The translations under genes were made by a program, and so were the position numbers. Of a stretch of DNA of 64,000 bases, positions 1-64,000 are shown piece after piece. Each line of letters begins with the position of its first letter. The first letter of the stretch is position 1. The notes below the pieces were generated by a model. It was not told the origin of the DNA and searched no databases. It saw nothing but the letters and a program-made list of their open reading frames with translations. The stretch lies in IMG/VR virus record IMGVR_UViG_3300009162_000001; one strand, 5' to 3'. Source of the DNA: a virus.

Positions 1-2552
1 CCACCGTTGTCACCCGACAACCTAAGCCAGCTGAGGAGATACTCCTTCGAGTCGAACGTCGAGTGTGCGTCATCCCCGTATTCGTTGTATGCGGAGATCG
101 TACCGTCGCCGTTCGACACGAGATCATGTCGGCTACCGTGTGTGTCGACGCCGGACAGGACGGTCGTACCATCCTTCGTGTTGCGCGCGTTCCAGACGTG
201 ATCGGCCAACTCCATGATGTGAAGGTTACCTGGGTTGGTGTCACGCCATCGACCGTGAGCGTCTCGTGGCTGATTGGGGTCAAAGTCAAAAGGGACGACA
301 TCACCGACCGCCGCCTCGGTCGGACGACCTGGGTGGCGACCCATGGTCGTTCCCGTGGCGAGCTGGTGGTAGTACTGACACAGGCCACCGGCGCGAACTC
401 CGACGTACTTACGCATGTGCTTGATGCAGCGTGTGCCATCGCCCTCGGTGTTCCACCGGATCTTAGCCGCACCAGGACCGTAGACCCAGTAGTCACGAAG
501 CTGATGACCAGCCGAGCCAGGTGACTTGACACCACGCTCCTTAGCCCAGGCGATGTACTCGTTTAGCCAGCCTTGGACGTCCGGATGATCAAGATCGAAA
601 ACCGACTCAAATTCGACCGTATAGCTACCAACGGCCGGCGTGCGTTCGGGCGCCTGGGGAGGTTCAGAGGTCTCAAGTTCAGACCTATCTGTACCAGTTT
701 GTCCAGCTCCAAGGGGGAAGTCATAGTTCTCGCCTGCGAAGGCCACGCGGATGCGATCAAATGTGATCGGACCGACCTGATCCACCAACGGAGTAAGATC
801 GGTAGCGGTCTCGGTCAACGTGATGTGCGGGATCCACGTCTTGAATGAGTGTGCCGACTGATCGATGACGTCGTGCACCTGCTCACAGATGAACTCGTAT
901 GACTCCGTCAGCTCATCACCCTGCACGAGCAGCACCGTGCACTCTTCACGATCCGGCTGAGCGTCACCTGGGTTAAAGAGTGCGAGCCCAAAACCTTCGG
1001 CGTCGATGACATCCAGCGCCGATGCGGCAGCCTCGATCCGACTAAGGATCTGCTCCTCGTTTTCCTCGGTGATGTCCGCGGCCTCGCCTAAGTACTTGAT
1101 CGTACAGTGAAGCTCGCCGGCTGGAAGACCACCATGCACAGCGAGACGACCCGCGTCATCCTCAGACGGGACCAATGCGATCATCGCACCGGTATGTACT
1201 ACAGCTGCAGCTGTAAGATCTTCAACGTTATTCATTACTTCTAACTCGATCACCGGAGTATCAGAGTTAGGCAGCTTACTGATGCCCAAGACACGCATGC
1301 GCTGATCCCGACCAAGAACTACCTCTTGCGCCTTGATGTAGTGATCATTAGCCTCGGGATCGTCAGTGTTCGTGGGGAACTTTACCGCGTGCGTCCCCGC
1401 TGGTACTGAAATCTTAAAGACCACAGCACCTGGTTTCGTCGCGTAGATCTGGGTCGCGACGTCACCATTGGCGCTTGTTGACGTGTATGCCTTGTCAGAT
1501 AAGACGTCGCCAACCTTGAGATTCTTATATTGATCTTGTACACCTTCAAGACCACGCCACACGGTAATCGGTTTAGTGACCGTTCCGCGTGCGACGACAT
1601 CGTCCAGTGCCGCAACCTGCGTCTCAGCGATCTGAGCATCTGACACGCGATCAAGTGCCGGTGGTCCGTTGCGTAGACGATCGTTTAACGCCTTGAAATT
1701 CATGCGATCTGGGTTGTAGCCGTTACCCGTGTAGGCGTTAAGTTCCTTGATATCGGTCGGTTCGAGTGGATGCGTGATCGCATCCAGCGCATCGGTACCG
1801 GTTAGACCTTCAGTCTTGGATAGAGCAGCCTCGTCGTGACCTACGATCTCCGGAGTGACGTCATCGATCGTGCTAGGCACGTCAGCCTCAGTCAACTGTG
1901 GACGAGCGTTCTGATGCGTCTCAGGAACGTTACCGATGAACGTACCGGCGCGTGGCTCGACTTCAGGTGTCTGCCAGTCACCCGTCTTGACCTTGTCGTA
2001 GGCCTGCTTCTTGGTGAGAGGCTTACCCTTTCCCCACGAGTCACCCTTACGCTTCTCGTGGAGAAACTTCTTGGTGGACTGATCCCATCGCATACGCTCG
2101 TTATCGCGCTGAGCGACGACCTCGCCGTCGGGAATCGTGGCACGGTGGATCGCCTTCGTCGGGGCGAACTTCTTCAACGCCTTCACGACACCGGAGATAC
2201 CACCACCTGGTGTCTCGGTCCATTGACCATCAGCATCGCGAAGTTCATGTTTCCACTGATCACCACCGGCTGCGGCCGTCATTGCCGCGGTGATCGAGCT
2301 CTCACCACTGAGGAACGCGTCCACCTCGGCGTCTGTGAAGCCACCGTCATCGAACTCCTCATGAGCGTTGGCCTCATCCTCCTGTGCCTGACGCTCCTCC
2401 GGAGTAAGGGTGTGCGAGATGTCGCGGAAGGGATCATCCAGCGGCAACTCATCGGTCATCAGGTAGTGCTGAGCCTCCGCGAGCGTCATACCACGAGGCA
2501 TCGCAGCGATCTCAGAGAGGTCGAACGTCTCATCAACGTGGAAGTTACTCAT
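1..2552 (-). CDS. multidomain virion-type protein (C-terminus beyond window): ADP-ribosyltransferase + 2H (LigT-like) phosphoesterase + actinophage head-protein motif
   Basis: Absent from the ORF track because there is no stop inside the window. Hand translation of the minus frame from ATG 2552 (ATGA overlap with the stop of the 2627-aa ORF) stays open to nt 1, about 850 codons. R-S-E ART signature: ITVWRG, AYTSTS, KAQEVVLG. Two HxT motifs about 90 aa apart: LHCTIKYLG and IPHITLTE. Then LRDYWVYGPGAAKIRWNTEGDGTRCIKHMRKY. Confidence 0.75.
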   Translation of the reverse strand, partial: MSNFHVDETFDLSEIAAMPRGMTLAEAQHYLMTDELPLDDPFRDISHTLTPEERQAQEDEANAHEEFDDGGFTDAEVDAFLSGESSITAAMTAAAGGDQWKHELRDADGQWTETPGGGISGVVKALKKFAPTKAIHRATIPDGEVVAQRDNERMRWDQSTKKFLHEKRKGDSWGKGKPLTKKQAYDKVKTGDWQTPEVEPRAGTFIGNVPETHQNARPQLTEADVPSTIDDVTPEIVGHDEAALSKTEGLTGTDALDAITHPLEPTDIKELNAYTGNGYNPDRMNFKALNDRLRNGPPALDRVSDAQIAETQVAALDDVVARGTVTKPITVWRGLEGVQDQYKNLKVGDVLSDKAYTSTSANGDVATQIYATKPGAVVFKISVPAGTHAVKFPTNTDDPEANDHYIKAQEVVLGRDQRMRVLGISKLPNSDTPVIELEVMNNVEDLTAAAVVHTGAMIALVPSEDDAGRLAVHGGLPAGELHCTIKYLGEAADITEENEEQILSRIEAAASALDVIDAEGFGLALFNPGDAQPDREECTVLLVQGDELTESYEFICEQVHDVIDQSAHSFKTWIPHITLTETATDLTPLVDQVGPITFDRIRVAFAGENYDFPLGAGQTGTDRSELETSEPPQAPERTPAVGSYTVEFESVFDLDHPDVQGWLNEYIAWAKERGVKSPGSAGHQLRDYWVYGPGAAKIRWNTEGDGTRCIKHMRKYVGVRAGGLCQYYHQLATGTTMGRHPGRPTEAAVGDVVPFDFDPNQPRDAHGRWRDTNPGNLHIMELADHVWNARNTKDGTTVLSGVDTHGSRHDLVSNGDGTISAYNEYGDDAHSTFDSKEYLLSWLRLSGDNG

Positions 2553-5500
2553 CGCCACATCATCCCTGCGTCGACAGCCGCAATGATCTGACTCTCGTCA
2601 TCCGGCTTAGGTACGATGCGAACACGAACCGTAGCACCACTACCGTTAGGTGTCACGCTAAGAATGTGGTAGTAGAGACCGGCGGCGAGCAGCATCTCAT
2701 TCTCGCCCTTGTGGAGTGAGATCGGCTTGGCCCAGTACATCGGCGTCCCAGGTGGCGCCTCGATCTCAATCTTGACGTGACCACCGAACGCCGAGTGCCC
2801 ACCGGTTGACGTCGAACCAAAGCCACCCATCCAGCGCGTCTGGCCGACCATCTTCGCCAGGCTAGCGTACGACGTAGCCTTGAACGCGTCGAAACCAACA
2901 CCACGGTGGAGCAACACCGGCTCGATCGAGGGGATCATCGCCGCCTGAGCGTTGTTCATACTTTGCTCATTCGAGCTGGAGATGCCCTGCACCTTGCCAT
3001 ACAGGAAGGCGTTGATGGAGTGGTAGATACCGCCGGTGTAGTTGGTAATGCCACTCTTAGCGGAGCCTGAAGGTTCCTGCCCGGTCGCCTTCTTAAAGGC
3101 CGCCAGCGCCTTGTTAAACCACGAGGTAGCCGAGCTGGTGTCCAAAACATTGTACGAATACTTGTTCGACTCCTCAAGCGTCGGTAGGTTACCCTCAACG
3201 CCTGCCATGAACTTCGGCGGCGGTGGCTTCGGGATCGGCAGGTTGTGCAGGATCGCGTAGCCGGCGGGTGTCTGCAGCCAGTCGGTGATCTTCTTCTCGA
3301 AGAGGTGATCGTCAGGCTTCGAGACCTTGGCAGCGCCGACCTCATCGATAACGCGCAGCGTCTGCATCTTCGTGAGGTTGTTGTTGTCCGCGATCGTGAT
3401 CAACGCGGCCCAGATGTCCTGGCTTGAGCTCTTGAGGTACGTCGCCGGCTGGGACTTGAACGCCTGGTAGACCTGCTTCTTCTGCGCATCACTTAGGTGG
3501 GAGATGTCCCCGCCACCCATGTCGATCGTCCCACCACCGGGCACCGTGACGACGCTCGCTGAGTGCGACGTCTTAACCGTTGGGACCGTAGCCTCCGGCT
3601 TGTACCAGCCGTAAACGGGTGCTGAGTTAGCGAGCGTCGCTACCTTGTACGACTCGGTATTCGTCGTCGTCCACGTGTTGTTGGCTGGGCTCCAGGTCTG
3701 AAGCTGGAACTCAGACCCAGGCTTGTGATAGACGATTCGATGTTGACCATTAGACGAGTACGCGAGAACGGTCGTCGCATTATACTGACTCTTCTTAGAG
3801 AGCGGACCCCACGCTGCGACCTTCGGACCCTTGGGTACGTCGGTTCCATCGGGAAGCGTGATCGTTCCGAAGATGCCGGTTGGCTTCGGTGGCGGCGGTG
3901 GCGGTGGCGGCGGTGGCGGCGCCGGAGGTGTCGTTGGATATTTCAACGCCACAGGTGCTGGCTTTGGTGGCTTAGGATGAGCCACCGGCGTCGTCGCGTC
4001 GTACCACTTCGTCTTCACAACCTTAGCCAGCGACGCCAACTTGTACTGCTCGCCGTCGACGTAGATCCACTTCTTGTTGGTGTCATCCCACTTGTGTAGG
4101 TAGAAGAACCCGTAGTTGGCCGACAGCCTGTACTTGCCATCTTCCGAGTACGCCAGAGGCTGGCCGCTGTTCTTCTTGGCGGCCAGGTCCTTCCACACCT
4201 TAACCTCGGGACCCTTGTCCACCGTCGTACCGTCGGCTAGTGTCAGCTTCGACTTCGGTGTTGATGAGGCAGCAGGCGCGATCTTTGTCGGACTTAGGTC
4301 AATCGCGTAGTTCCAATAGTCCGAGTGGTCTTGCGCCAGCTTCTTGGGATGGTCACCCTCGGCGAAGAGCTCGTACTTGTTCGTGGCCGGATTGTACTTG
4401 CGAAGCTGGTATCCACCGAAGTTGGAGACCAAGATAAGTTCTTTGCTAGGTGACACCGCGTGTAGCTTGTACCCGGCGTCTGGGTTGACGTCACCGATCG
4501 ACTCCCAGCCATCCATTGGGATCGTGTAACCGGTCGACACTGGTGTTCCGTCCTTGAGTGGGAACACGTTAGGTGTCGTGCTTAGTCCGGTGAACTTATC
4601 CGTGATCGGTGGCGGAGAGTTTGGTGACTGTTCCGCGTGAACCCAACTCTTGAAGAAACCCACCTTGTTAGTTGCTGTGAGGTACGGATCCTTACCCGAG
4701 CCAGCAAGTTCATACTTATGCTTGTCAGGATTCCACGTTGAGACAAAGAACCAACCATCGGTTGAAAACAGTTGGTGTTGAAGATCTGTCGTTACGGCGT
4801 GCAGCTTATGTCCAGGAACAACGCTCTTATCCTTAAGAATCTGCTGCCAGTCTTCAGGCTGAATATCCTCCGCAAGTAGGACCTCGGTGCCGTCCGGCAG
4901 TGTGTCGATCGGTGACGCGATCGACACGTCCTTAACCTCACCCTCGGTCGACACCGGTGCGAGTGTCCACTTCGTGTTCTTGCCGAGGACGTTGTTGTCC
5001 ATGAAGTTTGTGAGTTGTTCCTCGGTGGTGAACTCGTATGACGTAGGCACATCTGTGCCTTCATCATTGTGGTAGAACACCTGCAGCTTCTTAAAGCCTT
5101 CACCATCACCATCTTGCTTGATCTTATAGGTGAAGGTTCCACCTTCCTTGACGTACGTTCCGGTGGCAATGATCTTCGCGTACGTAGCCGAACCAAACGA
5201 TGGTGTCGCGTTCCAGACCTCGTCTGCGGTGGCATTACGTGAACCAACGGTCGGCGACAACGTCGGATCACTACCGCCCGGCGTACCCGCGTACCACTTA
5301 TCGGTCATGTTCCACGTGTCGACCGGGAAGTGATTTAGCAACGACGACTGTGGTTCCGCCGCGACGATCTCACTCGTCCAGTTCGGGCTGTCGGCGGTGC
5401 CGTCGTTGGTCTCGAGAACAAACTTGCTGTCATCGTCATACGTGACTCGCCACTTACCGTCCTCACGCGTCGCGACGACGTCACCGGGAACCCACGGCAA

Positions 5501-8500
5501 CTTTTCTAGATCCGCAAACGACGTGACCACCTGCGGTACATGCACACCAGGTGTTGGCGTCGGTGCTGGCTTAGCGCCAGACAGTGATGCGTAGACCGGA
5601 GCTCCGGTCGGCGTCGGGTATATCTTCCACGAGTCGCCGTTGTCGTCGTTCATCTTAAGGTAGGCGTCGACCTCGTGTGGCTCAACCTTGACGAGCGCCA
5701 CACCGTTCTTAAACACAAACATGTGTTCGCCAAGCTGACCCTTTTCAACGGTAAGAAGATCACCGTTCTCAAGATTCTTGTTGGCGATCACCGAGTAGCT
5801 CTTCACATCGGGATCGGCCAGGGCCTTCATGATCAGTGAGGTGCCGGGATGCTCGTCAGACGACGGCGGCATCACGGTCGGCTTCTTGACGTCAGGATGC
5901 GCGATGACGTAGTCGAGACCCTTCTTCGTCTTCAGCCACTTCTTAAGCTTGTTCGTGTACGAGCTGTTCGTCGGCGCGCTGGGCGGCAACCCAGTGTCCA
6001 GCGCCGCTAGGATCTGCATGTTCGTCAGGTGTTCGTAACCGACACCCGCATCTGAGGTCTTGAACGACTGCAGTGCATCCCAGATCGCCTCAGGCTTGTT
6101 GTGCCACTTCGCACCGTTGGCATTGAAGTACGTCTTAAGAACACCGATCTGCGCGGGCGACATGCTGGTGATGTCAGCACCTGGGTTCGGCGCAGGCTTC
6201 GGTGGATCGACGTTGACGAGATGCCACTTTGACGTACTTGTGTGATCTTGCGCCGTGAACGCTAAGTCATTTGCCGGGATGTTTGTCTCAAGGGTCATCC
6301 AGTCACTGGGGTTGTTCGTTGATTGCTTCTGGATGCGAAACTTCTTCATGTCTGCGTTAGGTAGTGATGTACCACCCGCAATGATGCGGAAGTTACCCTC
6401 AGGTGTCGTCACCGTCGCAATGACTTGGTTCTTGACGAACGTAGCCATAGACTCAAATGTGAACTTTTGCTTCCACGCTTCCGAGGTAAACGTTGTCTCG
6501 TTGTCACCACCGTAGGCACCGGTTGACACAGCACCGTCAATCGCCGCATTGTGCTGTGAGATGTTCGCCGGCACACCAAAGTGCGGAACGGCTACGTCAC
6601 CCTTAAGCCAACTCTTAACACTCTCGTTTGAGTGATACTTGGTGACATCAGCGAGATCATCTTCCCACTCGGCGTCAGACGCGCCTTCACCCGGTAGACC
6701 CAGCTTGCTGACCACCGTCCACTTACCGGTGCTGTTCTGAATCTTACTGAGCTCGATCTGACCGGTGCTGATGTTGTACGTCATCGCCAGGCTACCGTCT
6801 GTCGTCACTCCGATCGTCGTACCGGGTGCGTTAAACAGTCCGGCATCCACCATGTCGTCAACGCTCAGCTCATCCTCAGGCTCCCACCATGTATCTGAAC
6901 CGACATTACCGTCAAGATCTTGATTGAACAACGAGCTAGGATTCCACGCAATGTCAGCACCACCAGCTTTGTCGATCCACCACTGGTTAAACGCATCATT
7001 ATCATGAAACTGAACAGATGACTTACCATCACCGGTCTCTTCGTACAATGCAAGCGGATAGTCAAACGATGTCTTACGAATCGTAACCGGGTTACCATTC
7101 TTATCATTTCCAGCGATAAGAATATTACCCGGCTTTGCGGTCTTAGCTGCGTCAAGAACATTCGTGCCAAGTTCAGCGTGCTTGGTGTCGACCGGATACG
7201 CCATCTTGACGGCAGATGTTCCCAACTTAGCCTGACGCTGTGCGGTCGTCTTCTTGTAAAGATCGCTAAAGTCCTTTTCCAGCGTATCACGACGCTGCAT
7301 GATCGCCTTAAGGAACGTCTCAGGATCGTTACCGTAGGCGCTTAACCATCCGTTCTTGGCGGCACCCTGCGCGTACGAACCGAACATATCCCGGATGTCA
7401 TCGTCAGAGAGCTCGGTCGCGTCAAAGATAACCTGCGCGATCGCATGATCTTCATCCGGATCGTGCATCTGGATGTTCTCGCCGTTGGCATATGCCTTCC
7501 ACATGTCCGGGTACGTGTGCTTGTTTGGACTGAGTGGGCTCCACGGCTTGTAGTCCGGATCAAGCTTGTCCTTGGCGTAGAACCTGAAGGCGTGACCCTT
7601 GTCGATGGACGAGATGTGACCGTTTGGTAGTCTGATGAACTGACCGGAGTGTGCGTCGTTGTTGCCCAGGAGCCAGTCGAGGACTTGCTCCTTCTGCATG
7701 TCACGCACATCTTCTTCAGACAAGTTCGTCGGCTTAAACGAACCGTTCGGGAACGCGTCCTGGGCGTCGAACATCGCCTGCACGGCGGCCGGCTTGCCAT
7801 CGACGTCCATCACCCACGTCTTGGGACCCTTAAGCCCGATGGCTGCCTGCAGCTTGTTCGCCGCGACGTCGAGCTCAAGCACAGGATCATCGTTAGGGTT
7901 CTTCTTACGACGCACCAACCAGCGCTGACCCTTGTCATCGATGTAGATCGGCGACGCGGAGACTCCCGTGGCCGCGTTCCCGATCTTCTTCATCTTCGCG
8001 GGATCAGGCTTGTGTGCGTTCATCACCGCCACGATGGAACCCGGCACACCAGGCGGCGATGAATACGACTTAATGACAACCGGCGGTGAAACCGGTGGTG
8101 GAGCTGTTGACTTCGGTGCGGATGCAGGCTGACGCCAGTCCCACTTCGCGTCCTTCGCCATCTTATACGTGTCGGCCTTGGTGTCATACGAGACCGAGTA
8201 CCACGCATCAGTCACAGTGCTCTTCTGCTGCAGCTGGTACTTCTTCATCCCCGCACTCCAGCGGAGTCGATGAGTGCCATCAGCACTCACGGCGACGACC
8301 GTACCATCCTGGTGTTGCTTGTGAATGGTCGCAGGAATGAACTTCTTAGTTGACGGCGCAGATGATGTGACCTTCGCTGGCTCAACGTTTTCAAGAGGCG
8401 TTGGCACCGTACTTGGAATGGTAGGCACCGCGTTGGGTACGCCCGGTGGTGAATCCAGCTTCATGTTCTCCGGCACCGGCGTGGTAATGGTCGTGTCGGA

Positions 8501-10432
8501 GTCGGGACCCTTGTTCTCAAAGCCAGAGATCTTATGCTTAAGCGGCTCAGACATCGGCGACGAGCTGATGCCATGCGTCAGCTTGGAGATCCAGCCCTGC
8601 TGCTTATCCGTCAGGTTGTCCCAGGTCTCCTGGGAATCGATCGCGCCGACGGCATCCTTCAGCTGCGTGAATGTTGGGCTGTTCATCTTAAAGAAGTCAG
8701 CAAGTGGACCCTTACTGATGAACCGCCCGTCCTTGCCGCGCGGATGCTGCTCAGGCTGCCACTTACGGTGAACGCCACTCGCCGTCAGGGCCATGTCCAT
8801 GGCGAACTTGTACGACTGCGACTTAGGTGGCTTCGGCGGATCAGCCGGGATGATGTCATTGGTATCGGTCGTCGAGTCACCGGTGTCGAAGATGTCGAAG
8901 ATCTTCGGAATGCTGTCGGCCAGCGCCGGGTGGAAGTCACCATCACGCAACATTGTGGCGATCTGCTGCCTCGTCAGCCACAACGCGTTCATAACCTCGG
9001 CGTGATCGACCTCAGGCTCAAACTGACGTGGCGCCTCAGCGGCGATGTTCGTGTACTTCCACGGTTCAGGCTGACCCTCAATAGGCTGAACGGTTACGTG
9101 CGTACCCAGGTGCTTAACGTCATCCAGGTACTTCTGCGAGACGTGCAGTTCCTCATACGTCTCGCGAGCCGCACCCTGGGCCGGAGTCTCATACTGATCC
9201 ATCGCACCGCCGGGAAGCTGCCACTTCCCGGTGTTGGAGACGGCCTTACCACGCTGGATGAAGAGGAAGCTGTCTTCACCGTCCTCGTTTGGCGCCTTGA
9301 TCATGACACCCGAGGCGCCGTACGTTCCCCAGATGCGCCACTGCTGGTTCTTAACGAGGTACTTGTCGCCCGACTTACCACGCAGTGCCGCAGGTAGGAT
9401 CACGAACTTGTTGGGATCCTTGGCGATCTCGGCGATCTGCTCAGGTGTGCGACCACCGTACTTGCGCTCAATGCGAGCCTGCTCAGCCTTCTTCATGGCT
9501 GCAAGCTGCTCAGGTGTCGGTGGCGCCTTCTTCTGCTTAGGTACCTTAAAACCACCAAGCAGCTTTGAGATCTCGACGTCACTCAAGTCATCGATGAACT
9601 CACCACTATGAGGATCCCGCGGATGATCTTTAGGATCCCAGTTAGGCTTACCCTTTGCCCACGGGTATCCCGCGGACATCATGACGAGCTCTTCCTCATC
9701 ATCCGCGGTGACGTCAGGGAACAACTCGTATGTCACAGAGCAGCGACAGTTGATCGTCTCGTCCAGTGGTCCACGAGGATCTCCTGGGTACTGCATCTGT
9801 GAACGACCAACCGTGAACGGCTCGGAGATCTTTTGTGTCTGACCGTCAGCCTCATCATGTGTTGGCCGTGTGTGCGAGTCGTTGGTCGCCAGCCAAGACT
9901 TCTTGCCGTCGGGATCCACCATCGCAGCCTGAGCATATGAGCCAGCTTCTAGCGCAGCGTGGATCTCGGTACGTGCGATCGTCAGTGCCTTGGAGTCTGA
10001 GACGTTACCGACGTGCTTGATGCGCGCGGCGATCTGCTTGACGTCCTCATCTAGCGCGTAACCCTTGATGAGCTGCGTGTGGATCGCGTCCCAGACGTCC
10101 TGGCTTAGATCTTGAAACCGGTTGGCGGCCAGCTGCAGGTGTGTCTCCACGAAGTCTTCATTTAGGAGGAACGCCTTATCCCCCAAACCAAGGTCCTGAC
10201 GCACCCTCTCAGCACCGTCGAGTACCTGCATGCCCAGATATCCCAGCAAGGGTCCGTCCACCTGCTGAGCCCACAGGGAGGGCAGCTCATTGAGGTCTGA
10301 CATCGATACCCGCGTGGTCTGCTTACCGACCAGCGCGCGCATCACGGCACGCCACGCCTTCTGGATCAACGCAGCTAGTGTGTCAGCGCGCTCATCCTTC
10401 TCGTCGCGCGACCACCCCCGTGTGTCCGCCAC
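2549..10432 (-). CDS. giant 2627-aa MuF (SPP1 gp7)-like head-morphogenesis fusion protein: MuF + Nudix + kinase-like motif + repeated beta-rich modules + C-terminal ADP-ribosyltransferase
   Basis: Single uninterrupted ORF directly after the portal gene. MuF motif: ARTEIH...THDEADGQ...INCRCS. Nudix box: GGAMDQYETPAQGAARETYEEL. Kinase-like motif: NNDAHSGQF...SIDKGHAF. At least 10 repeats of about 70-95 aa, PPAPPPPPPPPPPPKP tract. ART signature: YTGGIYHSIN, LLHRGVG, GFGSTSTG, ENEMLL (ExE). Confidence 0.9.
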   Translation of the reverse strand: MADTRGWSRDEKDERADTLAALIQKAWRAVMRALVGKQTTRVSMSDLNELPSLWAQQVDGPLLGYLGMQVLDGAERVRQDLGLGDKAFLLNEDFVETHLQLAANRFQDLSQDVWDAIHTQLIKGYALDEDVKQIAARIKHVGNVSDSKALTIARTEIHAALEAGSYAQAAMVDPDGKKSWLATNDSHTRPTHDEADGQTQKISEPFTVGRSQMQYPGDPRGPLDETINCRCSVTYELFPDVTADDEEELVMMSAGYPWAKGKPNWDPKDHPRDPHSGEFIDDLSDVEISKLLGGFKVPKQKKAPPTPEQLAAMKKAEQARIERKYGGRTPEQIAEIAKDPNKFVILPAALRGKSGDKYLVKNQQWRIWGTYGASGVMIKAPNEDGEDSFLFIQRGKAVSNTGKWQLPGGAMDQYETPAQGAARETYEELHVSQKYLDDVKHLGTHVTVQPIEGQPEPWKYTNIAAEAPRQFEPEVDHAEVMNALWLTRQQIATMLRDGDFHPALADSIPKIFDIFDTGDSTTDTNDIIPADPPKPPKSQSYKFAMDMALTASGVHRKWQPEQHPRGKDGRFISKGPLADFFKMNSPTFTQLKDAVGAIDSQETWDNLTDKQQGWISKLTHGISSSPMSEPLKHKISGFENKGPDSDTTITTPVPENMKLDSPPGVPNAVPTIPSTVPTPLENVEPAKVTSSAPSTKKFIPATIHKQHQDGTVVAVSADGTHRLRWSAGMKKYQLQQKSTVTDAWYSVSYDTKADTYKMAKDAKWDWRQPASAPKSTAPPPVSPPVVIKSYSSPPGVPGSIVAVMNAHKPDPAKMKKIGNAATGVSASPIYIDDKGQRWLVRRKKNPNDDPVLELDVAANKLQAAIGLKGPKTWVMDVDGKPAAVQAMFDAQDAFPNGSFKPTNLSEEDVRDMQKEQVLDWLLGNNDAHSGQFIRLPNGHISSIDKGHAFRFYAKDKLDPDYKPWSPLSPNKHTYPDMWKAYANGENIQMHDPDEDHAIAQVIFDATELSDDDIRDMFGSYAQGAAKNGWLSAYGNDPETFLKAIMQRRDTLEKDFSDLYKKTTAQRQAKLGTSAVKMAYPVDTKHAELGTNVLDAAKTAKPGNILIAGNDKNGNPVTIRKTSFDYPLALYEETGDGKSSVQFHDNDAFNQWWIDKAGGADIAWNPSSLFNQDLDGNVGSDTWWEPEDELSVDDMVDAGLFNAPGTTIGVTTDGSLAMTYNISTGQIELSKIQNSTGKWTVVSKLGLPGEGASDAEWEDDLADVTKYHSNESVKSWLKGDVAVPHFGVPANISQHNAAIDGAVSTGAYGGDNETTFTSEAWKQKFTFESMATFVKNQVIATVTTPEGNFRIIAGGTSLPNADMKKFRIQKQSTNNPSDWMTLETNIPANDLAFTAQDHTSTSKWHLVNVDPPKPAPNPGADITSMSPAQIGVLKTYFNANGAKWHNKPEAIWDALQSFKTSDAGVGYEHLTNMQILAALDTGLPPSAPTNSSYTNKLKKWLKTKKGLDYVIAHPDVKKPTVMPPSSDEHPGTSLIMKALADPDVKSYSVIANKNLENGDLLTVEKGQLGEHMFVFKNGVALVKVEPHEVDAYLKMNDDNGDSWKIYPTPTGAPVYASLSGAKPAPTPTPGVHVPQVVTSFADLEKLPWVPGDVVATREDGKWRVTYDDDSKFVLETNDGTADSPNWTSEIVAAEPQSSLLNHFPVDTWNMTDKWYAGTPGGSDPTLSPTVGSRNATADEVWNATPSFGSATYAKIIATGTYVKEGGTFTYKIKQDGDGEGFKKLQVFYHNDEGTDVPTSYEFTTEEQLTNFMDNNVLGKNTKWTLAPVSTEGEVKDVSIASPIDTLPDGTEVLLAEDIQPEDWQQILKDKSVVPGHKLHAVTTDLQHQLFSTDGWFFVSTWNPDKHKYELAGSGKDPYLTATNKVGFFKSWVHAEQSPNSPPPITDKFTGLSTTPNVFPLKDGTPVSTGYTIPMDGWESIGDVNPDAGYKLHAVSPSKELILVSNFGGYQLRKYNPATNKYELFAEGDHPKKLAQDHSDYWNYAIDLSPTKIAPAASSTPKSKLTLADGTTVDKGPEVKVWKDLAAKKNSGQPLAYSEDGKYRLSANYGFFYLHKWDDTNKKWIYVDGEQYKLASLAKVVKTKWYDATTPVAHPKPPKPAPVALKYPTTPPAPPPPPPPPPPPKPTGIFGTITLPDGTDVPKGPKVAAWGPLSKKSQYNATTVLAYSSNGQHRIVYHKPGSEFQLQTWSPANNTWTTTNTESYKVATLANSAPVYGWYKPEATVPTVKTSHSASVVTVPGGGTIDMGGGDISHLSDAQKKQVYQAFKSQPATYLKSSSQDIWAALITIADNNNLTKMQTLRVIDEVGAAKVSKPDDHLFEKKITDWLQTPAGYAILHNLPIPKPPPPKFMAGVEGNLPTLEESNKYSYNVLDTSSATSWFNKALAAFKKATGQEPSGSAKSGITNYTGGIYHSINAFLYGKVQGISSSNEQSMNNAQAAMIPSIEPVLLHRGVGFDAFKATSYASLAKMVGQTRWMGGFGSTSTGGHSAFGGHVKIEIEAPPGTPMYWAKPISLHKGENEMLLAAGLYYHILSVTPNGSGATVRVRIVPKPDDESQIIAAVDAGMMWR

Positions 10433-10438
10433 GTCGAA

Positions 10439-12127
10439 TCACCCCCGGGTGCGCTGGGTCACGTCGATACTGATCTGCTTGTCGCGTGTCCCGGGTGCGT
10501 CACCGGCTCGCGTCAGCTGCCTTACCTGACCATCTGCGATCTTTTGCGTCGCAGGTTGACCGGCCGTCGACGCTGAACCTTGACCCGGGCCGCTGGGTTT
10601 CGGTCCACCGACGACGGCCGGCGCCTGCTGTCCCGGAAGACCAGGCATACCCGGCAGCGCAGGCTGCGGGATCTCCATCTTGTCCCCGGTGAGCTCTTCA
10701 TATGCGGGTCCGGCAAGCTGCCCGCCCTGACGCACCAGACCACGCTGGAGCATCTTCTTCTCTTCCTTGGAGGACGGCTTGTCAGCCTCGGTAAATCCGG
10801 TCTCTCGACGAGTCGCGGCGTCCGAGATGATGATACGGTCGTTGAGCTGAAGCGCCAGATCAGATCGGTCAGGCCGCTGTGTCAGCTGCGTGGTGTCGTA
10901 CCATACCACGATGCGGTTGCCGTCCTTGGTGACCATCGACTCGCCGGCGGATTTCATCATCGGCGCAAGGTAACCAACGGTCAGACCACGCGTGACGATC
11001 TCGACCTTCGGTGCGATATGGATCTTGATCGCCGACTCCTCAAGCGTCGCCGACGACCAGTAGTTCGTGTTGCCAAGACCGGTCAACACCTCCTGTGGCA
11101 GGTTCAGTGACGCGGCCAGCCGGCGAAGCGCACCCTCACGGGCCTCAAAGATCTTGTCGTCCAGCGGCGTCGCGAACGTCATGTGCCTGAACTTCTCGAT
11201 CAGGTCGGCGGGAACGCGAAGCGGAAGTGGCGCGGCGGACGCAGGACTGCCCGGGTTCTTGATGACCGCACGCATGACGTCGAGCAGCTCAGCGAAGAAC
11301 GGATCCTGCTGCTCGGCGTATGCCGGGTTGACCGGCAGGGTCACCTCATCGGGAATTAGCCAGACGCCGTTGAGCGCGACGCGTGAGATCAGCGTCGCCA
11401 TGATGTAGCGGTTGTACATGTCGATCTCGCGCATGGTCGCCAGTGCGGCGCGCGCCGGTGACGATGCCTTCCACGGCATACGCTCGTCGCGGTCCCAGAT
11501 GCGAACGATCAACGTCTCCTTGGGCAGTGGGATCCACAGGCCCTCCTCGACCTGCAACTCCCAGCCACGCTGCTCCATGCCGAGGATGTTCTTGAACGTG
11601 CGCTGTGACTTCTTAATCGAGGTCTTAGGCTGCACCGTCCAAACTGTGCCGGTCTCATCGGGCTCCGCGTCGAGGATGACGCCAGCGTACGCCTCAACGG
11701 GCATGTCCATGTCGTTGGTGTTGAAGCCAACGAGGTAACCCTCACCCGGAACGGAGAGCTGAACCGCCAACGACTTAAGCATGGCGGACTGACCGGCGAT
11801 GCCGCCGGCGAGCTGTTCAATGATCTCAACGGCTGGACCAGACGTGATCGGCTGTGGTTCGTCGCCACCCGGCGCCATCTCAGCCACGTTGAGACGACAG
11901 CGACTCAGCGCCTCAGCGAACCACGTGACACCGTAGTTGAACTCGCCGAGACCCTCGTAGAACGACCAACCTTCATCCTGCCAGCCATCGTACACCAGCG
12001 GTCGAAGCAGCATCAGGTCACGGGGGCTGGATATCATCTGCACCGCGGCGGTCAGCGGCGGTAGGTCAGCGTGCTGCCCGTTACGAAGCGTTGTCCCCCG
12101 TGACGCACGCCGAAGGTCAGATGCCAT
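10439..12127 (-). CDS. portal protein
   Basis: 562 aa, positioned between terminase and the MuF gene. The N-terminal region (WQDEGWSFYEGLGEFNYGVTWFAEALSRCRL) is typical of SPP1/HK97-type portals. Pro/Gly-rich C-terminal tail. Confidence 0.8.
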   Translation of the reverse strand: MASDLRRASRGTTLRNGQHADLPPLTAAVQMISSPRDLMLLRPLVYDGWQDEGWSFYEGLGEFNYGVTWFAEALSRCRLNVAEMAPGGDEPQPITSGPAVEIIEQLAGGIAGQSAMLKSLAVQLSVPGEGYLVGFNTNDMDMPVEAYAGVILDAEPDETGTVWTVQPKTSIKKSQRTFKNILGMEQRGWELQVEEGLWIPLPKETLIVRIWDRDERMPWKASSPARAALATMREIDMYNRYIMATLISRVALNGVWLIPDEVTLPVNPAYAEQQDPFFAELLDVMRAVIKNPGSPASAAPLPLRVPADLIEKFRHMTFATPLDDKIFEAREGALRRLAASLNLPQEVLTGLGNTNYWSSATLEESAIKIHIAPKVEIVTRGLTVGYLAPMMKSAGESMVTKDGNRIVVWYDTTQLTQRPDRSDLALQLNDRIIISDAATRRETGFTEADKPSSKEEKKMLQRGLVRQGGQLAGPAYEELTGDKMEIPQPALPGMPGLPGQQAPAVVGGPKPSGPGQGSASTAGQPATQKIADGQVRQLTRAGDAPGTRDKQISIDVTQRTRG

Positions 12128-12131
12128 CTAG

Positions 12132-12512
12132 CTACTCCACCTTCTGTGCGAACCAGCCGGTGAACGCCGTTGCGGCGACTCCGTAGAGAACGGTGATCCA
12201 GATGCCTGCGAACCAGTCGGTCGTGTAGTACAAGATCCACATAGTCAGGGTGGCGACCCAAACCGAGGCGCACCAGTCACAGGTGATGAGGTACGCCAAG
12301 CTGCCGCCGAACGCGCCTAAGTGATTGCGACCTAGACCGCCGTGCTTCTTGATGTAACGCTCCCGGGCATCCTCATCGGCGTACTCAGGATGTAGGTATA
12401 GGACGATCGTCTCACGGGGCCACGCGACCAGTGGCATTGTGTCCGTGGTTACAAGCCGTGTCACCCGGTATACGAATAGACACAGCAGCACCAGTAGCAA
12501 CCAGGGATTCAC
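12132..12512 (-). CDS. membrane protein, DUF1360-like
   Basis: 126 aa with several TM helices. N-terminal LFVYRVTRLVTTDTMP resembles the DUF1360 signature. Confidence 0.55.
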   Translation of the reverse strand: MNPWLLLVLLCLFVYRVTRLVTTDTMPLVAWPRETIVLYLHPEYADEDARERYIKKHGGLGRNHLGAFGGSLAYLITCDWCASVWVATLTMWILYYTTDWFAGIWITVLYGVAATAFTGWFAQKVE

Positions 12513-12630
12513 ACTTATCGCACCTCAATGATGTCGGCCCCGCTGATGATACGGTACCACATCAAGCGGTAACTGATCAAGTGACGAAAAAGGCGAGATC
12601 CGAAGATCTCGCCTCAGTCGTCATGTGAAG

Positions 12631-12900
12631 TTAGCGCGTCAGACGGTATCCACCACCGGGATCATTCACGGAGAGCCAGCGGCGCACAAGATCACGTGTA
12701 CGTTCTGTCGATTCACTGATCGAGTTAGACGACAACGTGAACAACACTTCGCGAAACTCCTCACGGCCATCAGCCAGTGAGTTGACCAGGTGGTCAAGTG
12801 TTTCCCAAAGTTCCTTGTGACGCTCAGCCTCTCCCATGATCTCTCCTGTCACTTTGTCGTAGAACGCCCACGCCTCATCTTGCCAGCTGCCGATCAACAT
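12631..12900 (-). CDS. hypothetical protein
   Basis: ORF track 12631-12906. The ATG at 12900 gives a TGATG junction with the upstream stop. Confidence 0.55.
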   Translation of the reverse strand: MLIGSWQDEAWAFYDKVTGEIMGEAERHKELWETLDHLVNSLADGREEFREVLFTLSSNSISESTERTRDLVRRWLSVNDPGGGYRLTR

Positions 12901-13103
12901 CAGCAACCGTCCTCGTAGATGTTGTCGACCAAGAGCTCCAGATCTAGCTGCGCGTCGGCGAGTGCAGCTTGCGCGACCGCGACGATGTGACTGACATCGG
13001 GTGCCGGGTTAGAAGATGACAGCAAGATCCGCAGTCGATCAGACTGCACGTCTAGAATGCCCTTGACCTCGGCACGTGCCTTCGCATGATCCATCCTGTT
13101 CAC
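12900..13103 (-). CDS. hypothetical protein
   Basis: 67-aa ORF immediately downstream of a conserved promoter (13124-13135). Confidence 0.55.
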   Translation of the reverse strand: MNRMDHAKARAEVKGILDVQSDRLRILLSSSNPAPDVSHIVAVAQAALADAQLDLELLVDNIYEDGC

Positions 13104-13123
13104 CTCCTTTTACGACTAAGTCA

Positions 13124-13135
13124 ATTATATCACAC
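13124..13135 (-). promoter_or_regulatory. conserved extended -10 promoter (GTGTGATATAAT on minus strand)
   Basis: Plus strand reads attatatcacac. Member of the cassette family repeated through the window. Confidence 0.6.
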
Positions 13136-13185
13136 ATAAGGCGTGATTCACAGGGATGAACCTGCGAACCACGCCTTGAGTGCCC

Positions 13186-13824
13186 TTACACGCGCTGCTT
13201 GCGCTGCGCGTTCTCCCAGCGGCGCCGACAACGCTTACGAGCCGCGTTACCACGGCCGTGATCACAAAAGCTGTGATCAAGCGTGCCGTTGGGGCGGAGA
13301 TCGGGACCTGCTGTGAAGCCATCCACGTCAGACGTGTCGACCGCAAGCAGTAGGCTCTCATCATCTCGCACATCCGGTTGGTCCTCTTCGTGCAACCAAC
13401 GTCGCGTATTCCCCGTGCGCCGCTGAGACGGTCGGGTGAACTCACCGCGCCAGTACGCCTCCTGGTACGTCTTTGTGGAGAGCTCGTGCATGATCGCGCC
13501 CCACATGCGCAGGTACAGCGTGTGTAGCCGGTGGTCCTTGTATCGATCGGTCGTCGGCTTGAACTTCGTGTAGTCGATGTCAAGGCTCATCTGAGCCATG
13601 GCGGTCGCCCAGTCGGCCTTGGTGCAGTAGGCGCGGTACTCGTAGTCGGTACCCACGAGCGCCTGGATCTCGCCTAGCTTGTCACCCATGTACTTGGCCT
13701 TGAGGATCTCCAGGTCTTGGCGCCGGCGAGCGCGTACCTGAATGACTCGATCGTCACCAGCCGGGACGGTGCCCGCCGGTCGAACGGACGGCATCAGGAT
13801 GCCGAACGACGTACAGATCCACAT
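13186..13824 (-). CDS. hypothetical protein with basic C-terminus
   Basis: 212-aa ORF. ATG preceded by ATAGGAGTGATGCTAT leader and promoter 13859-13870. Confidence 0.6.
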   Translation of the reverse strand: MWICTSFGILMPSVRPAGTVPAGDDRVIQVRARRRQDLEILKAKYMGDKLGEIQALVGTDYEYRAYCTKADWATAMAQMSLDIDYTKFKPTTDRYKDHRLHTLYLRMWGAIMHELSTKTYQEAYWRGEFTRPSQRRTGNTRRWLHEEDQPDVRDDESLLLAVDTSDVDGFTAGPDLRPNGTLDHSFCDHGRGNAARKRCRRRWENAQRKQRV

Positions 13825-13858
13825 ATAGCATCACTCCTATCTCTACCTTCCTAGTTCT

Positions 13859-13870
13859 ATTTTATCACAC
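13859..13870 (-). promoter_or_regulatory. conserved extended -10 promoter (GTGTGATAAAAT)
   Basis: Plus strand reads attttatcacac, about 35 nt upstream of the 13824 start. Confidence 0.6.
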
Positions 13871-13895
13871 ATTGCGTTAGATGTACAACATTTAC

Positions 13896-14333
13896 TTAAG
13901 ATTTTTTATGCTTTTCGAGATATATGATCGCTTGCTTAAGTATCTCTACGTCGTGTAACAGTGATCCAATACCTAAATTACATCGAGAGCACAGCCATCC
14001 ACGTAGTGTCTTCGTGATCTCATCATGATCAACATGTATTCGACCTTTAACATGCTTACCACATATTTCGCATATACCCGTGTATGTCACAAAAAACTTA
14101 TCTAGTTCATCATCTGTGATTCCTGGAATCTTTTTCCTAAGCATGTGTACACGTGAATATGTAGCTATAGGATGTACGTCTGTCCTTCCACGTCTTGCGT
14201 TATATTCTTTGTAATACGCAGAAGAACACAACTTACAATATCTAGATAATGGCATTTTTGATACACGATCAAGATAAAAGTCACTAAGTGGTTTTGTCTG
14301 CTTACATTTACTGCAGTGAGCTTCATCGGTCAT
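13896..14333 (-). CDS. HNH / endonuclease VII-family homing endonuclease
   Basis: 145 aa. Motif CEICGKHVKGRIHVDHDEITKTLRGWLCSRCNLGIG plus an N-terminal Cys4 cluster. The gene is conspicuously AT-rich relative to its flanks. Confidence 0.8.
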   Translation of the reverse strand: MTDEAHCSKCKQTKPLSDFYLDRVSKMPLSRYCKLCSSAYYKEYNARRGRTDVHPIATYSRVHMLRKKIPGITDDELDKFFVTYTGICEICGKHVKGRIHVDHDEITKTLRGWLCSRCNLGIGSLLHDVEILKQAIIYLEKHKKS

Positions 14334-14360
14334 AGATCAAATTATAACAAAAAAAGTTAT

Positions 14361-14478
14361 AGAGCCATCCCAGGAGTCGAACCTGGCCACTCCTCGGTCC
14401 TGCCGTCCCGGAGCGCTCCAGTCGGCTAGGGTTCCGTCGCTCTAGAAACGAGCGGAGATTGGTGCCTGTCACGACGGC
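14361..14478 (-). ncRNA. tRNA-like element of unresolved class (canonical T-arm + acceptor-like 3' strand, no cloverleaf)
   Basis: Minus strand ends CCAGG-TTCGACT-CCTGG-GATGGCT. The only good 5' partner (GGCCGTC) is 118 nt upstream. The body does not fold as tRNA. Lies in a 239-nt non-coding gap (14334-14572). Confidence 0.3.
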
Positions 14479-14572
14479 CATGGGTAGGGGTTAACCCATT
14501 CCCTACCTCGCGTGGGCCCTGAACCTGCAGCTCAAGATCGTCTGCCTTACCACTCCCACGCTTCCCGGTGGA

Positions 14573-15157
14573 TCAGCTTTCTTGTTCCCCACTGATGTCC
14601 GCGATGAACGCCTCGTCAGTGGGTAGCTCGGTCAGCGGCCATGATGCGATCAGTGCCACCGCATAGTAACCGTTCTTCCACACCTCATCGTCCTCACGAC
14701 CGGCGAAACGACCTTGCTCGTGTGGAATCTCCTGAAAGCCCCTGTAGACCTCGAACACACCAGAGTCGAAGTCAACGACGTAACCCCACTCGGCGAACAG
14801 CGAGTCGAATGGGAAACGACCCGCGTCCTCGATCACGCCTGCCTTGAGCATGAGCCCAGGATTACCCTGTGTCTCGCGAAGCAGCTGGTACCAGGTCGGA
14901 CGATCACTATGACCGCCGACGTGGGGGTTGTAGAACGGTTGGAGCCGCTCGATGTCCTCGTCAGTTGGCTCGGAGTCAACGGCAACCACGCGCAAGGCAC
15001 GCGCCTGCTCCCGGATGATGTCCGGCTCAGCCTGCGGTTCGACGTGCAACCAGTGCAGGACGTTGAGACCAAGCGCACTCGGATACGAGTCGTAGTGGTT
15101 GTATGCGATCTTTTCGGTGCCGTCGATGACGAACCCGATGAAGCCTCTTGTGCTCAT
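14573..15157 (-). CDS. hypothetical protein
   Basis: ORF track 14573-15256. The internal ATG at 15157 is preceded by a GTGATGGGAGAGAC leader and follows the stop of the upstream gene (15172). Confidence 0.6.
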   Translation of the reverse strand: MSTRGFIGFVIDGTEKIAYNHYDSYPSALGLNVLHWLHVEPQAEPDIIREQARALRVVAVDSEPTDEDIERLQPFYNPHVGGHSDRPTWYQLLRETQGNPGLMLKAGVIEDAGRFPFDSLFAEWGYVVDFDSGVFEVYRGFQEIPHEQGRFAGREDDEVWKNGYYAVALIASWPLTELPTDEAFIADISGEQES

Positions 15158-15171
15158 GTCTCTCCCATCAC

Positions 15172-15459
15172 TCAGTCTTGTGACTTCACAGCCTTGATCT
15201 TCGTCCAGTAAAACACCGACTGCAGACCCATGCTGTCCTGCCGAACGTCCGCCCACGCGGACACCGGCACAAGCTCGTGATCAAGGTGCGGAACCACAGT
15301 GGCCATGAAGGCGCCCAGATCACGCAACTTGCCGACGATCGAGAAGCAGGTCTCGCCGTACATCGCCCGACCCGAGTAGTCCCACCGGATGGTGTCAGGG
15401 TCGAAGTCGTCAGACTCGTAAGCGGCGTACTCAATGTCCTCCGCGTTGATCAGATACAT
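15172..15459 (-). CDS. hypothetical protein
   Basis: Track ORF starts at a GTG inside the conserved leader GTGATAGGAGAGATC. The true start is taken as the ATG at 15459. Confidence 0.6.
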   Translation of the reverse strand: MYLINAEDIEYAAYESDDFDPDTIRWDYSGRAMYGETCFSIVGKLRDLGAFMATVVPHLDHELVPVSAWADVRQDSMGLQSVFYWTKIKAVKSQD

Positions 15460-15492
15460 GATCTCTCCTATCAATCAGAATCACTACAGCTA

Positions 15493-15504
15493 TTATATCA
15501 CACA
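15493..15504 (-). promoter_or_regulatory. conserved extended -10 promoter (GTGTGATATAAT)
   Basis: Plus strand reads attatatcacac. About 22 nt then GATAGGAGAGATCATG. Confidence 0.65.
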
Positions 15505-15595
15505 AAATGACAGATGAGCGCCACCCGCGGATAGGAGTACGCAGGGTGACGCTCATCGTTTCTCCAGCCGACCAATCCATGTACTCGCCGGAGAG

Positions 15596-15668
15596 AGCCA
15601 CGTGAAGGTATCGAACCCTCGACATTCCGCTTACAAGGCGGACACTCTACCAACTGAGTTAACGTGGC
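15596..15668 (-). tRNA. tRNA-Thr (TGT)
   Basis: Hand fold. Acceptor GCCACGT/ACGTGGC, D-loop AGTTGGTA, anticodon loop CT-TGT-AA, T-arm GAGGG-TTCGATA-CCTTC. Confidence 0.88.
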
Positions 15669-15773
15669 GTGGCACGATGGCGTTTCTCCAAGCGCCACCG
15701 TGCTTTGTGCAAAACAGCACCAACAGCATGTCCGTGGCTAGTGGACATGGAACCAAGACGTTGTCTTGACCCG

Positions 15774-15844
15774 CTGGGAGTGGAGGACTCGAACCTCCAC
15801 AGCGGGAACCAAAATCCCGCGTCCTGCCATTAGACGAACTCCCA
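15774..15844 (-). tRNA. tRNA-Gln (TTG)
   Basis: Acceptor TGGGAGT/ACTCCCA, anticodon loop TT-TTG-GT, T-arm GGAGG-TTCGAGT-CCTCC. Confidence 0.85.
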
Positions 15845-15849
15845 ATGCT

Positions 15850-15926
15850 GTAGGCGACCCCGTACTCAGACGGAACCTTTTAGGAGTTGGTTAGACTCCC
15901 TCTATCCGGTAACCAGCCGGACCTAC
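15850..15926 (-). ncRNA. non-canonical tRNA-sized structured spacer (possible pseudo-tRNA)
   Basis: 77 nt. Complementary ends GTAGGT./.GCCTAC. Internal 5-bp stem with 7-nt loop CTAACCA. No canonical T-loop. Confidence 0.3.
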
Positions 15927-15930
15927 CTCG

Positions 15931-16002
15931 GGTGACTGAAGAGGATCGAACTCTCGTATCTGGGACCACAACCCAGCGCTCTACCATTGAGCTACAATCA
16001 CC
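15931..16002 (-). tRNA. tRNA-His (GTG)
   Basis: Encoded G-1 opposite C73. Acceptor GTGATTG/CAGTCAC, anticodon loop TT-GTG-GT, T-arm GAGAG-TTCGATC-CTCTT. Confidence 0.88.
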
Positions 16003-16003
16003 G

Positions 16004-16074
16004 TACGCCGTGAAGGTATCGAACCTTCGTCCCCCGGGTAAAAGCCGGGTGCTAAGCCACTCAGCTAACGGCGC
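16004..16074 (-). tRNA. tRNA-Lys (TTT)
   Basis: Acceptor GCGCCGT/ACGGCGT, anticodon loop CT-TTT-AC, T-arm GAAGG-TTCGATA-CCTTC. 1 nt from tRNA-His. Confidence 0.88.
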
Positions 16075-16079
16075 TTAAG

Positions 16080-16164
16080 GAGGCGCAGGTCTGACTCTCG
16101 CTTGGATAGTAAGCTGTCATGATCAGCCTTCGAAGCCATGTTCACAAAACTTCGTTAACGCCTC
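16080..16164 (-). ncRNA. structured spacer with closing stem (non-tRNA)
   Basis: About 85 nt bounded by GAGGCG/CGCCTC. No cloverleaf found. Confidence 0.25.
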
Positions 16165-16167
16165 ACG

Positions 16168-16248
16168 CGGAAGGTGAGGGACTCGAACCCCCAACCGTTG
16201 CCGGCTCTGGTTTTCAAAACCAGTTCCCACGCCAATGGGAGACCTTCC
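16168..16248 (-). tRNA. tRNA-Ser (TGA)
   Basis: Acceptor GGAAGGT/ACCTTCC, anticodon loop TT-TGA-AA, long variable arm, T-arm GGGGG-TTCGAGT-CCCTC. Confidence 0.85.
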
Positions 16249-16250
16249 GT

Positions 16251-16324
16251 GTAGTGATATTTCGGTGGACGGTATCGCAACCCACACTGTCCGTTTATGC
16301 GACCGGGTAAATCCAGCTCACTAC
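16251..16324 (-). ncRNA. tRNA-sized structured spacer (degenerate tRNA?)
   Basis: 74 nt bounded by GTAGTGA/TCACTAC. T-loop-like GGTTGCGATACC, but no canonical arms. Confidence 0.3.
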
Positions 16325-16333
16325 GACTGGCCG

Positions 16334-16414
16334 TATGCTCGGAGGGACTTGAACCCTCACACCCGTAGGTACCAGATCCTAAGTCTGGCGCGTCTGCCGT
16401 TCCGCCACGAGCAC
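16334..16414 (-). tRNA. tRNA-Leu (TAG)
   Basis: Acceptor GTGCTCG/CGAGCAT, anticodon loop CT-TAG-GA, long variable arm, T-arm GAGGG-TTCAAGT-CCCTC. Confidence 0.85.
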
Positions 16415-16419
16415 GTGTG

Positions 16420-16523
16420 TAAGAGCGCAGGAGTCGACTAAGGTGTAGAAAGGCGATGACACCCGTCATGACCGACCCTTGGCGTAATGCGAGATGGCTA
16501 TAGTTTCCGCTTTAACGCTCTTA
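16420..16523 (-). ncRNA. structured spacer with 8-bp closing stem (non-tRNA)
   Basis: 104 nt bounded by TAAGAGCG/CGCTCTTA, with internal hairpins. Fills the whole gap between tRNA-Leu and tRNA-Ile. Confidence 0.3.
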
Positions 16524-16525
16524 CG

Positions 16526-16600
16526 TGTCCTTCACAGGATTTGAACCTGCAACCTCGGCGTTATCAGCGCCGTGCTCCTACCAGTTCGAGCTCGAAGGAC
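16526..16600 (-). tRNA. tRNA-Ile (GAT)
   Basis: Acceptor GTCCTTC/GAAGGAC, D-arm GCTC-GAACTGGTAG-GAGC, anticodon loop CT-GAT-AA, T-arm GCAGG-TTCAAAT-CCTGT. Confidence 0.88.
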
Positions 16601-16650
16601 TTGGAGCCGGGGTGGGCAGGCATGGCGTCCTGACCAACCCCACCCCGACG

Positions 16651-16723
16651 TATCCCCAGCAGGATTTGAACCTGCGACCTCTTGATTCGTAGTCAAGCGC
16701 GCTATCCACTGCGCCATGAGGAT
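16651..16723 (-). tRNA. tRNA-Arg (ACG)
   Basis: Acceptor ATCCTCA/TGGGGAT, anticodon loop CT-ACG-AA, T-arm GCAGG-TTCAAAT-CCTGC. Confidence 0.88.
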
Positions 16724-16726
16724 ATG

Positions 16727-16824
16727 CTGTGAAGGCAACAACCCGGATGTTCGGCGCTACCGAGTGGTACGGGCTTAAGCCTCCTTGGGAGCTACCCAAG
16801 GATCAGACCTGTGTACCTTCACAG
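16727..16824 (-). ncRNA. structured spacer with 9-bp closing stem (non-tRNA)
   Basis: 98 nt bounded by CTGTGAAGG/CCTTCACAG. Internal 7-bp hairpin CCTTGGG/CCCAAGG. Confidence 0.3.
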
Positions 16825-16861
16825 TGTTAACGTGGAGGATCTGCAGATCCATCACGTCACG

Positions 16862-16932
16862 TAGAGTTATGGGGAATCGAACCCCAACCCGGTGGCTGAG
16901 AACCACCTGTGCTGCCATTGCACCATAACTCC
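16862..16932 (-). tRNA. tRNA-Glu (CTC)
   Basis: Acceptor GGAGTTA/TAACTCT, anticodon loop TT-CTC-AG, T-arm TGGGG-TTCGATT-CCCCA. Confidence 0.85.
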
Positions 16933-16935
16933 ATT

Positions 16936-17091
16936 ATAACGAGTGACAACCAGCCGTGGCGTTAACGGATTGGGGTCCGCAATACCATCTCAGCCCGGTG
17001 TTTCTGCATCGTAAGGCCCCAACCCGACGACCGATACTCCCGTATACCCAAGGCCCCGCGTGGAGCCCGGGTACAGCCACCAACTCGTTAT
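16936..17091 (-). ncRNA. 156-nt structured spacer with 9-bp closing stem
   Basis: Bounded by ATAACGAGT/ACTCGTTAT, GC-rich internal helices, no ORF. Confidence 0.3.
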
Positions 17092-17165
17092 TGGAAGGTC
17101 ATCCTCACGCCACCACGCGTCCTACCCTAAAGTGGGCGGAATCACGTTACCTCCCGAGGTGGCTC

Positions 17166-17243
17166 TGGCGTCCCATGCCGGACTCGAACCGGCGATCTTC
17201 GGATTGACGATCCGACGTCCACTCCATGCTGGACCGATAGGAC
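17166..17243 (-). tRNA. tRNA-Asp (GTC), CCA encoded
   Basis: Acceptor GTCCTAT/ATGGGAC, anticodon loop TC-GTC-AA, T-arm GCCGG-TTCGAGT-CCGGC, then G-CCA. Confidence 0.88.
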
Positions 17244-17247
17244 AACG

Positions 17248-17320
17248 TACGCTGTGAAGGACTTGAACCCTCAACACCCTGGGTGTAGGCCAGGTGCTCT
17301 TCCAGTTGAGCTAACAGCGT
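17248..17320 (-). tRNA. tRNA-Val (TAC)
   Basis: Acceptor ACGCTGT/ACAGCGT, D-arm GCTC-AACTGGAA-GAGC, anticodon loop CC-TAC-AC, T-arm GAGGG-TTCAAGT-CCTTC. Confidence 0.88.
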
Positions 17321-17362
17321 ATGAAACGAATGTAGTTGTCAAGTAACCGTTTCGTAAGGTTT

Positions 17363-17374
17363 ACTTTATCACAC
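17363..17374 (-). promoter_or_regulatory. conserved extended -10 promoter (GTGTGATAAAGT) upstream of the tRNA array
   Basis: Plus strand reads actttatcacac. Followed on the minus strand by the GACAACTACA box (17331-17340) and tRNA-Val. Confidence 0.5.
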
Positions 17375-17494
17375 TTTGTGTGATCGTGCAACTACTTATC
17401 TCAAGATTTTTTCTTCTAACGTAAAGGGCGCAGCATGGGCTACGCCCCTCACTCTCAACCTGTACTGTGCTGTGTATATTGTATCACGTTTATG

Positions 17495-17579
17495 TGCTCC
17501 GAGAGGGAGTCGAACCCTCACGCAAGTTTCCTCGCAGCAGATTTTAAGTCTGCGGTGTCTCCCATTCCACCACCGGAGC
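17495..17579 (-). tRNA. tRNA-Leu (TAA)
   Basis: Acceptor GCTCCGG/TCGGAGC, anticodon loop CT-TAA-AA, long variable arm, T-arm GAGGG-TTCGACT-CCCTC. Confidence 0.85.
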
Positions 17580-17663
17580 TGGACGACGAACTAGATCATA
17601 CTGATAGTAACGAGTGCTCTTACCTTTATTCTTTCCACGATACGATCCCCCGTGAACTTCAGC

Positions 17664-18143
17664 TTAGACCGCAGGCACCGCTGCACGGCAGACGACCTCG
17701 TTACGTCGATCCACACGTGTCTCAGGCAATGCCACACCATTAAGGTAGAACACACAGGTGATGAGCGTGGTCTTACGCGGTCCCGTGACGCGAATCGACG
17801 AGATGATCGACGATCCCTTCGCGGCCTTCAGGATGACCTGATGGTACGGTCGCTGCGACTCACACTCATTCGGCAGATCCTGAGGTGCCGTCTCAGCCGA
17901 CGTGATGTAATCCGCGTAGAACGCACCTGTGTCATCATCGGTCAATGGGTGACCGTCCTTGCCGTCCACGGCATTAATCACCATCGTGATGTCAACCGTG
18001 TCATCGGTGTAGACACAAAGCCACAGTCGACCAACATCGGGACCTCCCGGCGTACCGGGCGGCGGGACGTAGCATCCCGCCACACCGATAGCCGCGAGGA
18101 GCGCGATCACGATGAAGCATGCGATCTTCTTTGCGCTCCTCAT
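17664..18143 (-). CDS. lipoprotein
   Basis: Signal peptide with lipobox: MRSAKKIACFIVIALLAAIGVAGC. Confidence 0.65.
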   Translation of the reverse strand: MRSAKKIACFIVIALLAAIGVAGCYVPPPGTPGGPDVGRLWLCVYTDDTVDITMVINAVDGKDGHPLTDDDTGAFYADYITSAETAPQDLPNECESQRPYHQVILKAAKGSSIISSIRVTGPRKTTLITCVFYLNGVALPETRVDRRNEVVCRAAVPAV

Positions 18144-18147
18144 GAGA

Positions 18148-18600
18148 TCACGCTCCGCTCGTGGTGTACAGGATCACGATGCGACCCGTACCATCGAAGC
18201 GACTGGCCACCTTGATCAGCTTGCCGTTGTCGTAGATGTCGACAGCCAGCAAGTCCTCACCCGGCCATGTCACATTGCCGGATAGACGCACCGGATTGGG
18301 TAGGTCACCCCAGTAGGTGAACGTGCCGCGCCACTCTCGCACCGCACGCGTGATCTTGACCTGTGCTGGCTCATTGGTGATAGGGTGCCGCGCCAGCTCG
18401 CCGGTGACCGCGTCCTTCAACTCCAGCGTTGCGGTGAACGTGACAATGGGATGACCCTTCGGCACACTCACCACGATGTCGATCGTGTTCATCTTCCGCG
18501 CAGGTGTCGTACCTTCGGGCTTCGCACACCCAACTCCTAGAATCACCAGAAGTCCGAGCGCGATCAGCCACTTACCTCGCGTCAATGCGATCACTCCCAT
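18148..18600 (-). CDS. lipoprotein
   Basis: Signal peptide with lipobox LLVILGVGC. The exact start is uncertain: the GGGAGTGATC leader overlaps the annotated N-terminus. Confidence 0.6.
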   Translation of the reverse strand: MGVIALTRGKWLIALGLLVILGVGCAKPEGTTPARKMNTIDIVVSVPKGHPIVTFTATLELKDAVTGELARHPITNEPAQVKITRAVREWRGTFTYWGDLPNPVRLSGNVTWPGEDLLAVDIYDNGKLIKVASRFDGTGRIVILYTTSGA

Positions 18601-18617
18601 CTATAATGTTTAAGCGA

Positions 18618-19037
18618 TCACCACGAGACGGTGAACGCCTTCTTGCCACGGTAGACCTCGAGGAACGCGACGACGTCATCGACATCCGCGATGCTGTACG
18701 AGGTATCGTTGGTGCTCGCAAACGCCTCACGTACCTTGGCGATGAGGTCATCATCAATGACCGGCTCCTTCTCGCCGATCAACTCTGAGATCACACCCAC
18801 TACCGCCGGCACGTAGGTCTCGGTGGCCTCCAGCATCATGGCCTTTAGCCACGAAACCGAACCCACCCAGATCTGTGGAGAGTTGATGATCGCTTGCCAG
18901 TGACGACAGTCGTAGTCTGTGCCGCATGCACGACGATCCATGCTGAAGTACTTACTCGTCAACGTATGAGCGTTGAAACAACGCAAGTCCTCCTCGGTAA
19001 CGCCAACCATCACATGAATGTGCATATCTGCAGACAC
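18618..19037 (-). CDS. hypothetical protein
   Basis: 139-aa ORF, same strand, tight spacing. Confidence 0.55.
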   Translation of the reverse strand: MSADMHIHVMVGVTEEDLRCFNAHTLTSKYFSMDRRACGTDYDCRHWQAIINSPQIWVGSVSWLKAMMLEATETYVPAVVGVISELIGEKEPVIDDDLIAKVREAFASTNDTSYSIADVDDVVAFLEVYRGKKAFTVSW

Positions 19038-19067
19038 ACGTCACTCCCATCACTTCGGTCTTTTTCG

Positions 19068-19141
19068 TTCCGGGGGTGGGATTTGAACCCACGTCCTCCT
19101 GATTATGAGTCAGGTGAGCTACCGAGCTGCTCCACCCCGGG
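19068..19141 (-). tRNA. tRNA-Met (CAT) with C1:A72 mismatch
   Basis: 5' CCCGGGG versus 3' CCCCGGA (position 1:72 is C:A), anticodon loop CT-CAT-AA, T-arm GTGGG-TTCAAAT-CCCAC. Confidence 0.85.
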
Positions 19142-19200
19142 TAGTGGAGCCGGGATCTGTAGATCCCGGACTCCCATCTTAGAGACGCGTTACGATTGTA

Positions 19201-19566
19201 TCACGCCGTGGTCGGCGCGACCTCCGCGTAACCTGGCACGTAAAGGCGCATGACCATGCTGTCGATGCGCGGGTAGATGTAGGCCTTGACGCTGGTCGAT
19301 GAGATGCGCTCGAAGACCTCCACGTCCTCGGTATTCGGGCCGGTCGGCTTGGTGTCGAGCACTATCACCGCGTGACCCTTGGTCGGCAGGATGACACCGG
19401 GGTTGTCCATCACCGGCAGGCTCTGCACCTTGATGACCAGCTCTGGGTCGAGTGTGTCCACCTTGACGTAGAAGACGAGCTTATTGTGCCAGTACATCTC
19501 CCAGATCGCCACGGTGCCGAACACGCCCATGTAGACCATACCCGAGCCGCTTGCGTCCTTCGCCAT
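19201..19566 (-). CDS. hypothetical protein
   Basis: Track ORF begins at a GTG inside the GTGATAGGAGAGATC leader. ATG at 19566 taken as the start. Confidence 0.6.
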   Translation of the reverse strand: MAKDASGSGMVYMGVFGTVAIWEMYWHNKLVFYVKVDTLDPELVIKVQSLPVMDNPGVILPTKGHAVIVLDTKPTGPNTEDVEVFERISSTSVKAYIYPRIDSMVMRLYVPGYAEVAPTTA

Positions 19567-19598
19567 GATCTCTCCTATCACTCGATCACTGTGGTTCC

Positions 19599-19610
19599 AT
19601 TATATCACAT
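19599..19610 (-). promoter_or_regulatory. conserved extended -10 promoter (ATGTGATATAAT)
   Basis: Plus strand reads attatatcacat. Confidence 0.6.
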
Positions 19611-19763
19611 ATTTTTCCGCTGTGGTAGCCTTCCCGTGTAAATGTAGTCGTAGATCTCCAGCACCAGCGCCTCGACGTCGGTCACCGGGTCAGGCCCCGC
19701 GATGATCGGCGGACCCGGCTGGCGTCGACCTGGGTGATCGGGAGCGAGGATAAGAGGCTTCAT
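19605..19763 (-). CDS. hypothetical protein
   Basis: ATG at 19763 forms a TGATG junction with the upstream stop. Confidence 0.45.
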   Translation of the reverse strand: MKPLILAPDHPGRRQPGPPIIAGPDPVTDVEALVLEIYDYIYTGRLPQRKNM

Positions 19764-19966
19764 CACACACGCTCCTCCCAGGCATCCAGCCACATCATCA
19801 TGGTCTCAAGCGTCATCATGCTGAACTCGTCAGCGTGGATGCGCCGCTGCTCACGACCTGCTGGATCGTACTGGGTGATGACGCGACCACCCTCGTAGAT
19901 GTAGGTGGCGTGCGGCCGGATGAAGCGTGTCTTGCGGTCTCGCACTCGTCGATCGGTCCATGACAT
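19763..19966 (-). CDS. hypothetical protein
   Basis: 67-aa ORF. Confidence 0.5.
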   Translation of the reverse strand: MSWTDRRVRDRKTRFIRPHATYIYEGGRVITQYDPAGREQRRIHADEFSMMTLETMMMWLDAWEERV

Positions 19967-20022
19967 GACTTGTCACTCCCATCACTTAGTTATGCGACGG
20001 AAGTAACTTTACCACACACATA

Positions 20023-20154
20023 TCAGACTGTGGTAAATGCCAGCCCGATTGCGAGGAGACAGACGCCACCCCAACCAACGCTATGGGTCTTGAACGACTC
20101 CCAGCCAGCGGCGATCGCGGCTACGATAAAGAAGATCAACGCGATGTTGTTCAT
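20023..20154 (-). CDS. small membrane protein
   Basis: MNNIALIFFIVAAIAAGWESFKTHSVGWGGVCLLAIGLAFTTV, two hydrophobic segments. Start chosen downstream of the upstream stop at 20184. Confidence 0.4.
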   Translation of the reverse strand: MNNIALIFFIVAAIAAGWESFKTHSVGWGGVCLLAIGLAFTTV

Positions 20155-20183
20155 GCGCTGACAGTTTCCACTAATGTTGATCG

Positions 20184-20594
20184 TTAAACGGCAGCCTTCT
20201 TCGGTGGATGACAGACGGGACACGCGTAGCCGCTCGCAAACGGTGTTGGCGAGTTAAGTACGATCGGTCCATTGTGAACGTGACCACATGTAGGACACTG
20301 CACGGCTGTGTAGACACCATGACTGTACTGCGGTTCAGGTTCACCACGTTCTTCCATCAGCTGCCGCACATAGACGATGGCATCCAGCAGCTCGTCATAC
20401 AGGTCCTGAAGCGCATCACGACCGTTGTTGACCTGCAGCAGCGCGCCATACTTTCGTAGACCGAACGCCTTGCGCTCTTGTATGTCCTGGATGACCAGGT
20501 CGTGCATGCTGGGGCCGTCGTTGGGGACCGGAAGTGGCTGTGTGCCGTCGTATTCGTCACTCATGAGCTCAACCTTACCATATGTCACAGACAT
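20184..20594 (-). CDS. MazG-like nucleotide pyrophosphohydrolase (putative)
   Basis: ERKAFGLRKYG...ALQDLYDELLDAIVYVRQL resembles the all-alpha MazG/dNTP-PPase core common in actinophages. C-terminal CxxC..CxxC. Confidence 0.5.
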   Translation of the reverse strand: MSVTYGKVELMSDEYDGTQPLPVPNDGPSMHDLVIQDIQERKAFGLRKYGALLQVNNGRDALQDLYDELLDAIVYVRQLMEERGEPEPQYSHGVYTAVQCPTCGHVHNGPIVLNSPTPFASGYACPVCHPPKKAAV

Positions 20595-20635
20595 GACAAA
20601 ATACTACGTGTAGCGTGTGACATAATGACGTGATA

Positions 20636-20646
20636 TGTGGTAAAAT
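20636..20646 (+). promoter_or_regulatory. extended -10 promoter (TGTGGTAAAAT); a second copy TGTGACATAAT lies at 20616-20626
   Basis: Upstream of the GGATAGGAGTGATCGAA-ATG leader of the 20681 gene. Confidence 0.55.
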
Positions 20647-20680
20647 AGAACTAGAAGCAAAACGGATAGGAGTGATCGAA

Positions 20681-20848
20681 ATGAACGACATACGCGACAA
20701 CCGATGCGAGCTTTGCGGCGAAAAGTTCGTGGTCGACAAGTTCGGTCTCTACGTTGATGAGGTCGGAGAGTTCTGGAACGAGGAGACCGAGGACAGTGTG
20801 CTCGCGCACGCGCAGTGTGGTTACGACGCCGAGCTCGAGATCGCCTAA
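20681..20848 (+). CDS. small Cys-containing protein
   Basis: MNDIRDNRCELCGEKF... A lone plus-strand gene in a minus-strand block, with its own promoter and leader. Confidence 0.55.
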   Translation: MNDIRDNRCELCGEKFVVDKFGLYVDEVGEFWNEETEDSVLAHAQCGYDAELEIA

Positions 20849-20862
20849 ATCAAAACTTCCAA

Positions 20863-20890
20863 GATGGCCCGGCCAGATGGCTGGGCCATC
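20863..20890. terminator. bidirectional intrinsic terminator
   Basis: 12-bp stem GATGGCCCGGCC/GGCTGGGCCATC with 4-nt loop, flanked by A-run and TTTGTGTT, between convergent genes. Confidence 0.7.
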
Positions 20891-20896
20891 TTTGTG

Positions 20897-22432
20897 TTAA
20901 TCAACCATCATGTCAAAGAGCTGGTCCGTCGGCGAGATCTGGTTGATGAGGCTCTCGCCGCCAGCACCTGACCACGCGCCCCATGCCTGCGTCTGTGCCT
21001 CGCGCTTCACCTCGTAGAACGACAAGATGAGCGCCTCAGCACGGTCAGGTGAGAAGCCGAGCCGATCAATGACGTCCTTCTTCGGCTCAATCTTAATCTT
21101 ACCGTACGAGTCCATGATGACATACCGCGGTGTCGTCAGCTCATAGATGACGTCCTCATCAACCTCGCTGAGGTCCCAACCCTCCAGCCGTGACAGCTCA
21201 CGCCCGACCTGCCACCACAGGTAAGCGCGCATGTTGATGAATTTCTTCTCGAAGCCAGACGGCGGTGCGGCTCCGAAGTTGACCGCTACGACCTCAGCCG
21301 CGTGAGTCGTGTCCGGTGACGTGGGGTTGTTCCGCGATGACAACTCCTTCAGTCGACCGGCAAGTCCCCATCCCAGACCGGTGGAGTCCACCTTGACACG
21401 CGTGAGCTTCCACTCGCGAATCTTTTCAGCCAGGATCCCGACACTACGCATCGGATCGTTGTCCAAGAACTCGAACTCACGACCTGCCTTAGTGCCGCAA
21501 CGCTCGCGCAGTACGGTTCGGTCGCCACCGGCACCAACGTCAATACCACCCTCACGTGGCTCACCCTCCGGGTGTTCGAGGTTCTGACAACGTATCGCCA
21601 TGTCATAGGGAATCGTGGAGAACGGGTCACCACCGGATGGGAACTCACCACCACACTTAGACTGGAAGAGGGCCGACTGACTTCCCCACTTTTCACGACG
21701 CTCTTCCACCCAGCGCTTCGAGACGAGGTGCAGCTTCAGCTCGGCCGAGACCTTCTCGTCGGTGTACGCAGGTGTGTGCTGGAACCCGATGTGAATCGTG
21801 TGCCAAGACTCATCCTTCTCACACACGCTCATGAACTCGCCTGGGCCGTCTGGGTTGCCGATCGCCAGCTGGCGACCATACTCGTTCGATGCGAGTGATG
21901 AGGCTTCATCCCATAAGTTCTTAGGGATGCCGTACGCCTCGTCGAGAACGGCTAGCAGGTACTTAGCGTGGAGACCCTGGAAGGCCGCCTCCTGATGGTC
22001 CGGTGGCTTTCTACCTAGGGCGATCAGCTGTCGTCCGATGTACCACTCACGCAGGTTACACTGTCCGACCAGCCCCAGCTTCCGATGGAAGCGGCCGATC
22101 TCGTACCACAGGATCGCGTCGACCTGCTTTGACGTCGGCGCCGTGGTGATGGCACGCGCTTCGCCAGGCGGATGGACATCCAGCCACCAGCACACGATAA
22201 GCGCTGAGATGTATGACTTGCCCGCGGAGTGGCATGACTTCACAGCGGTGTTGGGATTCTCCACCACCGACATCATGATCTCTTTTTGCTTACTCCACAG
22301 CTCGACGCCAGCGCGTTCACTCGCCCACTTCACCGGATCGTTGCGGTAGCGCAACTGAGGTGGGTCGATGACGTCGGCCAGCGCGCTGGTCAGCGAGGGT
22401 AGAGACAGCTGCACCCTACCATCATAACACAA
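20897..22432 (-). CDS. terminase large subunit
   Basis: 511 aa with a Walker-A-like CHSAGKSY and C-terminal nuclease-type acidic motifs. Start ambiguous (TTG 22432 or GTG 22414). Confidence 0.8.
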   Translation of the reverse strand: MCYDGRVQLSLPSLTSALADVIDPPQLRYRNDPVKWASERAGVELWSKQKEIMMSVVENPNTAVKSCHSAGKSYISALIVCWWLDVHPPGEARAITTAPTSKQVDAILWYEIGRFHRKLGLVGQCNLREWYIGRQLIALGRKPPDHQEAAFQGLHAKYLLAVLDEAYGIPKNLWDEASSLASNEYGRQLAIGNPDGPGEFMSVCEKDESWHTIHIGFQHTPAYTDEKVSAELKLHLVSKRWVEERREKWGSQSALFQSKCGGEFPSGGDPFSTIPYDMAIRCQNLEHPEGEPREGGIDVGAGGDRTVLRERCGTKAGREFEFLDNDPMRSVGILAEKIREWKLTRVKVDSTGLGWGLAGRLKELSSRNNPTSPDTTHAAEVVAVNFGAAPPSGFEKKFINMRAYLWWQVGRELSRLEGWDLSEVDEDVIYELTTPRYVIMDSYGKIKIEPKKDVIDRLGFSPDRAEALILSFYEVKREAQTQAWGAWSGAGGESLINQISPTDQLFDMMVD

Positions 22433-22459
22433 TGGTAGGGTGCGGTACTGCTGTGTCGA

Positions 22460-22864
22460 TCAGACGCTTGCAGCCAGCGTCGCCGGGTCGACGACCTCCA
22501 TCTGCGAGCGGAGCACGTTGGTGTAATACTTCCCACCGTCGCCACCCAGCTTGACGATGCGGTAACGCTCGTTGCGATTCTGCGCCATGACGACATACAG
22601 CTCGTCCTTGAAGCGAACGAGCGTGCCGATCACCAGCGGCGGCTCCCAGGTCATCGTCAGCGAACGAACCTCCGCGGCCGCGTTGACTGCGACGTCGTCA
22701 GCTGCTACGAGGAAGTGGCGCGGAGCGCGAAGACCACGTACGCTGCCGGGCACCTCGAGGTCGACGTTCTTGGGGAGGAACTTCTTGATCGTGAAGGTAA
22801 CACCAGCCCACTTACCCGCGACGTCCGCGCGAAGTTTGACCTGATCGCCTACGCTAAAGTCCAT
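22460..22864 (-). CDS. hypothetical protein
   Basis: ATG at 22864 after the GTGATAGGAGAGATC leader. Confidence 0.6.
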   Translation of the reverse strand: MDFSVGDQVKLRADVAGKWAGVTFTIKKFLPKNVDLEVPGSVRGLRAPRHFLVAADDVAVNAAAEVRSLTMTWEPPLVIGTLVRFKDELYVVMAQNRNERYRIVKLGGDGGKYYTNVLRSQMEVVDPATLAASV

Positions 22865-22898
22865 GATCTCTCCTATCACTGTTGTCCCTGTGGTTCAA

Positions 22899-22910
22899 AT
22901 TATATCACAC
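22899..22910 (-). promoter_or_regulatory. conserved extended -10 promoter (GTGTGATATAAT)
   Basis: Plus strand reads attatatcacac. Confidence 0.65.
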
Positions 22911-22911
22911 T

Positions 22912-23334
22912 TTAGTCACGGCATGACTCGATGAAGCCGTCCATGTCAACAAGATTCATCTCGTAACCCTCGGGAACGACGCGGTAGATCTCTTGGAGGA
23001 ATCGCATCACGGGACGGTATGGCGTGCGCAGCCAGACGATGTCGACGCCGTTGTGCATCTCGATAATCAAGATATGATCCTCACGCCAGATCTTGATGTC
23101 ACCGTCGCCAACGCGATGAGTTGCAACTACACCTGACGCGAGAAGATCACGTGCGAACGACCACTCGACGAACGATTCACCGTCGTTGTCTTCATTGACG
23201 CCAATGAAGACGAGGGAGACCGCGAACGGATCGCGTGTGTGGTACATCAGGCGAACGGGTACGTTGATGCCGTGACCACCGTCGTCAGAACGGGCTGTCA
23301 CGTACACGAGACTTTCATATACCTTGTGGTCCAT
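22912..23334 (-). CDS. SsgA/SsgB-like protein (SALP family, actinomycete sporulation-septation)
   Basis: VPVRLMYHTRDPFAVSLVF...VEWSFARDLLASGV...GDGDIKIW...VVPEGYE aligns by eye with the conserved SsgB core (LRYDTADPYAV..VEWVFARDLLAEGL..GDVRVWP..VPPG.E). Confidence 0.75.
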   Translation of the reverse strand: MDHKVYESLVYVTARSDDGGHGINVPVRLMYHTRDPFAVSLVFIGVNEDNDGESFVEWSFARDLLASGVVATHRVGDGDIKIWREDHILIIEMHNGVDIVWLRTPYRPVMRFLQEIYRVVPEGYEMNLVDMDGFIESCRD

Positions 23335-23359
23335 CGATCACTCCTATCACTAGACTACG

Positions 23360-23430
23360 TAGAGTCACGGGGAGTCGAACCCCGGCTACGAGGGTGAAAA
23401 CCTCGAGGTCTGCCGTTAACCTATGACTCC
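23360..23430 (-). tRNA. tRNA-Glu (TTC)
   Basis: Acceptor GGAGTCA/TGACTCT, anticodon loop TT-TTC-AC, T-arm CGGGG-TTCGACT-CCCCG. Confidence 0.85.
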
Positions 23431-23433
23431 GGG

Positions 23434-23495
23434 TGGAGGAGTGATCTCCCCGGGAGTTTCGCCACCCACACCAACTCTCTTAGATCACTCCTCCA
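23434..23495 (-). other. long hairpin (14-bp perfect inverted repeat)
   Basis: TGGAGGAGTGATCT ... AGATCACTCCTCCA separated by 34 nt, between a CDS and tRNA-Glu. Confidence 0.6.
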
Positions 23496-23513
23496 TCGCA
23501 GACTTTATCAGGA

Positions 23514-30301: not shown

Positions 30302-31234
30302 TTACTTGTTCTGGTTCAGCAGCACGTTGCCGTTGGACCCGATGATGATCGTGCAGTTCGGGTTGGCGGAGCATGCCTTGATCGCCTCGAGCTGCCGGTT
30401 CGCCAGCTCCAGCTCCAGCCACGCCGGGTTGTTGTAGAGCGCCTCCTGAGCCTTGGCGGCCTTGAGCTTGCCCTCTGCCTCAGCCACCTGTGCGGCGGCG
30501 TTCTCCAGTGCCTTGACCTTGGCGTTACGTGCCTCCTGGATCCCCGGGTCCGTGTAGTCCACGTCCTTGAGGATCACCTCGACCGGTGTGCAGTTGCCGG
30601 ACTTCCGATCGAAGGTCGGACCGCAGAAGAAGTCCCCACCCAGGAGCCGCTTGAGTTCCGGCTGGAACGCATCCGCGATCTTCTGCTGCACCTCGGCGTT
30701 ACTGACGCCCGACACCAGGATGTCGGCCGAGTACTCACGCACCACGTTGCGCGTGGAGGTGATCAGCGCGGTCACGATGGTGTTGTTCAGCATCGTGTTC
30801 CAGCCAGCCTCGGTGTTGGCCTGGTAACGACGTCCCTGGGTCTCCCACCACTTGACCAGTGGCGAGTCCTTGCCGCCGACACACGAGGTGTTGAGCTTGA
30901 AGTTCGTCTGGGTCCAGACGTTGACCTGAACACCCGACGGCTGGTTCACCTCAGGCTTGGCCGCCACGGTGATCGGGACGTTCGAGTCCCCACCCGTCGC
31001 GGCGATATTCCAGGTACGAAGGTTGTTCGGCAGCCACACGACGGAGTTGTTCCACTCCGGCTTGTCACTGACGCCAGGCTCGATGCAGTGCCCGAACTTG
31101 TACCCGTCTGACTGGCCCTCCATGTAGTAGAGGCCCACCTCGTCAGGCGGTGCGATGACCGAGCAGGCACCAACGCCGAACAGCACGCCGGCTCCGAGTA
31201 GCGCGATCACCGATCGCTTGAGTCGCTGATTCAC
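30302..31234 (-). CDS. lipoprotein, SPFH/band-7-like (putative)
   Basis: Lipobox LFGVGAC. Central region and the C-terminal Ala/Glu-rich coiled coil resemble SPFH-domain proteins. Confidence 0.5.
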   Translation of the reverse strand: MNQRLKRSVIALLGAGVLFGVGACSVIAPPDEVGLYYMEGQSDGYKFGHCIEPGVSDKPEWNNSVVWLPNNLRTWNIAATGGDSNVPITVAAKPEVNQPSGVQVNVWTQTNFKLNTSCVGGKDSPLVKWWETQGRRYQANTEAGWNTMLNNTIVTALITSTRNVVREYSADILVSGVSNAEVQQKIADAFQPELKRLLGGDFFCGPTFDRKSGNCTPVEVILKDVDYTDPGIQEARNAKVKALENAAAQVAEAEGKLKAAKAQEALYNNPAWLELELANRQLEAIKACSANPNCTIIIGSNGNVLLNQNK

Positions 31235-31533
31235 TTCTGTCCTTCCGGCCGGCTCTTCAGCCAGCGCTCGACGGCCCGACGGTGCTTGTCACTCAGGAGC
31301 GTCACATCATCTCCCAACACCGCAGATGGATGCATCATGGTGGCGAAGATGTTCTCCGCCTCACCAAGAAGATCCTTAAGTTTCTTCTCCTGGGCGGCAT
31401 TCAGGTCACCCTTCGTCGCCCAGCCGTGTCGGAGTGCATCATCCTTAGCCTGGCGACGGCGGAAGTAGACCACCACAAGTGCGATGATCAGCACCACTAC
31501 CACGAAGGCTATCGCGCCGATGACACGTCCCAA
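31231..31533 (-). CDS. membrane protein (N-terminal TM)
   Basis: 100-aa ORF with TTG start. Confidence 0.5.
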   Translation of the reverse strand: MGRVIGAIAFVVVVLIIALVVVYFRRRQAKDDALRHGWATKGDLNAAQEKKLKDLLGEAENIFATMMHPSAVLGDDVTLLSDKHRRAVERWLKSRPEGQK

Positions 31534-31595
31534 CGTGTCCTCCCCTCATCTCTCGAAATCACTTTAATCACTATATCATGGTTGTGCAAATTTGA

Positions 31596-31697
31596 TCACC
31601 AAAAGCGGAACGCCTTTGAGATCCAAAGGTAGAAGATGACGACTCCGACGACAGCCACACACGCACCACCGCATAGGAAGCTGAGGATGACGTCCAT
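31596..31697 (-). CDS. 33-aa single-TM micro-protein
   Basis: Not in the track (<60 aa). MDVILSFLCGGACVAVVGVVIFYLWISKAFRFW. TGATG-coupled to the upstream stop. Confidence 0.4.
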   Translation of the reverse strand: MDVILSFLCGGACVAVVGVVIFYLWISKAFRFW

Positions 31698-32026
31698 CAC
31701 TGACTCTTGACGTGTGTTAGTACACGCGTGAGCAGGAGGAAGAGATCATTGTCGCGGTTGAGGTTGAACAGCCAAGCCTGTGCCTGCTCGGCGGTGACCT
31801 CCGGCGGCAGGCTGAGGACTCCCGTGGCGCGCAATCGCGCGTTGACCGCCTGCATCTCGGCGATCGGGATCGTGTCCAGCAGCGTCATCACGGCCGAGAG
31901 ACGACGCGCCATCTCGGCGTAGAACTGCTGTGCCTGACCGATCGGCCAGTTGGCCGTCAGCGACGTCTCGGAGTTAACCTCCATGAACGGGCCGTTGCCC
32001 GGTAGACCACCGTTCGGACCGGTCAT
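31697..32026 (-). CDS. hypothetical protein
   Basis: ATGA-coupled start at 32026. Confidence 0.5.
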   Translation of the reverse strand: MTGPNGGLPGNGPFMEVNSETSLTANWPIGQAQQFYAEMARRLSAVMTLLDTIPIAEMQAVNARLRATGVLSLPPEVTAEQAQAWLFNLNRDNDLFLLLTRVLTHVKSQ

Positions 32027-32199
32027 ACCAGACACCACGTTCCGGCCTTCTGCGACCGCATCCGGCAGGCGACCGGATCGACACAGCGAACGACCTGCTG
32101 GCTCTCAACGTGCGCGATCTCCATCTTGGCGTGATCGGAGTCGGTGTCACACGCGTCGCAGTTGGCCTTGGCGCTTTCCGGTGGCTTCTTGGTCGCCAT
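32023..32199 (-). CDS. small Cys-containing protein
   Basis: MATKKPPESAKANCDACD... Confidence 0.45.
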   Translation of the reverse strand: MATKKPPESAKANCDACDTDSDHAKMEIAHVESQQVVRCVDPVACRMRSQKAGTWCLV

Positions 32200-32252
32200 C
32201 TTAGGCTCTCGTAGGATTCCCATAGATTGAAATCCTACCACACAACCTAGGC

Positions 32253-33083
32253 TCAAGACTTAGGCGTAAAGACGACCGGTCCGGTAAGTGTGCCCTCGAC
32301 GGGCTGCGGTAGTGGCCCCGCGGCGATCATAGCCTTGATCTCGGCGAGCGTGGCCGTGTTGGCGTTCTGCGCGGCCTCGACGCGGTCGAGCAGGTCATTA
32401 GCCTCGCGGAACCACGTCTCCCACATGATGAAGGAGTTGGTGCCGCCGGCCGGACCGGGCGTGCCGTCGATCTCGGCGAAGTCAGAACGATGACGGAAGT
32501 TAGGAATCCCATCATCGGTCTTCATCATGTCCTTAAAGCCCTCTTTTGTGTAACCCTCAACCTGACCCACGTCATTCTCCCAATCTTCCTTCGACTCCCC
32601 GGACCAGACCGATAGGTGTGCCTTGCCGGCCATCGGATCCTGGCAGTACATCCGTGGATATTCGTCATGCACATGCGACTTATGATCGTTGGTCGCCGTC
32701 GACTTGGTGTTGGCATACAGATCCAGCCGGACCGCGTTGGCGGACTTTCCATCCCAGCAGTTAACGGCGTTGAAGTACTTACGACGCGGATCTGAGTGGT
32801 CGTTGTACACCTTGATGATGCGGTTGTAGTGAGTCACCATGTCGGTCTTGTTCATCGACATGTCGACCGCCGAGGCCTCATCATCATTCGCGGACGGCAT
32901 CTTCGGCGGCTTGTCTGGTGGTCGCACGATGGAGTAGTTGCCCGATGGGTTGTCCTCAAAGGAGATGTGATAGCCGTCGGGATGGTTGAGGTCACCTACG
33001 ATGCCCGCGAACACCGTGCTAGAGAACATGTCCTCCCACCGGTGCGCGGTGTCCACCAGCATCTGCGGCGCCTTGGTGGTCAT
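32253..33083 (-). CDS. hypothetical protein with His-rich motifs (possible metallo-hydrolase)
   Basis: GIVGDLNHPDGYHIS and DHKSHVHDEY. Function not assigned. Confidence 0.5.
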   Translation of the reverse strand: MTTKAPQMLVDTAHRWEDMFSSTVFAGIVGDLNHPDGYHISFEDNPSGNYSIVRPPDKPPKMPSANDDEASAVDMSMNKTDMVTHYNRIIKVYNDHSDPRRKYFNAVNCWDGKSANAVRLDLYANTKSTATNDHKSHVHDEYPRMYCQDPMAGKAHLSVWSGESKEDWENDVGQVEGYTKEGFKDMMKTDDGIPNFRHRSDFAEIDGTPGPAGGTNSFIMWETWFREANDLLDRVEAAQNANTATLAEIKAMIAAGPLPQPVEGTLTGPVVFTPKS

Positions 33084-33403
33084 GTTCCCACCTTCTCCGT
33101 CGTACCATCCCAAACGAACTCACCGTCAGGTCCGACCGGTCGATGTAGACCGCAACCCGCGCAGTACGTGGCGCCGTAAAACGCCGGATCACGTGCGTAC
33201 GTCTCGGCTAGCGCGATACCCATCGTCGTCCGGATGCCACAGGTCGTGTGTACGTATGATCGCCGTACCGGTCGAACAAACCCGCGCGCTCGCTCGTCCT
33301 CAGAGAGCACCAGGTAGACCTCGGCCTGCGGCTGCGGTGGTCCATCGATCGGATCAGCGCCGTGTGTAAGACGTGGATCGCGCGGGTCATCAGTCAGTGT
33401 CAT
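33080..33403 (-). CDS. hypothetical protein
   Basis: 107-aa ORF, ATGA-coupled downstream. Confidence 0.55.
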   Translation of the reverse strand: MTLTDDPRDPRLTHGADPIDGPPQPQAEVYLVLSEDERARGFVRPVRRSYVHTTCGIRTTMGIALAETYARDPAFYGATYCAGCGLHRPVGPDGEFVWDGTTEKVGT

Positions 33404-33681
33404 TGTGTCTGCTCACCTGCCCCGTACGCGATGACGTCGTATGTGTTGCTCTCGGCCGCCGCGTGTGATCGTACTGTGTCCCAGATGAAGGGTGAACCGT
33501 CACGCATTACCCAGCGGGGATCATCAACTTGGCTACGATCATAGAGCCAAGCGAGTCCCGTAGGTTTTTCCACCAACAGGAACCCGTCAGGGAACCGCGA
33601 GATCACTCGTTGACCTTCCAGCGGTCCACCCAGGCAAGCGTAGTCGTACGTAGGACGTTCCACCGGATCAGGCGTCGTCAT
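33400..33681 (-). CDS. hypothetical protein
   Basis: ATG at 33681 (MTTPDPVERP...). Confidence 0.5.
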   Translation of the reverse strand: MTTPDPVERPTYDYACLGGPLEGQRVISRFPDGFLLVEKPTGLAWLYDRSQVDDPRWVMRDGSPFIWDTVRSHAAAESNTYDVIAYGAGEQTQ

Positions 33682-33743
33682 AGTGTTACGGTACAACACA
33701 AAGGGCCACCCCCGCATGGGATGGCCCTTGGTGACGTTGAGGA

Positions 33744-33839
33744 TCAGCGGGGGCTGTGGCTGGCGTACAGGAAGCCGAGCATCGCGAGTACGACGACAAG
33801 CAGCACAAACCCTACGATGAATCTTTGAAACCCATCCAT
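33744..33839 (-). CDS. 31-aa single-TM micro-protein
   Basis: Not in the track. Full promoter plus GATAGGAGAGATC-ATG cassette directly upstream. MDGFQRFIVGFVLLVVVLAMLGFLYASHSPR. Confidence 0.55.
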   Translation of the reverse strand: MDGFQRFIVGFVLLVVVLAMLGFLYASHSPR

Positions 33840-33869
33840 GATCTCTCCTATCGCTCGATTGATAGGATC

Positions 33870-33881
33870 ATTATATCACAC
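33870..33881 (-). promoter_or_regulatory. conserved extended -10 promoter (GTGTGATATAAT)
   Basis: Plus strand reads attatatcacac. Confidence 0.65.
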
Positions 33882-33885
33882 AAAA

Positions 33886-33973
33886 CGCCGCCCCTGCGGT
33901 GGGACATCAACGAAGGTGAGACGACCTGGGGAGGAACGGATCAACACCGGCGAAGAGGTACGCAGGGGCGGCG
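33886..33973 (-). ncRNA. structured RNA element with 13-bp closing helix
   Basis: CGCCGCCCCTGCG ... CGCAGGGGCGGCG enclosing 62 nt. Preceded on the minus strand by the GACAACTACATA box (33978-33989). Confidence 0.4.
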
Positions 33974-34013
33974 AGTCTATGTAGTTGTCTCCGTATGAGC
34001 CGACTCTAGCAGG

Positions 34014-34202
34014 CTAGAGTAGGCCCTCAGCACGTCGCAACTTGGCGATGTTGAGGTCTGACATGCGTTCACGCGGGTACATGAGTAAGTCGTGAAGCAT
34101 GACGACGTAGCCGGCGTAGCGAACGCGCTCGACCGGATCCTCACGGGCCTCATAAGCCCGCGCCTCGAGGTCCGCGATCACCTGCGCGAAGCTAGGACCC
34201 AT
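34014..34202 (-). CDS. hypothetical protein
   Basis: 62-aa ORF. Confidence 0.5.
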   Translation of the reverse strand: MGPSFAQVIADLEARAYEAREDPVERVRYAGYVVMLHDLLMYPRERMSDLNIAKLRRAEGLL

Positions 34203-34662
34203 TCTTCGGACCCGGCATCTTCGCTTGCACCTTGGGAACGCTCGCCTTCTCCAGTGCAGCTTTGTCCAGCTTCAGCTGCTTGAGTTCGGCATCCTGGGTT
34301 CCCATGAGCCCGTTGGCCTCGTCGAGCAACGCCTGTAGGTGGGCGACCTCATCCTCGGTGAGGAGTAGCTGGTTGAGCAGGCGGATCGCGTTGTCGACGG
34401 CGCCGCCCTCCTTGATGCGATCGGGTGCCCGGTCTTGGAACCACGCGGCCAGGTAGTCGATCTGCTTGCCCGCCTCATAGGCCTTGTCCAGCGCCTCCTC
34501 ACGGTCCTGGTCGGCACGCGTGACGTTGCGCTGCATCGTGGCGAGGCGCTCCTCGAGACGCGCGACCTTAGCCTTGAGGTTTTCGAGCGTGATCAGATCA
34601 CCTCTGAGCAGCTCGACCTCCTCCTGAAGTCGGTTGATCTCTGCTTGCTTGCGGCCCAACAT
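34192..34662 (-). CDS. coiled-coil protein
   Basis: 156 aa rich in heptad-like Leu/Glu/Lys. Confidence 0.55.
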   Translation of the reverse strand: MLGRKQAEINRLQEEVELLRGDLITLENLKAKVARLEERLATMQRNVTRADQDREEALDKAYEAGKQIDYLAAWFQDRAPDRIKEGGAVDNAIRLLNQLLLTEDEVAHLQALLDEANGLMGTQDAELKQLKLDKAALEKASVPKVQAKMPGPKNGS

Positions 34663-34784
34663 GGGTCAGCTCCTTAAAGGGTGTGTTGGTCGTCTTAACG
34701 TCACTTAGCGGATACCACAACCACGAGCAGCCGCGTTGTGTGCAGATCATAGCAGGCTGCCCGCTGACGACGGTGGATATCCAC

Positions 34785-35240
34785 CTATGCCTGTGTCTCA
34801 CTCTCGCGCTCTCGTACCTTCTCGATGTGACCAATGATCGCCGCCTCGAGGTCCTGCAGCGTTGTGGTGCCACCGTCGACCTCAACCACGTCGTCATTGA
34901 CCGTCTCGAGACGCATGATCTCGGAGTTCTCAGCATCGAGAGGACAATCTTCGTCACCACAGTAGATGATGATCGGTTCATCAGATCCGTACTGTGATAT
35001 GAAAAGTGGCCACGTCCGCGCGGTCATCACCAGCCGCTGCTCCTCGGGCGCCAGCTCACTAATGACGTCCTTGACCAGCTGTGAAAAGTCGACGTCCATC
35101 GCCTGTGCCATTCGCTTGATGACGCGCAACATGCCGGCGGCGACTGACAGATGGGTGTTGGCGAACGTCTCGTTCACGTTCTCATGAACCGTAACGTCCG
35201 CGTTCGACGTCTGGACCGTCATACTGATGTGCATGATCAC
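34785..35240 (-). CDS. hypothetical protein
   Basis: 151-aa ORF, 4-nt overlap with thyX. Confidence 0.55.
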   Translation of the reverse strand: MIMHISMTVQTSNADVTVHENVNETFANTHLSVAAGMLRVIKRMAQAMDVDFSQLVKDVISELAPEEQRLVMTARTWPLFISQYGSDEPIIIYCGDEDCPLDAENSEIMRLETVNDDVVEVDGGTTTLQDLEAAIIGHIEKVRERESETQA

Positions 35241-35944
35241 TCCATGTCTTGGAACGTGTTCGGTGCCAGCTCCTTAAGCTGACGCAAGATCTCAGCGGCG
35301 AGTGCGCGGATCTCCCCGTCGGCGAACTGGGTGTTCCGCTTCGCGATGACGTCGCGCCAGGCACGCATGTTGCCCGTCACCAGGATCTTGGTCTCCGTCA
35401 TGTTAGGCAACACGGCGCGTGCCGTCTGGCGCGCCACCTTACGCGCCATGCCCATCGACTCCAGCGCCCGGACGATCGTGGCGTAATGGCTCTGCGCCTC
35501 CGTCATGAGCTGAACCAGGTTTTCCTGCAGCTCCGTCCGCGACTGACCGCCGTGAAGCGCCGGCGGCACGATCAGCTTGGCCTTGGACTCGTCGACGTAC
35601 CGCTGTGAGACTTGCGAGAACGACAGGTGACGGTGCCTGACCAACTCGTGCGTCAGGCTCCGCGAGATCCCGTCGAGGTAGAACGTCGCCGAGGCGTGTT
35701 CCAACACCGAGAAGTGCTGCTGGTTGATGATGTTGTCCAGGTAACGAGCGTTCGTCGCGGTAGCTGGATTGGGTCGCTCCCATGACTGGTAGCACAGGCG
35801 GCCACCAAACTCAGCCAGATGATCGGCGTCGGGACCGTCGTCACCCAGGTCCTCATACGTCTGTTCCGGGTAGTCCACCCAGCCGGCGTCGCGCATGTTT
35901 CCCCAGCCCGTGATGACGGTGTGGGCGATGAGCAGCACTCTCAC
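35237..35944 (-). CDS. thyX: FAD-dependent thymidylate synthase ThyX
   Basis: ThyX signature RHRHLSFSQVSQRY. Confidence 0.88.
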   Translation of the reverse strand: MRVLLIAHTVITGWGNMRDAGWVDYPEQTYEDLGDDGPDADHLAEFGGRLCYQSWERPNPATATNARYLDNIINQQHFSVLEHASATFYLDGISRSLTHELVRHRHLSFSQVSQRYVDESKAKLIVPPALHGGQSRTELQENLVQLMTEAQSHYATIVRALESMGMARKVARQTARAVLPNMTETKILVTGNMRAWRDVIAKRNTQFADGEIRALAAEILRQLKELAPNTFQDME

Positions 35945-35950
35945 TTTTAC

Positions 35951-36037
35951 CTACCTCTTAATATCATAGATGATGGCCATGATGACCGCCACGCCACCCA
36001 GCACCGCCAGCACGATGAACAGTGGGTTATTGAACAT
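35951..36037 (-). CDS. 28-aa single-TM micro-protein
   Basis: Not in the track. MFNNPLFIVLAVLGGVAVIMAIIYDIKR. Confidence 0.4.
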   Translation of the reverse strand: MFNNPLFIVLAVLGGVAVIMAIIYDIKR

Positions 36038-36227
36038 CTTTTCTCCCGGCCTTGAGACGAAGTGGACCACGGTACAGGTAAATCGTCTTACCACGTGCTC
36101 GTCCGATCCAGATCGCAAACTGCCAGTGAGAGTACGTCACACCTTCATCTAGTGAGGTGTTAGCCCAGCCCCAGTTAAGCACCCAGTGATAAGGTTCACG
36201 TGGATGACCGATCTTCAGCAACTTCAC
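36027..36227 (-). CDS. hypothetical protein
   Basis: GTGA-coupled to the upstream stop. Confidence 0.45.
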   Translation of the reverse strand: MKLLKIGHPREPYHWVLNWGWANTSLDEGVTYSHWQFAIWIGRARGKTIYLYRGPLRLKAGRKDVQ

Positions 36228-36679
36228 CGCTGGTACGTCTCCTCCGAGCCGTCAGGCCAGACCAGCTTGGGGTAGCAGGCCACGACCTCGTGGCCATTGT
36301 GGATCTGCAGCTTCCAGACGTCGAGGTTGTCCTCACCCTCCATGCGAAGCTCACCGGTGAACTCGTGATCTGGGAAGGTGTTGACCAGCGTCCGGAGGTC
36401 CTCCTCAATGTAGTAACCCTTGTACTCGTCGTCCCAGGCCGTCACAAGTGCGACGCCGGTGATCGTCTTCGTGAGGCTAAGTTCGTCATTGGCCTGCTCG
36501 GCGACGTTGACCCGGACCGCGACGTCCATCTCGGTCTCACGGCCGTAGCGCTGGACGGTTGCGATCCAGCGGTCGGGTGAGTACTGACCGTTGGGGTAGA
36601 TGCCTACGGCCTCCATCTCTTGGCGAGTCAGCGGAGGTGAGATCACGATCTCACCCTCGACGCGTGTGTAGTAACCCAT
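36224..36679 (-). CDS. hypothetical protein
   Basis: 151-aa ORF. Confidence 0.55.
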   Translation of the reverse strand: MGYYTRVEGEIVISPPLTRQEMEAVGIYPNGQYSPDRWIATVQRYGRETEMDVAVRVNVAEQANDELSLTKTITGVALVTAWDDEYKGYYIEEDLRTLVNTFPDHEFTGELRMEGEDNLDVWKLQIHNGHEVVACYPKLVWPDGSEETYQR

Positions 36680-36680
36680 G

Positions 36681-36779
36681 TCAGTATCCTCTCACGAGCA
36701 TGACGAGTCCGATGATGACGAGTGTCAAGCAGAGCACCAGCACCCCGATGACGACGTTATCGCGTCCGCGGTCGTCCAT
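36681..36779 (-). CDS. 32-aa single-TM micro-protein
   Basis: Not in the track. MDDRGRDNVVIGVLVLCLTLVIIGLVMLVRGY. Promoter-like TTGATATGATAG upstream. Confidence 0.45.
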   Translation of the reverse strand: MDDRGRDNVVIGVLVLCLTLVIIGLVMLVRGY

Positions 36780-36821
36780 CTCTCTGATCCCTTCGTATCA
36801 CTTACGTCTATCATATCAAGA

Positions 36822-37223
36822 CTAGCACCACATTGACACCAGCAACCAACCGGCGTCCTTCTCAGGGATCCCGAGCAGGTTGGCCGCCAGCTGCACGTGC
36901 TCATCCCAGACCTCATCACGGCGTCTGTGCTCCAGCTCGACGAGATCAAGATGACGAACGTCACCGCGCCAGGCACGTGACACCTCGATGCCGAGCAGCT
37001 TCATCGAGTAGTCACACGAGCAGTGATTGATGATCTCGACACCGTGCTCGACCCCGTTGGCCTTGAGGTAGTCCGTGATGCCTTCATGGAGATCGTAAAA
37101 ACCCTCCATCCGCTGGATCTTCTCGATGATGTCATCGGGAATCATGTTCTCGAGGCCATCCTCGGCCCAGTCCTCACCTAGGTCAAAGCCGTAGACGAGA
37201 ATGGCATCAGTCGACTGACCCAT
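36822..37223 (-). CDS. hypothetical protein
   Basis: 133-aa ORF. Confidence 0.55.
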   Translation of the reverse strand: MGQSTDAILVYGFDLGEDWAEDGLENMIPDDIIEKIQRMEGFYDLHEGITDYLKANGVEHGVEIINHCSCDYSMKLLGIEVSRAWRGDVRHLDLVELEHRRRDEVWDEHVQLAANLLGIPEKDAGWLLVSMWC

Positions 37224-37506
37224 CAGGCACCTCCTGGGTCATCAGTGGCACGATGTTGAGGAGCGCCTCATTCGGGATCTCCTCGACGTAGAACATGACC
37301 AGCTCGGTCGGCCGGATGTCGATCACCACGCGGCTGACGTTCGGGTACGCCGGAAGAAGTCCCGCGACGTGGAGCGCCTTGAGCATGTCCCTACCGAAGA
37401 CGTATGGCCGTGGCACGTCCTCATGCATGATGTCGGGATCACCACCCATGCCACCACACGTCGCGCACCATCCGTTGATACGATGATGTGGATGCTGGAT
37501 GGTCAC
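37207..37506 (-). CDS. hypothetical protein
   Basis: 99-aa ORF. Confidence 0.5.
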   Translation of the reverse strand: MTIQHPHHRINGWCATCGGMGGDPDIMHEDVPRPYVFGRDMLKALHVAGLLPAYPNVSRVVIDIRPTELVMFYVEEIPNEALLNIVPLMTQEVPDGSVD

Positions 37507-37799
37507 GGTACGATCCCCTCATCCCAGTGGCAGTAGACGTCCTCGTCATCGGGATCGCCCTCATAGGTGCGAACCCAGGCCAGGTACTCCTCCGACTCAC
37601 CCTGCGTCTCGTAGGTGTACGAGCCGTCACGGCTCTCGCGTACGACATCCGGGCAACCCGTCAGGGCGCGAACCATCTGATCGATGATCCACTGCTTGTG
37701 GTGAGCACCGTCGACGTTGGACGCCTGGTCTAGCGCCTTCTTGATGCGATCTTCCAGCGTGGACATGTCCGTCTCGGTAAAGGTGAAGTACGACATCAC
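37503..37799 (-). CDS. hypothetical protein
   Basis: 98-aa ORF. Confidence 0.5.
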   Translation of the reverse strand: MMSYFTFTETDMSTLEDRIKKALDQASNVDGAHHKQWIIDQMVRALTGCPDVVRESRDGSYTYETQGESEEYLAWVRTYEGDPDDEDVYCHWDEGIVP

Positions 37800-38545
37800 G
37801 TTCCCTTCTTACTCGACGAGATCAGCTTGGCGTGGATGATGAGCCGGTGGTAGTTGTCCCACTTGGGATCGCAGGTCGTCAGTGTCAGCAGCTTATCGCC
37901 CGACTTGTAGGCGCCCGGCGGAACCGGAGCGACCTGCTGCCAGGCATCGGGACTGACGATCTGTGGCCCGTCTGTGACCCGGTAAGCGTAGACGTAGTTC
38001 TTGGTCTCAACCTGGATGACGTCACCGACGCGCATCTGATCCAGGTCCCAGAACAGCCCGTGCTCACGATGACCGGCCACCGCGAAGTTGCCCTTCTTGC
38101 CCGGCATCGCGGTTCCGGGGTAGTGACCGGGCGCCGAGGCGATGTCGTCGGCGTTGACGCCCTCGACGACGTACCACGTCAGGCCGAGCCGCTCGATAGA
38201 CATCCGCGCGATCAGGTCGCCCCAGACCACCTCATCCGGTTGCTTGTCGGGCGGCGTAGCACCCTCTGCGCCTCCGGCGATCGCCTCGCCTAGTCCACTA
38301 CCGGGGTCGTTCCAGCGGGCGTCGAGTTCCTGCTGGATGTCCTGGACGCGGTCCTGACCGCCCTCGTACCTTGTGCCCACGTAGATCCACAGTCCCACAC
38401 CGGCGGTAATGCTCAGCACCGCCGCCGTTATGAGCAGGTGGCTGTTGACCCAGCGTCCACCAGATCTCAAACTCGACCCAAGACGTGATAACACGAATCC
38501 TCCCCTGAAGTATGTGATTGATAAACGCGTGAATGGGACCCGCAA
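37796..38545 (-). CDS. sortase (membrane-anchored cysteine transpeptidase)
   Basis: N-terminal TM anchor. Catalytic triad context FAVAGHR, LLTLTTCDP (TLxTC) and RLIIHA. Confidence 0.8.
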   Translation of the reverse strand: MRVPFTRLSITYFRGGFVLSRLGSSLRSGGRWVNSHLLITAAVLSITAGVGLWIYVGTRYEGGQDRVQDIQQELDARWNDPGSGLGEAIAGGAEGATPPDKQPDEVVWGDLIARMSIERLGLTWYVVEGVNADDIASAPGHYPGTAMPGKKGNFAVAGHREHGLFWDLDQMRVGDVIQVETKNYVYAYRVTDGPQIVSPDAWQQVAPVPPGAYKSGDKLLTLTTCDPKWDNYHRLIIHAKLISSSKKGT

Positions 38546-38581
38546 TGTTCACGGGTCCCATTCTAGCGCTTCCTAACGGTT

Positions 38582-39349
38582 CTAGGCCTCGTCGGTCGGT
38601 GCGGCCTGCTCGGCGGCGGTGCGCCGGCGCTTCAGCCACATCGAGCCGAGGATCAGCAGACCGAGCGCGACGGCCGCGATGCCCGAGACCGCGGGCTTCG
38701 TCAGGCTGTCGCCGGTGGTCGGCAGGTCGTTCTGCGGGTTGACCACCGGAGCGGTGGTCGTGGTCGGCGCCGAAGTCGTAGGAACCACACTCGGCGACGG
38801 AGACGCGCTGGGGCTCGGAGATGCCGTCGGGCAAGCCTCGGGCAGCTTCCATGAGTAGAGGTTCTTCAGAAGCGGAACCTCAATGCGCCAGTGAGTGCCG
38901 TCCTTCTCACCCTCGAAGACCAGATAGACCTGCACGTCCTGAACACCCGGAGGACCAAGGGTCACAACGACCGGCTTGTGGTCCGGACCGCCGATCACCG
39001 TGTAGTCCTTGCCGAGGATCTCGAACGTCAGCCGCGTCCACTTGTTGTCCGACACCGCCCAGTTGATCGCTGTGATGACGGTGGTGCCATCGCACTTGTC
39101 CACGACGGTGTAGTCGAGGCACTGAAGAACGTGATCCAGCACATCCCCAGAGATCTTCTCCTCGGCGACACCCTTGGAGACCGTCGACATGGACTCGATC
39201 TGGTCATCCGGGAACTCGCACTGGCGAGTAACCGAAGTGGCGATGCTCGAAGCGGGGGTGGCCGCCTGGGCAGATCCCGCGGCGAACGCCACAGCGCCTA
39301 CCAGAGCGACGGCCGTCGCGCCGAAGAGCGCCAGCAGCTTCCTTCGCAT
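38582..39349 (-). CDS. secreted LPXTG cell-wall-sorting-signal protein (candidate sortase substrate)
   Basis: Sec signal ...AAGSAQA/ATP. C-terminal LPTTG + hydrophobic stretch + KRRR. Pro/Ser/Thr linker. Confidence 0.75.
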   Translation of the reverse strand: MRRKLLALFGATAVALVGAVAFAAGSAQAATPASSIATSVTRQCEFPDDQIESMSTVSKGVAEEKISGDVLDHVLQCLDYTVVDKCDGTTVITAINWAVSDNKWTRLTFEILGKDYTVIGGPDHKPVVVTLGPPGVQDVQVYLVFEGEKDGTHWRIEVPLLKNLYSWKLPEACPTASPSPSASPSPSVVPTTSAPTTTTAPVVNPQNDLPTTGDSLTKPAVSGIAAVALGLLILGSMWLKRRRTAAEQAAPTDEA

Positions 39350-39538
39350 GAAACTTCCTCTCGTTGGCTTCCCCACGCCATTTCTTAGGTCAAGTGCCTC
39401 GGAGGTTCGTGGGGCCGTTCATTAACTCGCGTGACAAAACACTACCACAAGAGGATATGTGATGAACGATTGCATAAGCAAACCCGGCCCTCTCTCGAGG
39501 ACCGGGTCGCATTGTGCCAGCTCAGTGCTGTCGCTGCG

Positions 39539-39940
39539 TTACTCGCGACACACCGAAGAGATGCGGTTCTGCCAGCCGCCCGGGCTCGGGAAGACGCTCA
39601 GGTCGCTGATTCCGGAACCCGCGGCCAGGGAGAACATGTACCCCGAGCCGTTCGCCGAGTCGTAGAACGAGACCTGGAACGGGTTCTCGTTGAGCACAGA
39701 CTCCGCGTTGTTGTTGGCCCCGTTCAGTGGGCTGACGTTGTAGCACGAGCCGAAGGGCCCGTCCATGGGGAACATAGCCGCGGGCGTGCCGGTCCAGTTC
39801 TTGCCGTTCCACAGGCAGGTGTACGTCGTGCCTGTGCAGTTGGACAGTGACCGAGCCGAGGCCGGGTTGGCCGCGACGCCTAGGCCGAGCAGCGTGATGA
39901 CGCCGACGACCAGCACCGTGACGGTGCGCTTCAACCGCAT
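39539..39940 (-). CDS. secreted small Cys-containing beta-rich protein (peptidase-inhibitor I36-like, putative)
   Basis: Signal peptide MRLKRTVTVLVVGVITLLGLGVAANPASA. ATG preceded by GGGAGGAAGT. Ends ...NRISSVCRE. Confidence 0.55.
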   Translation of the reverse strand: MRLKRTVTVLVVGVITLLGLGVAANPASARSLSNCTGTTYTCLWNGKNWTGTPAAMFPMDGPFGSCYNVSPLNGANNNAESVLNENPFQVSFYDSANGSGYMFSLAAGSGISDLSVFPSPGGWQNRISSVCRE

Positions 39941-39971
39941 ACTTCCTCCCAATTGAGTTGGGTTGATGGGA

Positions 39972-40352
39972 CTAGCCGGCTCGTTGGATGGACGAGATCG
40001 TGTTGCGGAACGTCGGCGACATCTGCAGGTACTCCACACCTGGCTCCAAGATGATGGTGGCCGGAGTGATGGAGCAGTTGGAGCTGGTGAACGCGTAGTA
40101 CCTCGTCGACGACTTGTTCCAGAACGACTCGACGTTGTTGTTCCAGACCCCAGACAGGTTCGCGCAGGCGCCGGGACTCAACGACATGATCTGCTTGAGT
40201 CCCTCCTCGTACGGGCTCACCCACATGCACAGGTTTCCCGTTGGGCACGTGTCGTCCGCCGCGGCGGGCGTCGCGACGACGCCCAGGCCGAACATGGCGA
40301 CCGCTGTGACAAGCAGAGCGTGAATGAAACGCTGCTTGAATCGAGACATCAT
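39972..40352 (-). CDS. secreted small Cys-containing protein, paralog-like of 39539-39940
   Basis: Signal peptide. CPTGNLCMW ... NTISSIQ pattern shared with its neighbour. Confidence 0.55.
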   Translation of the reverse strand: MMSRFKQRFIHALLVTAVAMFGLGVVATPAAADDTCPTGNLCMWVSPYEEGLKQIMSLSPGACANLSGVWNNNVESFWNKSSTRYYAFTSSNCSITPATIILEPGVEYLQMSPTFRNTISSIQRAG

Positions 40353-40408
40353 TCTCCTCTGGATTAGGGGGATGTATGCCTAGATTCTATCACATTTAGG
40401 TGATATTG

Positions 40409-41023
40409 CTAACGCCGAGCAAGACGCCTACGACGACTCGGATGTCCGTGAGCTGTTCCACCCGAGGGGACGTCTGGGGTCTCGAAGAGAGGATCTGTGT
40501 AGTGAATGATGCCACCTGGCCCCATGAAGCCGTGCACGTTGTTTGGGTAACCGGACTTACTACTCGTCTCCATTGTGCCATTGGTGATCGACAACCCGTT
40601 AACGGTCGCGTTATTGGCCACACCCGTCAGGTTTCCATGGACCAGCTGGCTGGTAAAGACGTTGGTCTTCATCCCAACGAAGTCATTCGAGCCGATGGCC
40701 ACTCGGTAGGGCAGTCCGGCCGTCACGGCGACCGGTGTGTCGTAGAGGATCGTGTTCCAGGCGTTGGCCGTCACCAGCCCAAAGTCCTTGCTAGCCAGCA
40801 GCGTTCCCGAGCCACCTACGTCTGAGGAGTCCACGCGGTACAACCTCGAGGTGTAGTAGCCCGGAATGCCGCCCGACTGCCCGGTAAGACACCACATACG
40901 AGCGCCTATGACGTTCCCGTTGATCGCGAAGACGATCGTGACACCACCGGAGTGTGGCCCACCCCAAGAGCCACCCGAGTCGACGCTAGGGTTCGCCAGC
41001 CCAAACAGGTTTTCGATCACCAA
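40409..41023 (-). CDS. DUF4082-like protein (putative)
   Basis: 204 aa. The pattern IGARMW...GYYTSRLYRV...AWNTILYDTPVAVTAGLPYRVA resembles DUF4082. Confidence 0.4.
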   Translation of the reverse strand: MVIENLFGLANPSVDSGGSWGGPHSGGVTIVFAINGNVIGARMWCLTGQSGGIPGYYTSRLYRVDSSDVGGSGTLLASKDFGLVTANAWNTILYDTPVAVTAGLPYRVAIGSNDFVGMKTNVFTSQLVHGNLTGVANNATVNGLSITNGTMETSSKSGYPNNVHGFMGPGGIIHYTDPLFETPDVPSGGTAHGHPSRRRRLARR

Positions 41024-41042
41024 ACCATTCTAGACCAAGACG

Positions 41043-41375
41043 CTAACGAACGAACTGCGTGTTGGGCGGTAACTCCACGTCGCTGTCCAGCCGGCGGATG
41101 TCGATCAAGATCTGCTCCTTGGCGGCGTACTCAGCACCAAGCCACCAGACCAGGCCGAAGAGCGTCAGGCAGCGTGGAGAGCAGAAGTACCGCGAGCTGT
41201 CCGTGTTGGCGCACAAGCTGGCCACGGCGGACCTGGCGACCTGGCGCCAGGTCTCGATATTGATGACGAGCCAGTCCTTAGGCGCGTTCGCCGGCAGGAT
41301 GCTGCGCTGATCGGGGTATGGCTCGACGTTGGTGCACGTCGGGCCGTCACAGTGTACCTTCAGTTGAAGTCCCAT
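41043..41375 (-). CDS. hypothetical protein
   Basis: TGATG-coupled start at 41375. Confidence 0.5.
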   Translation of the reverse strand: MGLQLKVHCDGPTCTNVEPYPDQRSILPANAPKDWLVINIETWRQVARSAVASLCANTDSSRYFCSPRCLTLFGLVWWLGAEYAAKEQILIDIRRLDSDVELPPNTQFVR

Positions 41376-41617
41376 CAGGCGTCTTGTCCCCACATTCGGA
41401 GTCGCTCGCCGGTCAGCGGCCACTCATACTCGTCGGTTTCCTTCGTCTTCTTCTTCACTGGCGATTGATCCCAAAGGATGACCTCACCAGGCGGTGCCTT
41501 GGTCGGGCAGTGGCCGGGGCATGCCACGGTGATGACGCGCTTGTCCTTGTGCGGACAACGACACTGCGTCACGAGGGTGCCGTGGCGGCATCGCTTGATG
41601 AAGTGATCGGTGTTCAC
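41375..41617 (-). CDS. hypothetical Cys/His-rich protein
   Basis: 80-aa ORF. Confidence 0.5.
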   Translation of the reverse strand: MNTDHFIKRCRHGTLVTQCRCPHKDKRVITVACPGHCPTKAPPGEVILWDQSPVKKKTKETDEYEWPLTGERLRMWGQDA

Positions 41618-41796
41618 GAGGTCTCTTCCTTCTGACGCTCAACATCCTCACGAGGTTTCTCAGGTTCCCAGTTCTTAGCCCAACCGCACCCTAGACACCA
41701 GACCGAGAGACTGTGAAACTGCAGCCCATACTGCCCGCCTCGCTGCGCACCACAGCGAGGACAGCCTTGACGGATCAGCTCCCAGTCAACGCTCAC
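41614..41796 (-). CDS. zinc-ribbon protein
   Basis: CPRCGA...CLGCGW. Confidence 0.5.
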   Translation of the reverse strand: MSVDWELIRQGCPRCGAQRGGQYGLQFHSLSVWCLGCGWAKNWEPEKPREDVERQKEETS

Positions 41797-42056
41797 GATG
41801 TCCTCCGTGCCTTCCAGACCTGGTACTCGGCCTCCAGCTCGACGGCGCGTTGCTTGGCCTCCTCCTCACGCTTGCGTAGGTTGTCCTTCTCCTTCTTGAT
41901 CGACTCGGTGAAGGCACGGTTGAAGCGGCGGAAGGCGTCCGCCGTCTGCTCGGCGGCCAGCCGGATCTCGAACCAGGCCAGCTTGATCGCCTCGTCAGGC
42001 TTGTTAGGTTCGTTGGGCTTGGTCATGTGTTCTCTTCCTCTCGGCGGCGAAGTCAA
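41793..42056 (-). CDS. hypothetical protein
   Basis: 87-aa ORF. Confidence 0.5.
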   Translation of the reverse strand: MTSPPRGREHMTKPNEPNKPDEAIKLAWFEIRLAAEQTADAFRRFNRAFTESIKKEKDNLRKREEEAKQRAVELEAEYQVWKARRTS

Positions 42057-42068
42057 CGTCGACGTCAG

Positions 42069-42275
42069 TCATCCAAACAACCATGCGACGGCGGCGGCGA
42101 TCCCGAGTATGATCAAGATCATGATACCGAGTGCGAAACCGATCCACAGCGGTGACAGAACCCACCACCATGACCAGCTGATGACACCTACGAGCTTGAG
42201 GACGACGAAGATGATCGTCAGGACGCTGACGAGCCCGAGCCCGCCACCAGAGTTTGATGTTGATGTGTTCGACAT
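42069..42275 (-). CDS. 2-TM membrane protein
   Basis: 68 aa, hydrophobic. Confidence 0.5.
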   Translation of the reverse strand: MSNTSTSNSGGGLGLVSVLTIIFVVLKLVGVISWSWWWVLSPLWIGFALGIMILIILGIAAAVAWLFG

Positions 42276-42279
42276 GTCT

Positions 42280-42549
42280 TCAGTGCCTGTCCAGGTAGGA
42301 GATGAGGGAGATCAGGCCCCAGACCACCAGTCCCAAGATCGCGACGGAGAAGAGTAGGCTGACCAGCCACGCCGCTACGAACCCGGCCAGGCAGCCCTTA
42401 CCGGCGCGCTTCTCACGCTCGGAGAGGAGTGACTCAAAGGGCGGACCCTGAAGGCGCTCGTGGTCAGAGAGGTATGGGCGCGTGGCACGACGGCGTGCTG
42501 CGGCGTCGCGGAGTGACGGGGTGGCCCAGTCGTCATCTTTGTCTCTCAT
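42280..42549 (-). CDS. membrane protein
   Basis: 89 aa with C-terminal TM helices. Confidence 0.5.
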   Translation of the reverse strand: MRDKDDDWATPSLRDAAARRRATRPYLSDHERLQGPPFESLLSEREKRAGKGCLAGFVAAWLVSLLFSVAILGLVVWGLISLISYLDRH

Positions 42550-42561
42550 ATCATTTTCTCC

Positions 42562-42957
42562 TTAGTAGCCGTCTCCGGGTGATCGCACCGTGTTGGTGGT
42601 CGGAGTGGGTGGGACCCGGTGATCTGGGTAGAGGCCGCCGCAGCAGACCCAGCGCCCGTCAACGGTGGCGATGTTGTTTAGGACGTATCCCGTGGTGGGG
42701 CAGACCATGGGTTCGTCGGTGTCGTCGGCGGTGTCGGTGACGTCGGCGTGGCACTCGCACCGGCAGGGCGCGTGACAGATCTTGCACCGACTTGGGTTAC
42801 GTGTGCCTTCGGGTGCGCCGGGGAAGGATGTGGCGCGGCAGGCCTCGTGGCCTGCTGGGTCATCGGGTGTCAAGATCGCATGCCGGCAGTGTGTCGACCA
42901 GTACCAGTGACTGCCGTCTGGGTTGATGACATCCATGAGGTAGCCATGCTTAGGCAT
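42562..42957 (-). CDS. Cys/His-rich protein
   Basis: 131 aa with many Cys/His (CKICHAPCRCECH). Confidence 0.5.
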   Translation of the reverse strand: MPKHGYLMDVINPDGSHWYWSTHCRHAILTPDDPAGHEACRATSFPGAPEGTRNPSRCKICHAPCRCECHADVTDTADDTDEPMVCPTTGYVLNNIATVDGRWVCCGGLYPDHRVPPTPTTNTVRSPGDGY

Positions 42958-43411
42958 GAGGTTCCTCCTGTGGTGCGGCGGGTGTGGTGGGATAGACCTG
43001 CGTGATGGGATCGGTCGTAATGCCGTTGAAGACGGCCAGCGCCGCGGTGGCCTTCAGGCGCGCCAGGTTCCTCTCGGTGCCGGTGGCGGTCTGCCAGTGA
43101 TCGGTGCCGTTCGGACGCTCGGTGTTGTGCAGGAGCCGCGCGACGTCCTGGATGCGAGAGTTGCGGTCGGCATCACTGGTGAGCAAGATCGCGAGTAGGC
43201 CACATGTGCCAACCGCGCCCTCCGCGGAGCCAAGTGATGATCGAGTAAGGTGGAGGACCAGGCGCTCAAAGCCGGTGTCACGGCCATGTCGGGCCACAAG
43301 ATCAGCGTAGAGAAGGCGCAGGGCATCCAGCGCCACAGCTGACTTCTGGATGAGGTCGTCGACGTTCTTGGCGCGGTTGGTCACGCCGGTGAGGAGGTCA
43401 TCAAGATCCAT
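42950..43411 (-). CDS. hypothetical protein
   Basis: 153-aa ORF. Confidence 0.55.
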   Translation of the reverse strand: MDLDDLLTGVTNRAKNVDDLIQKSAVALDALRLLYADLVARHGRDTGFERLVLHLTRSSLGSAEGAVGTCGLLAILLTSDADRNSRIQDVARLLHNTERPNGTDHWQTATGTERNLARLKATAALAVFNGITTDPITQVYPTTPAAPQEEPHA

Positions 43412-43453
43412 GGTGTTTGATCCCTTCGGTCTCTTGGGTCGGGGTCTATCTTA

Positions 43454-43657
43454 TCAAGATTTGGGGTGTGGTGTGTCGTGAGGATTGGTCTCTCGTTCCA
43501 CGACCAGGTGATGCATGCCACACAACTGCAGGTGCATCTCAAACGGGCCATCGTGCAACACAACACGACGACGTGCCTGCTCGTGACAGGGCGCTTCATC
43601 GTGCGGTAGGGAGACCTTGGTGCCCCAGTCGCACCAAATGAGGTTGAGGAACGTCAT
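43454..43657 (-). CDS. hypothetical protein (first gene of leftward block)
   Basis: 67-aa ORF. Confidence 0.5.
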   Translation of the reverse strand: MTFLNLIWCDWGTKVSLPHDEAPCHEQARRRVVLHDGPFEMHLQLCGMHHLVVERETNPHDTPHPKS

Positions 43658-43959
43658 TATTGATCTTGGTCCCTTCGATCGACTCGGAAAAAATTTTAGC
43701 TCGGAGGTGCCAGTGGCACAAAAGTCATATATTTCACATACGGGGACGAAAACGGGATAAGCAACGTAGTTGGCCTAGTCCACCCCAAAACACACACAAA
43801 CATTCACTGCACACCCTTTCGCTCCCAGATCGCCCACTTTGGGCGAAAATGGGAGAGATTCAGGAAAAAGTGAAACACTTTGTTCCAATTTAGGCCAAAT
43901 AGGGCCCTATTGTCCATATTGTACGCTCGCTCACCTGATCTCGCAGGATATAAGAGAAT

Positions 43960-44007
43960 GAGTCTACATTGTTATGTACAATGTAGACACTCGAGAGTCT
44001 ACATTGT
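43960..44007. promoter_or_regulatory. operator-like triple site GTCTACATTGT (inverted pair + direct copy)
   Basis: 43962-43972 and 43978-43988 form an 11-bp-arm palindrome with a 5-bp spacer. A third copy lies at 43997-44007. Confidence 0.6.
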
Positions 44008-44039
44008 ACTCATATAGCTCCAGCGTAGGCGATAGCGTA

Positions 44040-44190
44040 TTGATCTCCCTGCTATACGCCCCTATATAGCCACTGCTCTACGCCCTGTATACGCCACCCT
44101 AGTAGATCTTGCCCTATATAGCCCCTATATACGCCCCCTGGATAGCACCCCCTGTAGATCTTTCCCTATATAGCACCCTGTAGACGCATC
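44040..44190. repeat. array of about 10 degenerate CCCT(R)TA(K)A(S) iteron-like repeats
   Basis: Examples: ccctatatagc (x3), cctatatacgcc, ccctgtatacgcc, ccctagtagatct, ccctgtagatct, ccctgtagacgc, at 10-16 bp spacing. Confidence 0.6.
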
Positions 44191-44257
44191 CTCTAGAGGA
44201 TATCATAGTAATGTGTCAGATACATGACAAAGTTTTCCTGAACTTTTTGTCCTGGAG

Positions 44258-44288
44258 TGTGGCATAATGCTGCAATGTGTGATAAAAT
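44258..44288 (+). promoter_or_regulatory. tandem extended -10 promoters (TGTGGCATAAT, TGTGTGATAAAAT) for the rightward block
   Basis: 44258-44268 and 44276-44288. Confidence 0.6.
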
Positions 44289-44318
44289 AGATCTATCAGG
44301 AAAACAGGGAGGCTGGAA

Positions 44319-44474
44319 ATGACCACGATCTTCTACACCATCGCTGGGCAGCACAGGCAGATCAAGGGCCGCATCATCAGGGAGCGTTCAGACTCGATCA
44401 GCATCGTCCAGCCGGGCAAACCCGCTTGGGCGACCGAGATCATCTTCAAGCGGTTCATCACCAAGATCGCCTAG
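44319..44474 (+). CDS. 51-aa hypothetical protein
   Basis: Not in the track. ATG after AGGGAGG. MTTIFYTIAGQHRQIKGRII... Confidence 0.5.
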   Translation: MTTIFYTIAGQHRQIKGRIIRERSDSISIVQPGKPAWATEIIFKRFITKIA

Positions 44475-44492
44475 CATCCGCTGGGCGTCATG

Positions 44493-44578
44493 GGGTCGCT
44501 GGTAGCACCTCGAGGCAGGCGCACGAGTACCGGCCACAAGCCCTCGAGGGTAGGGAGGTCCGAATCCTCCGGGACCCA
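44493..44578 (+). ncRNA. tRNA-like element (T-arm + acceptor-like stem, non-canonical body)
   Basis: GGAGG-TCCGAAT-CCTCC followed by GGGACCC-A pairing with 5' GGGTCGC (6/7). The body contains an 8-bp CCTCGAGG/CCTCGAGG helix. Confidence 0.35.
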
Positions 44579-44615
44579 CTCAAGAAATTGTGGCATAGTG
44601 ATAGGAGATCACACA

Positions 44616-44927
44616 ATGACACTCTACGCCATGAACACCCGGACCCGCGTCTCGACCGAGGACCCGTCCGCCAACGAGTTCGGACACACCCTCGATGGCT
44701 GCACCTTCGTCTACCTGCGCTCGACCAGCGGGAACGAGACGGTCAAGGTCTGGTCCACGTACGGCGACCCCGGGCTGACGATCGGCGAGCGGGTGAGCAT
44801 GATCAACGACACGGGGCTGGGTCATCGCTCGATGCCGGACCACGTCGTCGTGGCGATCCTGTCAAAGGACGGGCTCCGGGGCGAGCTCCCGGTGCAGCGC
44901 AAGACCTCGTACTGGGTCGCTAAGTAA
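44616..44927 (+). CDS. hypothetical protein
   Basis: ATG after TGTGGCATAGT promoter and GTGATAGGAGATCACACA leader. Confidence 0.6.
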   Translation: MTLYAMNTRTRVSTEDPSANEFGHTLDGCTFVYLRSTSGNETVKVWSTYGDPGLTIGERVSMINDTGLGHRSMPDHVVVAILSKDGLRGELPVQRKTSYWVAK

Positions 44928-44950
44928 GACCCGCTCTCAAGATCCAAAAG

Positions 44951-44978
44951 GGCCCGGCCGCACTCCAGCGGCTGGGCC
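44951..44978. terminator. bidirectional intrinsic terminator
   Basis: 11-bp stem GGCCCGGCCGC/GCGGCTGGGCC, flanked by AAAAG and CTTTTGTG. The stem sequence is related to terminator 20863-20890. Confidence 0.7.
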
Positions 44979-44987
44979 ACTTTTGTG

Positions 44988-45803
44988 TCACAGGCTCTCA
45001 GGTGTGATCTCATCGAACCACCCTGTGCCATCGAGCGTCAGTCCGCCCTGGGCGGCCTGCTCCGTCTCGATGGCCACCAGCTCCTGCCGCATCGCCAGCC
45101 GAGCCACCGTCTCCTGCTCAGCACTGAGACCCAGAGCCGTGAGCGCCTTCTCCAACGGACGTGCGATCAGCTGGACCTGCAGGACCTGAGCCTCGACGAG
45201 CCGCTCCGCCACACCAGCATCGATGGCCATCTTGGCGACCTTTGCCAGCTCGCGGGTCCAGTACTCGTTCTTGGCGACCCACCAGGACCTATCTCTAAAC
45301 GCCCCGACACCCAGCGGCTCGCCCGAGGTCGGATCCACCAGTATTCCGTTCTCGTCCCGGGCCCAACGTCCGTCTAGCTCCCTGTCGTCCGCCGCCTCAG
45401 ATAGGACCTTTTCGGTGTATGCGACCTTTCCCGCCGCGATGCGAACGGCCAGCAGCAGTGCGTCCCAAGGCGAGACGTTCAACTGCGCCGCGAAAGCGTG
45501 ACCCATCAGCCACCCCGCCTCGACTCGTCCCCGGTACCCATTTCCACCGTGTGATCCACAACGTCCCCAACCCTCGTGTTCCGTGCCAAACCCGGCGGAC
45601 CTTTTACATCTCCACCAACCACAGACCACCGGATTCCCACCGACGTGATCGGGCCGTTGTGCCAATCTTCCCAACCACGTCGACTGGGCAACATAAAACC
45701 CGACTCGCCTCCGCTCGGTGAGCTGCTCGTGCCGACGATCATAGACCCAGTCGTCCTCCCAGACGACCGCCGGATCCCTAGGCCGAACCCGCTCCAAAAC
45801 CAT
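44988..45803 (-). CDS. HGG-motif protein (small-terminase-like DNA-binding protein?)
   Basis: 271 aa. The GWGRCGSHGGNG motif plus helical C-terminus is recalled from actinophage small-terminase annotations. Function uncertain. Confidence 0.45.
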   Translation of the reverse strand: MVLERVRPRDPAVVWEDDWVYDRRHEQLTERRRVGFYVAQSTWLGRLAQRPDHVGGNPVVCGWWRCKRSAGFGTEHEGWGRCGSHGGNGYRGRVEAGWLMGHAFAAQLNVSPWDALLLAVRIAAGKVAYTEKVLSEAADDRELDGRWARDENGILVDPTSGEPLGVGAFRDRSWWVAKNEYWTRELAKVAKMAIDAGVAERLVEAQVLQVQLIARPLEKALTALGLSAEQETVARLAMRQELVAIETEQAAQGGLTLDGTGWFDEITPESL

Positions 45804-45849
45804 GATTCGATTCTATCCCCTCGACCACTTTTCGTCTCTCTGTAAGTGT

Positions 45850-46237
45850 AAGCAGCTGGGTGTCCCAAAACCCTCCGTATCTGTAGCGTAGATCGCTCCT
45901 ATATACGACAAATCCCCGAATTGAATACGTATCAGTTTTTTATATATCTACTTACAATCTTACAGAGATAGATAATAGAGTAAAATACAATCCCTCTACC
46001 TCGACAAATGGAGATCAATCATATATCACATACCTGTAAGAGGTACTTACATCTTCCATACAGAACCTGCCCTCTACCTTACAAATGCCGATCTTGATGC
46101 GTTTCTTAAGTCATATGCGCATTTCTCGTATTCCTAAGTTTTTTAGTCATTAATCCCAATAGTAAGCAACTGTCAGTAAGTTCGGTAAGCAACGGTTGAT
46201 CTCCATGATCTACGATCACAAATCCACAAGATCTCCG
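45850..46237. repeat. AT-rich non-coding region with direct repeats (candidate origin/regulatory region)
   Basis: CCCTCTACCT(N)ACAAATG(N2)GATC occurs twice (about 45990 and 46069), GTAAGCAAC twice. Copies of the CTGTAGCG/TAGATC/CCTATATACG motif family at 45870-45908. Confidence 0.55.
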
Positions 46238-47746
46238 CTACGCCCATACGATCGTACCCGCCGTCAGCTTCCAGCCGATCCAGCGTGTACCACTACTTTG
46301 GGTCGACATCCAGCCGCGATCACGCAGAGACTGCCCCAACTGCCTCAAAGATAGTTGATCTTTGCGCAACCCAGTCTCCGCGTAGTTCTTAAGCCAGTAC
46401 TGATAGAGCTTGTGCATCTCATCAGCCTTGATCATGTGCTGCTTAGGCGAGTCCGGATCTACCTTGAGCAGCTTTTCCTCACCGGTCGCCCACGTGAGGA
46501 ACTCATCTATGCTGTCCATCTCGCCGTGGGCGGTCATGGTCGCGAGTACGTACTTCGCCGGCAGGACGTCGATGATGTCATCGCGTGCGCCGTACACCAT
46601 GCGAGCCAGGATGGCCTCAAGACATTTCCTGTCGTTTAGGAAGACCTCGCGCTTGTTCGGGTCTTCCAGCGCCTTGGGGAGGGAACGATCAAAGTGGATG
46701 ACCAGGACCCGGCGCTTCGTGGCGGTGTCCAACCCGATGATGTGCGGGATCGCGTTCGTGACGATGAACGGCGTGAACCTCGGCGTCTCCTGTACCATGC
46801 CTTGGTACAGGTTGCGATACGGAATGGGTTCGCCGCCGGTCAGCCTCTTAACCTGGTCCGCGTGAAGTGACCAGTTCTTCGATGCCTCCGAGGCCCAGAC
46901 GACGCGCTTGTACATCGCCGCCACGAGATCCGGACGTGGCTTGTCATCCAGCGCCCCGCGAAAGACCGAGGCGTTGATCGTGCAGACGTACGACCCCAGG
47001 ACCTTGTGGACGCCCGACATGAACTGCGACTTACCTGAGGTCGTCTCGCCCCAGATGATGGGGAGGATGCGTCGTGCGTTTCCCCTAAACAGCGAATGTC
47101 CCAGCATGGCGAAGATGAAGCGCTGGTCGTCCTCGTCCGGCAGGAACGTCGACAGAAACTCCTCGAAGACCTTGGAGTAGCCCGGCTTAGCCGCGTCCCG
47201 TACGTAGTCGACCTCACAGATGCACGAGTGCATGTCCGGGGCCAACGACGGGACAAGATCTCCGGTGTACAGGTCCACGGCGCCGTTCTGCACGTTCAGC
47301 AGTCCGAGCCGCTGGTCGAAGTCGCCGACCAGGACCTGGATCCTCGGATCACTAGCGGCGATGGTCAGCATCGAGCGCATCTTAGCCACGTTCTGCAGCT
47401 GTGTCGCGGTCTGCAGGATCCGGTTCTGCTCCGTTGGGTCCTCACGCGGATACGCTAGTACCGTGTCCCGTCGCCGCTGGGCGGTCGCCTGGGCCAGCAC
47501 CATGCCACGGTGTGCTTCCCGGGTGTCCTCGGCCCACCTCTTCCCGTTCCAGACGTGCCAGCGTTCGGTATCCAACGAGTACCGTACGTAGTCGCCGTGC
47601 ATCTCGACGAAGACTCGACCGTTGGCCGCGTCCGTCAGAACGAGGTCCTGCGGCGCCAGCTCATTGATGTCGCCATCGAGGATCGCCTCCAGGTTCGGCG
47701 GCTGGATCGTGGTGACGTTCTCACCTAGGACCTCGCTCACTTCCAA
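46238..47746 (-). CDS. D5/P4-type primase-helicase (SF3 NTPase)
   Basis: Walker A GETTSGKS. 502 aa. Adjacent to the PrimPol gene. Confidence 0.75.
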   Translation of the reverse strand: MEVSEVLGENVTTIQPPNLEAILDGDINELAPQDLVLTDAANGRVFVEMHGDYVRYSLDTERWHVWNGKRWAEDTREAHRGMVLAQATAQRRRDTVLAYPREDPTEQNRILQTATQLQNVAKMRSMLTIAASDPRIQVLVGDFDQRLGLLNVQNGAVDLYTGDLVPSLAPDMHSCICEVDYVRDAAKPGYSKVFEEFLSTFLPDEDDQRFIFAMLGHSLFRGNARRILPIIWGETTSGKSQFMSGVHKVLGSYVCTINASVFRGALDDKPRPDLVAAMYKRVVWASEASKNWSLHADQVKRLTGGEPIPYRNLYQGMVQETPRFTPFIVTNAIPHIIGLDTATKRRVLVIHFDRSLPKALEDPNKREVFLNDRKCLEAILARMVYGARDDIIDVLPAKYVLATMTAHGEMDSIDEFLTWATGEEKLLKVDPDSPKQHMIKADEMHKLYQYWLKNYAETGLRKDQLSLRQLGQSLRDRGWMSTQSSGTRWIGWKLTAGTIVWA

Positions 47747-48822
47747 CCTCCTGCGGCTCCGGGCCTACGAATGATCGACTTGGTCCCGATCCGCACTATG
47801 GGTATCTCTTCACATTCGTCATTCTCATCACTCTTCCACGTTCCCGCGAATCGCCGTTGGGCCGTCGTCAACTTCACCGGCTCCCGCGTGGCCCAGACCC
47901 GTTCGGCCTTGTAGACCACGTCCTCCCACGGCATGAGGTAGTCCGCGTCCGGTGGCTGTGCCAGCTTCTCCCAGGCCTCACGCAGCTTCTCCAGGTATCG
48001 GTCACGAGCCATACCTGACATCCTCAAGCGGAAGGCCAGGTCATTGATGAAGTAGTCCCGCTGACCGCCTGGGCAACCCTCGGCCAAAAACCTAGCGAAG
48101 TCGTAGCCCTCTGGTGACCCACTCCCTGACCCACCGACTGACCCGCCGTAACCGTTACGGCGTATACCTAGCCAGTTCGTAACGCCCGCTGGGAGGTCCG
48201 CTACCTTGACCTGCGGATCTAGCCACGACCTGCCATCGACGCCTGAGACGGCCCCGACGTAGCCGGCCTCCCCCTTAACGTCCACGCCGGGCAGGATCCT
48301 ACGACTTGTGATCGGAACCGAGCATCTGTAGAACAGGTGCAGACCACCCGAGACCGATCGTGCCGTCAACGTAGGCGGCAGGCTCAAGCCGTTGGTCCAA
48401 GCCTCGAACTGCTCCAGGACCTCGAGGCCGCTGGGTTCGCCCGGCCGACCCGTGGCCTCCGCGTCTATGACAACCAGCTGCGAAACGACTCCGGTCCTAA
48501 TCGCCAGGTGACCGTGCGGCAGAACCGCCAGCATCGCATCGAAGCGCGCCGCGTCTGTCGTCGCCGCGTAGAAGCCGTGACAGAGCAGGTGACCACAGGA
48601 TCCGGGCGCGTGCCGCTGGTATGACTCACTGCGATGGTCACATTTGGGGCAGTTGTGCGGCGGGATCTTACCACCCGATGAGTCCTGGGCCAAGAGTAGG
48701 CAGTGCCATCCCTGGCCCTGGTAGGCGTTCGCGAAGCTACGGATGGTAGCATGTCGCCGCTCGATGTCAGATTCTTGACCCGATGACGTTTCAAAATCAT
48801 TCAGATGTGGTACAGTAGTCAT
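47737..48822 (-). CDS. bifunctional primase/polymerase (PrimPol-like)
   Basis: HGFYAATTD, LVVIDAEA, GLHLFYR, VDVKGEAGYV motifs. Confidence 0.7.
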   Translation of the reverse strand: MTTVPHLNDFETSSGQESDIERRHATIRSFANAYQGQGWHCLLLAQDSSGGKIPPHNCPKCDHRSESYQRHAPGSCGHLLCHGFYAATTDAARFDAMLAVLPHGHLAIRTGVVSQLVVIDAEATGRPGEPSGLEVLEQFEAWTNGLSLPPTLTARSVSGGLHLFYRCSVPITSRRILPGVDVKGEAGYVGAVSGVDGRSWLDPQVKVADLPAGVTNWLGIRRNGYGGSVGGSGSGSPEGYDFARFLAEGCPGGQRDYFINDLAFRLRMSGMARDRYLEKLREAWEKLAQPPDADYLMPWEDVVYKAERVWATREPVKLTTAQRRFAGTWKSDENDECEEIPIVRIGTKSIIRRPGAAGGWK

Positions 48823-49056
48823 CGGTAGCCTTTCGGAGTAGTCACAGGTAAAGACCCCTTCCTACGAGGTTGCCGAGCTCCGTTCTCTGTGATTGATGGG
48901 CGCCGCGGCGGGCAGCTGGGCGCCCATCAAGGTCTATACGATCACTGAGAGCGTAAAGAGCGGATCAGTCAACCCTAACACAGATCATGATCCCGCCTGC
49001 ATCCTGATGGCGTTGACGGACAACGCATTGCGAGCCGCTCCCGCGTGCCAACCAGA

Positions 49057-49069
49057 TGTGTGATAATAT
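49057..49069 (+). promoter_or_regulatory. conserved extended -10 promoter (TGTGTGATAATAT)
   Basis: Followed by AAGTGATAACAAGTGATCGAAGGGAAGAAAA-ATG. Confidence 0.65.
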
Positions 49070-49106
49070 AGCATTAAGTGATAACAAGTGATCGAAGGGA
49101 AGAAAA

Positions 49107-49376
49107 ATGACCAACATTGATCCCGACGAGATCGCGGCCTTTGACCAGCTGTCCGCCGATCTCGATCCGCGCATCACCCTGACCGTTGAGGCGCTGAGCT
49201 TCGGCTTGCGCGCCGGCATGTCCGTCGAGATGGTGTTCAAGGCTGCGGTCACGGCGCTTCACGGGTCGTACGACAGCACCGAGATCCTAGCGGCCGTGGC
49301 CGCCCTGACGTTGACCCGCATCGCGCAGGTCAACAACGCCATCGAGGACCACATGGCGGAACACCATGGCGTCTAA
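49107..49376 (+). CDS. hypothetical protein
   Basis: 89-aa ORF. Confidence 0.55.
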   Translation: MTNIDPDEIAAFDQLSADLDPRITLTVEALSFGLRAGMSVEMVFKAAVTALHGSYDSTEILAAVAALTLTRIAQVNNAIEDHMAEHHGV

Positions 49377-49734
49377 GCATCAGCCCTACCCGTTCGGCTA
49401 CCCACGCGTCGTACGCGAGGAGCCGACCACGATGCTGGACACGCGCCAGCTCTACGAGTTCCACGTCCGCAAGGCGGAGCACGCCAAGCAGCGATGTGAC
49501 GACATCATCGAGTACCACGTCTCGGTCGCACAGTGGGACGTCAGCACCGGCAACACGACGCTGCCGTACTCGGCCGAGACCCTCAGCGAGCGGTACGTCG
49601 CCAACGACCTGATCTTCGCCAAGTGGTCCGGCAAGTACCGCTTCCACGAGGCGCGTGCCGTCTACCTGGGACAACGTGTCATCATGGCGCAGAACGATCG
49701 CCTTATTCGGTTTCTCACCGGAAAGGCCACCTGA
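49366..49734 (+). CDS. hypothetical protein
   Basis: 122-aa ORF. Confidence 0.55.
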   Translation: MASKHQPYPFGYPRVVREEPTTMLDTRQLYEFHVRKAEHAKQRCDDIIEYHVSVAQWDVSTGNTTLPYSAETLSERYVANDLIFAKWSGKYRFHEARAVYLGQRVIMAQNDRLIRFLTGKAT

Positions 49735-50090
49735 TGAACTTTCGCCTGAACTCGTTCTTCTGGACGTTCGCCGGCATACTCGCCGCCGAGCACGTCATCG
49801 CGATCTTCACGGGCGCGAACAACGAGACCTCGATGCTGACCAGCGCGCTCGTCATCGCACTCACCGTCTGGCTGCTCGTCGTCCCGACTGACCTGCTCCG
49901 GCGTGAACCCAGGCCGAGGGCCGTCAAGCCGCCCCACGAGCACTTCTGGCGCCACTGGTATGACACGGACGGCTACTACATCAACCAGCCGCACGTCATC
50001 GTCCGCAGCCGCGTTCACTACTGCCTGATCTGCCGTGAGGTTCGACGCACGACCGATCCGATCCCGCACTATCAAGGAGGACAACGATGA
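49734..50090 (+). CDS. membrane protein
   Basis: TGATG-coupled ATG at 49734. Two TM helices. Confidence 0.5.
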   Translation: MNFRLNSFFWTFAGILAAEHVIAIFTGANNETSMLTSALVIALTVWLLVVPTDLLRREPRPRAVKPPHEHFWRHWYDTDGYYINQPHVIVRSRVHYCLICREVRRTTDPIPHYQGGQR

Positions 50091-50626
50091 CTCATGATTA
50101 CACCGAGGTCACTCGTCCTAAGATGGATGCTAGTGATCTGGTAGCGGGTTCCTGCTCCTGTGGGTACATGACATCTCCCGGTACGCCGTTGTGGGCATTT
50201 AAGACTTGGGAGCAGCATGTCCGAGACGTTGAGCGCGGCAAGGAACCCGTGATCGAGCCGTTCAACTGGCATGAGGCCGATCGGGACAGCTTCATGCACT
50301 GGGCTGTTGTCGCCATGATCTCAGATCGGCGTGGCGGAAACTCCGCGCTTAACCGGGTCATGCAGGCATCAGACAACGCGAAGGCGTTGAAGATCGTCAT
50401 CGAGATCAACGGTGTTCGGTTGACCGGCGTGCCATTCTTCGAGCGGCTCTGGGACGAGATGCAGCGTCAGGCTGAGATTCACGCCGCTAGCATGGTCGAT
50501 GACGAACTCGCCAAGCTTGTCAACACACGTGTGTTGGTCGAACGAATCATGAACACGGCGGCTGAGGACGTTCGTCGTCGCTTCAAGGAGCTCGGACTTC
50601 CGATGGAGGATAACCATGAATGGTGA
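50087..50626 (+). CDS. hypothetical protein
   Basis: 179-aa ORF. Confidence 0.55.
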   Translation: MTHDYTEVTRPKMDASDLVAGSCSCGYMTSPGTPLWAFKTWEQHVRDVERGKEPVIEPFNWHEADRDSFMHWAVVAMISDRRGGNSALNRVMQASDNAKALKIVIEINGVRLTGVPFFERLWDEMQRQAEIHAASMVDDELAKLVNTRVLVERIMNTAAEDVRRRFKELGLPMEDNHEW

Positions 50627-50816
50627 CCCAACAAAGGACCCACTGACTCAAGCCGCCTGGGAATGGATCGTTCAGACACTCATCGACACGGTCGCGCGAG
50701 AGAACGACGATGAGCTGCTCGAGCCACCGTTAACCGAACGCATCGACGAGTTGATCGAGGCCATCCAGCGGCTACGCTACAACTTCACGGTGATGACCAT
50801 GATCGAGTCTAGGTAA
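50616..50816 (+). CDS. hypothetical protein
   Basis: 66-aa ORF. Confidence 0.5.
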   Translation: MNGDPTKDPLTQAAWEWIVQTLIDTVARENDDELLEPPLTERIDELIEAIQRLRYNFTVMTMIESR

Positions 50817-50874
50817 AACCTGTGAAAGTTGTTGTACTATCAACATCCAGCGGTCTCGAACCGAGAGTAGAGTG

Positions 50875-51363
50875 ATGAGAGTGACAGACCAAGTCTTACC
50901 GACGCGGATCCGACCCGCGACGCAGCTGCACCAACTCGTCGGACGCGAGGGTCACGTCACCGAGTTCATCGGGCGTCAGCTGGCTACCTCGTCCTCCCAA
51001 GAGACCGACCACTGGCGACACAAGACGACATATGCGCCGAAGAAGTGGCGTTGCTCGGCGTGCCGCTGGATCGAGATCGAGCTCTACGCGCTGGATGACC
51101 CCGACGTGCCGATGAAGCGTTACGTCGTCTACACCCGAGGCTGCTCGCAGGTTCCCGAGGAGAAGACGTTTGCCCGCGTGGCCTTCGCCGACGACGCCTA
51201 CGACGTCCTCAAGTTGATGACGCAGTGGCGTGGTCGCTCGGGTCAGGAGGACAGGCCGGTGATTCCCGACGTCAACCTGATCGCCCTGGAGCAGGCCGCG
51301 GAGATCGATCCCGATCTGGCTGAGGCGCTTCGCTCGTACCTTGACGCCGGAGCGGCCGACTGA
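50875..51363 (+). CDS. hypothetical protein
   Basis: ATG after GAGAGTAGAGTG. Confidence 0.55.
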   Translation: MRVTDQVLPTRIRPATQLHQLVGREGHVTEFIGRQLATSSSQETDHWRHKTTYAPKKWRCSACRWIEIELYALDDPDVPMKRYVVYTRGCSQVPEEKTFARVAFADDAYDVLKLMTQWRGRSGQEDRPVIPDVNLIALEQAAEIDPDLAEALRSYLDAGAAD

Positions 51364-51566
51364 TGACCACCGTCAACCTGGCACGCGGAGTTCACATGCC
51401 CAATCTCTGGTACCGCCTGGATGAGTGTCCGAAGTGCCAGGCCAAGACCGGCGAGAAGTGCATGACGCAGTTCAAGACGCGCACCCGCGTACGGAAGACC
51501 CAGCACGAGGAGCGTAAGTTCCTACCGCAGTATCAACGACAGTTCAAGTCTACGCCTACGCGCTAG
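51363..51566 (+). CDS. small basic zinc-ribbon-like protein
   Basis: CPKCQAKTGEKC. Confidence 0.5.
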   Translation: MTTVNLARGVHMPNLWYRLDECPKCQAKTGEKCMTQFKTRTRVRKTQHEERKFLPQYQRQFKSTPTR

Positions 51567-51580
51567 AGAGTAGGTAAGTG

Positions 51581-52174
51581 ATGACAGTGATAGAAACGAT
51601 GACGACCGATGGCCCGATCACCTCCGCCGATCACCTTACGATCTTAGGATTGATCGAGACGAGCCGTGGCGTCTTACGCGCCGCACGGATCAGATCGTGG
51701 AACAGCCCGATCATCCTGATCACCGACGATCTTGATCTGGCGCACAAGCACGTCCCCAACCCAACACATCGCGTCAACCAGAAGAAGTCGTACTACGGCT
51801 TCTGCTGGTCGACCGATCTCGGCCACGTGCTCTGGTTCAAGAACCGGTACCACCGCTCACGGCTGGAGATCGTTAGGACCGTGTGCCACGAGGTCACGCA
51901 CGCGCTGATCTCGACGTCGGCTCACGGCCGCTCGTGGCGTCGCGCCTACGCGATGCTGCTGCCGTTCTGGCTCAACACGATGGCGCCGGGCAAGTTCAAC
52001 GATCCGATCAACTTCGATCTGCACACGGAGCTCACGCGCGTCACGAGGAAGTACCGGCCAAAGCGCCAGGACCTGACCCGCCGCGACATCCAGCGGGAGG
52101 TCGTCGACCACGTCATGGCGGCGGAGACCGCGTGGCGAAAACAGAATGGTTTGTTCATTCCCACAATTGTGTGA
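51581..52174 (+). CDS. HExxH zinc-metallopeptidase-like protein (SprT-like)
   Basis: VCHEVTHALIS...HGRSW. Confidence 0.55.
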   Translation: MTVIETMTTDGPITSADHLTILGLIETSRGVLRAARIRSWNSPIILITDDLDLAHKHVPNPTHRVNQKKSYYGFCWSTDLGHVLWFKNRYHRSRLEIVRTVCHEVTHALISTSAHGRSWRRAYAMLLPFWLNTMAPGKFNDPINFDLHTELTRVTRKYRPKRQDLTRRDIQREVVDHVMAAETAWRKQNGLFIPTIV

Positions 52175-52180
52175 TATAGT
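52168..52180 (+). promoter_or_regulatory. conserved extended -10 promoter (TGTGTGATATAGT)
   Basis: Overlaps the stop of the upstream gene. Leader ends GTGATAGGAGTACCGG-ATG. Confidence 0.6.
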
Positions 52181-52231
52181 ACAACCCAAGCACAGCACAA
52201 CCCAAGTGATCCACAGTGATAGGAGTACCGG

Positions 52232-52972
52232 ATGAGAGCAAACAAGACGACTCCTGACGGCATCGAGATCATCGCGCGGGAGCCCGCGCTGGGACCGCAT
52301 CCGCATCCCAGCCAGAAGGGCAAGATGGTGCCGTTCTCCGGCGTCTCTAAGGTCCTGCTGGCCGACGGCACCGAGGGCTACGAGTGTGACTTCTGCGGTG
52401 ACATCAAGGACACCGCGCGCCAGGTCACCTCACACCGCTCGGGCAAGCACACCAAGTCGCCCAAGCGCGCCACCGACGTCGAGACCGTCAAGACCGTCCT
52501 GCGCGTCTTGGCCCACGAGCGGGCCAAGGCCAAGGCTGATGGGCGTCGGGACTTCAACAGCCCGACCGCCGAGGAGCTCAACCGGCGTGGCCTGAGGACG
52601 TACCACGGACAGCCGTGGACGGCTGACACCGTCCACAGCCTGTACCAGAAGTACAAGGCCACATACAAGGTCCGCACCCCGCGCGTCGGTCCGCGACCGG
52701 TCAAGGTCGCGGCCGAGACCGCCGCCGCGGTGCTCGAGCGCCCGAAGGTCAAGGCGCCCGAAGTCAACGAGGACGGCTTCGTCACGCTCGAGGACGAGGC
52801 GTTGTTCTCGGCGATCCACAAGGACCTGAAGCTGCTCCGCGACGTGGCCGACCGCCTCGAGACGCACGTGCTGGCGGCCGAGGACCGGGCAAAGCAGCGT
52901 TCGGCCATGGACCTCGATGATGAGGCGCTTCGTGCGCTAGAGTCGCTGCGTCGAGCCTGGCAGAACAGCTAG
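52232..52972 (+). CDS. DNA-binding protein with C2H2 pattern and recombinase-domain-like motif
   Basis: CDFCGDIKDTARQVTSHRSGKH (C-x2-C-x12-H-x4-H). LNRRGLRTYHGQPWTADTVHSLY. Confidence 0.5.
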   Translation: MRANKTTPDGIEIIAREPALGPHPHPSQKGKMVPFSGVSKVLLADGTEGYECDFCGDIKDTARQVTSHRSGKHTKSPKRATDVETVKTVLRVLAHERAKAKADGRRDFNSPTAEELNRRGLRTYHGQPWTADTVHSLYQKYKATYKVRTPRVGPRPVKVAAETAAAVLERPKVKAPEVNEDGFVTLEDEALFSAIHKDLKLLRDVADRLETHVLAAEDRAKQRSAMDLDDEALRALESLRRAWQNS

Positions 52973-53069
52973 CACGACCACGGGATGGTGACCGCTTGCA
53001 GCTTGATCGCAGGCGGTCACCGTTCGTTTTGTCCAGCATCGTTGAACCATTCCAGAAAGAGAGAAGACT

Positions 53070-53423
53070 GTGTTCTGGACCCAGCCGGTCGCACTGGGCG
53101 TTCTCATCGTTCTCATCACGCTGACCGCGTGCACCGCTCACGCCATGGTCTCACACTGGCTGCGGACCAGCCTGGAGCGGCGCAAGCTGCGTGAGCTGAA
53201 GCGGTACAACGATCGCCAGGACCGGATCGACCACGCACTGGCAGCTACCTCCAAGGCGCGTCATCCGTCCAGCCCCGCGCCGCGCGTCGTGCCAAGTCCG
53301 TTCGTCCCGCGCTATCCGGCACCACCCGGGTTCTCCCAGCACAACATGGAGCGCGAGGACCTGATCGCCACCGTCATCGACATCGGCGAGTACCAGACGG
53401 ACCCGCTCCGTCAACACATGTGA
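53070..53423 (+). CDS. membrane protein
   Basis: N-terminal TM. Confidence 0.5.
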   Translation: MFWTQPVALGVLIVLITLTACTAHAMVSHWLRTSLERRKLRELKRYNDRQDRIDHALAATSKARHPSSPAPRVVPSPFVPRYPAPPGFSQHNMEREDLIATVIDIGEYQTDPLRQHM

Positions 53424-53429
53424 TAATAT
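53418..53429 (+). promoter_or_regulatory. conserved extended -10 promoter (ATGTGATAATAT)
   Basis: Overlaps the stop codon of 53070-53423. Confidence 0.6.
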
Positions 53430-53438
53430 AAGATCATA

Positions 53439-54329
53439 GTGATCGCAGTGACCACCTGTCCCCGAGTCTTGGAGTCTTACGTGAACCCCAACGTGAACAC
53501 CAGCTTCAACGTCCCTGGCCTGGCCGGTATGACCAGCGCCGAGACCGCAGGTATGATCATCCTCGCCATCTTCGTCGCGTGCGTCGCGCTCGGCATGATC
53601 GTTCTCGGCGTCGCATCCAGCCGGCAGAAGGCCCGGCGCGACGAGCGTCATCTGTCTTACGACGACTTCCGTTCGATCGATCGTCAGTACAATCGCACAG
53701 GCATCAAGCCGATCTCGGACTCCGGCTTCGGAGCCAACCGCTCGGCGCAGATCGTCCAGGACCCCGCCGGGTACTGGCGCACCGCGCAGCAGTATGAGGC
53801 GCCGATCGGCGTCGCCCGCGTGCAGCACCGCCGGCCCATGCAGGAGATGCTTCGCCAGCGTCAGCTGGCGATCGCCAGCCGTCCGGTCTCGCCGAGTAGT
53901 GGCTACCGCATCGACCCGCAGCAATCCCGTCTCCTCGGTCTCGAGCCGGTCTACCTCGACGACCAGGTTCCCGTCTCACCGCCGATGTACCCTGCCGCGC
54001 CGCAGCCTGTGGCCGTTGCCATACCGGCCTACGCCCCGATGACGCCCGAGGAGTTCAGCTCCATCGTGCCGACATCGCCGCCCGTGCCGAGTGCTCGTCA
54101 CTACCGTCCGGCTGTGGCCTCAGACCACTACGAGCCGATCACGTACGCGCCGATCGATCCGACGACCAACTTCAACCCGCTGGGTCAGGAGTTCCGGCCG
54201 CAAGCTGAGGTCTCGGTCGGTCGTCACGCGCGCATCTCGGCGCAGGGCACCGAGTCGCAGCGCCACTGGACTATGGCAACCAGCCAGCTCGACGTCATCG
54301 AGCTGCGACAACTGCTTGCGGTCGGGTAG
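53439..54329 (+). CDS. Pro-rich membrane protein
   Basis: One TM (MIILAIFVACVALGMIVLGV). The start may be the GTG near 53481. Confidence 0.5.
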   Translation: MIAVTTCPRVLESYVNPNVNTSFNVPGLAGMTSAETAGMIILAIFVACVALGMIVLGVASSRQKARRDERHLSYDDFRSIDRQYNRTGIKPISDSGFGANRSAQIVQDPAGYWRTAQQYEAPIGVARVQHRRPMQEMLRQRQLAIASRPVSPSSGYRIDPQQSRLLGLEPVYLDDQVPVSPPMYPAAPQPVAVAIPAYAPMTPEEFSSIVPTSPPVPSARHYRPAVASDHYEPITYAPIDPTTNFNPLGQEFRPQAEVSVGRHARISAQGTESQRHWTMATSQLDVIELRQLLAVG

Positions 54330-54361
54330 TATGTAACGGACCCGATCAATCGTCAGGAGTG

Positions 54362-55285
54362 ATGACAGTGATATTTGGCCTTGAGGGTCCTGACCTCATG
54401 GGTAAGACGTCGTTGGCCGACGAGCTGGAGAAGACGTTCCTCGCCGGTGGGGACGCCGTCACCCGCATGAAGCGTGGCCCTCTCAAGCAGGATCCGCTGA
54501 CGGAGTACCTGGTGCCGCTGCAGGACTACGACACCTCGACGATCTGGATCCTCGATCGCTGGCACCTCGGTGAGCTGGTCTACGGTCCACTCATGCGTGG
54601 CGCCTCGAGGTTGTCGATGGCCCAGGCCTACTACATCGAGCTGGTCTTACGTTCGCTAAACGCGCAGATGGTTCACGTGACCTCGACCGAGGAGGTCTTG
54701 GCTCGGCGGTACGCCTCGCGGGGCGACGACTTCGTCAGCCTCGAGCAGCTGATCACCGTTCGCAAGCACTACAACGACCTCGTCTTCCATCATATGCCGT
54801 GGTACGTTAGCGCCTACACCGATGCCTTCCGATCGGACCAGCTGGCCTACCAGCTGTACCTCACCAGAGAGGCCGGTCTACCTCCTACGGAGTACCTTGG
54901 CGGTCCGCGCCCCAAGGTGCTTCTGCTAGGCGACAGGCAGGCCAACGGATCGGCTACGCTGAAGCGACCGGCTATCATCTGGCCATTCGCGCCGTGGAAC
55001 GGAACCTCAGGCCACTGGCTCTTCCAGTCCATGCTGTCGGCTGAGGTCCAGGTCTACGACATCGGTATCATCAACGCCTGTGACCGTCCGCCGATCGAGC
55101 TGCAGATGACCTGGCTCAAGCTGGGCCAGCCGCCGACGATCGCACTCGGCCTGAACGCCAAGAAGTCCGCGGAAGCCGTCGGGATCCCGCTGGCCAACCA
55201 CATTCCCCATCCGCAGTTCGCGCGCCGGTTCCATCACGCTGACCTGGTGCCGTACGGTCTCGAGATCAAGAAGGTTATGGCATGA
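54362..55285 (+). CDS. fusion: P-loop dNMP-kinase-like domain + UDG-superfamily-like domain
   Basis: N-terminal VIFGLEGPDLMGKTS ... DRWHLGELVYG. C-terminal VLLLGDRQAN ... WPFAPWNGTSGHWL ... IPHPQFARR, resembling UDG motifs A/B. Confidence 0.6.
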   Translation: MTVIFGLEGPDLMGKTSLADELEKTFLAGGDAVTRMKRGPLKQDPLTEYLVPLQDYDTSTIWILDRWHLGELVYGPLMRGASRLSMAQAYYIELVLRSLNAQMVHVTSTEEVLARRYASRGDDFVSLEQLITVRKHYNDLVFHHMPWYVSAYTDAFRSDQLAYQLYLTREAGLPPTEYLGGPRPKVLLLGDRQANGSATLKRPAIIWPFAPWNGTSGHWLFQSMLSAEVQVYDIGIINACDRPPIELQMTWLKLGQPPTIALGLNAKKSAEAVGIPLANHIPHPQFARRFHHADLVPYGLEIKKVMA

Positions 55286-55398
55286 GTGGACAGCAGCAGC
55301 TCGTGGCACTGATGTGCATCCTTCTCACGGCACTCGCCATCACGTTTCTCATTATGGGACCGTCCATCATTCAAGCCAATAAGCAGCGAAAGGATTAA
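55282..55398 (+). CDS. 38-aa single-TM micro-protein
   Basis: Not in the track. ATGA-coupled. MSGQQQLVALMCILLTALAITFLIMGPSIIQANKQRKD. Confidence 0.4.
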   Translation: MSGQQQLVALMCILLTALAITFLIMGPSIIQANKQRKD

Positions 55399-56255
55399 TG
55401 ATGGAGTTCACAGGCTACACCGGTCACGAGGTCTACGCCGCCGCGGTGGCAGCCGTCATGGAACTTGGTGCCTTACGTAAGCCACGCGGCATGCTGACCC
55501 GTGACCTCGGCTTCGCCAGCCTGACGGTCCCAGCACCGATCCAGATGCTGCCGCTAGGTACGCGTCCCAACCTGTCGACCGCGATCGCGGCCGTCGAGGC
55601 CGTGCAGCTGATCGGCGGGTTCTCCAATCCCGAGCTGATCGCACGCGTCGCGCCGGCGCTGATGCCGTACGCCGAGCCGGAGGGTCGCTTCCACGGCGCT
55701 TATGGCCGACGCATCGGGACGCAGGTCGGCAGCGTCATCACCAAGCTGCGCACCGATCCTGACTCGCGCCAAGCCGTGGTGACACTGTGGGATCCGATGC
55801 TGGACAACCAGCCGCACAAGAAGGACTACCCGTGCACCGTCGCTTTGACGTTCGAGGTCCACGGTGGCAAGCTGGCAATGACCACCGTGATGCGCTCCAA
55901 CGACGTCTGGCGTGGGCTGCCCTACGACATGTTCCAGTTCACGCAACTACAGGAGTCTGTGGCGCGTGTGCTTGAGATGCCGTCCGGTCGCTACCGCCAC
56001 GTGGCGCTGAGCCTTCACGCGTATGAGGAGGACTGGCCCGAGTTGGAGAAGGTCGACGCACGTAACGCTAAGACTGAGGAGTACTACCCGACCGGGATCG
56101 GCAACGAGGTGATCTACCCCGGCGACTGGCACCGCACGCAGCATCGCGCCTACGAGACCTCGATCGTCACCATCATGGCGGAGGTCACCAGGTCCGAGCA
56201 GTGGTATCGCACGCGTCTGACACCGAGGGCGGTGGTACCCGATGATGGACCCTGA
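55398..56255 (+). CDS. ThyA-fold pyrimidine C5 methylase/hydroxymethylase (Asp at the Asn177-equivalent position)
   Basis: YPCTVALTFEVHGGKLAMTTVMRSNDVWRGLPYDMFQF aligns with E. coli ThyA [38 protein letters not shown]. The nucleophile Cys is conserved and FN becomes YD. Confidence 0.75.
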   Translation: MMEFTGYTGHEVYAAAVAAVMELGALRKPRGMLTRDLGFASLTVPAPIQMLPLGTRPNLSTAIAAVEAVQLIGGFSNPELIARVAPALMPYAEPEGRFHGAYGRRIGTQVGSVITKLRTDPDSRQAVVTLWDPMLDNQPHKKDYPCTVALTFEVHGGKLAMTTVMRSNDVWRGLPYDMFQFTQLQESVARVLEMPSGRYRHVALSLHAYEEDWPELEKVDARNAKTEEYYPTGIGNEVIYPGDWHRTQHRAYETSIVTIMAEVTRSEQWYRTRLTPRAVVPDDGP

Positions 56256-56523
56256 CCGTTCAACCGTTAAGGGGATGCCGCTTGAGCTGGCGCGTGAGCG
56301 TGTTCGTCAGCGTCTGAGTCAGCGTGCGGTCGCTGTCCGCGCGGGACTTCACGAGTCCATGATCTGCCAGTGGGAGGGCGGTCAACGTGCGCCGTCGCTA
56401 CGCAACCTCGAGCGCTGGTGCGCTGCACTTGACCTTGAGCTGACAACAAGACGAAAGAGATCTGATGACGAATCGTACATCGTGGGACGAGACGTGGTTG
56501 GCGCTCGCTCACGGCATAGCTAA
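56242..56523 (+). CDS. XRE-family HTH protein
   Basis: RLSQRAVAVRAGLHESMICQWEGGQRAPSLRNLERW. Confidence 0.65.
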   Translation: MMDPDRSTVKGMPLELARERVRQRLSQRAVAVRAGLHESMICQWEGGQRAPSLRNLERWCAALDLELTTRRKRSDDESYIVGRDVVGARSRHS

Positions 56524-57121
56524 GCGATCACTCTGCAGTCGTGACCAGGTCGGAGCGGTCATCGTCTCCGCGGACAACACACCGCTGATGGCGTCGTACA
56601 ACGGACCGCCCGCTGGCTTTCTCCATGATGAGAAGCCGTGCACCGAGTGGTGTCCTCGCGCCCGTGGCGACAATAAGACGTGGACACACGACGGCACGTC
56701 AGGACCAAGGCATGAGATCCAGTATGCCAATAATGAAATGTTCTGGCGATATCCCAACACGTCAGAATGGCACATACTAGATGATGCCGCACGCAAGATG
56801 TTAGGCTATGTCGAGACGCCGGTCTTGTCGCCGAACTACGAGGACTGTCCCGCGCTTCACGCCGAGGCTAACGCGCTGTCACGGTCCAATCATCTGCACC
56901 GCGCCGGCGGCACGATCTACGTCACGTCGGACGTATGCTTCAACTGTGCCAAGCTGATCGCCAACTCCGGCATCAAGCGCGTCGTCGTCGATCGGCGTCA
57001 GCCACGCGAGTACCGCAACTCCGCGAGGTCATACGAGTTCCTGACGATCTCATGCGGGTTGACCGTCAGCCTGGTCACCGAACACGAACTTCCCGCCGAC
57101 TACTGGGAGACCGCACAGTAA
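56465..57121 (+). CDS. dCMP deaminase (CDA zinc-binding fold) with insertion
   Basis: HAEANAL and CFNCAKLIANSGIKRVV motifs. Confidence 0.75.
   Translation: MTNRTSWDETWLALAHGIAKRSLCSRDQVGAVIVSADNTPLMASYNGPPAGFLHDEKPCTEWCPRARGDNKTWTHDGTSGPRHEIQYANNEMFWRYPNTSEWHILDDAARKMLGYVETPVLSPNYEDCPALHAEANALSRSNHLHRAGGTIYVTSDVCFNCAKLIANSGIKRVVVDRRQPREYRNSARSYEFLTISCGLTVSLVTEHELPADYWETAQ

Positions 57122-64000: not shown

Follow-up and report, generated by a model that had tools for sequence, protein, structure and literature searches.

The question raised by the gene block at 54359-58890 of the window, the 64,000-nucleotide stretch of viral DNA analysed here, is which deoxynucleotide it supplies for replication. 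The source phage is uncultured and has an actinobacterial host, and public records label genes of this module plain thymidylate synthase and thymidylate kinase. An earlier sequence-only reading had seen here a candidate DNA base-modification module. We consider it fairly probable that the block makes 5-hydroxymethyl-dCTP before replication, in the manner of phage T4, a reading that is built throughout on homology and residue signatures.

Gene order and conservation of the block

The features of the block are as follows.

54359-58890, + strand: nucleotide-precursor part of the phage replication module (fusion, hydroxymethylase, dCMP deaminase, PolA)
54359-55285, + strand: kinase/UDG fusion protein of 308 aa, a P-loop kinase plus a UDG-fold domain
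54359-54868, + strand: N-terminal P-loop dNMP kinase domain of the fusion, YorR/Tmk-like (profile, Foldseek, PHROG)
54884-55285, + strand: C-terminal UDG-fold domain of the fusion, approximately 135 aa (AF2 model, Foldseek, motifs)
55282-55398, + strand: 38-aa ORF separating the fusion from the hydroxymethylase, among the gene calls of the source contig (9882-9998 there)
55398-56255, + strand: ThyA-fold pyrimidine hydroxymethylase of 285 aa, predicted dCMP 5-hydroxymethylase of the T4 gp42 type (PF00303, E = 2.5e-18)
56242-56523, + strand: Xre-type HTH ORF of 93 aa (PF01381, E = 9.8e-9)
56465-57121, + strand: dCMP deaminase of 218 aa with an internal insertion (PF00383, E = 1.2e-14; PHROG 174, E = 1.6e-34)
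57121-58890, + strand: family A DNA polymerase, PolA (PF00476, E = 2.2e-68)

The 38-aa ORF has counterparts of 39 aa and 35 aa in close relatives, in which its position is kept. The Xre-type HTH ORF overlaps both the hydroxymethylase gene and the dCMP deaminase gene, and its GC3 is 0.60 compared with approximately 0.8 in the adjoining genes. It is absent from the gene calls of the source contig; one relative, with 74% identity in the hydroxymethylase, has a called HTH gene of 72 aa at the same spot.

No near-identical phage came out of a megablast search with the module in 50,697 phage records. The module is carried by at least 184 IMG/VR contigs, and in 80/80 related IMG/VR loci the fusion is followed immediately downstream by a hydroxymethylase that bears the active-site signature described below, and then by the dCMP deaminase in 79/80 and by PolA in 77/80. 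The order fusion, ThyA-like protein, deaminase and PolA is also found in phage DSL-LC01, which encodes in addition a UDP-galactopyranose mutase and a glycosyltransferase. Gordonia phage GodonK and Micrococcus phage Kurnik have the same order with a kinase that lacks the UDG-like domain, and the absence of this domain from cultured relatives counts against the T4-type reading. Where the UDG-like domain occurs, it is always joined to a nucleotide kinase or lies directly behind one.

The active site of the ThyA-fold enzyme

The 285-aa protein contains the YPC motif of the nucleophile, and the catalytic Cys146 (E. coli numbering) is aligned in all family members. Alignment to solved ThyA with HMMER places the Asp of its LPYDMFQF motif at the position of ThyA Asn177, as do three MAFFT alignments with both E. 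coli ThyA and T4 gp42 among the sequences. This Asp is invariant, being present in 120/120 of the closest homologues and in 80/80 syntenic homologues. The sequence-only reading had described a ThyA-fold protein that keeps its nucleophile and carries at the Asn177 site an Asp that is the hallmark of T4 dCMP hydroxymethylase; the fold, the nucleophile and the placement of the Asp all hold, and the likeness to gp42 can be extended beyond the Asn-to-Asp switch to the whole active-site signature. The protein is the same as T4 gp42 at E. coli-numbered positions 126, 143, 146, 147, 165-169, 173, 177, 207 and 209, the common residues including R126, D143, C146, T147, M165, S167, N168, D169, D177, H207 and Y209. 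The signature is invariant or nearly so in the 120 homologues and the 80 syntenic loci, while R127 is mostly replaced by Gln in the family, unlike in T4 gp42.

In ThyA homologues N177D denotes cytosine as the base, and L143D/E a product other than the methyl one (PMC13326640). The residue roles of gp42 Asp179, the equivalent of position 177, and of the nucleophile Cys148 have been described, and S167 and R126 go with deoxyribose whereas A176 and K133 of MilA go with ribose (PMC5175136). Alignment of the hydroxymethylase family shows Asp at the Leu143-equivalent position in all members, and the deoxyribose-type Ser167 and Arg126 are invariant. The best solved relative of the protein is the CMP hydroxymethylase MilA (E = 4e-21), with true ThyA at approximately 1e-11. 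Positions 177 and 143 are both Asp in MilA as well; however, the window enzyme has Ser167/Arg126 instead of the Ala176/Lys133 of a CMP hydroxymethylase, and its gene lies in a phage replication module whereas MilA and BcmA belong to antibiotic gene clusters (mildiomycin and bacimethrin biosynthesis, respectively). On these residues the protein is predicted to be a dCMP hydroxymethylase that makes 5hm-dCMP.

The kinase/UDG-like fusion

The kinase half of the fusion carries a P-loop of the form GxDxxGK[ST], a DRWH motif, and invariant E72 and Y75. A profile of this domain finds YorR of the B. subtilis prophage SPbeta (E = 1.1e-19) and, more weakly, thymidylate kinases (E approximately 1e-4), YorR and Tmk are its best Foldseek matches, and the fusion kinase matches PHROG 761 ‘thymidylate kinase’ at E = 7.4e-8. 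PF02223 is matched by 13/36 fusion-family members, the window protein itself being without a Pfam match. The closest solved relative is YorR (PDB 2axp, 3kb2; TM 0.78 on target) rather than Tmk. YorR differs from the window kinase in that it stands alone, at 173 aa and with no established substrate, and in having Asn where the window kinase family has an invariant Glu in DRxxxx[E/N]LVY. Reading the base specificity from the invariant Glu72 was abandoned because the GodonK kinase carries Ser at this position, and therefore no specificity rule can be drawn.

The motifs of the C-terminal domain are G191-[D/E]192, PF210xP212, S217-G218, N239 and H284-P-Q-x-x-R-R290. All are near-invariant in the 80 loci, with N239 and the last motif present in 79-80/80. 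An AF2 model of the domain has a pLDDT of 92, and Foldseek with this model gives a family-4 UDG or a UdgX for each of its top 35 matches (best E = 3.5e-5, TMq 0.59-0.67). A profile of the domain gives weak UdgX matches in the PDB (E approximately 0.04), in which GD aligns with GE while PF and N both meet identical residues, and PF03167 is matched by 3/36 fusion-family members. The profiles, Foldseek and the model together bear out the fusion of a P-loop dNMP kinase with a UDG-superfamily-like domain that had been proposed beside the ThyA-fold gene.

The domain is closest to family-4 UDG/UdgX, and its pocket is intact. It has in common with these enzymes the UDG fold, the water-activating acid after the Gly of motif A, PF with a stacking Phe, the base-reading Asn and the HPxxxxR motif of family-4 UDGs. 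Four Cys ligands of a 4Fe-4S cluster are characteristic of family-4 UDG; the alignment of the UDG-like domain has no conserved Cys, and therefore no Fe-S cluster is expected. At approximately 135 aa, compared with approximately 190-200 aa, the domain is some 55 residues shorter than family 4, and it is without the UdgX R-loop. By the published motif definitions for family-4 UDG and UdgX (PMC10359453), motif A of the domain is G[DE]x[RQ] in place of the family-4 GE[A/G/Q]PG, retaining the acid but not the Pro-Gly. Because of the altered motif A, the missing Fe-S cluster and the shortness of the domain, glycosylase activity is not assured.

We also considered an aGPT-Pplase/AADT identity for this domain, paired with a 5-HMUDK-type kinase. 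It was rejected because a helix-hairpin-helix glycosylase-like fold is predicted for aGPT-Pplase whereas a UDG fold is modelled here, and because no match to the aGPT-Pplase Pfam family was found in the fusion family. The link to thymidine hypermodification that the sequence-only reading had left open is not upheld.

At E up to 1e-30 the UDG-like profile finds 226 clusters (clustered at 50% identity), and among the best 150 matches nearly all have the fused kinase-plus-domain architecture. No description of a kinase/UDG (Tmk-UDG) fusion was found in the literature searched; the fusion appears to be undescribed, whereas the hydroxymethylase is of an already known type. The PolA-UDG fusions of phages (SPO1, SP-10, SP-15/YerA41 and the inactive N4-like ones) likewise have a UDG-superfamily domain on a replication or nucleotide protein, together with known or predicted modified pyrimidines, but in the window the partner is a dNMP kinase rather than a polymerase, and the base predicted to be modified is C, not T.

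It is conceivable, but on balance improbable, that the UDG-like domain is a base-flipping module acting on 5-hydroxymethyl-pyrimidines in DNA and not a housekeeping uracil glycosylase, with hmC being further decorated downstream. By analogy with 5-HMUDK, the domain could bring the 5-CH2OH group to the fused kinase, which would phosphorylate it; in a second version it could police hmU or U in hmC DNA. A conserved 442-aa orphan and a downstream RGP/STELLO-like glycosyltransferase could decorate hmC. Searches of the orphan against Pfam, PHROG and NCBIfam, and with its profile against the PDB, were all empty, and its weak hhalign match to T4 beta-glucosyltransferase (43% probability) is a lead only. 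Kinship of the RGP-like glycosyltransferase with that of DSL-LC01 was rejected, since the two were compared and are unrelated.

Predicted route to 5-hydroxymethyl-dCTP and other possible end products

In the proposed T4-type pathway, the ThyA-fold enzyme would use its Cys nucleophile and methylene-tetrahydrofolate to put a CH2 group on C5 of dCMP. The Asp at the Asn177 position would pick cytosine, and the Asp at the Leu143 position would admit water, quenching the exocyclic methylene to give 5hm-dCMP and not a methyl product; we infer this step from the residues shared with T4 gp42. The fusion's kinase domain would convert 5hm-dCMP to the diphosphate, a gp1-like role, host NDP kinase would form the triphosphate, and the adjoining PolA would incorporate 5hm-dCTP. 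These later steps are suggested by gene adjacency and by published precedent: efficient incorporation of modified dCMP needs cognate dNMP kinases, and there is a Tmk-like kinase in the RL38J1 cluster. The least certain step concerns the UDG-fold domain, which would most likely flip and excise uracil from phage DNA; an alternative substrate would be a uracil-like base, for example 5hmU arising by deamination of hmC.

Two further ORFs of the window bear on this pathway.

35237-35944, - strand: ThyX, flavin-dependent thymidylate synthase (PF02511, E = 1.8e-54)
20184-20594, - strand: 136-aa ORF noted earlier as MazG-like, matching only PHROGs of unknown function

The dCMP deaminase has its zinc motifs, HAE and C-x-x-C (PCxxC-type), and together with ThyX it may supply dUMP and then dTMP, corresponding to T4 cd and td. 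Since dTMP is supplied by ThyX, the ThyA-fold enzyme is not needed for it. The same contig also encodes a C5 cytosine DNA methylase whose PC motif is intact; this methylase would be without a substrate if every C were replaced, which argues against complete replacement. The 20184-20594 ORF has no match to MazG or another all-alpha NTP pyrophosphatase in Pfam (E up to 1), NCBIfam or the PDB. A better candidate for the role of gp56, the dCTPase/dUTPase of T4, is a dUTPase_2-type all-alpha NTP pyrophosphatase encoded approximately 9 kb downstream, just beyond the window (PF08761, E = 1.7e-7; PHROG dUTPase, E = 3.8e-25). Comparison of its sequence with the PDB gave nothing useful; it may clear dCTP and dUTP, although the dCTPase activity is a guess. 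The core of the T4-type logic set out earlier (hydroxymethylase, kinase, deaminase and a conventional ThyX) is well supported in silico, and both the flanking deaminase and ThyX are confirmed by their Pfam matches, but the MazG-like protein put forward for gp56 is not.

The likeness to T4 lies in the gp42 signature, a paired kinase gene, the dCMP deaminase, a separate thymidylate synthase and an all-alpha NTP pyrophosphatase near the module on the contig. The window phage differs in that its kinase is YorR/Tmk-like rather than gp1-like and bears a UDG-fold domain, that it uses ThyX, that the genes cluster beside PolA whereas those of T4 are scattered, that a C5 DNA methylase is added, and that the host is an actinobacterium. 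Apart from the weak match of the 442-aa orphan, there is no recognisable homologue of alpha- or beta-glucosyltransferase on the contig.

Several of these features would also suit hmU as the end product, with 5hm-dCMP being deaminated to 5hm-dUMP and phosphorylated by the Tmk-like kinase, and the UDG-like domain separating U from hmU. The deaminase adjoins the hydroxymethylase in nearly all loci, 5-substituted dUMP is a natural substrate class of Tmk-like kinases, conserved Asn and His make the UDG pocket a uracil-type one, and the modified-T phages SPO1, SP-10, SP-15 and YerA41 carry UDG domains fused to replication proteins. However, known hmU phages use a dUMP hydroxymethylase with Asn177 directly, and in a MAFFT alignment the ViI-like dUMP hydroxymethylase taken as a control combines D143 with N177. 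Moreover, dTMP synthesis by ThyX would compete, T4 makes hmC with the same arrangement of deaminase and thymidylate synthase, and Pfam searches of the window and the fusion family detected no 5-HMUDK or aGPT-Pplase genes. We regard hmU as a decidedly unlikely product.

Asp177 would suit any ThyA homologue that uses dCMP, including a methyltransferase giving pre-replication 5-methylcytosine as in Xanthomonas phage XP12. The chance of this is slight, as position 143 holds Asp in place of a bulky hydrophobic residue, gp42 is matched at 147, 165 and 168 too, and hydroxymethylases are the best solved relatives. Both N177D and L143D are common to the RB69 gp48 group of flavin-dependent 5-hydroxy-dCMP synthases, which here would feed glycosylated 5-hydroxycytosine; glycosyltransferase-like genes, including the RGP/STELLO-like one, lie downstream on the contig, and the mutase and glycosyltransferase of DSL-LC01 resemble the RL38J1 cluster. 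The marker of these synthases is D169N (PMC13326640), but D169 is kept in 200/200 family members examined, as in T4 gp42, and we find a synthase of this kind very improbable. Housekeeping roles in a phage with unmodified DNA (thymidylate synthase, thymidylate kinase and repair UDG), as the GenBank records of DSL-LC01, GodonK and Kurnik and the JGI names would have it, are scarcely credible when Asn177 is replaced in every member, the L143, H147, Q165 and C168 positions are all changed, the scores of the enzyme lie 2 to 6 times below all NCBIfam ThyA equivalog cut-offs (at best 73.9 bits vs 174.6, and 55 vs 327; T4 gp42 also falls below them) and a complete ThyX is already encoded.

No report of hmC in actinophages was found in the literature searched. 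If the T4-type hmC reading is true, pre-replicative cytosine hydroxymethylation would reach into a large clade of actinobacterial phages from soil and fresh water, and restriction mapping, cloning, sequencing and work on host defence would all be affected by their modified DNA. If the base-flipping reading were true, there would be a new hypermodified cytosine across a large clade of such phages. The kinase/UDG-like fusion is a widespread family with no member of studied function, and it is a target in which to seek a new DNA- or nucleotide-acting activity tied to modified bases.

Gene block and source contig

The window is part of a phage contig of 104 kb assembled from a metagenome (ENA ERZ27257673 k141_5414491), and the phage has no close DNA relatives among 50,697 phage records. 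Its terminase and portal-like genes, sixteen tRNA genes, an SsgA-like sporulation/cell-division protein (22912-23334, minus strand), a sortase (37796-38545, minus strand) and a WhiB gene on the source contig downstream of the window together point to an actinomycete host; the last three are host-like actinomycete genes. All of the tRNA genes are on the minus strand (15595-17579, 19067-19141, 23359-23430 and 26555-26723), and 12 of the 16 are tightly packed in an array at 15.6-17.6 kb. The tRNA-Glu gene at 23359-23430 adjoins a TROVE-domain (Ro60-like) protein (23860-25476, minus strand), and an RNA ligase lies at 28968-29675; a search with Rfam at the gathering threshold gave no Y-RNA-like gene. 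In the 2627-aa protein encoded at 2549-10432 (minus strand), a Mu-F-like head domain occurs together with a NUDIX domain and, at the C-terminus, an ADP-ribosyltransferase exoenzyme domain; the protein is probably an effector polyprotein that is ejected or associated with the virion.

The block at 54.3-58.9 kb holds the following ORFs.

ORFs of the 54.3-58.9 kb block
54359-55285, plus strand: kinase/UDG-like fusion, 308 aa, first ORF of the block
55282-55398, plus strand: small ORF, 38 aa, between the fusion and the hydroxymethylase
55398-56255, plus strand: ThyA-fold ORF, 285 aa (PF00303, E 2.5e-18)
56242-56523, plus strand: Xre-type HTH ORF, 93 aa
56465-57121, plus strand: dCMP deaminase, 218 aa (PF00383, E 1.2e-14)
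ending at 58890, plus strand: family A DNA polymerase (PolA), last ORF of the block

GC3 is about 0.8 in these ORFs except for the HTH ORF (0.60), which supports all but the latter as real genes. The HTH ORF overlaps its neighbours on either side, hydroxymethylase and deaminase, and has no gene call on the source contig; at the same position in a related contig (L093, hydroxymethylase 74% identical) a 72-aa HTH gene is called. The position of the 38-aa ORF is occupied by ORFs of 35-39 aa in close relatives and by a 58-aa gene in Gordonia phage GodonK.

Marker residues of the ThyA-fold enzyme

The sequence-only reading had placed an Asp at the site of E. coli ThyA Asn177. A HMMER alignment agrees, pairing the Asp of LPYDMFQF with the Asn of VPFNIASY in solved ThyA, and also with the Asp of MilA. 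The window enzyme was then aligned with E. coli ThyA and with T4 dCMP hydroxymethylase (gp42). The E. coli numbering used reproduces the residue list of PMC13326640. The window enzyme and gp42 are identical at thirteen positions (R126, D143, C146, T147, M165, R166, S167, N168, D169, G173, D177, H207 and Y209). In the 120 nearest database homologues, and likewise in 80 fusion-adjacent homologues from IMG/VR, they show little or no variation. As a positive control, the dUMP hydroxymethylase of the ViI-like Salmonella phage Se-J has D143 but N177.

In ThyA-fold enzymes cytosine is selected by N177D, acidic residues at 143 go along with non-methyl products, and D169N is the hallmark of 5-hydroxy-dCMP synthases that depend on flavin (PMC13326640); Ser167 and Arg126 are found in users of deoxyribonucleotides, as against Ala and Lys in users of ribonucleotides (PMC5175136). 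Read with these published meanings, the residues of the window enzyme fit a predicted dCMP 5-hydroxymethylase, an enzyme kind that is already known. Its marker residues are mismatched to thymidylate synthase, to CMP hydroxymethylase and to 5-hydroxy-dCMP synthase. It also scores far under all of the NCBIfam thymidylate synthase cut-offs, exactly as gp42 does. One difference from gp42 concerns the DSRR motif, whose second phosphate-binding Arg (E. coli Arg127) is retained in both gp42 and ThyA but replaced by Gln in 115 of the 120 family members.

The kinase/UDG-like fusion and its neighbourhood

An AlphaFold model of the fusion protein, built from 36 homologues, is confident (pLDDT 94, pTM 0.92). 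The N-terminal half is a P-loop nucleotide kinase whose nearest solved relative is YorR of the SPbeta prophage (profile E 1.1e-19), with thymidylate kinases next; PF02223 matches 13 of the 36 family members, the window protein not among them. The last 137 residues, modelled alone, gave a pLDDT of 92, and the best 35 Foldseek matches to the C-terminal domain model were all family-4 UDG or UdgX (E down to 3.5e-5). A profile of this domain gave weak UdgX matches in the PDB, in which GD pairs with GE(QPG), PF with PF and N with N. By the published definitions of the UdgX/family-4 motifs (PMC10359453), it retains the water-activating acid [D/E]192, the stacking Phe210, the base-reading Asn239 and motif B, H284-P-Q-x-x-R-R290 (fusion numbering), and the pocket residues are kept in 79-80 of 80 loci. 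In contrast to family-4 UDG, however, its motif A has no Pro-Gly, conserved cysteines for an Fe-S cluster are missing, and the domain is smaller by about 55 residues. It is a non-canonical member of the UDG superfamily, nearest to family 4.

When 1.84 billion representatives were scanned in full by HMMER with the UDG-like domain, 2243 clusters matched at E <=1e-3, and 226 clusters reached E <=1e-30; the 150 best matches were almost all about 300-360 aa long with the domain at the C-terminus. On metagenomic contig L094 (2-1536) the kinase and UDG-like parts are separate adjacent ORFs upstream of the hydroxymethylase, reflecting either gene fission or a sequencing frameshift. The obligatory kinase/UDG-like fusion appears to be a previously undescribed variant, and its function has not been described.

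Scanning IMG/VR for the pattern of the fusion alignment gave 184 loci, and 80 of them were analysed. In every one of these 80 the gene immediately after the fusion is ThyA-like and carries the gp42 signature, and the order continues with dCMP deaminase (79/80), PolA (77/80) and SNF2 helicase (69/80), with PD-(D/E)XK, AAA_24 and DUF669 genes next in line. The metagenome-assembled actinophage DSL-LC01 has an identical gene order, fusion included. The cultured phages GodonK and Micrococcus phage Kurnik carry kinase, hydroxymethylase, deaminase and PolA, and their kinases lack the UDG-like domain. The cultured Gordonia phages Phendrix, Forza and Sixama likewise have the D143/D177 enzyme. All three records name these genes thymidylate kinase and thymidylate synthase. 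Since the D143/D177 hydroxymethylase signature is present in the window enzyme and in the homologues of GodonK, Kurnik and DSL-LC01 (L090:5932-6816, L002:4656-5405 and L001:8929-9789), the label 'thymidylate synthase' is probably wrong for all three homologues. Our literature search found no paper tying the kinase or ThyA-like genes of these phages to DNA modification.

A probable route to hydroxymethylated cytosine

Four further genes follow the replication module past the window end, at L087:11679-15878 on the source contig (window-equivalent about 65.2-69.4 kb).

Genes of the downstream stretch
dUTPase_2-family all-alpha NTP pyrophosphatase (PF08761, E 1.7e-7; PHROG dUTPase, E 3.8e-25)
442-aa orphan, 50-58% identity in >600 homologues
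RGP/STELLO-like GT-A glycosyltransferase (PF03214, E 9e-8)
C5 cytosine DNA methylase, PC motif intact

In the most likely pathway the ThyA-fold enzyme, given its residue identity with gp42, would convert dCMP and CH2-THF to 5hm-dCMP. The kinase domain of the fusion would raise this to the diphosphate, as suggested by strict adjacency and by the published need for cognate kinases to incorporate modified dCMP, and host NDP kinase and phage PolA would complete incorporation. The deaminase and ThyX would supply dTMP, and the NTP pyrophosphatase encoded downstream may reduce the dCTP and dUTP pools. Formation of hmU through deamination of 5hm-dCMP, dCMP methylation and 5-hydroxy-dCMP synthesis are each at odds with one or more of the residue and context tests, as is plain housekeeping.

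The deaminase flanking the ThyA-fold gene and the conventional ThyX are both real, and what the sequence-only reading observed is confirmed apart from 'MazG' (20184-20594), an ORF that drew support from none of the model libraries searched. The core of its interpretation, a module making hydroxymethylated cytosine (hmC), is supported at the level of sequence. The presence of the C5 cytosine DNA methylase speaks for a free C5 on at least part of the cytosines. The 442-aa orphan matches the UDP-binding segment of T4 beta-glucosyltransferase weakly by hhalign (43% probability), a lead and not a finding. With all pocket residues under selection, the most likely target of the UDG-like domain is uracil in DNA or a base resembling it, a step that we put at somewhat below an even chance; phage PolA-UDG fusions are a precedent. 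The module would be of greater interest should hydroxymethylated bases prove to be what the UDG-fold domain acts on, or what the orphan and the glycosyltransferase beyond the window act on.
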